Assembly (NCBI GenBank): GCA_945872365.1 | Contig: CAMBZJ010000003.1 | Location: 7,301-71,300 of the forward strand | DNA: 64,000 nt | Reading direction: 5' to 3' | Source of the DNA: Klebsiella pneumoniae | GTDB taxonomy: Bacteria > Desulfobacterota > Binatia > UBA12015 | Shown: positions 1-64,000 of the stretch, in pieces | Numbering within the stretch: position 1 is the stretch's first letter | Layout of the letters: every line of letters starts with the position of its first letter | The notes under the pieces: generated by a model | Databases searched by the model: none | Told to the model about the DNA's origin: nothing | The model's input: only the letters and a program-made list of their open reading frames with translations | Program-made: the position numbers and the translations under genes

Positions 1-5
1 GCACC

Positions 6-1010
6 ATGCCGATCGACTCGAAGCGCGCGCGCTGGGCGACGCGGACCGACCCCAAGTGGTGGCTCTTCCACGTCGAGCCGGAGAAGCTTCCCGAGTTGGT
101 CGCGCCCGGCGAGACGATCGGGCGCATCACCGCGCAAGCCGCCGCCGAGACCGGAATCCCCGCCGGCCTGCCGCTGGTCGCCGCCTCGAACGACAAGGCC
201 TGCGAAATCCTCGGCGCCGGCTGCCTCGTGCCGGAGACGGCCTGCATCAGCTTCGGGACGACCGCGACGATCAACACCCACAATCACCGCTACGTCGAGG
301 TGCAGCGGCTCATGCCGCCCTACCCCTCGGCCGTCCCCGGGCACTTCTACTCGGAGATCGGCATCCTGCGCGGGCTCTGGATGGTCTCCTGGTTCAAGGA
401 GGAGTTCGGGCACCCCGAGCGGCTGCGTGCGGCCGAGGAGAACGTGGCGCCGGAGACGCTCTTCGACGATCTCCTGCGCCGCGTGCCACCGGGTGCGATG
501 GGACTCGTGCTGCAGCCCTACTGGACGCCCGGGCCCGACCTCGCGTCCTACGCCAAGGGTTCGATCATCGGCTTCGGCGACATCCACACCCGGGCGCACC
601 TCTACCGCGCGATCATCGAGGGGCTCGTGTTCGCCCTGAAGGAAGGTGCGGAACTCACCGAGAAGCGGAACCGGGTGCCGATCCAACGCATCCGGGTCGC
701 CGGCGGCGGCTCGCAGAGCGACGGCATCGTGCAGATCACGGCCGACGTCTTCGGACTCCCCGTCGAGCGACCCCACACCCACGAGACCTCGGTCGTCGGT
801 GCGGCGATCGACGCGGCGGTGGGACTCGGACTGCATCCCGACTTCGAGCGGGCCGTCGCCGAGATGACCCGCGTGAGCCGGGTCTTCGAACCGGATGCGG
901 CCCATGCGGCGATCTACCGCGATCTCTACGGGCGCGTGTATCGCAAGATGTACGACCGCCTGCTGCCCCTGTTCCGCGAGATCCGGGAGATCACCGGCTA
1001 TCCCGAGTGA
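6..1010 (+). CDS. FGGY-family carbohydrate kinase (C-terminal part; the 5' end lies outside the window)
   Basis: The ORF runs to the left window edge. Its translation carries the FGGY C-terminal domain signature (conserved GGG/GA motifs such as ...VAGGGSQSDGIVQITADVFGLPVERP...). The N-terminus is missing. Confidence 0.75.
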   Translation: MPIDSKRARWATRTDPKWWLFHVEPEKLPELVAPGETIGRITAQAAAETGIPAGLPLVAASNDKACEILGAGCLVPETACISFGTTATINTHNHRYVEVQRLMPPYPSAVPGHFYSEIGILRGLWMVSWFKEEFGHPERLRAAEENVAPETLFDDLLRRVPPGAMGLVLQPYWTPGPDLASYAKGSIIGFGDIHTRAHLYRAIIEGLVFALKEGAELTEKRNRVPIQRIRVAGGGSQSDGIVQITADVFGLPVERPHTHETSVVGAAIDAAVGLGLHPDFERAVAEMTRVSRVFEPDAAHAAIYRDLYGRVYRKMYDRLLPLFREIREITGYPE

Positions 1011-1065
1011 ATCCGTGGCGGTGCGCGGGCCGATGGCCGTCGCGAGCCCGGACGAGGAGGACGAC

Positions 1066-1860
1066 ATGAAGCGACCCTGGGCCCTGGTGACCGGTGCCTC
1101 CGACGGTATCGGCATCGAGTTCTGCAAGGACCTCGCCGCGCGCGGCCACGACCTGGTGCTGGTGGCGCGGCGCGAACCGCAGCTGAGGGAGACGGCCGCC
1201 CTGGTCGAGAAAGCCCACGGCGGCGCCACCCGGACGATCCCCTGCGACCTTTCGCTTCCGCGCGCGGCGGAAGGCCTCCACCGCAGCGTCGTCGAGGCCG
1301 GGATCGAGGTCGACTTCCTCGTGAACAACGCGGGCCTGCTGTGCAACGGCTACTTCGACGAGATCGACCTCGGCAGGCAGGAGGCGATGCTCGCCGTGAA
1401 CGTGGTGGCGCTCACCTCGCTCACCCATCTCTTCCTGCGCGACATGCTCGCGCGCGGACGGGGACACATCCTGAACGTCGCCTCGGCCGCGGCCTGGCTC
1501 GGGCTTCCCCAGCAGAACGTCTACGCAGCCTCGAAGGCCTACGTCGCGTCGTTCACGCTGGCGCTCGACGACGAGGTGCGCGCGAAGCGCCGCGGCGTCG
1601 GCGTGACCGTGCTCTGCCCGAGCTACACGCGCACGAAGATGCTCGACAACCCCGAGCAGGGCAGGAAGCTGCGGGTCCCCGAGGCGATGATCCTCGACCC
1701 CGGGGTCGTCGCCCGCGAGGGCATCGAGGGCTGCCTGCGCGGCAAGGCGATCGTCATGCCGGGGCTCTCCAACCGGGTCGGGATGTCGCTGCTGCAGGCC
1801 CTGCCGCGCACCCTCGTCACCCGGCTCGCGGGCACGCTCTACCGCCGGGGCCAGGCGTGA
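1066..1860 (+). CDS. short-chain dehydrogenase/reductase (SDR) family oxidoreductase
   Basis: There is an ATG at 1066 in the 895-1860 ORF frame. The N-terminus has the Rossmann motif TGASDGIG, and the product has the catalytic YxxxK (YAASK) and NNAG motif. The 5' part of the tracked ORF is out-of-gene shadow. Confidence 0.85.
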   Translation: MKRPWALVTGASDGIGIEFCKDLAARGHDLVLVARREPQLRETAALVEKAHGGATRTIPCDLSLPRAAEGLHRSVVEAGIEVDFLVNNAGLLCNGYFDEIDLGRQEAMLAVNVVALTSLTHLFLRDMLARGRGHILNVASAAAWLGLPQQNVYAASKAYVASFTLALDDEVRAKRRGVGVTVLCPSYTRTKMLDNPEQGRKLRVPEAMILDPGVVAREGIEGCLRGKAIVMPGLSNRVGMSLLQALPRTLVTRLAGTLYRRGQA

Positions 1861-2828
1861 GCCCCGGCGGCGGACCGGTCCTGATCACCGGCGCCGGCGG
1901 CTTCATCGGCGGGGCGCTCGCGCGCCACCTCGCCGGGCGCGGCGTCGAGGTCCTCGGCGTCGACCTGCGCGGCGACGGCGAGCGAGTGCGTGCCGCCGAC
2001 GTCGGCCGGCCCGCGGAGTTCGCTGACCTGCTCGGTCGCGCGCACACCGTCGTCCACGCCGCGGCCCTGGTGACCAACGCGCTCGACGACGACGAGATGT
2101 GGCGGGCGAACGTGCTCGCGACGCGCAACCTGGCCGCAGCGGCCGCCCGCCACGGCGTGCGCCGCTTCGTCCACGTCTCCTCGATCGTCGTCTACGGCAA
2201 TGTCGCCCGGGGCGAACTCGACGAGGAATACCCGGTGCATGCCCACGGCGGCAGCTACGTGCTCACCAAGCTCGCCGCCGAGCACGCGGTGCTCGCCGCG
2301 CATGCAGCCCACGGCCTGGAGTTCGCGATCGTGCGCCCCGGTGACGTCTACGGTCCGGGCAGCCGGCCCTGGGTGGTCGAGCCGATCGGACTCGTGAAGA
2401 ACCGCCAGTTCCTGCTGCCGGCCAACGGCGAGGGCTGCTTCCGCCCGATCTACGTCGACGATCTCGTGCGCGGCATCGCGGCCGCGGTGCTCTCGCCCGC
2501 GGCAGCCAACGGGATCTTCAACCTCTCCTGCGAGGGCTTCGTCACGACGCGCGAGTTCTTCGCCCACCACCACCGCTGGCTCGGTCGCTCGGGGCCGCTC
2601 TGCCTGCCGACGGCGGTCGCCTGGTCGCTCGCCGAGTCGACGTTCCGGGCGAAGCGCCTCGTCGGTCGCCGCAGCGAGGGCTCGGGCGCCTCGATCCTGC
2701 AGCTCACGAGCCGCGCCTGGTTCTCGATCCGCAAGGCGGGCGAACTCCTCGACTGGCGGCCGGAGATCGGCCTCGAGGACGGAATGCGCCGCTCCGAGAG
2801 CTGGGCGAGGGAGCAGGGACTGCTCTAG
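1857..2828 (+). CDS. NAD-dependent epimerase/dehydratase family protein
   Basis: A GTG at 1857 overlaps the SDR stop. The product starts ...LITGAGGFIGGALARHL (GxxGxxG Rossmann) and has a YxxxK (YVLTK) catalytic motif. The upstream ~170 aa of the tracked ORF overlaps the SDR in another frame and is not coding. Confidence 0.8.
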   Translation: MSPGGGPVLITGAGGFIGGALARHLAGRGVEVLGVDLRGDGERVRAADVGRPAEFADLLGRAHTVVHAAALVTNALDDDEMWRANVLATRNLAAAAARHGVRRFVHVSSIVVYGNVARGELDEEYPVHAHGGSYVLTKLAAEHAVLAAHAAHGLEFAIVRPGDVYGPGSRPWVVEPIGLVKNRQFLLPANGEGCFRPIYVDDLVRGIAAAVLSPAAANGIFNLSCEGFVTTREFFAHHHRWLGRSGPLCLPTAVAWSLAESTFRAKRLVGRRSEGSGASILQLTSRAWFSIRKAGELLDWRPEIGLEDGMRRSESWAREQGLL

Positions 2829-2960
2829 CGGGCCGCCTGCCGGCGCGTGCGGGAAGGCCCCGCGCGAAACGTGTCTGCCCCCGACCCCGACGGCAGCGAG
2901 GGAGGCCCGCCGCCCGGCCCGCGCTCCCCGCGGGAAAAGCCTTGACGCCGCCCGGCGGCA

Positions 2961-2981
2961 CATGACAGCAAGACTGTCATG
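2961..2981. promoter_or_regulatory. perfect inverted repeat CATGACAG-N5-CTGTCATG overlapping the start codon of the lipoprotein gene; a -35-like TTGACG lies at 2943-2948
   Basis: Read directly from the sequence: catgacagcaagactgtcatg. The ATG of the downstream ORF is the second CATG. This looks like an operator-type site. Confidence 0.3.
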
Positions 2982-3938
2982 ACAAAGACGAGAAGATCGC
3001 CCCGACGGCTCCCGCGATTCGTCGCGTTCTTCCTCCTCCTCCTCGGGTGCGGCGACGCCACGTCCGCGCTCGACACGCGCATCCAGAACCTCATGGGACG
3101 CGCCCCGTTCGGAGCGCTCAACTGGACCGAGGCGCGCCGCATCTTCACCACCTCGCCCGAAGAGGACAAGCCGTTCTTCATGGTGAACCTGATTCGCCAC
3201 CGCGAGCACGCGACCTACCGCGACGGTCGACCGACCGACCTGACCGGCGCGGAGGCCGATGCGCTCTACGGCTCGCTCGTACTCCCGATCCTCGCTGACA
3301 TCGGCGCCATGCCGGTCTTCGCCACCAGCGTGGACCGCGGTCTCATCGACGCCGACAGCGCCCGCTGGGACCAGGTGGCGGTCGTCCGCTACCCGAGCCG
3401 GGCCGCCTTCGTCGCCATGCTCGAGCGACCCGACTTCCGCGAGGCCGCCGTCCACAAGGTCGCCGGGATCGAGCGGTCGATCGTGCTGGTGACGGAGGTA
3501 GAGGAGATCCCGCTGCCCGACGGCTTCCGGAAGGTCGACCTCACGAAGGTCCCGTATCCTCCGGGCCTGGGCGACCCCACGGTCGCCGTGGTGAACGTCC
3601 TCGACTACCGCGACCACGCCGTCTACGCAGACGGACGCGAGACCGACCTGACGGGCCGCGAGGCGATGGGTCTCTACGAATCGGCCCGCGCGTCGCAGGC
3701 CCTCCCGCTCGGCGTGCGGCCAGGCCTCTGGCTCACGGTCGAGGCCGAGCTCTTCGGCGACGGGCAGGCTTGGGAAGAGGTGCGGATCAACAACTTCCCG
3801 AGCCGCACGACGCTCGAGAAGCTGATCACCAAGGAGGCGCTCGACGAGGTGGGCTACGACAATCGCGACGCCGGCATCGAGCGCACCTACGCCCTGACGG
3901 GCACGCCGCAGATCAACGCCTTCGGTTTCTCCCGGTGA
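2979..3938 (+). CDS. lipoprotein with two tandem DUF1330-like (dimeric alpha/beta barrel, Dabb-type) domains
   Basis: The N-terminus is a signal peptide with a lipobox (FFLLLLGCG). There are two ~140-aa internal repeats, each resembling DUF1330 (FMVNLIRHREHATYRDG... and NVLDYRDHAVYADG..., each followed by YG..L and a conserved E/P-rich segment). The ORF has coherent codon usage on the plus strand. Confidence 0.65.
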   Translation: MTKTRRSPRRLPRFVAFFLLLLGCGDATSALDTRIQNLMGRAPFGALNWTEARRIFTTSPEEDKPFFMVNLIRHREHATYRDGRPTDLTGAEADALYGSLVLPILADIGAMPVFATSVDRGLIDADSARWDQVAVVRYPSRAAFVAMLERPDFREAAVHKVAGIERSIVLVTEVEEIPLPDGFRKVDLTKVPYPPGLGDPTVAVVNVLDYRDHAVYADGRETDLTGREAMGLYESARASQALPLGVRPGLWLTVEAELFGDGQAWEEVRINNFPSRTTLEKLITKEALDEVGYDNRDAGIERTYALTGTPQINAFGFSR

Positions 3939-3981
3939 CCGGAAAACCGCGTCGTCGGCGCGGAGCGACGGGCTGCCCGGC

Positions 3982-5133
3982 ATGAGGACGAGGGCAGTCG
4001 GCATGAGCCCGGAGGCCGCGCGGCGGCTCGGTCTCTGGCGCCTGGTCGGTTCGGAGATGTCGATGTTCACCGCAAAGGTGCGCCCGGCGTTCTCGCGCAA
4101 GGGCCTGCACTGGGTGGAACAGCTCGCGACCGACCCGCTCTGGCAGGAAGCGGAGGAGCGCACCGGAAACCGCATGATCCCGGTGGTCTTCACGCCCGAG
4201 GGCGAATGCATCCAGGACTCGAGCGTGATTCTCGATCTGCTCGAGGAGCGCCACCCCGAGATCCCGATCGAGTCGCCCGACCCGGTCGTCAAACTGCTCG
4301 GGCGCCTCTTCGAGATCTACCACGACGAGTTCATGCCCATGCTCGCGATCTACTACCGGTGGATCGAGCCGCGGGCGATCGAGGAGGGCAAGGCACGCGC
4401 GATCGCCATGACCGGGCTGCCCGACATGGGCGAGCGCGGGCTCGCGACGGTCGGCGGCTATGCGCCCCTGTTCGGCATCGAGGCGGCGACGATCCCCGCA
4501 ATCGAGGCCCACTACCGCGATCTGCTCGACGCTCTCGAGGCGCATCTCGCGACGACCCCGTATGTACTCGGCGACGTGCCCTCGCTCGCCGACTTCTCGC
4601 TCTGCGGCGCCGGCCATGCGCACCTCTACCTCGACGAAGTACCGCACCGGATCATGTGGCAGCGTGCACCGTGCGTCACCCACTGGATGATGCGGGTGGT
4701 GAACGCAGACCCCTTCGCGAGCGGCGAGTGGCTCGACCCCACCTCCCCGCCCCCGGGCTTCGTCGACCTCCTGCGCACGGTCGGCCGCGCCGCCGGCGAG
4801 TACCTGGCCGACGTCGCACGCGCACTGGCGGAGCCGATGGCGGGTGTCGCGGTCGGCCGCGGGATGCCGCGCGCCCTCGGCGTGCACCGCACGCGGGTCT
4901 GTGGCGTGGCGACGAACCGGGTGACCACGCCCTACACCCTGTTCATGATCCAGCGCGTGCAGGACGTGCACCGATCCCTGGCCCCCGACGATCGCCGCCG
5001 GGCGGCGGCGCTGCTCGACGGGACCGGATGGGAGGCGCTGCTCGAGGTGCCGACACCGGGCCGCGTGGCCCTGGTGAAGCACAAGCTGGTCCGGGTCGAA
5101 TCGTCGCCCGGTGCGACCGGCGCGACCGCCTGA
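3982..5133 (+). CDS. glutathione S-transferase-like protein
   Basis: The product has a thioredoxin-like N-terminal domain ([27 protein letters not shown]) followed by an alpha-helical GST_C-like region. The start codon is uncertain; candidates are 3982, 4003 and 4057. Confidence 0.55.
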
Positions 5134-5185
5134 GATCTGCCGCTCCCCTCGCACACCGGCCCGGCGTTCCGTTATCCTCGCGGGC

Positions 5186-6856
<1,671 letters not shown>

Positions 6857-6942
6857 CGGATGGCGAGCCGAGCCGGTCGGCCGCGCCGTCGGCGCGGGGA
6901 CCGGGTGGCACCTGCCGCCCGCGCTGAGGTATAAGGGCGCCG

Positions 6943-10279
<3,337 letters not shown>

Positions 10280-10308
10280 CCGGGCGGTCGGGAACGCCCT
10301 CGGGGACC

Positions 10309-10425
10309 GTGCATTTTTGTCGGCCGGAGGGTTTGTCCCCCGGCGACTTCGCTGATAGGGCTCGCCGAAGTCGAGCGGGCCGATCCCTCACACCGGAGCC
10401 CGCAGTAGAGCAACAGGAGCTTCGT
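10309..10425 (+). promoter_or_regulatory. long 5' leader of the cold-shock gene (UTR of the type typical for cspA-family mRNAs)
   Basis: There is about 145 nt of non-coding sequence between degP and the csp ATG, with an AGGAG 6 nt upstream of the ATG. The tracked ORF at 10309 is in a different frame from the csp CDS. I could not pin down the promoter. Confidence 0.35.
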
Positions 10426-10629
10426 ATGCCGACTGGACGGGTCAAGTGGTTCAACAATTCCAAGGGTTATGGCTTCATCGTGCAGGAGGATGGACCCGAA
10501 CTCTTCGTGCACTACTCCGCGGTCCAGGGCGACGGCTACAAGACCCTCGTCGAAGGTCAGGCCGTGCAGTTCGAGGTCACGGAGAGCGATAAGGGGCCGC
10601 AGGCGGCCAACGTCGTCAAAGTCGACTGA
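10426..10629 (+). CDS. cspA: cold-shock protein (CspA family, S1-like cold-shock domain)
   Basis: The product is [18 protein letters not shown]...VHYSAV, which carries the canonical RNP1 and RNP2 motifs. It is 67 aa and has a strong RBS. Confidence 0.9.
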
Positions 10630-10753
10630 TCATCGCCTCGGCCGACGCGCCGCGCGTGGCGGCGCGAACCGCCCCGGAAAGCGCCAGGTCTTGCGAATCG
10701 ACGTCGCAGGGTGAGTCCTTGCCCCGGGGACCGCGGCGCGCCAGTCTCGAAAG

Positions 10754-11989
10754 GTGATGCCCATGCGCCGCGTTGAAGCGGCACTGTGGCACCGGGAGAC
10801 GACGTCCATGGCCGTGAAGTCCGTCGAGAACTTCCGCTCCGAGATCCGCGACTGGCTCGGTACCCACCTCTCGCCCGAACTCGCCCCCGAGCACCTCTCG
10901 ACGCTCGACGACGCGCGTCGCGTCGAACTGCTACGCCGCTGGCAGGCCGAGATGGCGGCGGATCGTTGGGTCGGAATCACTTGGCCGGAAGCCTGGGGCG
11001 GCCGTGCCGCGACGATCCCCCAGCAGATCGCCTACCTCGAGGAAATGAGCGACGCCGGCGCCCCGACGGCGATCGGCAGCCTCGGCATCGGCATCGCCGG
11101 GCCGCCGCTCATCGCCTACGGCAACGAGGAGCAGAAGCAGCGCTTCGCCCGCCGCATCCTCACCGCCGAGGATCTCTGGTGCTTCGGATTCTCCGAACCG
11201 GGGGCCGGCTCGGACCTCGCCTCGCTGCGCACGAGTGCCGTGCTCGACGGCGACAGCTTCGTCGTCAACGGGCAGAAGGTCTGGACAACGCTCGCCCACC
11301 ATGCCGACTGGTGCATGCTCCTTTGTCGCACCGATCCGACGCGACCGCGCGCCAAGGGCATCTCCTGCCTGCTCGTCGACATGCGCAGCCCAGGGGTTAC
11401 GGTGCGGCCGCTGCGCCAGATGACCGGCGACTCGGACTTCAACGAGATGTTCTTCGAGAACGTCCGGGTACCGCGCGAGAACCTGCTCGGCGAGATCAAC
11501 GGCGGCTGGGAGATCGCGACCTCGGCCCTGCAGAACGAGCGCGGCATCCTCTACGTGGTCGAAATGCAGATCCAGCTGAAGCAGGCGCGCGACCGTCTGA
11601 TCGCGCTTGCCCGGGAGCGCGGGGCTGCGTCCGACCCGCTGCGTCGACAGGAGGCGGCGCGCCTGTGGATGCATGCCGAGGTCTTCGGCCTGACCTGCCA
11701 GCGGACCCTCGACAAGCTGCTGCGGATGGGCATGCCCGGACCGGAGGCCTCGATCATCAAGATGCACTGGACCGAGATCACCCAGGCGATGCCCGAATTC
11801 GGGATGGGGCTGCTCGGCTGCGATGGCCTGCTCTACGAGACGCCGAGTCCGCCGTCCGGCCGCGCGGCGATCGAGCACGCGATGCAGCGCGCCTACCTGC
11901 AGTGCCGCGCCGCGAGCATCGCCTCGGGCACGAGCGAGATCATGAAGGGAATCATCGCGATGCAGGTACTGGGCCTGCCCCGCGGCTGA
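10754..11989 (+). CDS. acyl-CoA dehydrogenase family protein
   Basis: All three ACAD domains are present (GxxEPxAGSDxxSLRT motif FSEPGAGSDLASLRTSA, then a C-terminal helical domain). The true start may be the internal ATG near 10808 (MAVKS...). Confidence 0.8.
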   Translation: MMPMRRVEAALWHRETTSMAVKSVENFRSEIRDWLGTHLSPELAPEHLSTLDDARRVELLRRWQAEMAADRWVGITWPEAWGGRAATIPQQIAYLEEMSDAGAPTAIGSLGIGIAGPPLIAYGNEEQKQRFARRILTAEDLWCFGFSEPGAGSDLASLRTSAVLDGDSFVVNGQKVWTTLAHHADWCMLLCRTDPTRPRAKGISCLLVDMRSPGVTVRPLRQMTGDSDFNEMFFENVRVPRENLLGEINGGWEIATSALQNERGILYVVEMQIQLKQARDRLIALARERGAASDPLRRQEAARLWMHAEVFGLTCQRTLDKLLRMGMPGPEASIIKMHWTEITQAMPEFGMGLLGCDGLLYETPSPPSGRAAIEHAMQRAYLQCRAASIASGTSEIMKGIIAMQVLGLPRG

Positions 11990-12005
11990 GCCGACGGAGC
12001 CGGCC

Positions 12006-13034
12006 TTGTCGCCGAGACCCGCGACGCCCCGCTCCGTGCCCGGCGACGCCCCCCGCGGACGTCCGCCGAGGCCGCCGGGGCGCGGACTGGCCCGCCGGCT
12101 GGCGACTCTCCTGGTCGCCGGCAGCCTTCTCTTCGCCGCGGCGTGGGGCTGGCTGTTGCCGGCGCTCCTACGTCCCCGGATCGAGGCGGCGATCGCGGCG
12201 GTGGTCGGCGGTCCGGTCTCGATCGGTTCGCTCTCGGTCGGGCCGCGGGCCGACCTCTTCCTGCGCGATCTGCGCCTGGGCGCCGGCGGCCGCGGTCCCC
12301 GGATCGAGCGTCTCGACATCGACCCGGACCTGCGCCGGGTGCTGCGTGGGGAGATCGTTCTGAACCGCGTCGCGGCCCGCGGCGTCGAGGCCGGCATCGA
12401 GTCCGGCACCTATGGCGATCGGGTGATCGACGGCTTGCCTTCCGGCGACGAGTGGTCGCTGCCCAACGGCTTCGACGTGCGCGAGTTCCTGATACGCGAT
12501 GCGCGGATCGCGCTGCGGACTTCGGTGGGCGACGGGAAGCAGGACGTCGAGATCGATCGGCTCGTCGCCCGACAGGTTCCCACCCCCGCCACCGGGTCAC
12601 GGATCCTCGCGCGGGCGGAGGGCCGCTTCGAGGGTGTGCCGCTCACCGGGGAGGCGGCGATCGAGTCGGCCGGCGGCGAGCGCCGGGTCGCGGTCTCGCT
12701 CGCCGCCGAGCCGATCCGGTTCATCGCGGGCACCCCGGAGATCGAGCCCTCGGACCGGCGACGGCTCGAAGGGATCCGCGCCCTGCTCGCGGCCCGACCG
12801 GACCTCGGGGCGATCGTCCGCCCCCGGGCGAGCGCCTCGGCCCCGGCTGCACACCTTTCCGACGCGGACCCGCTCGCGCGACGGCGGATCGACGCGGTGC
12901 GGGCGGCTCTCGATGTTCCGCGGGTCGCTCGCCCGGATGGGGCCGGGGGTCGGCCGGAGGCCCCGCTGCGACGAAGCGAGGCGGGCGCGGCAAGCGTGCC
13001 CGCCGTCGATGTCGAACTCCGCTCGATCCCCTGA
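12006..13034 (+). CDS. hypothetical membrane-anchored protein, DUF748/AsmA-like
   Basis: The N-terminus has a TM helix (LATLLVAGSLLFAAAWGWLL) followed by an AsmA/DUF748-like segment (VSIGSLSVGP...LFLRDLRLG). It starts at TTG, so the call rests mainly on the lack of a better frame and on domain resemblance. Confidence 0.4.
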   Translation: MSPRPATPRSVPGDAPRGRPPRPPGRGLARRLATLLVAGSLLFAAAWGWLLPALLRPRIEAAIAAVVGGPVSIGSLSVGPRADLFLRDLRLGAGGRGPRIERLDIDPDLRRVLRGEIVLNRVAARGVEAGIESGTYGDRVIDGLPSGDEWSLPNGFDVREFLIRDARIALRTSVGDGKQDVEIDRLVARQVPTPATGSRILARAEGRFEGVPLTGEAAIESAGGERRVAVSLAAEPIRFIAGTPEIEPSDRRRLEGIRALLAARPDLGAIVRPRASASAPAAHLSDADPLARRRIDAVRAALDVPRVARPDGAGGRPEAPLRRSEAGAASVPAVDVELRSIP

Positions 13035-13069
13035 ACGTGCGGAGGGCGCCGCGACGGCGACACCCGCCG

Positions 13070-14038
13070 TCACCTGCCGCGGAGTTCGAGGGCCCGTCGA
13101 TAGACGTTACGCCGCGCGAGTCCGGTCTCGGCCGCGACGGCGCGGGCGGCATCGGAGACCGATTCCCCGGCTCCGAGGTGCCGCAGCAGTCGTTCGTCGA
13201 GGGTCGGTGCAACCGCATTCGCCGCGTCGACTCGCGCGGCGTCCATCCCGTTCGACGGCTCCCCGTCGTCGGACACACCCGCGACGGCGATCGCGATCTC
13301 GCCCTTCAGCGAAGCCTTCTCCGCGCGCTCGGCGAAGCGCCGCGTGAGTTCGGAAAGGTCGCCACGCACGATCTCCTCAAACTTCTTGGTGAGTTCGCGC
13401 CCCACGACGGCGGCACGCGGGCCCAGGATCGCGGCCAGGTCGGCGAGTGCTGCGACCAGCCGGCGCGGGGACTCGAAGAAGACGAGCGTGTCGGTCCGGC
13501 CGGCGAGTGCCGCGATCTCGCGGCGCCGCGCCGCGCTGCGCGGGGGCAGGAATCCGACGAACGAGAAGCGTACGGTCGGCAGGCCCGAACAGGCGAGCAG
13601 CGCGAGCGGGGCCGACGCACCGGGCAGCGAGACGACGGCAACACCGGCCTCCGACGCCGCGCGCACCAGGCGGAATCCGGGGTCGGCGACCAGGGGCGTC
13701 CCGGCATCGCTCACCAGGGCGATCGACTCTCCGGCCAGCAGACGCCGCACGAGTTCTGGTGCGCGGGAACTCTCTACCGCGTCGTAGTAGGAGACCAGTC
13801 GCTTGTGGAGGCCGAGGTGGTCAAGCAGCAGTCGCGTGCGCCGGGTATCCTCGGCTGCCACCAGGTCGACCTCGCCGAGGACGCGGACCGCCCGAAGCGT
13901 CACGTCCTCCAGGTTGCCGATCGGCGTGGCGACCACATAGAGCGTGCCGGCCCTCGCCTCGCCCGGATCCGCCACCTCAGGGTGCGCAGCCGACCGCGTG
14001 GACGTTGCCGACGATCGTGCCGACGTAGAGCCGACCAT
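13070..14038 (-). CDS. rsmI: 16S rRNA (cytidine1402-2'-O)-methyltransferase
   Basis: The product has the tetrapyrrole-methylase fold with RsmI motifs (LYVVATPIGNLEDVT, AEDTRRTRLLL, ALVSDAGTPLVADPG, FESPRR). The start is uncertain (ATG at 14038 or GTG near 13975); either choice overlaps the 3' end of the upstream propeller gene. Confidence 0.8.
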   Translation of the reverse strand: MVGSTSARSSATSTRSAAHPEVADPGEARAGTLYVVATPIGNLEDVTLRAVRVLGEVDLVAAEDTRRTRLLLDHLGLHKRLVSYYDAVESSRAPELVRRLLAGESIALVSDAGTPLVADPGFRLVRAASEAGVAVVSLPGASAPLALLACSGLPTVRFSFVGFLPPRSAARRREIAALAGRTDTLVFFESPRRLVAALADLAAILGPRAAVVGRELTKKFEEIVRGDLSELTRRFAERAEKASLKGEIAIAVAGVSDDGEPSNGMDAARVDAANAVAPTLDERLLRHLGAGESVSDAARAVAAETGLARRNVYRRALELRGR

Positions 14039-15359
14039 CGTCGATGATCGGCGCCGCCCAGATCGGCGACTCGAAATCCCGCGTCCAGACCTCGTGGCCG
14101 TTCGCGCCCTCGAACGCGTAGAGCCGGTTCGAGATCGCCACGTAGACGTGGCCGGAAGCGTCGACGACCGGCGGCAGGTTGCGGAAGCGGCCGTTCACGA
14201 CAGCCTTCTTCCACTTGAGCCGGCCATCGATTCCGATCGCGTAGAACGTGCTGTTGCGGCCGCGCGTCGCACCGAAGTAGAGGGTGCCCGTCGCGGCGTC
14301 GAGCGCGGGCGGGGCGAACAGGGAACGGTTGTCCGGGCGGGTGTCGAAGAGCAGTTTCTGGGTCGCGACGGGCGCGCCGGAGGACGGGTCGTTCCCCTCG
14401 GTGATCTCCCAGATCCCGTCGTCGAAGCCAACGTAGATCCGGCCGTTGGACGAGTTGTAGACCGGCGTGTAGTTCGACCCGCGCATGTTGTTGCGCTGGC
14501 TGTCGAGTTGGAGGCGCCAACGATCCGCACCCGTCGATGCGTCGTAGGATGCGACGAAGGCACCGTTCATCGTGACGTAGACCCGGGACTCGTCGGCGTT
14601 GAGCGTCGGCGAGACGTTCTTCAGGCCGCCACCCATCAGCCCCTGCGAGGTCATGCCGCCGCCGAGCGGATTCCGGCACCACTTCACCTGCTCGGCGCTG
14701 CCCGGGCACATGGCGAAGAGCGAGCCGGCCCCGAGCGAGTCGGAACCCATGTAGACGACGCCGTCCTTGCGGATCGTCGGCTGCGTCGTCACGTCGCCGT
14801 CGCTGCAGACCTTCTTGCGCCAGTCCACGGCCGGCACGGCGCCGGAGGACTGCGGGATCTCGATCGCCCACAGGTCGTTGTCGCGTGTGCCGATGTAGAC
14901 GATGTCGTCCGCACTCACCGCGGGCGAGGAGTAGTCGGGCAGTTTTCCGGTGTCGGTCGTATCGCACCACAGGATCGTCCCGTCGACGGGGTCCATGGCG
15001 CAGACCGGATACTTGCCGGCCGCGACGAAGAGCGTGCCGAGTCCGGCGCCGTTGGCCGGGCCAGTGGCCATCTGGCTCAGGATCTTGCCGCTCAGCTTGC
15101 CGACCCAGAGATCCTCGCCGCAGGCGGGGCCCTGGAGGGAACTCTTGCCGGTGTGCTGGGCGTCGCGCTGGAACATCGGCCAACTGCTGTCGGCGGGTCC
15201 CGCGCCGGTAAGCGTCGGACAATTCGGGTTGGCGCCGTAGCAGAGATCCTCGTTGAGCAGGCCGGCGCAGCGCTCGGCGGCCGATGCGGCCTCGATGGAC
15301 CCGAGCGCCAGGTACAGGGCGGCGAGCGAAACGAAGAGCGATTTAAGGGACTTCGACAC
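13977..15359 (-). CDS. secreted PQQ-like beta-propeller repeat protein, Cys-rich
   Basis: The GTG start at 15359 follows a GGAGAG RBS. The product has a signal peptide (SLKSLFVSLAALYLALGSIEAASA) and multiple PQQ/WD-like blade repeats (DG.V.YG..DG.LYA.D...G...W). It has many paired Cys. Confidence 0.7.
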   Translation of the reverse strand: MSKSLKSLFVSLAALYLALGSIEAASAAERCAGLLNEDLCYGANPNCPTLTGAGPADSSWPMFQRDAQHTGKSSLQGPACGEDLWVGKLSGKILSQMATGPANGAGLGTLFVAAGKYPVCAMDPVDGTILWCDTTDTGKLPDYSSPAVSADDIVYIGTRDNDLWAIEIPQSSGAVPAVDWRKKVCSDGDVTTQPTIRKDGVVYMGSDSLGAGSLFAMCPGSAEQVKWCRNPLGGGMTSQGLMGGGLKNVSPTLNADESRVYVTMNGAFVASYDASTGADRWRLQLDSQRNNMRGSNYTPVYNSSNGRIYVGFDDGIWEITEGNDPSSGAPVATQKLLFDTRPDNRSLFAPPALDAATGTLYFGATRGRNSTFYAIGIDGRLKWKKAVVNGRFRNLPPVVDASGHVYVAISNRLYAFEGANGHEVWTRDFESPIWAAPIIDDGRLYVGTIVGNVHAVGCAP

Positions 15360-15540
15360 CGTACTCTCCTCGTGACGGCGGGATCGCCGAGCCCCTACAC
15401 TCGCTGCCGGGACGGCGCCGGTCAAGCCGAAAACGCAGCCGAATCGGCCGTCCGACCGGGCCCCGGTCGGTCCTCCCCGGGGGCCACGAGCGGCCCCGTC
15501 CGCCACCGCCCCTCGGCGCCCGGAGCGGACGCCGCCGAGC

Positions 15541-17049
<1,509 letters not shown>

Positions 17050-17055
17050 CGGGGC

Positions 17056-18582
17056 CTAGCGGATCACCGCGCCCGGCGCGGCGGCGGCGACGGCACCCGC
17101 CGCCTTGCCGGCGGCGAGGACGGTGCTGTTCAGGTGCTGCAGCGACGTGTCGATCAGGTCGAGGATCGCATGCGGGTAGACCCCGAGGACCACCACGATG
17201 ATCCCGAGCGGGACGAGCATGGCGATCTCGCGCGGGTTGATGTCGGGCAGGTTCAGGTACTTCTCGTTGGGCTTGCCGAGCCAGACGCGCTGCATCGCCC
17301 AGAGCATGTAGCCAGCCGTGAGCACGACCGCGCTCGCGGCGACCGAGGTCAGCAACGGGTAGTTGCGCCAGCCGCCGAGCAGGACCAGCACCTCGGAGAT
17401 GAAAGCCGAAAGCCCGGGCAGCCCCATGGCGGCGAAGAACGCCAGCGCGACCCACCCGGTGTAGATCGGCATGATCGAGGCGAGACCGCCGAAGCCGTCG
17501 ATGTCGCGGTGGTGCGCCCGGTCGTAGATCACGCCGACCAGGAGGAAGAGCATCGCCGTCACCGTGCCGTGGTTGAACATCTGCAGGACCGCGCCATCGA
17601 TGCCCTCGGCGGTGAGCGACGCCATGCCGAACATCACGTAGCCCATGTGACTGATCGAAGAGTAGGCGATGAGCTTCTTCAGGTCCTTCTGCGCCATCGC
17701 GCAGAGCGCCCCGTAGACGATGTTCCAGGCGCCGAGGGCCGCGAGCAGCCAGAAGGCGTACCTGAGCGTGCCCTGCGGCAGGATCGGGAAGTTGATGCGC
17801 AGGATGCCGTAGGTGCCCATCTTGAGGAGAACGCCGGCCAGGATGACGGAGATCGCCGTGGGCGCCTCGACGTGCGCGTCGGGCAGCCAGGTGTGGAACG
17901 GGAAGGCCGGGATCTTGATCGCGAAGCCGATGAAGAGCGCGAGCCACGCCACGTACTGGAAGGTCGTCGAGTAGGTGGACTGGTTCTCGGCCAGCTTCAG
18001 CAGGTCGAAGGTGTGTGGCTCGTTGTAGAAGTAGAGCGCCAGCATCACGATGAGCATCAGGACGCTGCCGACCATCGTGTAGAGGAAGAACTTGATCGCC
18101 GCGTACTCCCGACGCGGGCCTCCCCAGATGCCGATCAGGAAGTACATCGGCAGGAGCATGACCTCCCAGAAGACGAAGAACAGGAAGAAGTCGAGCGCAC
18201 AGAACACGCCCATCATCGCGGCGACGAGCACCAGGAAGAGCGCGAAGTAGGCCTTCGGCGCCTTGTCGACCTCCCAGGAGGCGACGATGCAGATCGTCGA
18301 GATGAGCGCCGTCAGCAGGACCATCGTGATCGAAAGCCCGTCGATGCCGACGAAGTACTCGATGTTGAACGATGGGATCCACGGGATCTTCGTCACGAAC
18401 TGCATCTTCGCCGTGGTGCGGTCGAAGTTCATGTAGAGCCACCACGCGAGCAGCAGCGGCGGAATCGTGAAGCCGAGCGCCACCCACCTGATCAGCCCGT
18501 GCTGATCGCGCGGCAGGCAGAGCACGACCGCCGCACCGAGGAGCGGCAGGAAGATCATCCACGTCAGCGGATTCGTCGGCAT
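17056..18582 (-). CDS. nuoM: NADH-quinone oxidoreductase subunit M
   Basis: The internal ATG at 18582 (MPTNPLTWMIFLPLLGA...) is preceded by GGAGA. NuoM motifs are present (FHTWLPDAHVEAPT). Upstream of that ATG the tracked ORF is shadow. Confidence 0.9.
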   Translation of the reverse strand: MPTNPLTWMIFLPLLGAAVVLCLPRDQHGLIRWVALGFTIPPLLLAWWLYMNFDRTTAKMQFVTKIPWIPSFNIEYFVGIDGLSITMVLLTALISTICIVASWEVDKAPKAYFALFLVLVAAMMGVFCALDFFLFFVFWEVMLLPMYFLIGIWGGPRREYAAIKFFLYTMVGSVLMLIVMLALYFYNEPHTFDLLKLAENQSTYSTTFQYVAWLALFIGFAIKIPAFPFHTWLPDAHVEAPTAISVILAGVLLKMGTYGILRINFPILPQGTLRYAFWLLAALGAWNIVYGALCAMAQKDLKKLIAYSSISHMGYVMFGMASLTAEGIDGAVLQMFNHGTVTAMLFLLVGVIYDRAHHRDIDGFGGLASIMPIYTGWVALAFFAAMGLPGLSAFISEVLVLLGGWRNYPLLTSVAASAVVLTAGYMLWAMQRVWLGKPNEKYLNLPDINPREIAMLVPLGIIVVVLGVYPHAILDLIDTSLQHLNSTVLAAGKAAGAVAAAAPGAVIR

Positions 18583-18593
18583 GGTGTCTCCGG

Positions 18594-20804
18594 TCAGAGG
18601 AGCCGGGCGAACATGACGACGACGACGCCGATCACGATCGCGTAAAGGTACGAGTAGATGTGCCCGGTCTGCAGCTCCCGCGCCCGATTGCCGAGCGCAA
18701 GGCTGGTCGACCCGACCAGGTTGACGAGGCCGTCGACCACGACCCGGTCGAAGGCGCCCTCGAAGACGGAAATCTGTCGGACGAGCCATCCCGCCCCGTT
18801 CACGAGGCCGTCGACCACGACCCGGTCGAAGGTCGAGAGCAGACGCGAGAGCGCCAGCGTGCCGCGCACGACCGTCGCATCGTACAGTTCGTCGACCCAG
18901 TACTTGTTGTAGACGGCGCGGTAGGGACCGCCGCCCCAGGCCTCGCTGAAGGTCGACGGGTCGATCGACTTGCGCCGGTACATGAGCCAGGCGAGCAGGA
19001 TCCCGCCGAGGGCGACCGACACCGAGACGCCCATCAGGATGTACTCCCAGGGGTCGTGCTCGACGCCGTGCTCGAAGTTCTCGGCGTCGTGCGCCAGCGC
19101 CTCGGCGCCGCGCTCGAGGTCCTTCTCGCCGCGTTCGAGCGCAGCCTCGACGCCGTGGCCCGCGGCCGCACCCGGGCCCGCAGCCGCGCCATGCTCGACC
19201 TGGGCCTTCACGATCACCGGGGCGAGCCACTGGTCGAACAAGTGGTGTCCGCCGAGGGCGCCGGGCACGTTCAGGAAGCCGACGAGCACCGAGCCGAGTG
19301 CCAGCAGGACGAGTGGTATCGTCATGAGCGACGGGGACTCGTGCGGATCGCCGTGGTGGCCGTGGCCGGCGTCGTGCGCATGGGCCGCGTCGTGGCCGTG
19401 CGCCGCGTGACCGCCGCGGTAGTCGCCGTAGAACACGAGGAACACCTGCCGGAACATGTAGAAGGCGGTGAACCCGGCCGTGAGCGTGCCGATCGCCCAG
19501 AGAACCGGCGAGCCGAGCGGACTCGAGAAAGCCTTCCAGAGGATCTCGTCCTTCGAGAAGAAGCCGGCGAACGGCGGGATCCCGCAGAGCGCGAGCGTCG
19601 CGAGGAGGAAGGTCCAGAAGGTGATCGGCATGTACTTCTTCAGGCCGCCCATGTTGCGCATGTCCTGCTCGTGGTGGAGCGCGTGGATCACGCTGCCGGA
19701 GCCGAGGAACAGGCAGGCCTTGAAGAAGGCGTGGGTGAACAGGTGGAATACGCCGGTCGTGTAGGCGCCGACGCCCATCGCGAGGAACATGAAGCCGAGC
19801 TGGGAGACCGTCGAGTAGGCGAGGACCTTCTTAATGTCCCACTGCGCGACGCCGATGGTCGCCGCAAAGAACGCCGTCAGCGTCCCGACGGCCGCCACCA
19901 CGTGGAGCGTGGTCGGTGCCATGTCGAAGAGGAAGTTCAGGCGACAGATCATGTAGACGCCAGCGGTCACCATGGTCGCGGCGTGGATGAGCGCCGAGAC
20001 CGGCGTCGGACCGGCCATCGCGTCGGGCAGCCACACGTAGAGGGGGATCTGCGCCGACTTGCCGGTCGCACCGACGAACATCATGAGGGTGATGAACGTC
20101 GCAGCCGCCATGCCGGCGATCGTCTGGCCGTTGAGCAGGTGGACACGCTCGGCGAGTTCACGGAACACGAGCGTGCCCTGCCCGGTCTCGTCGAGCGCCC
20201 AGAAGAGCCCGAACATGCCGAGCACGAAGCCGAAGTCGCCCACGCGGTTGACGATGAACGCCTTCGATCCGGCCGAGGCGTTGGCCCACTCCTTGTGCCA
20301 GAAGCCGATCAGCGCGTAGGAGCAGAGCCCGACGCCCTCCCAGCCGACGAAGAGCGTGAGCAGGCTGTCGCCGAGGACGAGCGTGAGCATCGCCGCCGTG
20401 AAGAGGTTCAGGTAGGTGAAGTAGCGCCAGTAACTCGGCTCCTCGGACATGTAGCCGACCGAGTAGAGGTGGATCAGCCCGCCGATGCCGGTGATGACGA
20501 GGGTCATCATCGAGGAGAGGGGGTCGGACCAGAAGGCCATGTCGACCTTCAGGTGGCCGATGTGGATCCACTTCGACACCTGGTCGAGCAGGAAGCGGTG
20601 TTCCGGCTCGAGCCCGAGCAGTTGGCGAAAGGCGGTCAGCGCGAGGACGAAGGAGATCGCGATCGGAACGAGCGCGACCGCGGTCACCGCATGCTTGCCG
20701 AACCGCTTCTGGAGCCACGCGCCCGCCAGGCCGTTGATCGCCGCTCCGCAGAGCGGAGCGATCACGATCCAGCGCAGGTAGTCGACCAAGACCGGGTTCG
20801 TCAC
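18594..20804 (-). CDS. nuoL: NADH-quinone oxidoreductase subunit L
   Basis: The GTG start at 20804 (VTNPVLVDYLRWIV...) follows AAGAGG. NuoL motifs are present (WLPDAMAGPTPVSALIHAATMVTAGVY). It has a long C-terminal amphipathic extension that ends ...MFARLL. Confidence 0.9.
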   Translation of the reverse strand: MTNPVLVDYLRWIVIAPLCGAAINGLAGAWLQKRFGKHAVTAVALVPIAISFVLALTAFRQLLGLEPEHRFLLDQVSKWIHIGHLKVDMAFWSDPLSSMMTLVITGIGGLIHLYSVGYMSEEPSYWRYFTYLNLFTAAMLTLVLGDSLLTLFVGWEGVGLCSYALIGFWHKEWANASAGSKAFIVNRVGDFGFVLGMFGLFWALDETGQGTLVFRELAERVHLLNGQTIAGMAAATFITLMMFVGATGKSAQIPLYVWLPDAMAGPTPVSALIHAATMVTAGVYMICRLNFLFDMAPTTLHVVAAVGTLTAFFAATIGVAQWDIKKVLAYSTVSQLGFMFLAMGVGAYTTGVFHLFTHAFFKACLFLGSGSVIHALHHEQDMRNMGGLKKYMPITFWTFLLATLALCGIPPFAGFFSKDEILWKAFSSPLGSPVLWAIGTLTAGFTAFYMFRQVFLVFYGDYRGGHAAHGHDAAHAHDAGHGHHGDPHESPSLMTIPLVLLALGSVLVGFLNVPGALGGHHLFDQWLAPVIVKAQVEHGAAAGPGAAAGHGVEAALERGEKDLERGAEALAHDAENFEHGVEHDPWEYILMGVSVSVALGGILLAWLMYRRKSIDPSTFSEAWGGGPYRAVYNKYWVDELYDATVVRGTLALSRLLSTFDRVVVDGLVNGAGWLVRQISVFEGAFDRVVVDGLVNLVGSTSLALGNRARELQTGHIYSYLYAIVIGVVVVMFARLL
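18726..18832. repeat. in-frame direct repeat inside the nuoL 3' region (29-nt perfect copy, period 78 nt)
   Basis: The string gaggccgtcgaccacgacccggtcgaagg occurs at 18726-18754 and again at 18804-18832. This gives a duplicated 26-aa segment, FDRVVVDGLVN..., in NuoL. Confidence 0.6.
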
Positions 20805-20839
20805 TTCGGAAGCCTCTTTCCGCCCCTCGAGAGGGGTCG

Positions 20840-21148
20840 TCAGCCGCGCAGGGAGTCGACCTCTTCGACGTCGATGGTCTTGAACTTGCGATAGATCCCG
20901 AGCACGATCGCGAGACCGATGGCGGCCTCGGCGGCCGCCAGCATGATCACGAAGATCGAGAAGATCTGGCCCTCGTACCCTCCGCTGCCGAAGCGCGAGA
21001 AGGCGATGTAGTTGATGTTCGCCGAGTTGAGCACCAGTTCGACCCCCATCAGCACGCCGATCGCGTTGCGACGCGTCAGTACCGTGAAGAGCCCCGCGAG
21101 AAAGACGAGGAGCCCGACGAGGAGGTAGTGGTTGAGACCGATCTCCAT
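20840..21148 (-). CDS. nuoK: NADH-quinone oxidoreductase subunit K
   Basis: The ATG at 21148 gives MEIGLNHYLLVGLLVFLAGLF..., 102 aa, the canonical NuoK. Confidence 0.9.
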   Translation of the reverse strand: MEIGLNHYLLVGLLVFLAGLFTVLTRRNAIGVLMGVELVLNSANINYIAFSRFGSGGYEGQIFSIFVIMLAAAEAAIGLAIVLGIYRKFKTIDVEEVDSLRG

Positions 21149-21180
21149 GTTCTGCCCGAAGCGCGAGGCGGCCGGGGCCG

Positions 21181-21690
21181 TCAGTCGCGCAGCTCCTTGC
21201 GCGAGAGGACGATCGCACCGACGAGCGCCGTGAGGAGGACGATCGACGCGAGCTCGAACGGCAAGAGGTACGGACCGAGGAAGCTGTCGCCGATCCCGTA
21301 GGTCGTGCCCTCGCCCGCCGCCCTCGCCGCCGTGCCCTCGCCGAGCTTCCACGGTGCACGCAGAAGAGCTGTCGCCATCCCGACGCCGACGAAACCGACC
21401 AGGCCGAGCGCCGGCCAGCGCCCCACGGCCCGGTTCGAGACCTCGACCTCCGAGATCTGGTGGGTCAGCATGATCGCGAAGAGGGTGAGGACAAGGATGC
21501 CGCCGACGTAGACCAGGAGCTGGACGGCGGCGACGAAGTCGGCAAGCAGGAAGACGTAGAGCCCGGCCGCGCCGAGCAGCGTCGCCATCAGGGCAAACGC
21601 CGAGTAGACCACGTTCTCGGAGAATGCCACGCCGAAGGCTCCCGCGACCGTGAACAAGGCCACGCCGTAGAAGAGGGCCGCGTAGATCAC
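21181..21690 (-). CDS. nuoJ: NADH-quinone oxidoreductase subunit J
   Basis: A GTG at ~21690 follows GGGAGAAGG and gives (M)IYAALFYGVALFTVAGAFGV... The longer TTG-start version in the track would overlap nuoI. Confidence 0.8.
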   Translation of the reverse strand: MIYAALFYGVALFTVAGAFGVAFSENVVYSAFALMATLLGAAGLYVFLLADFVAAVQLLVYVGGILVLTLFAIMLTHQISEVEVSNRAVGRWPALGLVGFVGVGMATALLRAPWKLGEGTAARAAGEGTTYGIGDSFLGPYLLPFELASIVLLTALVGAIVLSRKELRD

Positions 21691-21751
21691 CGGCGCCTTC
21701 TCCCCGCGGGAGACCCGGCCCGGCCGACCGTTCGCCTGGGTTCGGTCCCGC

Positions 21752-22285
21752 TCATGACGCGTCGCCGGGGCTAGCAAACTCGTCGAGGTACCTCAATCCG
21801 CGCGCGAGAAGTGGCGCGATCTCGGGGTTGGTCTCCGGCCCCTTGATCGGCTTGTAGGCGACGACCGGCGCCTTCACGAATCGGCGGATCAGGCTCTCGA
21901 GCGAGTAGTCGGCGCCCTCGAACTCCGGGGTGTGGTGAATCGACCCGGTCGGACACGGCTCGGAGCACAGCCCGCAGAACATGCACTTGGCGAGGTCGAT
22001 GTCGAAGCGCTTGAGCACCATCTCGCGGGTGTTCTTGTCCTTCTCCGCGTCGATCACGATGCAGTCGATCGGGCAGGCGCGCTCGCAGGCGAGGCAGCCG
22101 GTGCAGATCTCGAGGTCCACATCGAGGAGTCCGCGGTAGCGGAACGGGAGCGTGTCCTGGACGCGGACGTCTATGCGGTCCGGATACTGGATCGTGTACG
22201 GCTTGCGCACCATGTGGGAGGCGGTGATCGCCATGCCCTCGAAGATGGTGCGCACCGATTCCCGTATGTTGTCGAAATAACCCAT
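21752..22285 (-). CDS. nuoI: NADH-quinone oxidoreductase subunit I (2x[4Fe-4S] ferredoxin-like)
   Basis: The product has two CxxCxxCxxxCP motifs (CTGCLACERACP and CMFCGLCSEPCP). Confidence 0.9.
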   Translation of the reverse strand: MGYFDNIRESVRTIFEGMAITASHMVRKPYTIQYPDRIDVRVQDTLPFRYRGLLDVDLEICTGCLACERACPIDCIVIDAEKDKNTREMVLKRFDIDLAKCMFCGLCSEPCPTGSIHHTPEFEGADYSLESLIRRFVKAPVVAYKPIKGPETNPEIAPLLARGLRYLDEFASPGDAS

Positions 22286-22292
22286 CGGAGCC

Positions 22293-23477
22293 TCAGACGA
22301 TCGGGCTGAAGTGCAGTTCGGGCTTCGCGCGGCGCAGGTGGAAGAGCACGCGGTTCAGGAAGTGAACCAGCAAGCCGAGTCCGAAGGCGAACATGCCGAG
22401 CCGGACGAAAATGCTGCCGTGCGGCAGGATCGCGAAGTAGAGTGCCGCGCAGATCATGTTCGCGAAGGCGATCGGCACCAGGTACTTCCAGCAGAGCGTC
22501 ATCAGTTGGTCCACGCGCACCCGGGGCAGCGTCGCGCGGATCCACATCGCGACGAAGACCATGAAGTAGGCCTTGAGGAAGAAGGTCAGGAACTGCACGA
22601 GGCCGAGCACGAAGCCGTTTTCGGTGAAGTGTGGCACCTGCCAGCCGCCCAGAAAGAGCGACGTGCAGATCGCGCCGATCAGGTAGAGGTTGCCCCACTC
22701 GACGAGAAAGAAGAGCAGACTGCGCAGGCCGCTGTACTCGGTGAAGGCGCCGGCGACCAGTTCGGATTCAGCCTCGGGAAGGTCGAATGGCGTGCGGTTT
22801 CCCTCGGCGAGCGCCGAGATGAAGAACAGAAAGAAGGCAACGAAGGTAAACGGGTTGTCGAAAAGGAACCAGTTCCACGGCGCCCAGCCCTGTTCCCGGA
22901 TGATCCCCTGCATGCTGAGCGTCCCGGTGAAAAGGACGATCGTCAGGATCGCGAGCGCCGCCGGGATCTCGTAGCTGATGATCTGGGCCGCCGAGCGGAT
23001 GCCGCCGAGCAGCGCCCACTTGTTGTTCGAGGACCAGCCCGCCATCAGGATGCCGACGACCACCAGCGCGGTCACCGCCGAGACGTAAAGGACGCCGATG
23101 TTGATGTCGGCGACGATCATGTTCTCCGTAAAGGGAACGACGGCGAACGCCCCGAAGAAACCCATCATCGCGAGGTAGGGCGCACCCTTGAAGAGCGGCG
23201 CATCGGCCGCGAGCGGCACGATGTCCTCCTTCATGATGTTCTTGATCCCGTCGGCGAGCCACTGGAGCGCCCCCTGCGGGCCGACGCGATTGGGGCCCAC
23301 GCGGCTCTGGATGCGGGCCCAGACGCGGCGTTCGAGCCAGCTCGTCACACCGGCCACCGTCATGATGAAGCTCAGCATCAGGAAGGCGAAGAAGGCGACG
23401 ACGAGGACGTAACCGAGTTCGCGCGGCAGCCCACGCAGGAAGCCGTGATCGATCAGTCGGTCGGCAAGCTGTTGCAT
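22293..23477 (-). CDS. nuoH: NADH-quinone oxidoreductase subunit H
   Basis: The ATG at 23477 gives MQQLADRLIDHG... NuoH/ND1 motifs are present (ERRVWARIQSRVGPNRVGP, EYSGLRSLLFFL). Confidence 0.9.
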   Translation of the reverse strand: MQQLADRLIDHGFLRGLPRELGYVLVVAFFAFLMLSFIMTVAGVTSWLERRVWARIQSRVGPNRVGPQGALQWLADGIKNIMKEDIVPLAADAPLFKGAPYLAMMGFFGAFAVVPFTENMIVADINIGVLYVSAVTALVVVGILMAGWSSNNKWALLGGIRSAAQIISYEIPAALAILTIVLFTGTLSMQGIIREQGWAPWNWFLFDNPFTFVAFFLFFISALAEGNRTPFDLPEAESELVAGAFTEYSGLRSLLFFLVEWGNLYLIGAICTSLFLGGWQVPHFTENGFVLGLVQFLTFFLKAYFMVFVAMWIRATLPRVRVDQLMTLCWKYLVPIAFANMICAALYFAILPHGSIFVRLGMFAFGLGLLVHFLNRVLFHLRRAKPELHFSPIV

Positions 23478-23503
23478 TGGTCGGCTCCGGCTCCCCGGGC
23501 GCC

Positions 23504-24661
23504 CTAGCGGTCCACTTCGGGGGCGACGATGTCGAGCGACGCGATCACCGCGACCAGGTCTGCGATCATGAGGCCCTGGCTCAGTTCCTCGATCGCAGCC
23601 ATCGCCGCGAACGAACCGGTGCGGATGTGGACGCGCGCCGGGAAGGCGGTGCCGTCGCTCACGACGAACCAGCCCATGTCGCCACGCGAGCCCTCGACGC
23701 GCGTATAGACGGCGCCCGCCGCCGGCTTGAAGGTGCGCGGGACCTTCGCCACCACGGGACCCGGAGGGATTCCCTCGATGGCTTGGCGCAGGATCCGGCA
23801 GCACTCCTTCATCTCGCGCATGCGGACCATGTAGCGGTCGTAGCAGTCGCCGAGTGTGCCCCGTTCCCCGGTGCCGAACGGGATATCGAACTCGAAGTCC
23901 GGGTAGGCCGAGTAGGGCACGTCGCGACGCACGTCGTAGGGCAAGCCCGAGCCGCGCAGATTCGGTCCGACGAGGTTCCAGGCGATCGCCCTCTCCCGGG
24001 AGACCGGCGCCACGTTCGCCAGGCGCTCGACGTAGATCTTGTTGAACGAGATCAGTTCGTTGTACTCGTCGATCAACGGCTCGAAGCGGTCGAGGTAGGC
24101 GATTGCCCGCCTCGCGAAGCCCGGGGGGAGATCCCAGGCACAGCCGCCGATGCGCATGTAGTTGAACGTCAGGCGGGCGCCGCAGAGTTCCTCGAGGATG
24201 TCGTTGATGTACTCGCGCTCGCGGATCGCGTGCGTGAACGGCGTGATCGCCCCGATGTCCATGCTGGTCGCACCGACCGAAATCAGGTGGCTGGCGATGC
24301 GCCCGAACTCGCAGGCGATCACGCGGCAGTACTCGCCGCGACGCGGAACCTCGATGCCGGCGAGTTTCTCGCAGGCCATCGCCCATCCCTGATTGCACTG
24401 CATCGCCGAGACGTAGTCGACGCGGTCGGTGTAGGGCATGAATCCGTGATAGCCGACCTTCTCCGCGATCTTTTCGATCGAACGGTGGAGGTAGCCGATG
24501 TCGGGGATTGCGCGGCGCATGACCTCGCCGTCGGCCTTCACCACGAAGCGCAGCACACCGTGCGTGGATGGGTGCTGCGGCCCCATGTTGAGGGTCATCT
24601 CCTCGGTCTCGAGTCCGCCCGGTCCCTCGCGGTGGAGATCGATGTCGATCGCGGTGCTCAT
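23504..24661 (-). CDS. nuoD: NADH-quinone oxidoreductase subunit D (49-kDa subunit)
   Basis: The product reads [17 protein letters not shown]... and ends ...[12 protein letters not shown]. It is unfused to NuoC and 385 aa long. Confidence 0.9.
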
Positions 24662-25155
24662 AGCTTCAGCAGGCTTTCACGACGGGTCGAGATCCCGTGG
24701 TACTCGTCGGGTTCGACGAAGTCCTTGCGCAGGGGGTGACCGACCCAGTCCTCCGGCATGAGCAGGCGGCGCAGGTCGGGGTGCTCGACGAAGCGCACGC
24801 CGAGGAGATCCCAGCACTCGCGCTCGAGCCAGTCGGCGATCGGCCAGAGATGCGAGACGGTCGGCAGGACCGGATCGGGACGCGGGGTCGTCGCGCGGAG
24901 CGCGATCTGGTGGCGCTTCCCGTAGGAGAAGAGGTGGTACCAGACCTCGATCAGGTCGTCGTTCTTGCGGTCGACCCCGGAGAGGTTCGACAGGCAGTCG
25001 AAGTCGAGCGAGGGGTCATCGCGAAGCAGGCGACCGATCCCGGCGAGGCTCGCGCCATCGACCGTCACGACAGGCCAGTCCCCCGCTCCGACGCCCTGCT
25101 CGATCGCGTTGCCGAACTTCTCGCGAAGCAGGCCGTGAATCCGTTCCGCCTCCAT
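24658..25155 (-). CDS. nuoC: NADH-quinone oxidoreductase subunit C (30-kDa subunit)
   Basis: The product has the NuoC-type fold sequence ([10 protein letters not shown]...WYHLFSY...[12 protein letters not shown]). Its stop overlaps the nuoD start by 4 nt. Confidence 0.9.
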
Positions 25156-25157
25156 GA

Positions 25158-25661
25158 TCAGGCGACCGCGACATCCGGCTTGCGGACCAGCCAGCGCTCC
25201 TGCTGGATCTTGTCCTGCAACTTGAGGAGCCCCTCGGTGAGAGCCTCGGGCCGCGGCGGGCAGCCCGGCACGTACACGTCGATCGGGATCACCTTGTCGA
25301 CCCCGTCGCAGACCGAGTAGGCGAGTTGGAAAAGGCCGCCGCAGTTGGCGCAGCTGCCCATCGAGATCGCGTAGCGCGGCTCGGGCATCTGCTCGAAGAG
25401 CAACTTGGTGCGCAGCGCCATCTTCAGGGTGAGGGTGCCCGACACGATGATGAGGTCGGAGACCCGGGGCGTCGCGCGCGGGACCGCTCCGAAACGGTCG
25501 AGGTCGGACCGCGGACCGCCGGTCTGCATCATCTCGATCGCGCAGCAGGCGAGACCGAAGAGCATGTACCAGACCGAGGACTTGCGGGTCCAGTTGAGAA
25601 GGTCGTCGACCTTCGTCGTGAGCACCGTCTCCGGCACCGTGTTGATGAGCGACATCTTCAA
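25158..25661 (-). CDS. nuoB: NADH-quinone oxidoreductase subunit B (N2 cluster subunit)
   Basis: The product has the motifs ...[12 protein letters not shown]... and GSCANCGG...[11 protein letters not shown]. Confidence 0.9.
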
Positions 25662-25680
25662 TCCTCTCGTGCTGCCCGGC

Positions 25681-26070
25681 TCAGGCCGGGCGCACCCGCT
25701 TCAGCCACTCCAGATCGCGCTTCACCCAGACGTAGACCAGCCCGACGAACAGGATCCCGATGAAGAGCAGGAGTTCGGCCAGCACCTGGAGTCCCCGTCC
25801 CTCCAGCACGTACTTCCGGAAGGCGACGGCAACCGGGTAGACGAACGCCACCTCGACGTCGAAGACGACGAAGATCAGGGCGATCAGGTAGAACCGGATG
25901 TTGAAATTGATCCAGGCGCTCCCCGAGGGGGGCTCGCCGCACTCGTAGGTCGAGAGCTTGCGGCGCTCCGGGTTCGACGGCCGCAGGAGCCACCCCAATC
26001 CGAGCATGAGCCCGGCCGTGATGGCGCCCAGGAGGATGTAGACCAGGACGTTGGCGAACTCGAAATTCAC
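25681..26070 (-). CDS. nuoA: NADH-quinone oxidoreductase subunit A
   Basis: The product is a 129-aa three-TM protein (YECGEPP...[10 protein letters not shown]). Confidence 0.9.
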
Positions 26071-26274
26071 GCGTTCCTCGGGGCGGTGGGTTGATCTCTT
26101 GGGGTGTTACCATCGGGGAGCGGGGAGTCAACGAACGGCCGCGGAATCTCGTCGGCCCGAACCGGCCCGACTGCCATCGGAGGGGCACGTCCCCGGACCC
26201 GATCGGGACGTGCCACGACCCCGCGGGTCCGCCGAGGCGCCCGGGCCCCGGCCCCGCTGCGGTGGGGCCGCCGG

Positions 26275-27078
26275 CTAGTCGCCGCGCAGTCGTTCGCGGA
26301 ACTCCCGGGAGAGCGGCAGAACCACGGTCTGCCCGGTCACGTCGTTGGGGGCGACGTACAACTCGGTCTCGTAGACCGCGCAGAGGCGCGCCCATGTCAG
26401 GACCTCGGCGGCCGAGCCGGCGGCGACGACTTCGCCCCGCGACAGCAGGAGCAGGCGGTCGCAGTACATGGACGCGAGATTCAGGTCGTGGACGACGAGC
26501 CCGACCGCGCGCCCCTCGCGCGCGAGGTCGCGCACCAGGTCGAGCAGCAGCACCGCGTGGCGCAGGTCGAGAAAAGCGGTCGGTTCGTCGAGCAGCAGGA
26601 CCGGGGCCTGCTGCGCGAGGGCGCGTGCGAGGACCACGCGCTGGCGTTCGCCGCCGGAGAGCTGCTCGATCGGACGCTCGGCGAACTCGAGCGTCTCCGT
26701 GCGCCGCATCGCCTCGATCGCCGCCCGATGGTCCTCCGGCCCCTCCCAGCCGAAGGCGCCGGTATGCGGAGCGCGCCCGAGCAGGACGAGGTCGCGCGCC
26801 TCCATCGGGAAGGCGACGTGCGTCTCCTGGGGCACGACCGCGATCCGGCGGCCGCGCTCGCGCGCCGAGATGTCGAGCAGCGGGCGTCCGTCGACGCGAA
26901 CCTCGCCCTCGTCGGGCGAGCGAACCCCCGCGAGCACGCGCAGCAGCGTCGACTTCCCCGATCCGTTGGGGCCGATGATGCCCAGGATCTCCCCGGGAGC
27001 GATCGCTGCGTCGACCCGGCGCAGCGCCTCGCGGAGGCCGTAGCGGACGGTGACGCCGCTCGCCTCGATCGCACTCAA
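26275..27078 (-). CDS. ABC transporter ATP-binding protein (FecE/BtuD-type, iron-chelate or cobalamin importer family)
   Basis: A TTG start at 27078 overlaps the permease stop as TTGA. The product has Walker A GPNGSGKST, the signature LSGGERQRV and Walker B LLLDEP. The large upstream part of the tracked ORF is shadow. Confidence 0.85.
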   Translation of the reverse strand: MSAIEASGVTVRYGLREALRRVDAAIAPGEILGIIGPNGSGKSTLLRVLAGVRSPDEGEVRVDGRPLLDISARERGRRIAVVPQETHVAFPMEARDLVLLGRAPHTGAFGWEGPEDHRAAIEAMRRTETLEFAERPIEQLSGGERQRVVLARALAQQAPVLLLDEPTAFLDLRHAVLLLDLVRDLAREGRAVGLVVHDLNLASMYCDRLLLLSRGEVVAAGSAAEVLTWARLCAVYETELYVAPNDVTGQTVVLPLSREFRERLRGD

Positions 27079-28133
27079 GAGTCGGCCCACCCCGTCGAGC
27101 GCAGCGCCTGGCGGCGCAGCATCACGAGGAAGAAGGGGCCGCCGCAGAGCGCGGTGACCACGCCCACCGGGAGCTCGGCCGGGGCGAGCAGCGTGCGGGC
27201 GAGGGTGTCGGCGAGCACGAGGAAGGCGGCACCGGCCCACATCGAGCCCGGCAGCAGGAGCCGCTGGTCGCCTCCGACGGCAAGTCGCACCAGGTGGGGA
27301 ACGATCAGACCGACGAAGCCGATCATGCCCGACGAAGGAACCGCCCCGGCCACCAGGAGCGCGACCGCGAGGTAGACGCGACGCCGCGCGCTCGCCACGT
27401 CGACGCCGAGGCTCGCCGCCCCCTCGTCCCCGAGCGAGAGCACGTTCAGGTCGCGGGCGCTCGACGAAAGCAGGAGAAGCCCCGCCGCGAGGGTGATCGC
27501 CGCGAGAGCGCTCCACGCGGCGCCGCGGACCGAGATGGCGCCGATCACCCAGGAGAGAATCCCGCTGCCGCGATCGACGTCGGAGAGCGCGTGCACGAAG
27601 GTGATGAGCGCGGCCGCGAACGAGTTGAACACGACGCCGGTGAGCAGCAGGCTGGTCGGGTTCACCGCACCGGCTGCGCCCGCGACACGCTGCACCAGCG
27701 CTGCCGTCGCGAGGGCACCGGCAAAGGCCGCCGCCGGCACGACCATGAGCGCCCCACGGCCCCCGAAGGCGGCCCCCGCAGCCCCGATCGGCACGAGCAG
27801 GGTTGCGGCGATGCCCGCGAGCGCGGCGCCACCGGAGATGCCGAGGACGTGCGGGCAGGCGAGCGGGTTGCGCAACAAGGCCTGCAGACCTGCTCCGGCG
27901 AGACCGAGCGCGCCGCCGACGAGCGCCGCGAGAAGGATGCGCGGGGCCCGCGCACCGACGAGGATGACGTGCGCGGGGTCGTCGGCCGGGGCCCGCCAGG
28001 CGGCGAGCGGGTCGATGCGCACCGGGCCCACCGAAAGCGCGGCGAGGATCACCGCCACGAGCACCAGCAGGCCGAGCAGGTGCAGGACCGCAGCGCGACC
28101 CGGACCGCGGCGCGCGACTGCCGACGAGTTCAC
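27075..28133 (-). CDS. FecCD-family ABC permease (iron-siderophore / B12 type)
   Basis: The product is a ~350-aa polytopic protein with FecCD motifs (...NPLACPHVLGISGGAALA..., ...GFVGLIVPHLVRL...). The start is a GTG at ~28133; it is uncertain by 1 nt because of a local reading ambiguity at 28131-28150. Confidence 0.8.
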   Translation of the reverse strand: MNSSAVARRGPGRAAVLHLLGLLVLVAVILAALSVGPVRIDPLAAWRAPADDPAHVILVGARAPRILLAALVGGALGLAGAGLQALLRNPLACPHVLGISGGAALAGIAATLLVPIGAAGAAFGGRGALMVVPAAAFAGALATAALVQRVAGAAGAVNPTSLLLTGVVFNSFAAALITFVHALSDVDRGSGILSWVIGAISVRGAAWSALAAITLAAGLLLLSSSARDLNVLSLGDEGAASLGVDVASARRRVYLAVALLVAGAVPSSGMIGFVGLIVPHLVRLAVGGDQRLLLPGSMWAGAAFLVLADTLARTLLAPAELPVGVVTALCGGPFFLVMLRRQALRSTGWADS

Positions 28134-29245
28134 GGGGCCCCCGCCCCGTGACCGCCGCCCGCTGCGGACGGCACCGCCGCCGTCGACTCCCGGGCCGGGG
28201 GTACAAAAGGAAGCGTGCCTTCCCACACCAGGGTCTCGATCTCGCGGGCCGATTCGCCGAGATGGGGCCCCGGGCGCAGCAGCGAGGCCGACCGGACCGG
28301 GCGGATCCGTTTCTCGCGGACGGCCGGCAGCGATTCGAAGGATTTCCACCAGGCGAACAGGGCCGAACCTCCCTCGGAACCCATCGCGCCGTCGAGGATG
28401 ACGTCGGGCGCGCCGGCCACCACCGCTTCGAGGGACAGTCGGGGCCAGCGCTGGCCCGCCCCTGCGGCGACGTTGGTCGCACCCGTCGCGCGCAGCAACT
28501 CGTCGAGGAACGTTCCCTCGCCGACGACCAGCAGCGGATCGTGTCCGACCACGAAGAGTACGCGACGCGCCCCACGGTGCGCGCTGCGCACGCGCACCTC
28601 CTCGATCTCGCGGCGCAGGCGCTCGACCAGCGTGCGTGCCTCCGGCTCCCTTCCCACCCAGCGGCCGACCTCGATCATCGCGCGCCACGCATCTTCGAGC
28701 GTCGCCTCGCCGACCATCGCGACCGGCACGCCGAGCGTGCGCAGGCGCTCGACGGCGACGCGGTTGCTCGGGGTCGGCACGCCGAGAACGACGCCCGGTC
28801 GCAGGGAGAGGATCGTCTCGACCGAGGGTTCGAGATAACTGCCCGCGCGCGGCAACTCGCGCGCCCCGGGCGGGATCTCGCACTGGTCGGAAACGGCGAC
28901 CAGGCGATCCTCGGCGCCGAGGGCGAAGATCGTCTCCGTGACCGACGGGGCGAGCGAGACGATGCGGCGGGCGCCATCGACCGGGGGAACCGGCTGGTCG
29001 ACGAAAGGCGGCGGGAGCGGCGTGGCGGGAAGCGCCGGGGACCCATCCGCCGCAACCGCCGGCACGGGTGAACCAGCCGGGGGTGCTGCGGGAAGCGTCG
29101 ACGCGGCACCCGTGGAGCCGGCAGACACGACGACCAAGGCGAGCAGAAGTGCCCGGCACGCCCCGCGCCGGTGGATCGTGCCCCCGCCCGGGCCGGGGCG
29201 CGACCTGCACCACGCCCCGGGATCGATGCCCCGTCGGCCCGCCAC
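28130..29245 (-). CDS. periplasmic substrate-binding protein of the ABC importer (BtuF/FecB-like, class III SBP)
   Basis: The GTG at 29245 is preceded by GAGAGG. The product has an RR-containing N-region plus a hydrophobic signal, a Pro/Ala-rich linker, then a BtuF-like fold (IVSLAPSVTETIFALGA..DRLVAVSD). Confidence 0.75.
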   Translation of the reverse strand: MAGRRGIDPGAWCRSRPGPGGGTIHRRGACRALLLALVVVSAGSTGAASTLPAAPPAGSPVPAVAADGSPALPATPLPPPFVDQPVPPVDGARRIVSLAPSVTETIFALGAEDRLVAVSDQCEIPPGARELPRAGSYLEPSVETILSLRPGVVLGVPTPSNRVAVERLRTLGVPVAMVGEATLEDAWRAMIEVGRWVGREPEARTLVERLRREIEEVRVRSAHRGARRVLFVVGHDPLLVVGEGTFLDELLRATGATNVAAGAGQRWPRLSLEAVVAGAPDVILDGAMGSEGGSALFAWWKSFESLPAVREKRIRPVRSASLLRPGPHLGESAREIETLVWEGTLPFVPPARESTAAVPSAAGGGHGAGAP

Positions 29246-29373
29246 CTCTCGCGGGTACGGTTGCCGGGCGCGGGAAGCAAGACGGCCACGCGAGCGCGGC
29301 GGCTTCCCGTGCAGGAAGCCGCCGCCTGGAATCCGCGCCGACCGGTCGTGGCCGTCGACGTCGGAACGTTCGC

Positions 29374-30588
29374 TCAGAAGCTCAGGATCACGTCCATGCC
29401 GAAGATGCCCGTGTTCACCGGCAGGCCGGCCGGATTGTTCGCGCTCTCGGTCGAACCGGGCCCCCACTGGTAGCGACCCTCGGGGCGCAGCGTCAGGTTC
29501 GGCAGCGGCTTGATATTGAAGCCCGCGGTGACCTCGTAATAGTCGACCGACTGGTTGCGGTACCACTCCGCCCGGGCCCCCACGCCGAGTTCGTCCATGA
29601 TCGAGTAGAGCAGGTAGTTCGTGATGCCGGCCGTATTGTAGTGGCCGTCGCCGTTGTCGATCTGGGTCAGGTCGCTCAACAGGACGTAGGAAAGGTTCTC
29701 GTACGGCTTGGTGTTGATCACGATGCTGTGGGTGTAGCCCGAACCGATCCAGCCGAGGTCGCCGGCCGTGAGCAGGTAGGTGGCCGACAGCCAGTCCCAG
29801 GGCGCGTAGCTCAGGCCGCCCACGAAGTTGTTGCCGCCCTTGTACTGGTCGAAGCCGGTATCCCAGCCCAGCGTGTAGCCGCCCCACAGCGTGAGTTTCT
29901 CGATGCCGGTGTAGCTCGCGAGAGCACCGGTGTGGGTGAAGGGCTCGCTCAGGTACATGGTCATCGCGTGGCTGAAGAAGAAGTTCCCGGTCGCGGGCAC
30001 GACTTCGTAGCCTAGCGGCGTATAGAAGTGACCACCCTTTACGGAGACGTCCTTGTAGGCCGCTTCGAGGTAGGCCTGTGGAATCGCGAAGCCGTAGATG
30101 CCCTTGGTCATGCGGCCCGAGAAGTCGTACTTGCCGAAGCGGTTGCCGAAGGCCTGCGTGTCCTGAGCGTCGGTGCCGTAGACGAAGTCGACGCGGCCGC
30201 CGAGGTCGAAGCCGTTCTTGCCGTCGACCTTCTTCTCGGCGTAGAGCCAGCTCTGCTGATTGCGGAACCCGTTGGGGTGCTTGTCGAACAGGCCGTCGGA
30301 GTTGGTGTAGGTGCTCTGCTGTACCCATCCCCCGATGTCGTAGAGCGACTCGTCCCCGAACAGCGACTTGCCGAGGTCCCAGCCAGCGCCCTTGTTGCTG
30401 AGCGTCGAGATCACGGGGGCCTCGTAGTAGCCCGGGCCGAGGTTGCGGGACGGAGCGGCCTCCACGGGCGCGGCGCCCGGCTTCTGGTCGACGTCCTCCG
30501 CTTCTTCTGCCGCCCAGCCCAAGGCGGGAAACGCGAGGGCCGCACAGGCCAGCATTCCGATCACTCGTCTCGTCAAGGTCGATCTCAT
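29374..30588 (-). CDS. outer-membrane beta-barrel porin-like protein
   Basis: The ATG at 30588 follows GGAGGAAA. The product has a signal peptide (VIGMLACAALAFPALGWAAEE), alternating aromatic/Gly-rich beta-strand patterns (WGGYTLGWDTGF, YLLYSIMDELGVGARAEWY) and a C-terminal Phe (ILSF). Confidence 0.65.
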   Translation of the reverse strand: MRSTLTRRVIGMLACAALAFPALGWAAEEAEDVDQKPGAAPVEAAPSRNLGPGYYEAPVISTLSNKGAGWDLGKSLFGDESLYDIGGWVQQSTYTNSDGLFDKHPNGFRNQQSWLYAEKKVDGKNGFDLGGRVDFVYGTDAQDTQAFGNRFGKYDFSGRMTKGIYGFAIPQAYLEAAYKDVSVKGGHFYTPLGYEVVPATGNFFFSHAMTMYLSEPFTHTGALASYTGIEKLTLWGGYTLGWDTGFDQYKGGNNFVGGLSYAPWDWLSATYLLTAGDLGWIGSGYTHSIVINTKPYENLSYVLLSDLTQIDNGDGHYNTAGITNYLLYSIMDELGVGARAEWYRNQSVDYYEVTAGFNIKPLPNLTLRPEGRYQWGPGSTESANNPAGLPVNTGIFGMDVILSF

Positions 30589-30855
30589 GATGGTTTCCTC
30601 CAGGTTCGTCGGCCGCCATGCTGCGCTCGGGGCGCGCAGCCTGACCCAGCAACGCACATGCCACCGCGAAGTCGGCCGGATCGGGCGGAAACCCACGCCG
30701 CGATGCCGCCCTTGCGGATGCGTGCCTGTTTAGCGGGCAGCAGTTGCCGCCGGAGTGGGCGGTCCTTCGTCCGGCAGCGGCGCATCCGGCCCCGCGGCAG
30801 GCACCCGCGCCGTTCGGCTCGCCCCGCTGCGCGCGGGCAAGCCCCGCCGCAGCGC

Positions 30856-31542
30856 CTACGACTTACCGGGGGAGCGACGACGGGTCTTCGGCGTCGGCGG
30901 CGCGGCGGCGCGCGGGCGCAGTCGCCGATTGGCCGGCTTGACCTTGGGCTTCGTCCCAGCGACGCCCCGCTCGTCCGGACCGGCCGGCTTCGCCGCAGCG
31001 AGCAGGGACCTCACGCGGCCCCCCAGGATCGCGCCGAGTCCGCCCCGCGCCGCCGACGGCCGAACATCCTCCGCGTCGTTCGGGCCGGTTTCGCCGGGCA
31101 GGAGGGCTGCGAGCGGCGGAAAGGACCCCAGCATCTCGAGCCAGGAGGACGGGGCCGGGGTGTCGCGTCCGGACCTGCCGCCCGGCGCGACGCCGCGAAA
31201 CGCGTCTTCGGCCCACCGGGCCAGTTCGGCGTAGCCGTCGAGCGCACGCTCGGCGATGACCGCGATCTGCCCGCTCCTCTCGGTCGGTGCGCCCGCCTGC
31301 CGCTCCACTTCGGCGATGAGCGCGTCGAGACGGGCGAGATGGCCGCGGAAGACCTCCGGCAGGCGCTCGGGCGACCGGGCCTCCGCCGCGCCGGACGCGA
31401 CCGGTCGACGACGCGCGCGCCGGCCGGTAGCGGGCGCGGCCCCGGTCGCCCGCGCGACGGCGGCAGGAGGCGACGTGTTCTTCGCCCGGGACTTCTCGGG
31501 CTTGCGCCGCCGGGGCGGCGTTTTGCGCCCGTCCTTTGCCAT
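30856..31542 (-). CDS. Lys/Pro/Ala-rich histone-H1-like / phasin-like protein (hypothetical)
   Basis: The ATG at 31542 gives MAKDGRKTPPRRRKPEKSRAKN... A central predicted helical segment (LARLDALIAEVERQAG) is followed by a KP-rich tail (TKPKVKPANRRLRPRAAAPPTPKTRRR). Codon bias supports the minus strand; the rest of the tracked 533-aa ORF is shadow. Confidence 0.45.
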   Translation of the reverse strand: MAKDGRKTPPRRRKPEKSRAKNTSPPAAVARATGAAPATGRRARRRPVASGAAEARSPERLPEVFRGHLARLDALIAEVERQAGAPTERSGQIAVIAERALDGYAELARWAEDAFRGVAPGGRSGRDTPAPSSWLEMLGSFPPLAALLPGETGPNDAEDVRPSAARGGLGAILGGRVRSLLAAAKPAGPDERGVAGTKPKVKPANRRLRPRAAAPPTPKTRRRSPGKS

Positions 31543-31583
31543 CTCCGCTCCCGATCGGCCCCTACCTGCCCGGCGGCCGCCGG

Positions 31584-32687
31584 TCAGACGGGTGCGTCGA
31601 GAAGTGCTGCCGCGATCTCGCGCAGCGCGGGCGCCTCTGGCGTGTAGCGGACGCACAGGCTCTGCGCCCGTTCGCTGTGGAAGCGCAGGCGGTGCTCGAC
31701 GACGAAACCGGCCCCGCCGTGGAGGTGGTGCGCCGCCCAGCAGATCCGCTTGAACGCCTGTCCGACCCAGGCGACGGCACTCGTCATCTCCATGTCGCGC
31801 TCGCGACCCGAGGCGATCCGGGTGATCGCCTGCCAGGCGAGGTGGCGCGCCGCGGTGTGGGTGGTTCCCATGTCCGCGACCTGATGGCGAACGGCCTGGA
31901 AGATCGCGATCTTCTGGCCGAATTGCTCGCGCTGCTTCACGTACTCGACGGTCATGTCGAGCACCGCGCTCATGCCGCCGGTCATCTCGGCGAGTGCGAG
32001 CGCGGTCTGCACGCGCCACACCCGGTCGAGGACGTCCGCGCCGCCGCGCGCCGACGCGATCTCGCGCACCACCGCCGCGTCCCGGTAGTGGACGTGCGCC
32101 TGGCGGTCGCCCCCGAAGGTCCGCAAGGGCTGCAACGACACGCCGGCCGAGCGGCGGTCCACCACGACGAACACCGGCTGGCTTGCCGCGCGCGAAGCGA
32201 CCAGGTGGAACTCCGCTTCCGCCGCGTCGGGCACGTAGGCCTTGCCGCCGCTCACGATGCGCGCCGCGGGCGATCCGCCGAGGCGCGTCGAGAAGCGCCC
32301 TGGGTCGCGATCCCGGATCTCGTCGATGGCGACCGCGAGGCGGCTCTCGCCGCGCCCGATCGGCCCGAGCAGCGGATCGTCCGGGGCGATGGCCGCGAGC
32401 ACGTTGGCCGAACGGATCGCCCCGAGGAGCGGTCTGGGCAACAGTCCACGCGCGCACTCCTCGACCAGGCTCGCGACGTCCACCAGGTCGGCGCCGCCGC
32501 CGCCCGCGGCAGCCGGGAGTCCGAGGGCGATCCAGCCCAAGTCGGCGACCGTGCGCCCAAGGGCTGGATCGAAACCCGTCGCGTCGGACTCCCAGCGCAG
32601 GAGCTTGTCCGGGTCGACCTCGCGGGAGAGCACCTCGCGCGCGGCGGCCTGGAGTTCGCGCTGCTCCGTTGATGGTTCCGGCCTCAT
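31584..32687 (-). CDS. acyl-CoA dehydrogenase family protein (smaller partner of an ACAD pair)
   Basis: The ATG at 32687 overlaps the upstream ACAD stop as ATGA. The product has an ACAD C-terminal helical domain (IFQAVRHQVADM, WAAHHLHGGAGF). Confidence 0.75.
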   Translation of the reverse strand: MRPEPSTEQRELQAAAREVLSREVDPDKLLRWESDATGFDPALGRTVADLGWIALGLPAAAGGGGADLVDVASLVEECARGLLPRPLLGAIRSANVLAAIAPDDPLLGPIGRGESRLAVAIDEIRDRDPGRFSTRLGGSPAARIVSGGKAYVPDAAEAEFHLVASRAASQPVFVVVDRRSAGVSLQPLRTFGGDRQAHVHYRDAAVVREIASARGGADVLDRVWRVQTALALAEMTGGMSAVLDMTVEYVKQREQFGQKIAIFQAVRHQVADMGTTHTAARHLAWQAITRIASGRERDMEMTSAVAWVGQAFKRICWAAHHLHGGAGFVVEHRLRFHSERAQSLCVRYTPEAPALREIAAALLDAPV

Positions 32688-33856
32688 TTGCGCGGCAACC
32701 CGTAGCCGAGGAAGCCGATGATGTCGCGCTGCACCTCGTTCGTGCCTCCGCCGAAGGCGAGCATCGGCGCGATGCGATACAGCCACTGCATGCGTCCCTC
32801 GACGAGCGCGCTCGGCTCCTCGGGGTGCAACTGCCCGTCGAGACCGAGGATCTCGCAACCCGCGTCGGCGATGCGCTGCACCAGCTCGGAGACGAACACC
32901 TTCGCCATCGACGACTCGGCCGCCGGCATCCGCCCCTGCTCGAGCGCCCACGCGGTCTCCAGGCCCAGCATCCGCCCCGCCTCCAGGTCGACCTGCAGTC
33001 GGGCGAGCCGGTCGCGCACCCAGGGTTCGTCCTTCAGCGGACGGCCGTCCACCTCGCGCTCGCGCACCAGCTGCACCAGGTTGCGGAACATGCGTCGGCC
33101 CATGCCGACCGAGCCGATCGCCAGCCGCTCGAAGTTGAGCGCCATCGCCGCGTAGTAGAAGCCGGCACCGCGCTCGCCGACCAGGTAGCTGCGCGGCACG
33201 CGCACGTTGTCGAGGAAGAGTGCGTTGGTGCGCAGCCCCGGCCAGACCCAGATCGGCTGGACGCTCACGCCGGGCGCATCCATCGGCACGATCATCATGG
33301 AGATGCCCTTGTGCTTGGGGGCATCGGGCTCGGTGCGCACGGCGAGCCAGTTGTGGGTCGCCGTGTGGGCCATCGTGTTCCACATCTTCTGCCCGTTGAC
33401 CACCCACTCGTCGCCGTCGAGGACCGCATGGGTGCGCAACGACGCCATGTCGGTGCCGGCCTCAGGCTCGGAGTAGCCGAGTGCGAAGTCGATCTCGCCG
33501 GCGTTGATGCGGGGCAGCCACTCGCGCTTCTGCTGTTCGTCGCCGACGCGCATGATCGTCGGCGCGACCGAGGTGACGGTCAACGGCAGCATCGGCGCCC
33601 CGGCCGATTCGATCTCGTCGATGAAGATCCACTGCTCGACCGCGCTCTTCTCGAGCCCGCCGTACTGCTTCGGCCAGGCGATGCCCCACCAGCCGGCGTC
33701 GCGGAGCGCGCGGTGAAAACGGAGCGCGAGAGGGCCGCGCCCCTCGTTGCCCTTGAGCCGCGTCTCGCTCGCGAGGCCCGGATCGACGTTCTCGCGAATG
33801 AAGGCCCGCACCTCGTCACGCCAGGCCGCTTCACCGACCGTGAGTTCGTAGTCCAT
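32684..33856 (-). CDS. acyl-CoA dehydrogenase
   Basis: The product is a full three-domain ACAD (YSEPEAGTDMASLRT, WNTMAH, GGGTNEVQRDIIG). Confidence 0.85.
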   Translation of the reverse strand: MDYELTVGEAAWRDEVRAFIRENVDPGLASETRLKGNEGRGPLALRFHRALRDAGWWGIAWPKQYGGLEKSAVEQWIFIDEIESAGAPMLPLTVTSVAPTIMRVGDEQQKREWLPRINAGEIDFALGYSEPEAGTDMASLRTHAVLDGDEWVVNGQKMWNTMAHTATHNWLAVRTEPDAPKHKGISMMIVPMDAPGVSVQPIWVWPGLRTNALFLDNVRVPRSYLVGERGAGFYYAAMALNFERLAIGSVGMGRRMFRNLVQLVREREVDGRPLKDEPWVRDRLARLQVDLEAGRMLGLETAWALEQGRMPAAESSMAKVFVSELVQRIADAGCEILGLDGQLHPEEPSALVEGRMQWLYRIAPMLAFGGGTNEVQRDIIGFLGYGLPRK

Positions 33857-33959
33857 GCGCGCAAGGGTGCCACGGCCTCCGTCGAATGCAAAACCCGCAC
33901 CCGGCCAACCGAGCCGGCGGGGGAGGCAACGGCGGGCGAGCGTTGACGGCCTCTCGACC

Positions 33960-34892
33960 GTGCACTACGGACACGCGGTGGTCGGCGTGCGCCTCGTGAT
34001 CGTCACCGGCAAGGGCGGCGTCGGCAAGACCACGGTGACCGCGGCGCTTGGACGGGCGGCCGCGCGACGCGGCCTGCGCACCCTGCTGGTCGAGATGGCT
34101 TCGCCGGGGCGGCTCGCCCACGTGCTCGCCGCGTCGAAACTCGGCCCCGAGCCGCAGCGCGTCTCGCAACGGCTCGACGCGGTGGCGCTCGACGCCGATC
34201 ATGCACTCTCGGTGTTCGTCCACTCGATCATGCCGCTGCGCGCCCTCTCCGGCGCCCTGCTCGCGAGCGACACCTTCCGCATCGTCGCCGCCGCGGTACC
34301 CGGCATCGCCGAGGCGGCGATGCTGGCGCAGGTGCTCGACTGGCTCGAACCGCGCGGGTTCCGACGCGCGGGCTGGGACCGTATTATCCTCGACGCACCC
34401 GCGAGCGGGCACTCGGCACCACTCTTCGCGACGCCCGGGACCCTCGGCGGGATCGCCTCGGTCGGCCCCCTCGCACAGTCCCTGCAGCGGATCTCGAAGT
34501 GGCTGCACGACCCGGGACGCACGACCGCGATCGTCGTCGCGCTGCCCGAGGCCTGGGCGGTCGCGGAGGCGATCGAACTCCACCAGCGATTGCGCGACGA
34601 GGCCGGGGTGCCGCTCGCGCGCCCGGTCGTGAACGCGGTCTTCCCGCGACGCTTCACGAAGGCGGACGAGGAGCGGCTGCACGAGGCCGGGAGCGACCGT
34701 GTCGGCGCCCCGGGGCCGCTCGCGGCTGCGCGCTACTTCCTGCGGCGACGCGAGGACGAGCAGTCGCAGGTCCTCGCCCTGCGCCGCGGCACCGGCGAAC
34801 CGCCGCTCGAGTTGCCGTTCCTCTTCGACCCCGAGATGCGGCTGGAACACCTCGACCCGATCGCCGACGCCCTCGACGAGGTCCTTCCATGA
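33960..34892 (+). CDS. ArsA/Get3-family P-loop ATPase, half-size
   Basis: The product has the deviant Walker A VTGKGGVGKTT and an ArsA-type DAPASGH motif (compare DTAPTGH). The start codon is uncertain (GTG at 33960, 33978 or 33987). Confidence 0.7.
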   Translation: MHYGHAVVGVRLVIVTGKGGVGKTTVTAALGRAAARRGLRTLLVEMASPGRLAHVLAASKLGPEPQRVSQRLDAVALDADHALSVFVHSIMPLRALSGALLASDTFRIVAAAVPGIAEAAMLAQVLDWLEPRGFRRAGWDRIILDAPASGHSAPLFATPGTLGGIASVGPLAQSLQRISKWLHDPGRTTAIVVALPEAWAVAEAIELHQRLRDEAGVPLARPVVNAVFPRRFTKADEERLHEAGSDRVGAPGPLAAARYFLRRREDEQSQVLALRRGTGEPPLELPFLFDPEMRLEHLDPIADALDEVLP

Positions 34893-36127
34893 GTCGGACG
34901 AAACGCGGCGCGGGCGAACCGGCCGGCGGCCTCACCCCGGGCGACTGGCTCGGCGAGACGCGGGTGCTGGTCTGCCTCGGCTCGGGTGGCGTGGGCAAGA
35001 CCACCACGGCGGCGGCGCTGGCGATCGCGGCCGCCATGGCGGGCCGCCGCACGGCCGTCCTGACAGTCGACCCGGCGGCCCGACTGAAGGATGCGCTCGA
35101 ACTTCCCGACCGCCCCGGAGTTCTCCACCCGGTGCCGTTGCCGGCCACGGCGCGCGGCTCGCTCGACGCCGTACTGCTCGATGCGAAGGGATTGTTCGAC
35201 AACCTCGTGCGGCGCCTCGCGACCGACGCCGCCCTCGCCGAGCGGATCGTGCGCAACCCGGTCTATCGCAACGTGGCCGGGGCCTTCGCCGGCTCCGACG
35301 CCTACATGGCCCTCGAACAGGTGCTCGACCTCGCCCGGAGTCCGGAGCACGACCTGGTGGTCGTCGACACGCCGCCGGCGAGCCATGCGCTCGAACTCTT
35401 CGATGCGCCCCAGAAGATCCTCGCCCTGCTTCAGTCGCGGGCACTCGAGTACCTCGAGGAACCCGGCCGGATCCTCGGCAACGCGACCTCGCGGCTCGCG
35501 CGCGGCCTGCTCGCCGGCGTCGTCGCGGCCCTCGAGCGACTCACCGGTCTCACGCTCATGCGCGACCTCTCCTCGCTCGCCTCGGACTTCTCGGAGGTGG
35601 CGCCGCGCTTTCGCGACCGGGCCGCCGCGATCCGCGACCTCCTGCACGCGCCGACGACGCGCTACGCGCTCGTGGCCGCGCCCGACCCGCACGCGGCCGA
35701 CGACGTCCTCGCCTTCGCGGGCGAGGTCGATCGGCTCGGCATCCGCTGCGACGCCGTCGTCCTGAATCGCATGTTCTCGCTCGACGCCACGCCGCCGGCC
35801 GTACGCCCGCCCGGGCGGCGGCGTGCGTCGACGGCAGGCGAAGAGTGGCCGCCCGGGATCTCGCGGCGCGTCGCCGAGTGCGCCCGCAACCTAGAGACGA
35901 TCGCCGAGGGCCAGCGGCGCGTGGTGGATCGCCTGCGCGACGGCCTTGACGACCTCGACCTGCGGCGCGGCGGCACGGCGCCGCGGCACTGGCTCGAGCT
36001 TCCGGCGCTGCGACCGGCTCCCGTCACGCTGGCCGAGATCACCGGGCTCGCCCTGCGCCTCGGCGCCGACCTGCGACCCAACGATCCCGCCGGCGGAGGG
36101 GCGAAGCGCCGTCGGCCCGCCGGGTGA
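34889..36127 (+). CDS. ArsA/Get3-family P-loop ATPase, second half-size paralogue with a C-terminal extension
   Basis: The ATG at 34889 overlaps the upstream stop as ATGA. The product has Walker A LGSGGVGKTT and a DTPPASH motif. The upstream 130 aa of the tracked ORF is in the other gene's territory. Confidence 0.75.
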   Translation: MSRTKRGAGEPAGGLTPGDWLGETRVLVCLGSGGVGKTTTAAALAIAAAMAGRRTAVLTVDPAARLKDALELPDRPGVLHPVPLPATARGSLDAVLLDAKGLFDNLVRRLATDAALAERIVRNPVYRNVAGAFAGSDAYMALEQVLDLARSPEHDLVVVDTPPASHALELFDAPQKILALLQSRALEYLEEPGRILGNATSRLARGLLAGVVAALERLTGLTLMRDLSSLASDFSEVAPRFRDRAAAIRDLLHAPTTRYALVAAPDPHAADDVLAFAGEVDRLGIRCDAVVLNRMFSLDATPPAVRPPGRRRASTAGEEWPPGISRRVAECARNLETIAEGQRRVVDRLRDGLDDLDLRRGGTAPRHWLELPALRPAPVTLAEITGLALRLGADLRPNDPAGGGAKRRRPAG

Positions 36128-36131
36128 CCGC

Positions 36132-36524
36132 TCAGCGACGCGGCTTGGGCGTGGCGCGCGCGACCTGGCGGGGCCGGCGGCGGGGCGCCGCGCGGTCCGC
36201 GCCCGTCGCCTGCGGGGCCGGCGTGTTGGCCGCGATCAGGCGGTCGAGCTTGATGTTCAGGTTGACCAGGCTGCCCTGGAGCGCCTCGACCTTGGCATTC
36301 AACGCCGAGAGGTCCTGGCGGCTCGGGACGTTCAAGGTCGAGAGCAGCACCTGCATGTTGCGGTCGACCGTACCCTTCGTGCGCGCCGCCCGGTTGAGCG
36401 TGGCGCCCAGCGCCTCGGCGACCTGGGGGCTCGACAGGAGGTCGCCCAGCAGGCTGCCCATCCGATCCTCGCCCACGCCCAGCAGGCGCTGCCAGAGACT
36501 GTCCGCTGCCCTGCCTTTCGACAT
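36132..36524 (-). CDS. phasin-family (PHA-granule-associated, PhaF/PhaI N-domain-like) protein
   Basis: The motif ...LSTLNVPSRQDLSALNAKVEALQGSLVNLNIKLDRL is phasin-like. The product has a basic Pro-rich tail and is 130 aa. Confidence 0.6.
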   Translation of the reverse strand: MSKGRAADSLWQRLLGVGEDRMGSLLGDLLSSPQVAEALGATLNRAARTKGTVDRNMQVLLSTLNVPSRQDLSALNAKVEALQGSLVNLNIKLDRLIAANTPAPQATGADRAAPRRRPRQVARATPKPRR

Positions 36525-36605
36525 GATCGCTCCTCTCGAGGATCCATTCGCCCGACGGTCGGCCTTGCACTACAGTCGCGCCATGGGGTGGTCAAGGTGA
36601 GTGCG

Positions 36606-36842
36606 GTGACGAACTTGCTCGGCTGGTTGAGCGGGCTGCTCTTCGTCGCCCCGCAGTTGCGCGACGAGCCCACGGTGCTCGCCGCGACCGCGATCACCAT
36701 GCAGATCACCTACGGCATCACCCTGCACTTCTTCGCGGCCATGACCGGCCGCGACCGACGCCTCTGGGGACTGGCCGGACTCTTCGGCGGCATCCCGGCG
36801 GTGGCAGCACTGCTCCTGCTCATGGAGACGTCGCCGGACTGA
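36606..36842 (+). CDS. small hypothetical two-TM membrane protein
   Basis: A GTG follows AAGGTGAG. The product is hydrophobic (LLGWLSGLLFVAPQL...GLAGLFGGIPAVAALLLLM). The call is weak. Confidence 0.3.
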   Translation: MTNLLGWLSGLLFVAPQLRDEPTVLAATAITMQITYGITLHFFAAMTGRDRRLWGLAGLFGGIPAVAALLLLMETSPD

Positions 36843-36864
36843 ACCCGCCCGTCGCCGCCGCGGC

Positions 36865-37248
36865 CTAGTCCTCGGCGACGACGAAGGCGATCGCCGTCCC
36901 CGCCGCATGGGAGAGCGACAGGCACCAGCGCCGCACGCCGCGGACCCGCGCGGTCCCAAGCGCCCGGCCGGTCAACTCGAGGCGCGGCGGCCCGTCGGGG
37001 TCGCGCACGACCTCGATGTCGAGCCATCCGGCACCCTGGCCCCAGCCCACACCGAGCGCCTTCATCACCGCCTCCTTGGCCGCGAAACGGGCGGCGTAGC
37101 TCTCCACGCGACCCCGCCCCCGACCCTCGCAATAGCGGCGCTCCCGCGGCGTGAATACGCGCTCTCGAAAGCGCTCGCCGTGCGCTCCCGCGGTCGCGCG
37201 CTCGATCCGCGCGATCTCGACCAGGTCCACTCCGGTCCCGAGCACCAT
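36865..37248 (-). CDS. acpS: holo-[acyl-carrier-protein] synthase (4'-phosphopantetheinyl transferase)
   Basis: The product starts MVLGTGVDLVEIARIE... and has the FTPRE...KEAVMKALG signature typical of AcpS. It is 127 aa. Confidence 0.85.
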   Translation of the reverse strand: MVLGTGVDLVEIARIERATAGAHGERFRERVFTPRERRYCEGRGRGRVESYAARFAAKEAVMKALGVGWGQGAGWLDIEVVRDPDGPPRLELTGRALGTARVRGVRRWCLSLSHAAGTAIAFVVAED

Positions 37249-37262
37249 TTGCGTAGCTCGGC

Positions 37263-38978
37263 TCAGCAGGCGCCGCACGAGGTGCAGGTCGCCACGTCGC
37301 AGGGGTGGGTCTCGCGCTCGAGCAGCGCCTTGCGCCATTCCGAGAGCAGAAAGCGCTTGTCGACGCCGTGGTCGATGAAGTCCCACGGCAGGCGCTCCGC
37401 CGCATCCCAGCGACGGTGGACGAAGTGGTCCGGGTCGGGCAGTCCGTCGGCGCCGCGTGCGCGACGCGCCCCCTGTACGACCGGCCAGAAGCGCCCGCCC
37501 TCGCGGTGCGCCGCGAAGATCAGCGTGGCCACCGAGCGATCGCCGCGCGAGAGCAGCGTCTGCCAGAACGCGTCGCGCGGCGACTCGAAGTCGACCGTCG
37601 CGCCGGGAATCCGGGAGGCGGCCGATTGCAGGAGCCGCGCGCGGTCCCGCAGGACCCGGAGGTCCTCCATCGGCTCCCACTGCAGGGGTGTCCAGGGCTT
37701 GGGCACGAACGGATTGATCGACAGCGTGATGCGCCCGACGCCGCCCGGCAGCCGGGCGCGGATCAAGGCGGCGAGATCCGCGATCGCCGTCACGTCGGCG
37801 TCGGTCTCGGTCGGAAGCCCGATCATCGAGTAGAGCTTGAGCGCGCGCACGCCGCTGCCGGCGAGCAGCGTCGCCGCGCGCAGGATCTCCTCCTCGGTCA
37901 GGTTCTTGTTGATCACCCGCCGCATGCGCTCGCTGCCCGCCTCGGGAGCGATCGTCACCGAGCGCGTCTCGCCGCTGCCGAGGGCCGCCGCGAGTTCGGG
38001 GCCGACCAGGTCGGCCTTGAGCGACGAGGGCGAGGCGCGGCCGCCGCGCCGGGCGATCTCGCTGCAGAGCGCCGCGATGCCCGGTTGGCTCGCCATCTCC
38101 GCGCCGACCAGGCCGACCGTCCTGCGCTGCGGAAGCGCCTCCTCGATGACCGTCCTGCGCAGCGACTCCTCGCTGCGGTGGCGCACCGGCCGGTACATGA
38201 AGCCCGCGGCGCAGAAGCGACAGCCCCACTCGCAGCCGCGGCTCGCCTCGACGACGAACATGTCGCCGAAGACCGCCTCGGGGGTGAGGATGCGGGTCTG
38301 GGTCGGCGCATCGTCGAGGCGCGCGACGTAGCGGCGACGCACCCGCGGTGCGGTATCGTCCCCGGGGGTGCGACGATCCGGCAGGTAGGCGCCCCCGACG
38401 TCGGCCGAGGCCTCGAGCATCCCCGGTCGACCGACCGAGCGGCCGCCGCAGGCCCGCACCGCGCGGAGCCAGTCGACGAGCATCTCCTCGGCTTCGCCGA
38501 TCAGGAACAGGTCGACGAAGGGCGCGATCGGCTCGGGGTTCAGGAAGGTCGCCGGACCACCCGCCATGACGAGCGGTGCGCGCTCGTCGCGTCCGGCGCG
38601 CCAGGGGTCGAGTCCGGCGCCGGCCAGGAGGTCGACCAGGTGGACGTAGTCGGACTCGAAGGAGATCGAGAAGGCGAGCACGTCGAACGAGGAGAGCGGG
38701 CGCCCGCTCTCGAGCGAACGCGCCCGCCGGGACGCTCCCGCATCCGGCAGGAACGCTCTTTCGACCGAGACGCCGTGGGCGGCGAGGATCGAGTAGACGG
38801 CCTGAAAGCCCAGGTTCGCCATCCCGACCGGGTAGACGTTCGGGTAGACGAGGCACACGTCGAGGTCGCCGCCGTGCACCGGACGCGGCCCCAGGTGCAC
38901 CTCGCGGGCAAGACGGTCGCGATCCGACGGAACCAACGGCACGACCAAAGGAGTAGCCCCGCTGGCCGCGGCCGACAA
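37263..38978 (-). CDS. B12-binding-domain radical SAM protein (class B rSAM)
   Basis: The N-terminal cobalamin-binding-like domain (CLVYPNVYPVGMANLGFQAVYSIL) is followed by the radical-SAM cluster motif CEWGCRFC. The C-terminus is Cys-rich (HPCDVATCTSCGAC). Confidence 0.8.
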   Translation of the reverse strand: MSAAASGATPLVVPLVPSDRDRLAREVHLGPRPVHGGDLDVCLVYPNVYPVGMANLGFQAVYSILAAHGVSVERAFLPDAGASRRARSLESGRPLSSFDVLAFSISFESDYVHLVDLLAGAGLDPWRAGRDERAPLVMAGGPATFLNPEPIAPFVDLFLIGEAEEMLVDWLRAVRACGGRSVGRPGMLEASADVGGAYLPDRRTPGDDTAPRVRRRYVARLDDAPTQTRILTPEAVFGDMFVVEASRGCEWGCRFCAAGFMYRPVRHRSEESLRRTVIEEALPQRRTVGLVGAEMASQPGIAALCSEIARRGGRASPSSLKADLVGPELAAALGSGETRSVTIAPEAGSERMRRVINKNLTEEEILRAATLLAGSGVRALKLYSMIGLPTETDADVTAIADLAALIRARLPGGVGRITLSINPFVPKPWTPLQWEPMEDLRVLRDRARLLQSAASRIPGATVDFESPRDAFWQTLLSRGDRSVATLIFAAHREGGRFWPVVQGARRARGADGLPDPDHFVHRRWDAAERLPWDFIDHGVDKRFLLSEWRKALLERETHPCDVATCTSCGAC

Positions 38979-38990
38979 GGCCGGTCGAAA

Positions 38991-39446
38991 CTAGAAACTC
39001 CCGCGGAACGTGAGGTCGGAGTAGGCGACGAAGGGATTCCAGTGCCAGCGGCCCGAGGCGAGTCCGAACAGCGCCGAGACGACCGGGAAGCCGATCGCCA
39101 CATCGCGCAGGGCGACCACCTCGCGGTCGAGCGGAAAGCGGGGCCCGCGCCCGATCGCGATGCGGACGATCACCGGGTCGCTCAGGCCACCGGCCACCTC
39201 CACCGACGCCACGTCGAAGTCGTCGCAACCCTCGAAGGCCTCCGCCATGGCCGCGACCGACGGCGCCGACCGGGGCTGCCCCAACTCGTGACGGCAGTAT
39301 TCCCGGACCGCGCGCCTCAGCGCCTCGCGGTCCGCGCGCACCGAGTGCGCGAGCAGTCGCTGCCAGAGCAGCAGGATCGCGACCGCCAGGACGAGGGCGC
39401 GCAGCAGGCGCAGCACCCGTCGCCGCGGGACGGGCGCGTCACGCAA
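38991..39446 (-). CDS. hypothetical membrane-anchored protein, first gene of the rSAM/acpS operon
   Basis: The product has an N-terminal TM (LLRALVLAVAILLLW) and ends in Phe. It has no recognisable domain. Its position is consistent with the rSAM/acpS operon. Confidence 0.4.
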   Translation of the reverse strand: MRDAPVPRRRVLRLLRALVLAVAILLLWQRLLAHSVRADREALRRAVREYCRHELGQPRSAPSVAAMAEAFEGCDDFDVASVEVAGGLSDPVIVRIAIGRGPRFPLDREVVALRDVAIGFPVVSALFGLASGRWHWNPFVAYSDLTFRGSF

Positions 39447-39470
39447 GGCCGCACCGGCCGGAGAGCGCTC

Positions 39471-40379
39471 TCACTTCTTCTCAGCCATGAGCGTGCGCCG
39501 CGCCCCGGCGAGTTCCTTGCGCTTGGCGTCGTCCACCTCCGGGTAGCGCAGGTCGAGCGAGGCCAACGCGTCGATCACGACCGCGGCGACCACGACGCGG
39601 GTGAACCACTTGTTGTCGGCCGGAACGACGAACCACGGCGACTCGGGCGTCGCCGTCGCTCGAATCGCCTCTTCGTAGGCGGCCATGTACTCCTTCCAGA
39701 GGCCGCGCTCCCGGACGTCGGCGCTCTCGAACTTCCAGTTCTTCTCCGGGAGGTCGATGCGCTCGAGAAAGCGCTTCTTCTGCTCCGCGCGCGAGACATT
39801 CAGGAAGATCTTGCGCACCAGGATGCCGTTGCGATCGAGGTAGCGCTCGTAGGCGCGGAGGTCCTCGAAGCGTTCCTTCCAGACGTTGCGCGACAGGCGC
39901 GTCGCGGGCAGTCGCTGGCGGGCGAGGAGGTCCTCGTGAACCCGCACCACGAGGACCTCCTCGTAGTAGGAGCGGTTGAAGATGCCGATACGCCCCCGCT
40001 CCGGGAGCTGCTTGTTGCAGCGCCAGAGGAAGTCGTGGTCGAGTTCCTCGTTCGAGGGGGCCTTGAAGGCGGCGACCTGGCAGCCCTGCGGGTTGACGCC
40101 CGACATGACGTGCTTGATCGCACCGTCCTTTCCGGCGGCGTCCATCGCCTGGAAGATCAGGAGCACGCCCCAGCGATTCTGCGCGTAGAGCTTGTCCTGC
40201 AGTTCCCGCATGGCGTCGATGCCGCGCTGAAGGGCCTCCTTCGCGCGCGGCTTGTCCTCCCGCTGAAGCGAGCCGGTATCGCCGGGATCGAAGTTCTCGA
40301 GCCGGAAGCGCTTGCCCGCCGTGACGCGGTAGGGGGCGGCGAACTTCCTGGCGATGGCGGCGATGTCCTCGATTTTCAT
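39471..40379 (-). CDS. ppk2: polyphosphate kinase 2 (PPK2, single-domain)
   Basis: The product has Walker A FQAMDAAGKDG and PPK2 lid/Walker B motifs (DRSYYE-like NRSYYEEV, ...KIFLNVS...). Confidence 0.9.
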   Translation of the reverse strand: MKIEDIAAIARKFAAPYRVTAGKRFRLENFDPGDTGSLQREDKPRAKEALQRGIDAMRELQDKLYAQNRWGVLLIFQAMDAAGKDGAIKHVMSGVNPQGCQVAAFKAPSNEELDHDFLWRCNKQLPERGRIGIFNRSYYEEVLVVRVHEDLLARQRLPATRLSRNVWKERFEDLRAYERYLDRNGILVRKIFLNVSRAEQKKRFLERIDLPEKNWKFESADVRERGLWKEYMAAYEEAIRATATPESPWFVVPADNKWFTRVVVAAVVIDALASLDLRYPEVDDAKRKELAGARRTLMAEKK

Positions 40380-40631
40380 CCTGGCTCCCTCCGGTCGTGC
40401 AGGCCCGTCGGCGACCGGACATGGTCGCGGGCGGCGACCCCGTCATGCCCGAGGAAGCACCGCGCCGGCAACCGACGGCCAACCGACGGGCCGTGTGGCC
40501 GGTCCGGCCTGGGGCACCCGCGTGCCCGGGCGCGCGCTGGCATTCGAGCCGACCGACGGACTAGGGTGCCAGGGGCCGAGCGGTTCCGCCGCCGACGCGG
40601 CAACGACGCGGCCCGTCACGAGAACGATCCC

Positions 40632-42569
40632 ATGGGCACCCCCGTCCGTCCGGCGCACCAACCGATCACCGAGAGCGACGAGTTCATCGCCACGGCCCTG
40701 CGCAGCGCGAGCCTCCCCACCCTGATCGCGTCGCTCGTGCACGTGACCGGGGATCCGGCCCTGCTCCGCGGCCCGATCCGTCCCGGTCGGGCGGTGACGG
40801 GGGATTCCCAGGGCTCGTTCGACGAGGCGGCGAAGCAGGACGTGCGCCGGATCGCGCTCGAAGCCCTGCGCGCCTACCGCGACCGGGGCTGTACGCTGCC
40901 CCCGCCCCCGTCCGACGCGACCATCCGCGAGATGATGTCGTTCGTCGTGGGCGAAGACGTCCCCGAGGACTACGTCCCGATGATGCTCGAGGAGATGGCG
41001 CTCGACGGACGCGATGCCCGCGAGGTGCCGCTCGGCGTGGGCGTGCCCGGGGAGCGCAAGCGCGCCTTCCGCGTCCTCATCGTGGGAGCGGGGATGTCCG
41101 GCCTGCTCATGGCGATGCGACTCGGCGAGGCGGGCATCCCCCACGTGATCGTCGAGAAGAACGACGGCATCGGCGGCACCTGGTTCGAGAACACCTACCC
41201 GGGATGCCGGGTCGACGTGGCGAACCACTTCTACTGCTACTCCTTCGAGCCCAACCCGGACTGGAGCGAGTTCTTCTGCCGCCAGCCCGAGTTGCGCGCC
41301 TACTTCGAGGGCTGCGCCGACCGCCGCGGCCTCCGTCCGCACCTGCGGCTGCGCACCGAGGTCGTCTCCGCCAACTGGGACGACGCCGCCGCCCTCTGGC
41401 GCGTCGTCGTGCGCGGCCGCGACGGAGGCGAGGAAACGCTCGAGGCCAACGCGATCGTGAGCGCGGTCGGGCAGCTCAATCAGCCGAAGATCCCCGGATT
41501 CCCCGGCCTCGACGGATTCGCCGGACCCGCGTTTCATACCGCCGCATGGCGCCACGACTGCGATCTCCGGGGGCGGCGCGTCGCCGTCGTCGGCACCGGC
41601 GCCACCGCCCTACAGCTTGTCCCCGAACTCGCGCCGTCGGCCGCGCGGCTGCTCGTGTTCCAGCGCTCGCCCGCGTGGATGAGACCGAACCCGAATTATC
41701 ACCGCCGGGTGAGCGAGGGCATGAAGTGGCTACTGCGCCACATGCCCTACTACGGCCGCTGGTACCGGTTTCTCTGCTTCTGGCCGGGGTCGGACGGCTT
41801 GATGCCCTCGCTCGAGATCGACCCCGCATGGCCCCATCCCGAGCGCGCGGTGAACGCGGCGAACGACGCGATGCGCGAGTTCTTCACCGAGTACCTACGG
41901 GCACAGGTCGGCGACGATCCCGAACTCTTCGCGAAAGTGCTGCCTACCTACCCCCCTTTCGGCAAGCGCATGCTGCAGGACGACGGCCGCTGGCTCGCGA
42001 CGCTCAGGCGTCCGAACGTCGAACTCGTGACCACGGCGATCCGCGAGGTGACGCGCGACGCGATCTTCTGCGCGGACGGAACCCGCCACGAGGTGGACGC
42101 GATCGTCTTCGCGACCGGCTTCCACGCGACGCGTTTCCTCTTGCCGATGGAGATCACGGGTCGCCACGGCGTGCGCCTCGGCGCGCTCTGGGGCGACGAT
42201 CCCAGGGCGCACCTCGGCATCACGGTTCCCGGCTTTCCGAATCTCTTCTGCCTCTACGGACCGGGCACGAACCTCGCGCATGCCGGCAGCATCGTCTTCC
42301 ACTCGGAATGCCAGGTGCGCTACGTGAGCGGCTGCCTGCAGACGCTTCTCCAAAGCGGTGCCGGGGCGCTCGAATGCCGCGCGGAGGCCTGCGACGACTG
42401 GAACCGCCGCCTCGACGAGCGCATGGGCCGGACGGTGTGGTCCCACCCGGGAATGACGAGCTGGTACAAGAATTCCCGCGGGCGGGTGGTCACGACCTCC
42501 CCCTTCCGCCTGCTCGACTACTGGCGCTGGACCCGCCGGCCCGACCCCGCGGACTTCCGGCTTCGCTAG
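40632..42569 (+). CDS. type I Baeyer-Villiger / flavin-containing monooxygenase
   Basis: The internal ATG at 40632 gives MGTPVRP... The product has FAD GxGxxG (VLIVGAGMSGL), the BVMO fingerprint FAGPAFHTAAWRHD (FxGxxxHxxxW[P/D]) and NADP GxGxxA (VAVVGTGATA). The upstream 1100 aa of the giant tracked ORF is antisense shadow of the rSAM/PPK2 genes. Confidence 0.85.
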   Translation: MGTPVRPAHQPITESDEFIATALRSASLPTLIASLVHVTGDPALLRGPIRPGRAVTGDSQGSFDEAAKQDVRRIALEALRAYRDRGCTLPPPPSDATIREMMSFVVGEDVPEDYVPMMLEEMALDGRDAREVPLGVGVPGERKRAFRVLIVGAGMSGLLMAMRLGEAGIPHVIVEKNDGIGGTWFENTYPGCRVDVANHFYCYSFEPNPDWSEFFCRQPELRAYFEGCADRRGLRPHLRLRTEVVSANWDDAAALWRVVVRGRDGGEETLEANAIVSAVGQLNQPKIPGFPGLDGFAGPAFHTAAWRHDCDLRGRRVAVVGTGATALQLVPELAPSAARLLVFQRSPAWMRPNPNYHRRVSEGMKWLLRHMPYYGRWYRFLCFWPGSDGLMPSLEIDPAWPHPERAVNAANDAMREFFTEYLRAQVGDDPELFAKVLPTYPPFGKRMLQDDGRWLATLRRPNVELVTTAIREVTRDAIFCADGTRHEVDAIVFATGFHATRFLLPMEITGRHGVRLGALWGDDPRAHLGITVPGFPNLFCLYGPGTNLAHAGSIVFHSECQVRYVSGCLQTLLQSGAGALECRAEACDDWNRRLDERMGRTVWSHPGMTSWYKNSRGRVVTTSPFRLLDYWRWTRRPDPADFRLR

Positions 42570-42868
42570 GCTAGGTGTTGCGACCGGGCCAGACGGAACG
42601 GCAGGCGGTGAACACGCACCGAGCCCGCGCCACGAGGCCCTCCGTCACCGCTGGCAGCACCAGCGGCACCGAGGGCCGGAGTCCCGGGACCGACTGTCGA
42701 GCAGGAAGGGTCCGCAGACCCCCGAGCAGGCGGCGGCTGGTGCCAGCCTCCAGCCGGCCCATGATCGGGACGGCCGCCGGCCACGCCGCATCGGCCCCGG
42801 CCGGTTTTTCCTCGCCGCCACAGTTTCCCTCTTGCGCGGGTAGAAAAAAGGGGATAGTTCCCATTTTC

Positions 42869-43309
42869 ATGGAGAGATTCAGCAGACACGGGGACGAGGG
42901 AAGGGCCTGGAGCCCGATCCTCCCGGAACAGCTCCTGGGTTCCAGCGGGGAAGGCCACCCCATGCGCGGGGTGCGGGCCCTCATGATCGCGGTGCTCGAA
43001 AACGCCATCGCCTGCATGGAGGCGTCGCGACGCTCCCGCAACGTGAAGATGCGGCTGCGGGGCGCCCACGCCGAGTGCTGGATGCGTTCGAACGACACGT
43101 CCTACGCGTTCACCTTCCAGAGCATCTGTGATGCGCTGTCGCTCGACGGGGACATGGTGCGTCGCCGGATCTTCGCACGACTCGAGTCGGGGGAACGGGT
43201 CGGTCCCCGGCCGCCGAGTGCGCGGCGGATCGCCACGATGATCTCCAAGCTGACCACGCCCCGCAAGCGCATCCGCCCCTCGCGCCGCAAGGAGCGGCGG
43301 GTCGCGTGA
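42869..43309 (+). CDS. hypothetical small basic protein
   Basis: The ATG at 42869 sits directly after an unusually AT-rich island (tagaaaaaaggggatagttcccattttc) in otherwise ~70% GC DNA. The product is 146 aa with an Arg/Lys-rich C-terminal tail. Confidence 0.4.
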   Translation: MERFSRHGDEGRAWSPILPEQLLGSSGEGHPMRGVRALMIAVLENAIACMEASRRSRNVKMRLRGAHAECWMRSNDTSYAFTFQSICDALSLDGDMVRRRIFARLESGERVGPRPPSARRIATMISKLTTPRKRIRPSRRKERRVA

Positions 43310-43762
43310 TCTCTTTCTGGACATCTACGGCTCCGGACCGCCGCGCGGCAGGATGGAGCGAACCGGCCGGGCGCGCCGCGGCCGCCGCGGGTGGGGCCGC
43401 GGTCGGACGCAGTGCGCTCCGGCGGGTCGCGACCGGTCGCCCGCCCGGAGCCGATGAACGCGCGCGAAACCCTCGGCACCCGCACCCGCGCGTGCGCTTC
43501 ACCTCCCGTCGAGGGTTCTCGCCCCTCTGCGGCGGCGCCGTTGGCGTCGCCGCGGAGGGGCGGGAGGTTTCCGCCGAGTGACGTCATCCCCCATCCGTCA
43601 CTCGGTTCGTTCCGCAACGGGCGGAACGGGAGCCGGCCGGCCGGCGTCGCGGGTCGCGCTTCCCCCATCGGGGGCAGCCCGGACGTCGGCCGGACCGGCT
43701 CGTCGGAACACGTGGCGAGCCGGTCCGGGAACCTGATAACGGACGTTACGACGGTCAATCCC

Positions 43763-44680
43763 ATGCCGCCCCGCCTGCCACGCGAAAAACTCATCCCCTC
43801 GGTGCGCCGACTGTTGCGCCCCCTGGTCCGCCGACTCCTGCACTGGGAGATCACCTACCCGGTGCTCGACGACATCCTCCGTTCGCTCTTCGTCGAGGTG
43901 GCGGCGACCGACTTCGCGCTCCCGCACAAGCATCCGACCGACAGCCGCATCTCCCTGGTGACCGGGATCCACCGCAAGGAAGTCGCACGCCTGCGCGAAC
44001 TCCCCGCGCTCGAGCGGGCCTCGCTTCGACTCGAGGAGACGATCGTCACCCGGGTGATCGGCCGCTGGATGGCGGGGCCTCCCTATGCCGACCGCCAGCA
44101 CCGCGCGAAGCCGCTTCCTTACGAGGTGACCGGATCCCGCCAGTCGAGCTTCTCCCGTCTGGTCGGCGAGGCCGGCTTCGACGGCCCGGTGCGTTCGGTG
44201 CTCGACGAGATGCTGCGCAGCGGCGCGGTCGTCATGTCCGACGACGGTCGCGTGGAACTCGTCCGGGAGGCCAACATCTCGGTGCGCGGCGTCGAGGGCA
44301 AGCTCGAGTTGCTCGGAAGCGATCCGGGCGAGATCTTCGACACCATCGTCCACAACCTGGAGTCGCCGGGCGAACCCTGGTTCCACCGCAAGGTCGTCTA
44401 CGACAACATCGGTGCCGACTCGCTCCCCGACCTGCGGCGCGACACCGGGGTCGCGGGCGAGTCGCTCATCCGGGAGGCCAACGCGCTGCTCGCCGCGCGC
44501 GACCGGGACCGCAACCCGGAAGCCCCGGGAGGCCGCCGCTCGCGCGTCGTCGTCGCCACCTACTACTTCGAGGAGCCGCTGGAGCCCGCCGCGCCCGGCG
44601 AAGCCGCCGCCACGACGGCGCCCGGGCGACTGCCGGGGCGCATCACGCGCGCCAGGGACGCCCTTCGGGGAGCGAAATGA
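43763..44680 (+). CDS. hypothetical regulator-like protein (possible HTH: SRISLVTGIHRKEVARL)
   Basis: The ATG at ~43763 gives MPPRLPREKLIPSVRRLL... The stop overlaps the downstream lipoprotein start as ATGA. A 450-nt structured leader lies upstream. Confidence 0.45.
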   Translation: MPPRLPREKLIPSVRRLLRPLVRRLLHWEITYPVLDDILRSLFVEVAATDFALPHKHPTDSRISLVTGIHRKEVARLRELPALERASLRLEETIVTRVIGRWMAGPPYADRQHRAKPLPYEVTGSRQSSFSRLVGEAGFDGPVRSVLDEMLRSGAVVMSDDGRVELVREANISVRGVEGKLELLGSDPGEIFDTIVHNLESPGEPWFHRKVVYDNIGADSLPDLRRDTGVAGESLIREANALLAARDRDRNPEAPGGRRSRVVVATYYFEEPLEPAAPGEAAATTAPGRLPGRITRARDALRGAK

Positions 44681-45870
44681 GGACGCCCGCAACGAACCTG
44701 CTCGCACTCCTGCTCATGGTCGCCGCTGCGGACGGATGCGACGGCGGCCCGATCGGGACCGGAATCGTCGCGTCGGTGTCGGGAAACGTCGAGAGCGTGA
44801 CCGGAGCAGCGGCGGGTACGCTCGACGCCGCGAGGAGCGACGGCGTGCGCGGCTTCGCCCCGGGGGCGGTGACGGTGTCCATCGAGGGCGTCCCCGGCGC
44901 GACCTCGCCCGTCGACGAGGCGGGAAACTTCGCGATCGTCGGCGAGTTCTCGGGGCGCGTCGCACTGCGCTTCGAGACGCCGGCATGGTCGGTCCGGCGC
45001 AAGGTCGAAGTCCCCTCGGGGGCGATCGTCGTCCTCTCCGACATCGTCCTCACGCCGGACGGGATCTGGGCCGACTCCGGTCGCGACGTGGGATTCCTCG
45101 GCAAGGTCCGGCTCGTCGATTGCGCGGCCGGCCGGATCGACGTCGAGGACGTCGACGGCCCGAGGCGCGCCCCGATCGGCGTGATCCTCGACGGGGACAC
45201 GGCCGTCACTGGTGGCGACGGAAGCCCCGCCGACTGCGCCTCGATCGCGCCGGGCGCGCGCGTCGTCGTCGAGGGCCGCTTCGACGCGGAGACCGGCGAC
45301 GGCGAGACCCTTCTCGCGCAGTCGATCGCGATCTCGGACCGGCGGCCGGGCAAGGCGGAGGTATTGAACGGCGTGCGCTTCGCAGGCTTCCTCGACTCGG
45401 TGAACTGCCCGGGTGGCGTCCTCGCCGTCTCCGACGAGGAGCAGCGCAGCCACGTCCGGATCGACGCCGCGACCGAGCTGCGCAGGAGCGACGGCCGGCG
45501 CATCGACTGCAGGGAACTCGCGCTCGGCGACCGCCTGCACGGAGCGGGGCGCCTGCGCGTGGACGACCCGGGGACGATCGCCGCTACCGACCTCGTCGCC
45601 GACGTGTCCAAGGTGGGCAAGGTCGACGTGCGCCTGACGGGACGGATCGACGCCGTCGACTGCGCGACCGGCCGCCTGCTGCTCGACGACCGCGGCACGC
45701 CGAGCACGGTCCAACTGCTCGCCGACACCGTGCTCGAACCCCGGGTCGCCTGCGAAGCGATCCCGCTCGGCGGATGGGCGCGCGGCCGCGGCCGCATCGA
45801 CCGCGCAAGGCCGAACGACGCAATCCCGGCCCGCCGCCTCTCGCTCTGGAAGCCCGGCGCGCCCGACTGA
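44677..45870 (+). CDS. secreted (probable lipo)protein built of ~40-aa Cys-containing beta-rich repeats
   Basis: The product has a signal peptide (LLALLLMVAAADGC) and at least six repeats of the form G.V.L.D.(D/N)C..G.I.V.D.D / ...G..DC..... This resembles DUF5666-type repeated domains. Confidence 0.55.
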   Translation: MRTPATNLLALLLMVAAADGCDGGPIGTGIVASVSGNVESVTGAAAGTLDAARSDGVRGFAPGAVTVSIEGVPGATSPVDEAGNFAIVGEFSGRVALRFETPAWSVRRKVEVPSGAIVVLSDIVLTPDGIWADSGRDVGFLGKVRLVDCAAGRIDVEDVDGPRRAPIGVILDGDTAVTGGDGSPADCASIAPGARVVVEGRFDAETGDGETLLAQSIAISDRRPGKAEVLNGVRFAGFLDSVNCPGGVLAVSDEEQRSHVRIDAATELRRSDGRRIDCRELALGDRLHGAGRLRVDDPGTIAATDLVADVSKVGKVDVRLTGRIDAVDCATGRLLLDDRGTPSTVQLLADTVLEPRVACEAIPLGGWARGRGRIDRARPNDAIPARRLSLWKPGAPD

Positions 45871-45982
45871 AGTCGCGCCTCGATCAGCGCAGCGAAGGAG
45901 CCCGATCGACCTCCGCTCCGGCGGCGACGGCGTCGAAGACATCGCGGCGACGCGGTCGCGACGCGGGAACGCCGGCCAATTC

Positions 45983-46038
45983 CCCTTTCTCTGCACGCAG
46001 AAAGGGGCCTGCGACCGCGATCGCCGGCCCCTTTCTGC
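45983..46038. terminator. convergent-gene terminator region with three copies of a 9-12-nt arm (CCCCTTTCT / AGAAAGGGG / CCCCTTTCTGCG) able to form two mutually exclusive hairpins
   Basis: Read from the sequence between the lipoprotein stop (45870) and the ftsZ stop (46066). The elements are cccctttct (45983-91), agaaagggg (45999-46007) and cccctttctgcg (46027-38). No long U-tract follows. Confidence 0.35.
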
Positions 46039-46065
46039 GTCTCCTGCCGCCCGGGAACGAGCCGC

Positions 46066-47331
46066 TCAGTCAGCCTGCTTCCGCAGGAACGTCGGGATGT
46101 CGTACTCCGACTCGTCCTCGACCATGCTCCCGCCGCGGGCCGTCGCCTCTTCCTCGGGGCTCTCGTCGGCCTTGCGGCGATGCCATACCGGGTTTTCGCC
46201 GTCGTCGACGATGGTGCCCATCTTTACCACCCGGCGCGGTCCGTACTCGCGACCGAGGCCGCGAGCCACCGTGCCCTGGACGATCGGGACCGGGCCGCGA
46301 CGCGCATCGGCCGGCTGCGCCGCCTGCGCGGTCATGCGATCCGCCGGCGCCTGCACCTTCATGCGATCCGCCTCGCCGAACCCGGTCGCGATGACCGTGA
46401 TCCGCAACTGGTCGCCCATCGACTCGTCGATCACCGCACCGAAGATGATGTTCGCATCGTCGTCGGCCTCCTCCTGGATGAGGGTCGCCGCCTCATTGAC
46501 CTCGTGCAGCGTGAGGTCGGGGCCGCCGGTGATGTTGATCAGCACGCCGCGCGCGCCCTGGATCGAGATGTCGTCGAGCAGCGGCGAGGAGATCGCGCGC
46601 TGCGCTGCTTCGATGGCCCGGTTCTCGCCCGAGGCGATCGCGGCACCCATCATCGCCATGCCCATCTCGCTCATGATCGTTCGCACGTCGGCGAAGTCGA
46701 GGTTGATCAGGCCGTGCACGGTGATCAGGTCGGAGATGCCGCGCACCGCCTGGAGGAGCACGTCGTCGGCTTTCTTGAAGGTCTCCATGATCGGCATGTT
46801 GCGGCCGGAGACCGAGAGGAGGCGCTGGTTGGGAATCGTGATGAGCGTGTCCACGGTCCGCTTGAGTGCCTGGATGCCCTCCTCGGCCTGCATCATGCGG
46901 CGCTTGCCCTCGAAGATGAAGGGCTTCGTGACGACGCCCACGGTGAGGGCACCGAGTTCACGAGCGGTCTGCGCGATCACCGGTGCGCCACCGGTTCCGG
47001 TACCACCGCCCATGCCCGCGGTGACGAAGACCATGTCCGCGCCGAGCAGCAGGTCGCGGATCGTGTCCACGTCTTCGACCGCCGACTCGCGACCGACCGC
47101 CGGGTTCGCGCCTGCGCCGAGCCCCTTGGTGATCGACGTCCCGATCTGGAGTTTCACCGTCGCCAGGTTCGCGGCGAGCGCCTGCGCATCGGTGTTCGCG
47201 GCGATGAAATCCACCCCGGGCATGCCCGACTGGATCATCGTGTTCACGGCATTGCCGCCGCCACCACCCACGCCGACGACCTTGATGCGCGCTCCACCGT
47301 GTCCACCACCGCCGATCTTGTCCATCATCAC
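46066..47331 (-). CDS. ftsZ: cell division GTPase FtsZ
   Basis: The product has [11 protein letters not shown] and the tubulin signature GGGTGTG. It has an acidic C-terminal peptide ([11 protein letters not shown]). Confidence 0.95.
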
Positions 47332-47358
47332 CCCGCCTCCCCTCGTTGCCGTCCTTGC

Positions 47359-48588
47359 CTAGAAGAATTCGCGGATCCAGTCGGTCATCCGGCCCCTCAC
47401 CTTGGAGAGGACTCCGGCGCCCGCTTGTCCCGCCGTGATGGGCGCGCTCGACGCGCGCGCTGCGATCATGAGCAATCCAACCCCGGCCGAAGCCGCAGGG
47501 CCGCCGGCGACGTCCGCCAGACCCGCGACGTGCGCTGGTCCTGCGATCCGGACCGGCGCATCGAAGACCCGCTCGGTCAGCCGGTCGATGCCGACGAGAC
47601 CCGACGTGCCGCCGGTGAGCACGATGCCCGAGGCCAGGCTGCGCTCGGCCCCCGCGCGCAAGAGTTCCCGGGAAACCAGCGTCAGGATCTCCTCGATCCG
47701 CGGCTCGATGATCTCCGCCAGGATCTGGCGCGAGAGCACGCGCGGATCGCGGCCCCCGACGCTGGGCACCTCGATCGTCTCGTCGGAGGGAACCGAGGCC
47801 GCGATCGCCGCGCCGAAACGCTGCTTGAGCTTCTCAGCCTCGGCAGCCGGCGAGCGCAGCCCGGCGGCGATGTCGTTGGTCAACTGGCTGCCGGCAAGCC
47901 CCAGCACGGCGGTGTGTCGCACCGATCCACCGCGGTACACGATCACGTCGGTCGTGCCGCCGCCGATGTCGATGACGCAGGCGCCGAGGTCGCGCTCCTC
48001 GTCGGTGAGCACCGCCGTCGCCGAGGCGAGCGGCGAGACCACGACTTGGGAGACCGTGAGCCCGGCACGGTTGCAGCACTTGACGACGTTCGCCACCGCG
48101 GCGCTCGCGGCGGTGAGCACGTGCACGCGCGCCTCCAGTCGCACCCCGGACATGCCGAGCGGCTCGCTGATGCCGTCCTGCTCGTCGACGATGTATTCCT
48201 GCGGCAGGACGTGCAGCACCTCGCGATCGGCCGGGAGCGCCACCGCCCGCGCGGCGTCGAGCACGTGCTCGACGTCGGGGAGTCCGACCTCGCCGCTGCG
48301 CACCGGGACCATGCCGTGACTGTTGAAGCCGCGCACGTGGTTGCCGCTCAGCCCGACCACGACCGAGTGGATCTCGCAGTCCGCCATGGCCTCGGCCTCG
48401 CGGACGGCGCTCTCGATCGACTGCACGGTCGAGTCGATGTTGACGACGACGCCGCGGCGCAGACCCTGCGTCGGGGCGCTGCCGAAGCCGAGGACGCGCG
48501 GCGCGCCGTCCTCGATCGTCGCGACGAGGACGGCGGTCTTGTGGGTGCCGATGTCCAGCGCGACGTTGATTGCCTGTCTGCGCGCCAT
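47359..48588 (-). CDS. ftsA: cell division protein FtsA
   Basis: The ATG at 48588 gives MARRQAINVALDIGTHKTAVLVA... The product has an actin-like ATPase fold (DIGGGTTDV) and ends with an amphipathic WIREFF. Confidence 0.9.
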   Translation of the reverse strand: MARRQAINVALDIGTHKTAVLVATIEDGAPRVLGFGSAPTQGLRRGVVVNIDSTVQSIESAVREAEAMADCEIHSVVVGLSGNHVRGFNSHGMVPVRSGEVGLPDVEHVLDAARAVALPADREVLHVLPQEYIVDEQDGISEPLGMSGVRLEARVHVLTAASAAVANVVKCCNRAGLTVSQVVVSPLASATAVLTDEERDLGACVIDIGGGTTDVIVYRGGSVRHTAVLGLAGSQLTNDIAAGLRSPAAEAEKLKQRFGAAIAASVPSDETIEVPSVGGRDPRVLSRQILAEIIEPRIEEILTLVSRELLRAGAERSLASGIVLTGGTSGLVGIDRLTERVFDAPVRIAGPAHVAGLADVAGGPAASAGVGLLMIAARASSAPITAGQAGAGVLSKVRGRMTDWIREFF

Positions 48589-48602
48589 CGTCCCGGCCCC
48601 CC

Positions 48603-49691
48603 TCAGATGGTTCCGGCCGCGGCGGGCGCCGGGCTCCAGCGTGCGATGACCGAGTCCGGGTCGCGGACGTCGAGCATCCCGTCGAGCCGGACCGTGGCGG
48701 ACTGCTGCGTGGCAGCGACGGGCGGCGGCGGGACCACTGCTTCCGGCTTCCGGCCGGACTTCGTCGAGTGCGCCCGCGCGAGGGCGGCGGCTCGATCCGC
48801 GGCCGCGCGCGCCGGCTCGGTGCGCAGCCACTCCGCGCGGTGGTGGAGCACGGCGCGTACCGCTTCGATCTTGCGCTGCCAGTCGCCCCAGCCGAGCCGG
48901 ATCGTGAGACGACCGTCGCTCGAGTAGGCGATCAATTCGGGGCGACCGCTGCCGGGCGACTCCGATCGCAGCCCGATCTCGGAGACCGGAATGCCGGCCG
49001 CGCCGGCGTCGAGAAGGGTCGCCACGCGCACGGCCTGGCGGAGATCACCACGGGCCGGGAGCCACTCCGCGACGTCGCGCGCATCCTTGGCACCCGGACC
49101 GGCCCGATGCGCGGCGGGCGGCGGGGCGGGATGGTGCGCGGCCTTCCCGGGATCGCGGGCGTCCGGCTTCGCCGCGGCCGGCGACGTCGCGCCAGCCACC
49201 GACTCAGCCGGCAACGTCGCGCCGAGCGAGATGATCGGGAGGGCGACGTCGCGCAGCGGCTGCTCGTCGAAGACCACGCCCGAGCGATCGACGGGGAACG
49301 CATGCGAACCCTGCCGCAGCACCGCCCGCGGCGTCCGCTCGCGCACGAAGACGTGCAGGCGGTCCGGCCAGATGCGCCGGACGCTCGCGCGAGCGATGGC
49401 CGGTTTCTCCTCGAGTCGATGTTCCAGGACCCGTGGCGAAGCCGCCCAGATGCTACTTCCCTGCCCCATACCCAACCACACCAGCACCTGGGCCGTGTCG
49501 AGTCTCTCGAGGCCCTCCACCTCGATCTCGCGCACGGCGAAATAACGGTGACTCGTCAAGTAGCGCAAAACCGGCCCCGCTGTAAAGAAGATCGGGACCG
49601 CAGCGAGAAAAAAACCGACTGCACGACGCCGACGGGCGAGCGCCGCGGCCGCTTCGCTTGCCCCCGACCGGGCCCGGGTCCACCAGCCGAC
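48603..49691 (-). CDS. ftsQ: cell division protein FtsQ (POTRA-domain)
   Basis: The product has a TM segment (AVGFFLAAVPIFFTAGPVL) and a POTRA domain (FAVREIEVEGLERLDTAQVLVWLG). Its C-terminus is Pro/Ala-rich. The start codon is uncertain. Confidence 0.7.
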   Translation of the reverse strand, partial: VGWWTRARSGASEAAAALARRRRAVGFFLAAVPIFFTAGPVLRYLTSHRYFAVREIEVEGLERLDTAQVLVWLGMGQGSSIWAASPRVLEHRLEEKPAIARASVRRIWPDRLHVFVRERTPRAVLRQGSHAFPVDRSGVVFDEQPLRDVALPIISLGATLPAESVAGATSPAAAKPDARDPGKAAHHPAPPPAAHRAGPGAKDARDVAEWLPARGDLRQAVRVATLLDAGAAGIPVSEIGLRSESPGSGRPELIAYSSDGRLTIRLGWGDWQRKIEAVRAVLHHRAEWLRTEPARAAADRAAALARAHSTKSGRKPEAVVPPPPVAATQQSATVRLDGMLDVRDPDSVIARWSPAPAAAGTI

Positions 49692-49753
49692 GCTCCTCCT
49701 CCTCCGGCCACGGGTCGACCGGGTGCGCGTCGCGCGGGCCCTCACCGAGGGCG

Positions 49754-50710
49754 TCACGCGACACCCCCGCGGCGGGTTTCCCGAACGTGCAGGTCGGCTC
49801 GGTCGAGGATCGTTTCGATCAGGTCGGGAAAGGCGATGCCGGCGTGCTGCGCCATCTTGGGGAACCAACCGAGTTCATGGAGCCCGGGCAGCGTATTGCA
49901 CTCCAGCACGAAGGCCGCGCCGTCGTCGCGGACGCGCAGGTCGACGCGGCCGTAAGGCCCGGCCACGAGCGCCCGATGCGCCGCGAGCGCCACGTCCAGA
50001 GTCGCCTGGTAGCCGTCGCCGAGCGGCGCCGGCAGCCGGAATTCCTCCCGCCCGGGCGTGTACTTCACCTCGTAGGAGTGCATCTCGTCACCGAGCGGCA
50101 CGACCTCCATCGCGGCGAGGGCGCGGTCGTCGAGGATGGCGACCGTCACCTCGCGTCCCGCGACATAGGCCTCGACGATGACGTCGTCGTCGAAGCGCCG
50201 CGCCTCGGCAGCCGCGGCGGCGGCCTCGTTTGCGTCGTGCGCGATCGAGACACCGTTGCTCGATCCCTCGCCGCGCGGCTTGAACACCAGCGGGTACGGA
50301 GCGGGGCGGACTCCCGGGTCGTCGTCGTGAGCAAGCAGTGCTGCGGCTGCGGTCGGGACGCCGCTCGCACGCAGCATCTGCTTGCTGGTCCACTTGTCCA
50401 TCGCGACCGAACTGCCGAGCACGCCGGCCCCGGTGTACGGGATGGCCATCGTCTCGAGCAGTCCCTGGATGCAGCCGTCCTCGCCGTAGCGCCCGTGGAG
50501 TGCGTTGAAGGCGACCTCCACACGCGCCTCGCGCAAAGCGCGCGCGATGTCTCGGCCGACGTCGATCGCGGCGACGTCGTATCCTCGCGTGCGCAAGACC
50601 GCCTCGACGGCGCTCGCGCTGCGCAGCGAGATCTCCCTCTCGGAGGAGAGACCGCCTCTCAGGATTCCGATGCGACGGCCGCGATGGCGGCCGCTGACCC
50701 CGCTCTCCAT
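49754..50710 (-). CDS. ddl: D-alanine--D-alanine ligase
   Basis: The product has ATP-grasp Ddl motifs (IGILRGGLSSEREISLRS, VLHGRYGEDG-like ALHGRYGEDGCIQGLLE, VKP-like FKPRGEGSS). Confidence 0.9.
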   Translation of the reverse strand: MESGVSGRHRGRRIGILRGGLSSEREISLRSASAVEAVLRTRGYDVAAIDVGRDIARALREARVEVAFNALHGRYGEDGCIQGLLETMAIPYTGAGVLGSSVAMDKWTSKQMLRASGVPTAAAALLAHDDDPGVRPAPYPLVFKPRGEGSSNGVSIAHDANEAAAAAAEARRFDDDVIVEAYVAGREVTVAILDDRALAAMEVVPLGDEMHSYEVKYTPGREEFRLPAPLGDGYQATLDVALAAHRALVAGPYGRVDLRVRDDGAAFVLECNTLPGLHELGWFPKMAQHAGIAFPDLIETILDRADLHVRETRRGGVA

Positions 50711-50752
50711 CTCCTCACCACCCCCACACCCCCGACGGCACCCAGGCCACCC

Positions 50753-51712
50753 TCATACGACAGGACGGCCTCCAGTCCAAGATCCCCTGCCCCAATCTCC
50801 GACCAATTTCACCTCGGGCTGGAGAAAGACCCCCCGCCTCCGCCAGACGGCGTCCCGGACCCGCTCCATGAGTTCTCGAACCTCGGCCGCACGGGCCCCG
50901 CCGAGATTCAGGATGAAGTTGCCGTGCTTCGGAGCGATCTGGGCCTGGCCGATGCGCAGTCCGCGCAGCCCGACCAGTTGGATCAAGCGGCCCGCGAAGT
51001 CCCCGGGCGGGTTCTTGAAGACCGACCCCGCATTGGGGAACCCGACGGGCTGGTGGCGCCCGCGACGGCCACGAGACTCGGCCGCCCGGGCCGCAATCGC
51101 CGACGGGTCGCCCGGGACGAGGGCCATGTGGACGGCGGTGACGGCGAAGCCCGCCGGCAGCGCGAGCTTGCGGTAGGAGAAGGAGAGTTGGTCGCGCGAC
51201 AGCCTGACCGCCGAACCCTCGCGATCGACTCCCTCGAGCGCCTCGACGACCCCGGAGATCTCGCCGCCGAAGGCGCCTGCGTTCATCAGGATCCCCCCGC
51301 CGACGGTTCCCGGGATGCCCTCGGCGAACTCGAGGCCCTCGAGTCCGCGTTCGATCGTCTCGAGGACCAGGCGCTTCAGGTTCGCGGCACCGCCGACCGC
51401 GATGCGTACCCGTCCGCCCTCCTCCGTCCAGCGGGTGGCGGCGAAACTGCGCCCGAGCTTGATCGTCACGCCGCGGACGCCGCGGTCGGAGACGACGAGA
51501 TTGGTTCCGCCGCCGAGCAGGAAGACCGGCAGCCCGCGGCACCGCGCGAAGCGGATCCGCGCGGCGAGTTCGTCGGTGTTCTCGACCTCGAAGAACAGGT
51601 CCGCCGGCCCGCCGACCCGCATCGAGGTGTGCCGGGAAAGCGGTTCGTCGCGGCGCAGACCGCGCTCCTCGGCTGGCGGCCCGGCCTTCGAGAGCGCGCC
51701 GGCCGGAGTCAC
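50753..51712 (-). CDS. murB: UDP-N-acetylenolpyruvoylglucosamine reductase
   Basis: The product has an FAD-binding PCMH domain ([22 protein letters not shown]) and the MurB C-terminal domain. Confidence 0.9.
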
Positions 51713-53148
51713 TTCACCCTGCGGACATGGTCCGGGCGCCCGCCGCGCAGCGCCGTCAGCAGTTCGGGACCGGTCTTGATGATGTCGCCGGCGCCGAGCA
51801 GCAGCACGACGTCGCCCTCGCGAGCCTCGTCGGCGAGGCGCTCGGCGAGCGCCGCTCGGTCGGGGACGAAGCGGACGTCGGCATGGCCCCGCGCCGCGAG
51901 GGCATGGGCGAGCGCCGCACCGGTCGCACCCTCGACGGGATCCTCCCCCGCAGCGTAGACCTCGGTCAGGAAGAGCACGTCGGCGTCGTCGAAGGCGTCG
52001 AGGAAGTCGTGGAAGAGGTCGCGCGTGCGGCTGAAGCGATGCGGCTGGAAGGCGACCAGGCGGCGGCGCGGCAGCGCCTCGCGCGCCGCGCGCAGCGTCA
52101 CCCGGACCTCCTCGGGATGGTGGCCGTAGTCGTCGATGACAAGCACGCCCCGCACCTCGCCGCGCTGCTCGAAGCGGCGGTGGATGCCGGTAAAGCCGGC
52201 GAGCGCGCGCGCCGCGCTTGCGAACGGCACCCCCACCTCCGCACCAGCTGCGATCGTGGCGAGCGCGTTCTGCGCGACGTGCCGTCCGGGCATGCGGATC
52301 TCAACCGGGCCCAGTTCCTGTCCGCCGCGCAGCGCGGTGAAGCGGGTACTGAAGCCTTCGACGACCAGGTCCCGGGCGCTGACCTCGGCATCGGGCGAGA
52401 GCCCGTAGGTGACGTAGCGCTTGCGCACGCGGGGCAGCAGGGCCCGCACGCGCGGGCTGTCGATGCAGAGGATCGAGGCACCGTAGAACGGGACCCGGTT
52501 CACGAATTCGAGAAAAGCGTCGGCCGCCCGCTCGACGTCGCCGTAGTGGTCGAGGTGTTCGGCGTCGATATTCGTCACCACCGCGATCGTCGGCGACAGC
52601 AGGAGGAAGGTCCCGTCGCTCTCGTCGGCCTCGACGACCATGTAGTCGCCGAGTCCGAGCCGCGCGTTCGAGCCCAGCGAGAGCACCTTGCCACCGATGA
52701 CGACGGTCGGATCGAGACCCCCGCCCGAGAGCACCGCGGCGAGCAGCGACGTCGTCGTCGTCTTGCCGTGCGTGCCGGCGACCGCGAGTCCGTATTTCAC
52801 GCGCATGAGTTCGGCCAGCATCTCGGCCCGCGGGATGACCGGGATGTGCAGGTCGCGCGCGCGGGCGACTTCCGGATTCGAAAACTTGACCGCCGACGAG
52901 ATCACGACGACGTCCACCGCCTCGCCGACGTGGCCCGGGTCGTGACCGTAAAAGATGCGGGCGCCGAGCCCCTGCAGCCGCTCGCTGGTCTCGCTGCGCG
53001 CGAGGTCCGAGCCGCTCACGGCATAGCCCATGCTGAGCAGGATCTCGGCAATGCCGCTCATGCCGATGCCGCCGATCCCGACGAAATGGATGTGGTGTCG
53101 TCCGCCGCGCACGGACGGCCTCATACCGCCCCGGGCGGCCTCCTGCAC
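51709..53148 (-). CDS. murC: UDP-N-acetylmuramate--L-alanine ligase
   Basis: The product has the motifs [27 protein letters not shown] and the Mur ligase central and C-terminal domains. Confidence 0.9.
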
Positions 53149-53193
53149 CCCGGCGTCCGGCCCGGACGTACCGCGCGCCGAGACCGGGCGGGA

Positions 53194-54291
53194 CTAGGCG
53201 CGGCCGAGCACCCGCAGGCACTCGTCGGCGACGCGTGCCGCCGCGTCGGGGTGGCCGAGTTCGCGGGCGCGCCGACGCAGCTCGCCGGTCGCGACCGGAT
53301 CGTCGATCGCCCGGCGCAGGAGCACCGCGAGCCCGTCCTCGTCGAGTTCTCGATCGAGGACCATCCACGCCGCGCCCGCATCGACGAGCGTCTGGCCGTT
53401 CAGGCGCTGGTGGTCGCCCGCCGCGAACGGGAAGGGCACCAGGATCGCCGCCTTGCCGAGGGCCGTGAGTTCGGAGATCGTCGTCGCGCCCGCGCGACAG
53501 ACGACCAGGTCCGCGCGGCCGTAGGCCGATGACATGTCGTCGATGAACTCGCGCACGACGGCGTCGAGTCCCTTCGCGCGGTAGGCCTCCTCCACCGCCG
53601 CCCGATCGGTCTTGCCGGTCTGGTGTTCGATCGCGAGCGGTCGCCCGACGCGCGCGAGCGCCCCTGGCAGCACCGTGTTGAGCCGGTGCGCGCCCCCGCT
53701 GCCGCCGAACACGAGCACCCGGAATCGCCCATAGGCGTCGGGCGCGGCAGCCTCGGCACGTCCCGCCGTGGCCGCGAAATCACGCACCGGGTTCCCGGTG
53801 ACGACGGCGCGGCGGCCGAGTCCGGCCGCGGTCGCGGGAAACGTGACGCACACCCGGCTCGCGAATGGCGCGAGCACCCGGGTCGCGAGTCCGGGCGCCG
53901 CATTCTGCTCCAGCAGCACGATCGGGATGCGGCTCGCAGCCGCCGCGGCGACCGCGGGGAAGGAGGCGTAGCCGCCGACGCCGACCACGAGGTCCGGCCG
54001 ACGCGCTCGCAGCACCCGCCGGGCCCCGAGGAGACTCGACGCGACGCGACCGATCCCGCGGGCGATCTCCGCCGGGCCGCGACCGCGCAGCCCGCGCACC
54101 GGCAGGAGGTCCACCTCGAAGCCGGCGGCCGGCACCGCATGGCACTCGATCCCGTAGTCGCTGCCGACGAAGGACACCGCCGCATCGGTACGCCGGCGCA
54201 GTTCCTGGGCGACGGCGATCCCCGGGAACAGGTGCCCGCCCGTCCCCCCACCTGCGATCAGAACGCGCAGCACGTTCGACTCAGCGCGCAT
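53194..54291 (-). CDS. murG: undecaprenyldiphospho-muramoylpentapeptide beta-N-acetylglucosaminyltransferase
   Basis: The product is a GT28 glycosyltransferase with the motifs IAGGGTGGHLFPGIAVA, GGYAS and GAGTTISELTALGKAAILVP. Confidence 0.9.
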   Translation of the reverse strand: MRAESNVLRVLIAGGGTGGHLFPGIAVAQELRRRTDAAVSFVGSDYGIECHAVPAAGFEVDLLPVRGLRGRGPAEIARGIGRVASSLLGARRVLRARRPDLVVGVGGYASFPAVAAAAASRIPIVLLEQNAAPGLATRVLAPFASRVCVTFPATAAGLGRRAVVTGNPVRDFAATAGRAEAAAPDAYGRFRVLVFGGSGGAHRLNTVLPGALARVGRPLAIEHQTGKTDRAAVEEAYRAKGLDAVVREFIDDMSSAYGRADLVVCRAGATTISELTALGKAAILVPFPFAAGDHQRLNGQTLVDAGAAWMVLDRELDEDGLAVLLRRAIDDPVATGELRRRARELGHPDAAARVADECLRVLGRA

Positions 54292-55432
54292 CCCGCGAGA
54301 GACCGAGCAGCAGCCCGACCGTGATCGTCGAAGCGATCAGCGAACTGCCGCCGTAGCTCACCAGCGGCAACGGCAGGCCCTTGGTCGGCAGCAGGCCGAC
54401 GACGACCGCGATGTTCATCGCCGCCTCGACGACGAGGAGGAAGGTGAGGCCGAAGGCGACAAGTCGTGCGAAACCGTCGCTCGAGCGGGTGGCCACCCGG
54501 AAACCGCGCAGGGCGATCATCGCGAAGCAGCCGAGCACGACCAGGCCGCCGAGGAGTCCGAGTTCCTCGCCGATCAGGGCGAAGATGAAGTCGGTGTGCC
54601 CCTCGGGCAGGTAGAACATCTTCTGCTTGCCGTTGCCGAGGCCGGTGCCGCCGACGCCGCCACTGCCGAAGGCGAGTAGCGACTGAACGAGCTGGAACCC
54701 GCCGTTCTGCGGATCGCCCCACGGGTCGAGGAACGCGACCAGGCGCGCCCAGCGGTAGGGCTTGGTCCAGATGAGCGCCACCACGCCCGGCAGGGTCGCA
54801 AGACAGAGCGCGCCGAGGTGGATCGGTCGGGCTCCGGCCGCGAACATCATCGCGAAGGTGAGCGCGACCAGAACCATCGCCGCGCCGAAGTCGGGCTGCA
54901 GGAGTAGCAGCACCGCTGCGACGCCGAGTACCATCAGGTGAGGCAGCACGCCGAAGAGGAAGCTGTCCGTCTTGCCCTGCTTTTTTTGAAGGGAGCGCGC
55001 GAGGTACAGGGCAAACGCCGGCTTGAGCATCTCCGAGGGTTCGAAGGAAAGCACGACCAACGGGAGCCAGCGACGTGCGCCGTTGCGCACCTGCCCCACG
55101 TGCGGGACGAGCGTGAGCGCGACCAGCAACAGGCTGGCGAACGCGATCGGGTAGGCGACCCGTTCGAGGGTCCGGGTCTCGACCTGCATGACCCGGGAGC
55201 TCACCACGAGTCCGGCGGCGAGGAAGAACAGGTGGCGGCGCACGAGCGCATAGGGATTCCCGTAGCGCTCCTGCCCGATGAAGAAGCTCGCGTCGTAGAC
55301 CATGACGATGCCGATGCCGATCAGGAGCAGCACGGCGCCCAGCATCCAGTGATCGACAGAGCGGTTGCGCAGGACCTTGGGACGCTGCGAGGCAATGGCG
55401 CGCGACGAGACGATCGATGGCGTGGCGATCAT
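54281..55432 (-). CDS. ftsW: peptidoglycan glycosyltransferase / lipid II flippase FtsW (SEDS family)
   Basis: The ATG at 55432 overlaps the murD stop as ATGA. The product is a 10-TM SEDS protein (PEGHTDFIFALIGEELG, LPLPLVSYGGSS). Confidence 0.9.
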   Translation of the reverse strand: MIATPSIVSSRAIASQRPKVLRNRSVDHWMLGAVLLLIGIGIVMVYDASFFIGQERYGNPYALVRRHLFFLAAGLVVSSRVMQVETRTLERVAYPIAFASLLLVALTLVPHVGQVRNGARRWLPLVVLSFEPSEMLKPAFALYLARSLQKKQGKTDSFLFGVLPHLMVLGVAAVLLLLQPDFGAAMVLVALTFAMMFAAGARPIHLGALCLATLPGVVALIWTKPYRWARLVAFLDPWGDPQNGGFQLVQSLLAFGSGGVGGTGLGNGKQKMFYLPEGHTDFIFALIGEELGLLGGLVVLGCFAMIALRGFRVATRSSDGFARLVAFGLTFLLVVEAAMNIAVVVGLLPTKGLPLPLVSYGGSSLIASTITVGLLLGLSRDAR

Positions 55433-56796
55433 GGCTTCTGGCCCCTCACCTGGGCGGCGAAGGCATCCCCTCTCGCCGCGTAGTTCTCGAACTGGTCCAT
55501 GCTGGCGCAGGCCGGGGACAGCAGGACGACGTCGCCGCTGCGCGCGGCGCGCGACGCCGCCGTGACCGCATCGGCGAAGCGCTCGAAACTGCTGGTCTCC
55601 GCCACGCCCGCCCAGGCGTCGCCGAGTTCCTCGCGGGCCGCTCCGTAGAGCGAGAGGACTCGAACCTTCCGCGCGAGAAGGTGGCGCGCCACCCCGTAGT
55701 CGCCGCCCTTCGACAGTCCGCCCGCGACGAGCACCACCGAGCCGTCGGCGTAGCCCTCGAGCGACTTGAGCAGCGCACCGACGTTGGTGCCCTTCGAGTC
55801 GTCGACGTAGGCGATCCCGTCGATCTCGGCCACCGCCTCGAGACGGTGGCGAAGGCCGGAGAAGTCCTCGATGGCCTCCTGCAGCACCGCGGCCGGAACG
55901 TCGAGCGCGCGCGCCGCGAGAAGCGCCGCCATCAGGTTCTCCCGGTTGTGCTGCCCGGCGAGTTTCACGCGCGCGAGCGGGAAGACGAGTCGTCCGCCGG
56001 TCTCCTCGAGGACGACGGCGTCGCCGTCGATCGTCGCGTGGATCCCCGCCGACGTCGCCGGGGGAACCGACCCGAACGTACGGACCTCGGACGCGATCCC
56101 CGGAGCGAAGCGTGCGACCCTCGGATCCTCGCGGTTCAGGATCGCGAAGTCGCCCGCGCCCTGCCGGGCGAAGATCCTCGCCTTGGTTTCCGCGTAGTGG
56201 TCGACGTCGCGGTAACGGTCGAGATGATCGTCGGTCACGTTGAGCAGGAGCGCCACGCGCGGGTGGAACTCGTCGACCCACTCGAGCTGGAAGCTCGAGA
56301 CCTCGGCCACGACGACGTCGAAGCCGCCATCGACCGCATCGACGAGGGGCGTTCCGAGGTTGCCGCCGGTGAAGGTCCGTCGGCCGGCCCGCTCGAGCAT
56401 CGCACCGATGAGTGACGTCGTCGTGCTCTTTCCGTTGGTGCCGGTGACGGCGACGATCGGGGCCTCGATCACGCGGGCGGCGACCTCGATCTCGCTCAGC
56501 ACTGCGATCCCGCGGGCGACCGCCCCGGCGAGCACCGGGGAGTCGGCCGGAACCCCCGGACTCGGCACGACCACGTCCACGCCTTCGAGCAGCGCCGGGC
56601 CGTCCTCGCCCGCGATCCACTCGACCGACGCCAGGTCGGCCGGGCACTCGAGGCCGTCGCGCCGGTCGCAGGCGCGTACCGATGCGCCCCGGCGCATCGC
56701 CCAGCGCGCCATCGCTACCCCGGTTCGGCCGAGGCCGACGACGAGAACCCTCCGGCCCCCGAGCGGAAGCGGTGCATGCCGGATCGGGTCGCCCAT
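55429..56796 (-). CDS. murD: UDP-N-acetylmuramoylalanine--D-glutamate ligase
   Basis: The ATG at 56796 gives MGDPIRH... The product has the motifs VLVVGLGRTG and VTGTNGKSTTTSL and the Mur ligase domains. Upstream of that ATG the tracked ORF is shadow. Confidence 0.9.
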   Translation of the reverse strand: MGDPIRHAPLPLGGRRVLVVGLGRTGVAMARWAMRRGASVRACDRRDGLECPADLASVEWIAGEDGPALLEGVDVVVPSPGVPADSPVLAGAVARGIAVLSEIEVAARVIEAPIVAVTGTNGKSTTTSLIGAMLERAGRRTFTGGNLGTPLVDAVDGGFDVVVAEVSSFQLEWVDEFHPRVALLLNVTDDHLDRYRDVDHYAETKARIFARQGAGDFAILNREDPRVARFAPGIASEVRTFGSVPPATSAGIHATIDGDAVVLEETGGRLVFPLARVKLAGQHNRENLMAALLAARALDVPAAVLQEAIEDFSGLRHRLEAVAEIDGIAYVDDSKGTNVGALLKSLEGYADGSVVLVAGGLSKGGDYGVARHLLARKVRVLSLYGAAREELGDAWAGVAETSSFERFADAVTAASRAARSGDVVLLSPACASMDQFENYAARGDAFAAQVRGQKP

Positions 56797-56801
56797 TGCC
56801 C

Positions 56802-57878
56802 TCACCGCAGCTTGAGCGTCGAGAGGGAGAGCAGCGCGCAGATCACCGCGATGATCCAGAAGCGCACGATGATGAGCGGCTCCGGCCAGCCCAGGAGCTC
56901 GAAGTGATGGTGCACCGGCGCCATGCGGAAGATGCGCTTGCGGCGCAGCTTGAACGAGCCGACCTGGAAGATGACCGAGAACATCTCGGCGAAGAAGACG
57001 CCGCCGAGCAGCGGTAGGAGCAGGGCCTGCTTGCTCACCAGCATCATGACGGCGATCGCGGCACCGAGCGGGAGCGAGCCGACGTCGCCCATGAACACCT
57101 TCGCCGGGTACGCGTTGAACCAGAGAAAACCGAGCCCCGCGGCGACCAGCGCGCCGCCGAAGACGGCGAGTTCGCCGGCCCCGGGGACGTGGTCGATCTG
57201 CAGGTAGCGGGCGATCTCGGCGTGACCTGCGACGTAGGCGAAGACGGTGCAGGTGCCGGCGGCGATCGCGACCGGGACGATCGCGAGGCCGTCGAGACCG
57301 TCGGTCAGGTTCACGGCGTTGGAAGTGCCGACGATCAGCAGCGCGGCAAAGGGCACGTACCACCACCCGAGCGCCGGGTGGAGGTCCTTGAACACCGGGA
57401 ACACGACCTCCGTACCGATCTCCGGCTGGAGGGCGAGAAACAGGGCTGCGGGAACCGCGATCGCGAACTGCAGCAACAGCTTGCCGCGCGCCGAGAGTCC
57501 GGCGGAACTGCGACCGCGCAGCTTGCGGTAGTCGTCGACGAAACCGATCGCGCCGAAGCCGAGCAGCACGAACAGGGTGAGCCAGACGTAGGGGTTGCCG
57601 AGATCGGCAAGGAGCAGTGTTGCGAGCGTGCTCGAGAAGAGGATGAGCGTGCCGCCCATCGTCGGCGTGCCGGCCTTGGCCTTGTGGCGCTCCGGACCGT
57701 CGTCGCGGATGTGCTGCCCTACGCGCAACTCAGAGAGCTTGCGGATGAGCGGCTTGCCGAGCCAGAGCGAGATCACGAGCGCCGTCAGGCTGGCGACCAG
57801 CGTGCGGAAGGAGATGTAGCGAAAGACGTTGAGCGCCGAGTAGGTCCGGTGCAGAGGATAGAGTAACTGGTAGAGCAT
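56802..57878 (-). CDS. mraY: phospho-N-acetylmuramoyl-pentapeptide-transferase
   Basis: The product has the canonical MraY motifs MLYQLLYPL..., [13 protein letters not shown] and VHHHFE. Confidence 0.95.
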
Positions 57879-58194
57879 CGCCCGCCTTCGAGTTCGCTTC
57901 GGTCCACTATGCCCGGTGGTCGGGCCAGGTCCGATTCGCGCGCCCGCTCGGACACGGCGACCCGGACCTGACCCCTACCACCATTCCGGACGCTTCCTCC
58001 GCAACCTCACCACCACCGACCTGCGCCCGGAGGCCTGTCCGCCACCCGCCTTCGTGCAGTGCATGCCGGAGTGACGAGACCACTCCCGCACCGCCCGCGA
58101 AGACGGCGGCCGCCGGATCTCCCGGCGGCCTCCTCCACCTGCCCACTTCCTCCACCACTCCCCCTTCGACGGGGGCGGACGAGTCCCGATCGGC

Positions 58195-59751
58195 TCAACC
58201 GTCGCGAGCCGCAACCTCCTCTTTTTTCCATCCCCGCGCCGCCAGCGCAGCGCGAGCCTCCTCGCGATCGTCGAGATGAAACTTCGTCGTCCCAACCACC
58301 TGGTAGTCCTCGTGACCCTTTCCGGCGACGAGGACCAGGTCGCCGTCGCGCGCGATCTCGATCGCGCGCCGAATCGCCGTGCGGCGCTCGGGCACCACCA
58401 CAACTGCCTCCACCACACCTTGCCCGAGCACCGCCTCAGCAACGGGCGTGCGGCCTTCGCTGCGCACGCCCTCCTCGATGGCGGCAAGGATCGCCATCGG
58501 ATTCTCCGTCCTCGGATTGTCCGAGGTCAGTATGACAACGTCGGAAAGCCGCGCGGCGATCGCTCCCATGAGCGGGCGCTTGCCCGCATCGCGATCGCCG
58601 CCGCAGCCGAAAACCGTGATGAGCCGGCCCGCACACAGGCTGCGCAGGCTGACCAGGACCCGTTCAAGCGCATCGGGCTTGTGAGCGTAATCGACCACGA
58701 CCCGGAAGGGCTGGCCGGCCCGCACCGATTCCAGGCGCCCGGGCACCGCCGGCAGCGCCGCGATGCCGCGTACGATCGCCTCCGGGGGGACACCGAGGCG
58801 CCAGGCGGTCGCGGCCGCGGCCTCGATATTGGCGGCGTGCGGCGCACCCACGAGGCGGGTCGCGAAGGGAAACCGCACCCCGCCGAGATCGAGTTCGCCG
58901 CGGGTCCCGTCGAGGTCGGCGACCAGATCGGTGCAGTGCACGTCCCCGCCCGGCCCGAAGCCGACGCAGGGCACCGCCGAGCGTGCCGCGACCTTCTGCA
59001 CCTCCGGATCGGAGGCGTTCATGACCGCGAAACTCGGCTTGCCTGAGGCGGGCAGCAATTCGAGGAAAAGGCGCGCCTTCGCCTCCCGGTAGTCGTCCAT
59101 GTCCAGGTGGAAGTCGAGATGGTCGCGCGAGAGGTTCGTAAACACCGCGGCGTCGAAGGAAGTCGCCCGGAGGCGGTCGAGTGCGAGAGCGTGCGAGGAC
59201 GCCTCGAGCGCCACATGGGTGACCCCGTCGCGGCGCATTCGCGCGAGCAGTCCCTGGAGCTCGACCGCGTCGGGCGTGGTGAGCGAAGCCGCCTTCTGCG
59301 AGCCGCCCCAGCGGTACTCGATCGTCCCGATGACGCCCGTCGCGTGCCCGGCGGCGACGAATATCGCCTCGAGGAGCCAGGTGGTCGTCGTCTTGCCGCT
59401 GGTCCCCGTCACCGCGACGACGGTCATCGCCCGGCTGGGGTGCCCGGCCATGGCGGCGGCTGCCTCGGCCACGAAGGCGCGCGGCGCCCTGCAGGCGACG
59501 AGCGCGCGATCCGACGGCGCCTCGACCGAGTCCGCGCGATCGTCCGCGAGCGCGACCGCCGCCGCCCCCCGCGCGAACGCTTCGCCCGCGTAACTCGCTC
59601 CATCGGCCTTCTCGCCGGGCAGGCCGACGAAGAGGTCGCCCGCGACGATGTCGCGCGAGTCGAGGACCACGCGCGCGATCCGCGTGCCCGGTTCGCCGGC
59701 GACCAGGCGCGCACCCGAGGGACAGTCCACGAGCAGGCGCGCGAGTTCCAT
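58195..59751 (-). CDS. murE: UDP-N-acetylmuramoyl-L-alanyl-D-glutamate--2,6-diaminopimelate ligase
   Basis: The ATG at 59751 gives MELARLL... The product has the motifs VTGTSGKTTTT and DNPR (meso-DAP-specific MurE signature; read here as ILTSDNPRTENP). The upstream part of the tracked ORF overlaps ftsI in another frame. Confidence 0.9.
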   Translation of the reverse strand: MELARLLVDCPSGARLVAGEPGTRIARVVLDSRDIVAGDLFVGLPGEKADGASYAGEAFARGAAAVALADDRADSVEAPSDRALVACRAPRAFVAEAAAAMAGHPSRAMTVVAVTGTSGKTTTTWLLEAIFVAAGHATGVIGTIEYRWGGSQKAASLTTPDAVELQGLLARMRRDGVTHVALEASSHALALDRLRATSFDAAVFTNLSRDHLDFHLDMDDYREAKARLFLELLPASGKPSFAVMNASDPEVQKVAARSAVPCVGFGPGGDVHCTDLVADLDGTRGELDLGGVRFPFATRLVGAPHAANIEAAAATAWRLGVPPEAIVRGIAALPAVPGRLESVRAGQPFRVVVDYAHKPDALERVLVSLRSLCAGRLITVFGCGGDRDAGKRPLMGAIAARLSDVVILTSDNPRTENPMAILAAIEEGVRSEGRTPVAEAVLGQGVVEAVVVVPERRTAIRRAIEIARDGDLVLVAGKGHEDYQVVGTTKFHLDDREEARAALAARGWKKEEVAARDG

Positions 59752-59819
59752 GCCCCGGATTTCGGGCGCGCCGGCCGGCGACGGCGCGGCACCGCCGATG
59801 GCGGCTTCCGATGGCGCGT

Positions 59820-61916
59820 TCACAGGCTCGGCTCCAGCAGGAGGACGACGCTGTCCCCTGCGTAACGCGGCGTCCCCGCCGGCGGGTCCTGCGCCTTCAC
59901 GAAGCCGCTGCCGCGCGCCTCCTCGATCGAGAGGCCGTCGGCGGCCGCGGTCTCGAGCGCCCGGCGGAGACTCATCCCGAGGAAGGCCGGAACGGTGCCA
60001 CGCGGGTCGCCGTCGATGCCGGTCCACCCGGCCATCGAGGCTTGCTGCAGGGCGAGCCCGGGCTCGGGTCCGTCGCCGGGCCGGGGGCGAAGTCCCTTCG
60101 GGACGCGGCGCGTCGGCGTCGGCGCCTTCGCCGTCCTGGCCGCATGGGCTCCCTTGGCCGACTTCGGGTCGGCGGCGATGGCGGGGCGCTCGCCGAGCCG
60201 GTCGAGGGCACGCGACATGATCTCCCGGAACACGGGGGCCGCAACCAACCCTCCGTAGGTCTGCGTGCGCGGCGTGTCGATCATGACGAGCAGCACGTAG
60301 GCCGGGTCGTCGGCCGGCGCGAAGCCGACGAACGAGGCGAGTCGGTCGCGCGAGTAGCGACCGGTGTGCGGATCGACCTTCTGCGCGGTGCCGGTCTTGC
60401 CGGCGACCCGGACGCCTTCCATGCGAGCCTTGCCGCCCGTGCCGCCCTCGAACTCGACGACCCGCTCGAGCATCGAGGTCACGGCACGCGCGGTCTCCGG
60501 GGAGATCACCTGGCGCGTCGCCGTCTCCGCCTCCGCGTCCTCGCGGTCGAGCAACACCCGGCCACTGCGGTCGACGGCACGTCGCAACAGGTGCGGCTGG
60601 TGCAGTACGCCACCGTTGGCGAGCGCACCGTAGGCCGCCGCGAGCTGGATCGGCGTGACGGAGAGCCCCTGGCCGAAGCTGCCGGTCGCCAGGTCGATCG
60701 GCGCCCACGTCGAGAACGGGCGCACGATGCCGCCGATCTCGCCGGGCAGGTCGATCGACGTGCGGTGGCCGAAGCCGAAGCGCTCAAGGTAACGCCCGTA
60801 GCGCTCGCGTCCGAGGCCCGCCGCGATCTTGCTCACCCCGATGTTGCTCGAAAACTGGATCACCTCGGGCATCGTCAGGAGCCCGTAGGGATGGTGATCG
60901 TGGATGGTCCACTTGCCGATCCGGTACTGGCCGCGCTCGCAGAAGACCGAGTCGGTCGGTTTCATGGTGCGCTCCTCGAGCGCCGTCGCCATGAGGATGG
61001 CCTTGAGCGTCGAGCCCGGCTCGAAGGCGTCGGTCACGGCGCGGTTGCGCCGGGCTCCCATGATCGCGACGCCGGGCTTATTCGGGTCGTAGGTGGGGAC
61101 GTTCGCGAGAGCGAGCACCTCGCCGCTCTTGGGATCGAGCAGCACCGCCGTGCCGGCCTGGGCACGCGCCTCCTCGACGCCGATCGCGAGTTCGCGCTCG
61201 ACGAGCGCCTGCAGACCCGCGTCGATCGTGAGCGTGAGGGATGCTCCGGCCGCGAAGGGCCCCTCCTCGGCGTCACCCGGTTCGACGTCGTCGCCTTCGT
61301 CCTCGGCGATCATCAAGGCACGCCCGAGTCCGTCGCGCTGCATCCGCAGCACCGTCTCCGGGCCGCGCATCCAGCGGTCGTAGCGCAACTCGATTCCCTC
61401 GAGTCCGCGCAGGTCCGAACCCGAGAAGCCCACCACGTGGGCTCCGACGGGGCCCTGCGGATAGACCCGCCGCCCCTCGGTCACCGAGCCGACGCCGAGG
61501 ATGGCGAGTTGCGAGACCGCGCGGGCCTCGTCGTGGGGGACGCGGCGCTTGAGCCAGACGAATCCGCGCGGCGCATCGAGCTTGCGGTCGAGCACCCGCG
61601 GGGAGATGCCGAGCGCCTTCGCCAGCGCGGGGCGCACCTCCGCAGCGACCGGGTATTTGCGCGGGCTCGCGTAGATCGACGAGGTGGCCATCGTCTCCGC
61701 GAAGACCTCGCCGAAGCGGTCGCGGATCGCGCCGCGCATCGCGGTGAGGCGCACTGTCTCGCGGTGCTGTCGACTCGCGCGGCGCGCGAGATCGGCATGG
61801 TCGAGGATCGTCAACTGGGCGACCCGGGCGCCGATGAGCACGAGAATGGCGACCATCGCCCCAGCGACGAGCGGGATCCGATCGCCCCGCGGGCCGGTCG
61901 ACGGCGCGACGCTCAC
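59820..61916 (-). CDS. ftsI: peptidoglycan D,D-transpeptidase FtsI (class B PBP) with a C-terminal PASTA domain
   Basis: The product has a TM anchor, a dimerisation domain, the transpeptidase motifs STLK, SSN and KTGT, and a ~60-aa C-terminal PASTA-like domain (PAFLGMSLRRALETAAADGLSIEEARGSGFVKAQDPPAGT...VVLLLEP). Confidence 0.9.
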   Translation of the reverse strand: MSVAPSTGPRGDRIPLVAGAMVAILVLIGARVAQLTILDHADLARRASRQHRETVRLTAMRGAIRDRFGEVFAETMATSSIYASPRKYPVAAEVRPALAKALGISPRVLDRKLDAPRGFVWLKRRVPHDEARAVSQLAILGVGSVTEGRRVYPQGPVGAHVVGFSGSDLRGLEGIELRYDRWMRGPETVLRMQRDGLGRALMIAEDEGDDVEPGDAEEGPFAAGASLTLTIDAGLQALVERELAIGVEEARAQAGTAVLLDPKSGEVLALANVPTYDPNKPGVAIMGARRNRAVTDAFEPGSTLKAILMATALEERTMKPTDSVFCERGQYRIGKWTIHDHHPYGLLTMPEVIQFSSNIGVSKIAAGLGRERYGRYLERFGFGHRTSIDLPGEIGGIVRPFSTWAPIDLATGSFGQGLSVTPIQLAAAYGALANGGVLHQPHLLRRAVDRSGRVLLDREDAEAETATRQVISPETARAVTSMLERVVEFEGGTGGKARMEGVRVAGKTGTAQKVDPHTGRYSRDRLASFVGFAPADDPAYVLLVMIDTPRTQTYGGLVAAPVFREIMSRALDRLGERPAIAADPKSAKGAHAARTAKAPTPTRRVPKGLRPRPGDGPEPGLALQQASMAGWTGIDGDPRGTVPAFLGMSLRRALETAAADGLSIEEARGSGFVKAQDPPAGTPRYAGDSVVLLLEPSL

Positions 61917-62437
61917 GGCACCACCACCTGTCCGGGGGCCGGCGCGTGCAGTCCCAGGCGGACAGCAGCGCGTTCGATGCGGGCCGGGGCCGTCGCGGCC
62001 GCGAGTTCGATCGTCAACTCGTGCACCTGTTGATCGAGTTTCTCCGTGACCTGCTGCGTCGCCCCGAGCGCGTAACCCACGCGGGCGGCCTCGATGCCGG
62101 TCCAGACATGGAAGATTCCGACGGCGAGCAGAAAGAGTCCCGCGACCACGTTGCGGCGCAGCGTGCGGGCGCGCTCGACCATGCCGATCTCGGCTCCGCT
62201 CGTCCGACGGGCAGCCGCAGGCAGCGCCGGAATCGGCACGCGGGGCTGCACGCGAGGGAGGGCGGGGGCACCGACGGCAAACGGAAAGGCCTGTTGCGGC
62301 GGGCGGTCGGCGGCCTTCGCGGGCTCGACGGCACGCCGCGCCCGGCGCGGAGCGCTCGTGCGTGCCGGAGCGATCGAATCGCTCTCCAGCAGCTCGACCG
62401 ACCTCGCCTCAGCGACCACCGATCCACTCCAGTGCAC
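61913..62437 (-). CDS. ftsL: cell division protein FtsL-like (single TM + coiled coil), with a possible long Pro/Ala-rich N-terminal extension
   Basis: The TM segment VVAGLFLLAVGIFHVW is followed by a helical segment (QQVTEKLDQQVHELTIELAA). The stop overlaps the ftsI start. The true start may be the internal Met (MVERARTLRRN..., ~62182). Confidence 0.55.
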   Translation of the reverse strand: MHWSGSVVAEARSVELLESDSIAPARTSAPRRARRAVEPAKAADRPPQQAFPFAVGAPALPRVQPRVPIPALPAAARRTSGAEIGMVERARTLRRNVVAGLFLLAVGIFHVWTGIEAARVGYALGATQQVTEKLDQQVHELTIELAAATAPARIERAAVRLGLHAPAPGQVVVP

Positions 62438-63359
62438 GCAGGCGCGCGCTCCTCGCGCGCGGGTTGCGCGCTACTTCCCCGGGCCCCGACTGCACGGCGC
62501 CGCGGGCGAGCAGACGGGCACGCGCCACGCCCCCGCAGCGGCAGAGGAGCAACGACGGCGGGCAGGTGCAGGCGGCGCTCCACGCCCGGAAGGCGGTCTT
62601 CACGCGGCGATCCTCGAGCGAGTGGTACGAGAGGATCGCGACCCGGCCGCCGGCGGCGAGGCACCCCGGGAGTGCCGCGAGCAGCGCATCGAGTTCCTCG
62701 AGTTCGCGATTCACCGCGATGCGCAGGGCCTGGAAGGTGAGCGTCGCCGGATCCCGGTGGGCCGGACGGTGCCGGACCGCGCCGGCGACGCGTTCGCGCA
62801 GCTCGGTGGTGGTGCGGGGCCTCTCGCCACGGACGATCGCACGGGCGATGCGCCGCGCGTCGCGATCCTCGCCATACTCGTGGATCAGGTCGGCGATCTC
62901 CGATTCGCTGACCGTCGCGAGGATCTCGGCCGCGGTCGCGCCGCTGCCCGTATCCATCCGCATGTCGAGGTCGGCCGTCGCGCGGAATCCGAAACCGCGC
63001 GCCGTGTCGTCGAGTTGCATCGACGACACGCCCAGGTCGGCGACCACGAGGTCGACGCCCTGCCAGCCCGCCTCTGCGACCCGCTCGGCGATCGCGCCGA
63101 AGCGGCCGTGGACGAGGCGCACGCGTTCGCCGAACCGGGCGAGCCTGCGCTCCGCGATCCCGAGCGCCCGGGTGTCGCGATCGACCCCGACGAAGCTCGC
63201 ATCGGCGGGGAGTGCCTCGAGCAGCGCCGTCGCATGTCCACCGAGGCCCACGGTGAGATCGAGAACCCGGAGCCCCGACCGCGGCGCCTCGGGCACCAGC
63301 AGCCGAACCACCTCGGCGCAGAGCACCGGTTCGTGCGCGAACTCCACCGTCTCCGGCAT
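62409..63359 (-). CDS. rsmH: 16S rRNA (cytosine1402-N4)-methyltransferase
   Basis: The ATG near 63359 gives MPETVEFAHEPVL... The product has SAM-MTase RsmH motifs (DLTVGLGGHA, DRDTRAL, DLGVSSMQLD, SYHSLEDR). Confidence 0.9.
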   Translation of the reverse strand: MPETVEFAHEPVLCAEVVRLLVPEAPRSGLRVLDLTVGLGGHATALLEALPADASFVGVDRDTRALGIAERRLARFGERVRLVHGRFGAIAERVAEAGWQGVDLVVADLGVSSMQLDDTARGFGFRATADLDMRMDTGSGATAAEILATVSESEIADLIHEYGEDRDARRIARAIVRGERPRTTTELRERVAGAVRHRPAHRDPATLTFQALRIAVNRELEELDALLAALPGCLAAGGRVAILSYHSLEDRRVKTAFRAWSAACTCPPSLLLCRCGGVARARLLARGAVQSGPGEVARNPRARSARLRALEWIGGR

Positions 63360-63474
63360 GGCCACGGCCCTTCCTCGCGGCCGGGACGCCGCGGCTCCCG
63401 GACGCATGCGAAACCGCACCCGTACCCCGGCCGCACCCGGCAGGACGATCCCGGACGCCCGGGCGGTTCGAGGC

Positions 63475-63930
63475 TCAGACGCCGAGATCACGGAACAGGT
63501 CCGGGTTGTCCCGCAGCATCGAGCGGTAGGCCGCGACCACCTTGTCGTAGCCGGCCGCACCGAAGATGCGGAATTTCCTGCCCACGCCTGCGAAGACGAC
63601 GTCTTGCTCCATCTCCGCGTAGCGCCGCTGGGACTGTGGCAGCACGATGCGCCCCTGCTTGTCCGGCAGACAGGGCTGCGCGCTCCCGATGTAGGCCGAC
63701 TCGAAGAGCAGCCGGTTCTGCGAGAAGGAGCCGATCTTCGACTGCAGTTCGTCGAGGAAGTCCTGCCAGCCCCGAGCCGGATAGGCCTCGAGGCAAGGCA
63801 CCCCGGCGACCTCGAAGATGGTCAGCATGAGCTTGTCGTCCGAAGCCCCCGAGAGGGTCTCCCGGAAGCGGGCCGGAATCGCCACGCGCCCCTTGCCGTC
63901 GAGCGAGTTGGAATAGTTGCCGGAGAACAT
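63475..63930 (-). CDS. mraZ: division/cell wall cluster transcriptional regulator MraZ
   Basis: The ATG at 63930 gives MFSGNYSNSLDGKGRVAIPARFRE... The product has two DXXXR-type SpoVT/AbrB-like repeats and is 151 aa. Confidence 0.85.
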   Translation of the reverse strand: MFSGNYSNSLDGKGRVAIPARFRETLSGASDDKLMLTIFEVAGVPCLEAYPARGWQDFLDELQSKIGSFSQNRLLFESAYIGSAQPCLPDKQGRIVLPQSQRRYAEMEQDVVFAGVGRKFRIFGAAGYDKVVAAYRSMLRDNPDLFRDLGV

Positions 63931-64000
63931 GGTCGTGGTCCGGGAAAGGACACCATCCAATCATCCACTCAACCCCACCTTTCCCCACCGCCCTCCTACG

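Follow-up and report, generated by a model that had tools for sequence, protein, structure and literature searches.

The locus considered here lies in a 64-kb stretch of DNA (the window) and encodes two adjacent half-size ATPases of the ArsA/Get3 family close to a phasin-like gene and a pair of acyl-CoA dehydrogenase (ACAD) genes. It raises the question of whether these ATPases form a machine dedicated to storage granules, as a sequence-only reading had proposed, or belong to a known system with another role. The features of the locus are collected in Table 1.

Table 1. Features of the ATPase locus (window positions; strand "." for intergenic regions; bits are scores of the models named).
Feature	Position	Strand	Basis or remark
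Basic ORF, 228 aa: remnant of a PlsC/MGAT-type acyltransferase (N-terminal region), truncated and fast-evolving	30856..31542	-	acyltransferase domain missing
Acyl-CoA dehydrogenase, small/degenerate subunit of heteromeric pair (PimD/IpdE2-like)	31584..32687	-	PF00441, PF02771; middle domain under cut-off
Acyl-CoA dehydrogenase, large subunit (PimC-like)	32684..33856	-	all three ACAD domains
Divergent intergenic region between ACAD pair and ATPase pair, 121 bp	33857..33977	.	coordinates
BagA-like half-size Get3/ArsA-fold ATPase	33978..34892	+	PF02374 80 bits (cut-off 24.3)
BagB-like half-size Get3/ArsA-fold ATPase	34889..36127	+	PF02374 73 bits (cut-off 24.3)
Phasin-like protein, 130 aa; four predicted helices and ~30-aa Arg/Pro/Lys-rich tail	36132..36524	-	sub-threshold PF05597, TIGR01837
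Divergent intergenic region with conserved TTGCACTACAGT / GAGTATAG(T) element	36525..36605	.	by eye
Small (~78 aa) membrane protein, three hydrophobic segments	36606..36842	+	called in L170; start GTG 36597 or 36606; hydropathy
Holo-ACP synthase AcpS	36865..37260	-	PF01648 68 bits; NF000832 108.3 (cut-off 107); TIGR00516 79.9 (cut-off 59.8)
B12-binding-type radical SAM (rSAM) protein, TIGR03960-like	37263..38978	-	PF19864 121 bits; PF04055 69 bits; TIGR03960 322.6 (cut-off 462)

The description of the ATPase genes as neighbouring single-domain members of the ArsA/Get3 family on the plus strand was confirmed, both proteins exceeding the PF02374 cut-off. The genes overlap as an ATGA stop/start at 34889-34892, and the motifs quoted earlier are present in the translations: the BagA-like protein carries the P-loop GKGGVGKTT with the signature lysine and the switch II sequence DAPASGH, and the BagB-like protein carries GSGGVGKTT, without that lysine, and DTPPASH. 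Across the two families, the signature position is occupied by lysine in 49 of 52 A subunits and in 0 of 76 B subunits. The start proposed for the first gene, at 33960, is better placed at the GTG at 33978, because of the gene call in the near-identical contig L170 and the N-termini of homologues. An Rfam search of the intergenic region upstream of this start yielded no family.

The nearest known relative of the pair is BagAB. BagA and BagB, "bacterial Get3-like A and B", were first described from Mycobacterium tuberculosis; the structure of the Rv3679-Rv3680 heterodimer was solved in 2019 (PDB 6BS3-6BS5; Hu et al. 2019, J Bacteriol 201:e00159-19), and in M. tuberculosis bagAB is reported to protect against the toxic effects of nitric oxide and of glycerol metabolism (Whitaker et al. 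2020, J Bacteriol 202:e00202-20), both papers being cited through PMC10597346. The top NCBIfam match of the BagA-like protein was BagA (86.6 bits; cut-off 400), and that of the BagB-like protein was BagB (215.7 bits; cut-off 521). Searched against the PDB, the BagA-like family profile placed 6bs3_A at the top (117 bits, E 7e-33) and the BagB-like protein retrieved 6bs3_B at E 3e-43, with the runner-up at 1e-13; an AF2 model of the BagB-like protein (pLDDT 79) had 6bs3_B as its top Foldseek match (E 1e-18, TM 0.76). The pair is thus not undescribed. It represents no novel kind of ATPase but a distant homologue of BagA/BagB (Rv3679/Rv3680, PDB 6BS3); strict orthology is not established, because all scores lie under the NCBIfam equivalog cut-offs.

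The likeness to M. tuberculosis BagAB extends to the arrangement of two adjoining, co-oriented half-size Get3/ArsA-fold genes, A then B, an order that some 50 loci of other lineages, most of them actinobacterial, also have. Sequence, profile and fold searches all matched best to the M. tuberculosis counterparts, the signature lysine is found in subunit A only (the M. tuberculosis P-loops are GKGGTGKS and GAGGVGKT), and an ars context is absent in both cases. The differences are an identity of about 30-40%, far under the equivalog level; a switch II of subunit A in which the histidine is kept, whereas M. tuberculosis has DAPPTGR, as do 14 further loci that fall outside the Binatia clade; and about 110 C-terminal residues of the BagB-like protein that do not align in sequence to M. 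tuberculosis BagB. The Binatia clade also has fixed phasin-like, small membrane-protein, acyltransferase, AcpS and radical SAM neighbours, which actinobacterial BagAB loci lack.

Eukaryotic and archaeal Get3/TRC40/ASNA1 proteins share the fold (Foldseek ranks 2-50 for the model, E 1e-12 to 1e-9), the BagA-like subunit has their deviant Walker A sequence GKGGVGKT, and a helical subdomain is predicted between the P-loop core elements. Unlike the Get3 homodimer, the pair consists of two different chains, lacks the CxxC zinc motif and scores only 74.5 and 62.9 bits with TIGR00345 (cut-off 135); counterparts of Get1, Get2, Get4 or Get5 were not identified. Many database annotations ("anion-transporting ArsA/GET3 family ATPase", including names given by JGI) imply an arsenite/antimonite pump ATPase split in two genes, and the pair does share with ArsA the PF02374 family, the pseudo-dimeric logic of two homologous halves, a similarity to ArsA structures (E 1e-14 to 1e-15) and, in DAPASGH, a switch II of the DTAPTGH type. 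ArsA, however, is a single fused protein of ~580 aa with metalloid-binding cysteines, whereas the BagA-like subunit has no cysteine at all, which makes the ArsA Cys triad impossible. With the ArsA model TIGR04291 the scores reach 35-45 bits (cut-off 650), and the nearest structure is BagAB rather than ArsA. In agreement with the earlier reading, no arsB/ACR3, arsC, arsD or arsR was found within +/-10 kb in the Pfam-annotated contig L170, and the window contains no other ArsA-like gene. We therefore regard a pump function as extremely improbable; our results favour reading the two genes as a Get3/ArsA-fold ATPase that is split into a heterodimer and plays no part in arsenic resistance.

The gene following the ATPase pair, which had been credited with a clear phasin motif, does match phasin models, but under threshold (PF05597, 22.3 bits against 28.8; TIGR01837, 28.9 against 94.7) and over its C-terminal ~50 residues only. 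The gene converges on the BagB-like one, the stop codons lying 4 nt apart, and belongs to a small family (548 representatives at E<=1e-3 among 1.84 billion) with the invariant core TKGxVDRN...LNxP..D...L..K..A.QG...N...K.DR. An AF2 model (pLDDT 64) predicts helices at residues 6-30, 33-48, 55-63 and 69-100. The protein resembles the Pseudomonas phasins PhaF and PhaI in being small and helical and in its LN(L/V)PSRxD...L...(K)..L coiled-coil motif, which corresponds to the C-terminal part of the phasin models, and its basic tail (pI 12.0) recalls the DNA-binding domain of PhaF. Unlike that domain, the tail is Arg/Pro-rich and lacks the eight AAKP-like repeats; a pha gene cluster is absent, and the recovered loci link the family with BagB rather than with PHA synthase.

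The ORF at the other end of the locus had been described as a KP/AKP-rich, histone-H1-like protein of the PhaF-tail type. The ORF is real, called in L170, with GGGAG 8 nt before the ATG and no indels relative to a 95%-identical relative, and its product has a pI of 11.6. It contains one AAKP-like repeat and matches no Pfam or NCBIfam family, phasin and histone-like families included. The product shows 37% similarity over 116 aa (E 8e-10) to the protein of 298 aa that L081 encodes at this position, and both align to the N-terminal helical region of PF01553 acyltransferases from L082, L084, L086, L088 and L089, the product of the ORF through its helical core. Its pN/pS against L090 is 0.53, versus 0-0.10 for the ACADs and BagB. 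The phasin/histone identity was therefore rejected in favour of an acyltransferase remnant, relatives encoding a PlsC/MGAT-type acyltransferase at this position.

The two ACAD genes are coupled as had been stated, with an ATGA overlap at 32684-32687 and matches to ACAD domains, and lie divergently upstream of the ATPase pair. We take them to resemble PimC/PimD of Rhodopseudomonas palustris and the alpha2beta2 ChsE/IpdE of M. tuberculosis, a likeness that draws in part on NCBIfam: the genes overlap, and one product is complete while the other has a degenerate middle domain. All scores, however, fall far under the equivalog cut-offs (IpdE2 85 bits and pimD_small 72 bits as top NCBIfam matches of the small subunit; pimC_large 223 bits, cut-off 624, for the large one). 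The ACAD pair is limited to the subclade whose BagB identity is at least 57%, inserted between the acyltransferase and BagA, and is therefore not core to the ATPase system.

We then consider the distribution of the phasin-like gene. It adjoins the BagB-like gene in 31 of 31 metagenome contigs with at least 1.3 kb of flank, in 48 of 50 with at least 0.6 kb, and in 8 of 9 distinct genomic places (L081-L089, BagB identities 79-42%), and so is a non-random neighbour of the ATPase pair, as proposed. In L086, a 6.4-kb insertion parts the two genes and leaves the phasin-like gene with the membrane-protein/AcpS/rSAM side. The phasin-linked BagB sequences group in a single clade (16 clusters at 80% identity, 4 at 60%), and every placeable locus was attributed to Candidatus Binatia, so that the linkage appears confined to one class. 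About 50 BagAB loci of other lineages, mostly Actinomycetota and Myxococcota, yielded no phasin-like neighbour with a broad family HMM at E<=1, and none had the acyltransferase, small membrane-protein, AcpS or radical SAM neighbours. Homologues of the pair lacking phasin neighbours, which the sequence-only reading had named as counting against it, thus occur outside Binatia, whereas inside the Binatia clade the association holds.

Within Binatia, the neighbourhood runs in the order acyltransferase, BagAB, phasin-like gene, small three-segment membrane protein, AcpS and radical SAM gene. A PF01553 acyltransferase lies upstream of BagA in about 17 of 19 distinct loci, directly divergent or past inserted ACAD, LLM or MoxR/VWA genes. 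GlpK (745 bits; cut-off 498) with an adjacent lysophospholipase-L2-like hydrolase was found in a Binatus-like subclade; the window contains no GlpK orthologue, and its acyltransferase is truncated. The glycerol-toxicity phenotype of M. tuberculosis bagAB recalls these GlpK and acyltransferase neighbours. Homologues of the small membrane protein, which has no Pfam or NCBIfam match, occupy the same position in L081-L089 and in 29 of 33 metagenome loci with at least 2 kb of flank; AcpS is kept in 31 of these loci and the radical SAM gene, usually downstream of ftsZ, in 30. The TTGCACTACAGT / GAGTATAG(T) element recurs in this intergenic region in the window, L081, L082, L084, L086, L087 and L089 and may be a -10-like promoter box of the small membrane-protein gene that lies downstream of it. 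The conserved context is one of glycerolipid and ACP metabolism plus a cell-division cluster.

Could such conservation simply reflect inherited gene order, with a generic BagAB beside the stable end of the Binatia cell-division (dcw) cluster? The apparent restriction of the linkage to one class agrees with this, as do the absence of these neighbours from BagAB loci in other phyla, the presence of ftsZ-ftsA-ftsQ directly past the radical SAM gene in many loci, and the side on which the phasin-like gene stayed in L086. The four units are also transcribed separately, convergently or divergently: the phasin-like gene and the ATPase pair are not co-transcribed, and each conserved neighbour forms its own transcription unit. 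The adjacency nevertheless holds down to ~39% BagB identity, overlapping the identity to homologues from other lineages (32-44%), and it held while both flanks were repeatedly remodelled by ACAD, LLM and MoxR/VWA insertions, by inversion of AcpS and, in L156, by displacement of the radical SAM gene to 5.5 kb away; given enough flank, the phasin-like family was never seen without BagB. We consider mere inheritance of gene order possible but doubtful.

That the pair works as a targeting or partitioning ATPase for granules of PHA or storage lipid with a phasin coat seems to us improbable. Such a reading would draw on the remote phasin likeness of the neighbour (36 of 64 remote family members match PF05597 at E<=1e-3), on its predicted amphipathic helices and basic tail, loosely like PhaF, and on a marginal DAGAT match of the conserved acyltransferase (PF03982, 23.2 bits; cut-off 22), which would suit neutral-lipid rather than PHA storage. 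As PF01553 and DAGAT belong to one clan, this match is weak evidence. No PHA synthase, PhaR/regulator or depolymerase gene occurs in any Pfam-annotated neighbourhood, the phasin matches remain short and sub-threshold, the second supposed phasin/histone-like protein is an acyltransferase remnant, and the ACAD pair belongs to one subclade only. A literature search found no link of Get3/ArsA proteins to phasins. The storage-granule role proposed for the ATPase pair is unsupported.

With moderate confidence, we favour a Binatia-lineage BagAB heterodimer with lineage-specific partners in a glycerolipid context, which may use ATP to handle helices at lipid surfaces. The translationally coupled subunits would assemble into a pseudo-symmetric P-loop dimer in which only subunit A contributes the deviant Walker A signature lysine that acts in trans, so that, by the MinD/Get3/ArsA mechanism, only the nucleotide in subunit B would see a complete composite active site. 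By extrapolation from Get3, ATP binding and hydrolysis may toggle the helical subdomains between two states, one closed and holding a client, the other open and releasing it. In Binatia the system has acquired its fixed neighbours, namely the phasin-like coiled-coil protein with a basic tail, the three-segment membrane protein and a divergent PlsC/MGAT-type acyltransferase, followed, in one order of the class, by GlpK and a lysophospholipase-like hydrolase; in this particular genome the acyltransferase has decayed to the 228-aa remnant, with the heteromeric ACAD pair between it and the ATPase genes. The conserved neighbourhood suggests that the ATPase may handle amphipathic or hydrophobic helices at a membrane or neutral-lipid surface and serve glycerolipid homeostasis, with the phasin-like protein as the most likely partner or client. 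The fixed neighbours do not demonstrate a storage-granule machine, but in Binatia they hint at the job that BagAB performs.

The DNA has a G+C content of about 71%, and the named relatives nearest to its genes are metagenome-assembled genomes (MAGs) of Candidatus Binatia; a near-identical contig of 226 kb carries the same genes with the same gene calls. The sequence-only reading had described two adjacent single-domain ATPases of the ArsA/Get3 family on the plus strand, coupled by an ATGA overlap and bearing characteristic P-loop and switch motifs, and each of these points was borne out: both proteins match ArsA_ATPase, the stop codon of the BagA-like gene and the start codon of the BagB-like gene overlap at 34889-34892, and the translations contain GKGGVGKTT and DAPASGH in subunit A and GSGGVGKTT and DTPPASH in subunit B. 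A tblastn search revealed no second ArsA-like gene in the window, and an Rfam search of the window found no family.

Genes of the window discussed in the text, with positions in window coordinates
Feature	Position	Strand	Remarks
Distant FGGY-family kinase	153-944	+	27% identity to Binatus-type GlpK, C-terminal half; not a GlpK orthologue
nuoA	25681-26070	-	
FecCD / ABC ATPase / periplasmic-binding-protein uptake system	26275-29213	-	
BBP2/OmpL-like beta-barrel porin	29374-30696	-	
228-aa ORF	30856-31542	-	
Acyl-CoA dehydrogenase (ACAD) with degenerate middle domain	31584-32687	-	ATGA overlap with the ACAD at 32684-33856
ACAD	32684-33856	-	divergent, upstream of the ATPase pair
BagA-like ATPase	33978-34892	+	304 aa; single-domain ArsA_ATPase (PF02374), 80 bits
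BagB-like ATPase	34889-36127	+	412 aa; single-domain ArsA_ATPase (PF02374), 73 bits
Phasin-like gene	36132-36524	-	130 aa; convergent with BagB-like gene, stop codons 4 nt apart
Small membrane protein	36606-36842	+	about 80 aa, three hydrophobic segments
acpS and TIGR03960-like radical SAM (rSAM) gene	36865-38978	-	
ftsZ	46078-47292	-	

Our comparisons show that the pair is a distant homologue of BagAB, the Rv3679/Rv3680 heterodimer of Mycobacterium tuberculosis. The top NCBIfam models were 'ATPase BagA' (NF053622) for subunit A, with 86.6 bits, and 'ATPase BagB' (NF053621) for subunit B, with 215.7 bits; although these are the best-scoring families, both values lie well under the equivalog cut-offs of 400 and 521. 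Among PDB sequences, the BagB-like protein matched 6bs3_B (Rv3680) with an E value of 3e-43, the runner-up standing at 1e-13, and its AF2 model (pLDDT 79) likewise retrieved 6bs3_B as the top Foldseek match (E 1e-18, TM 0.76, 30% identity), followed by archaeal and eukaryotic Get3 at E values of about 1e-12. Searched as a single sequence, the BagA-like protein scored slightly better against ArsA/ARSA1-type proteins than against 6bs3_A, whereas a profile built from eight members of its family placed 6bs3_A (Rv3679) first in the PDB (117 bits, E 7e-33). The nearest solved structure of each subunit is therefore the corresponding chain of 6BS3 (for A, by family profile), an entry titled 'ADP-bound bacterial Get3-like A and B in Mycobacterium tuberculosis', and, as in BagAB, the window encodes two adjacent, co-oriented half-size proteins of the ArsA/Get3 fold in the order A then B.

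The same order was found in at least about 50 loci of other lineages, mostly Actinomycetota and Myxococcota. A profile search of genome contigs with the BagB alignment gave, among the matches listed, distant loci only, mostly from these two phyla, and close relatives were gathered from contigs encoding homologues and from a metagenome scan with the phasin-like alignment. Other forms and lineages were also seen: a double-length BagB homologue of 715 aa (P0094), which to judge by its Pfam matches and length may be an A-B fusion of natural origin, reminiscent of fused ArsA; three tandem ArsA/BagAB-like genes in an Acidobacteriota MAG (L050:6711-9633); and a sister lineage of the Binatia BagB clade on a MAG contig of 71% G+C (L001, CAYQSE010000006.1), the label of which, 'uncultured Enterobacteriaceae', is almost certainly wrong.

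The P-loops read GKGGVGKT (A) and GSGGVGKT (B) in the window, and GKGGTGKS (A) and GAGGVGKT (B) in M. tuberculosis, so that in both pairs the deviant Walker A motif keeps its signature lysine in A and has lost it in B. Across loci this lysine is present in 49 of 52 A subunits and in none of 76 B subunits. Since the signature lysine works across the dimer interface in MinD/Get3/ArsA-type dimers and is here carried by A, the heterodimer would possess one complete and one incomplete composite active site.

The sequence-only reading had pointed to no described granule-associated ArsA/Get3 pair; the split Get3-like heterodimer as such is already known as BagAB. Its structure and its characterization as a pair of Get3 homologues (Hu et al. 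2019) and its protection of M. tuberculosis against the toxic effects of glycerol and of nitric oxide (Whitaker et al. 2020) are both known to us as cited in PMC10597346. Altered drug survival of M. tuberculosis bagAB has also been seen in Tn-seq, and the literature found names no client or mechanism for BagAB. The protective phenotype is known from mycobacteria only. The novelty lies in the set of genes that surrounds the pair in Binatia, for which literature searches returned nothing.

An arsenic pump, the function that an ArsA annotation would imply, is contradicted on several grounds. Against TIGR04291 (ArsA, cut-off 650 bits) the two ATPases reach 35-45 bits, and, unlike ArsA, they are encoded by two separate genes and not as one fused two-domain protein in an ars operon. 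The absence of an arsenic-resistance context had been remarked from the sequence, and indeed no ars genes lie within 10 kb on either side of the pair. The metalloid-binding Cys triad of ArsA is missing, subunit A having no cysteine whatever, and neither protein contains the CxxC zinc motif found at the homodimer interface of Get3/TRC40; taken together, these absences exclude both the metalloid site of ArsA and the zinc clasp of Get3. The proteins also score below the subfamily cut-off of TIGR00345 (GET3_arsA_TRC40; 74.5 and 62.9 bits against 135). The predicted BagB-like structure has a helical subdomain. Get3/TRC40 has a hydrophobic client groove, tail-anchored clients and a membrane receptor; for such a client or receptor role, the phasin-like and small membrane proteins are no more than candidates.

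The protein encoded by the convergent gene had been credited with a clear phasin motif. It does match phasin models, but only in part (residues ~35-88, against the C-terminal part of the models) and below the cut-offs of PF05597 (22.3 against 28.8 bits) and TIGR01837 (28.9 against 94.7 bits). The family core, TKGxVDRN...LNxPSRxD...L..K..A.QGSL.N...K.DRL, is sharply conserved and followed by an Arg/Lys/Pro-rich tail; the AF2 model, of low confidence (pLDDT 64), has four helices and a tail predicted to be disordered. Among 1.84 billion representatives, the family profile recovered only 548 proteins at E<=1e-3, and when its long matches were searched for Rosetta-stone fusions, they proved to be unrelated or artefactual proteins only. 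Among 64 remote relatives, 36 match PF05597 at E<=1e-3 (best 1.1e-7), mostly sub-threshold, and five match PHA_synth_III_E, although coiled-coil composition may contribute to both kinds of match. The C-terminal domain of PhaF consists of about eight AAKP-like tandem repeats (PMC5658603); the phasin-like protein has none, and, unlike PhaF/PhaI-type phasins, it falls below curated cut-offs and is not encoded with PHA synthesis genes. From these matches the label 'phasin-like' seems fair, and that of 'phasin' is not established.

BagB relatives of 79-42% identity were found in nine places (L081-L089), which share a common block in which BagA and BagB are followed by the convergent phasin-like gene, by the gene for a membrane protein of ~80 aa divergent from it, and by AcpS and the TIGR03960-like rSAM, with ftsZ-ftsA-ftsQ often next. 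In one of them, L086, an insertion of 6.4 kb parts BagB from the phasin-like gene; its genes (L086:9966-15518) encode a PLD-nuclease/helicase (PLDc_2, ResIII, DUF3427), an MBL-fold hydrolase and a glyoxalase-fold protein, and it resembles a cassette of mobile or defence type. The synteny of ATPase and phasin-like genes, a check proposed with the sequence-only reading, was then approached reciprocally by scanning metagenomes with the phasin-like alignment, which yielded 80 loci. BagB is immediately convergent with the phasin-like gene in all 31 loci with at least 1.3 kb of flank and in 48 of the 50 with at least 0.6 kb, and on the far side, where at least 2 kb was available, the membrane protein (29/33), AcpS (31/33) and rSAM (30/33) recur. 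In a neighbour-joining tree the phasin-linked BagB sequences form one clade, comprising 16 clusters at 80% identity and four at 60%, with identity to the window protein down to 39%. FtsZ of the deepest sampled subclade is nearest to Candidatus Binatia and Binatus entries, and the placeable phasin-linked loci are therefore all attributed to one class. These data show that, in all of the Binatia clade that was sampled, the pair has the phasin-like gene as a fixed neighbour.

The small membrane protein, which has no Pfam or NCBIfam family, has homologues at L081:9731-9979, L087:9528-9779 and L089:6105-6365; its gene is always divergent from the phasin-like gene, and a TACAGT/TATAGT -10-like box is conserved in the intergenic region between them. 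In Binatia, acpS and the rSAM gene, the product of which is B12-binding, come after ftsZ where the cell-division cluster ends (also L082:10070-13628 and L089:6248-9775). In the window about 7 kb holding PPK2, FMO/BVMO-like and DUF6502 genes separates them from ftsZ.

Of 19 distinct loci, ~17 encode a PF01553 acyltransferase upstream of BagA. Within the Binatus-like subclade its gene is directly divergent from BagA and is followed by those of a bona fide glycerol kinase, GlpK (NF000756; 745 bits, cut-off 498), and of a lysophospholipase-L2-like hydrolase. In the subclade to which the window belongs, an inserted ACAD pair, at times joined by an F420-type LLM oxidoreductase, parts the acyltransferase from BagA. 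Neither an intact acyltransferase nor a GlpK orthologue was detected in the window by tblastn. In the deeper Binatia loci L087 (4399-6472) and L088 (4887-6980), genes for a MoxR/MadB-like AAA ATPase and a VWA-domain protein lie divergently upstream of BagA in place of acyltransferase or ACAD genes. The order porin, FecCD/ABC uptake system, nuoA is common to the window, L081 and L086. The conserved context is thus shown to be one of glycerolipid and ACP metabolism beside the division cluster.

The two coupled acyl-CoA dehydrogenases noticed earlier are confirmed. Their top models were PimC-large, PimD-small and IpdE2, all with scores far below the NCBIfam equivalog cut-offs (223 against 624, and 72-85 against 450-653); their architecture, overlapping genes with one degenerate domain, fits that of a putative heteromeric ACAD of the PimCD/IpdE/ChsE type. 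The 228-aa ORF had been read as a histone-H1-like protein of the PhaF tail type, which we reject: it has a single AAKP-like repeat, a pI of 11.6, basic ends and an acidic middle, and its homology lies with the N-terminal part of acyltransferases. It has no Pfam or NCBIfam match, PF01553 included. Its helical core is homologous (E 8e-10) to a 298-aa protein in the same position in L081, and both align with the N-terminal region of the PF01553 acyltransferases of L082, L084, L086, L088 and L089, which sit at the matching position; in L082, L084, L086 and L089 the homologue is intact and has the PF01553 domain. By this alignment the ORF retains only the N-terminal helical region, the catalytic domain being absent. 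Compared with a 95%-identical relative, its pN/pS is 0.53, with no indels, against 0-0.04 for the ACADs and 0.10 for BagB. To judge by these comparisons, it is a truncated, weakly constrained acyltransferase derivative and neither a phasin nor histone-like.

Outside the phasin-linked clade, tblastn, family HMMs and a broad phasin-like HMM at E<=1 detected none of the Binatia neighbours within 10 kb on either side of BagAB-type pairs among the 80 other-lineage loci listed, mostly Actinomycetota and Myxococcota. A BagAB-like pair outside this clade also occurs in a MAG labelled Candidatus Binatia bacterium (SPRUCE 133; L002:8572-12080), where BagB, 38% identical to that of the window, adjoins a FabF-like beta-ketoacyl-ACP synthase and no phasin-like gene lies beside the pair, which points to two lineages of BagAB in the class.

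All functional links drawn here rest on gene neighbourhood in uncultured organisms. Our favoured inference is that the heterodimer would cycle like Get3, with the phasin-like protein as its partner or client at a lipid surface; either the small membrane protein or the N-terminus of the acyltransferase might play such a part too. The mycobacterial glycerol phenotype is echoed, independently, by the context of GlpK and acyltransferase. A bolder reading, which we regard as possible but rather unlikely, is that BagAB-family ATPases are lipid-surface protein handlers in glycerolipid metabolism, and that the Binatia pair works with a dedicated phasin-like coiled-coil protein, possibly also with the small membrane protein and acyltransferase N-terminal helices, in placing amphipathic proteins on, or removing them from, membranes or neutral-lipid bodies.

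The main rival is that gene order inherited within one class explains the adjacency of the phasin-like gene; each unit is transcribed on its own, the phasin-like gene converges on BagB, and actinobacterial BagAB manages without it, all of which agree with inheritance. The adjacency has lasted while both flanks were repeatedly remodelled, which argues for selection without proving it. The idea put forward from the sequence, a targeting or partitioning ATPase dedicated to phasin-coated granules, finds no specific support: none of the neighbourhoods annotated, those of relatives' loci and of the near-identical contig, contains PHA genes (PHA or WS/DGAT genes may lie elsewhere in the genome), and a literature search for Get3/ArsA-type ATPases linked with phasins or bacterial lipid bodies gave coincidental word matches only.

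Two likely annotation errors are corrected by these findings, in that the window ATPases are not arsenite pump subunits and their small phasin-like neighbour should not be counted as evidence of PHA storage. For BagAB of M. tuberculosis the structure is solved and the phenotypes are clear, and the Binatia loci add what the actinobacterial ones do not: fixed neighbours (GlpK, a PlsC/MGAT-type acyltransferase, a lysophospholipase-like hydrolase and AcpS) that independently point to glycerol and glycerolipid metabolism, and, as two concrete candidates for a partner, the small membrane protein and the phasin-like protein, so that the question of the BagAB client becomes testable with defined proteins. 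If the proposed handling of proteins at lipid surfaces is true, it would provide the first mechanistic handle on the glycerol poisoning of mycobacterial bagAB mutants and would describe a Get3-like system of bacteria whose client is identified.
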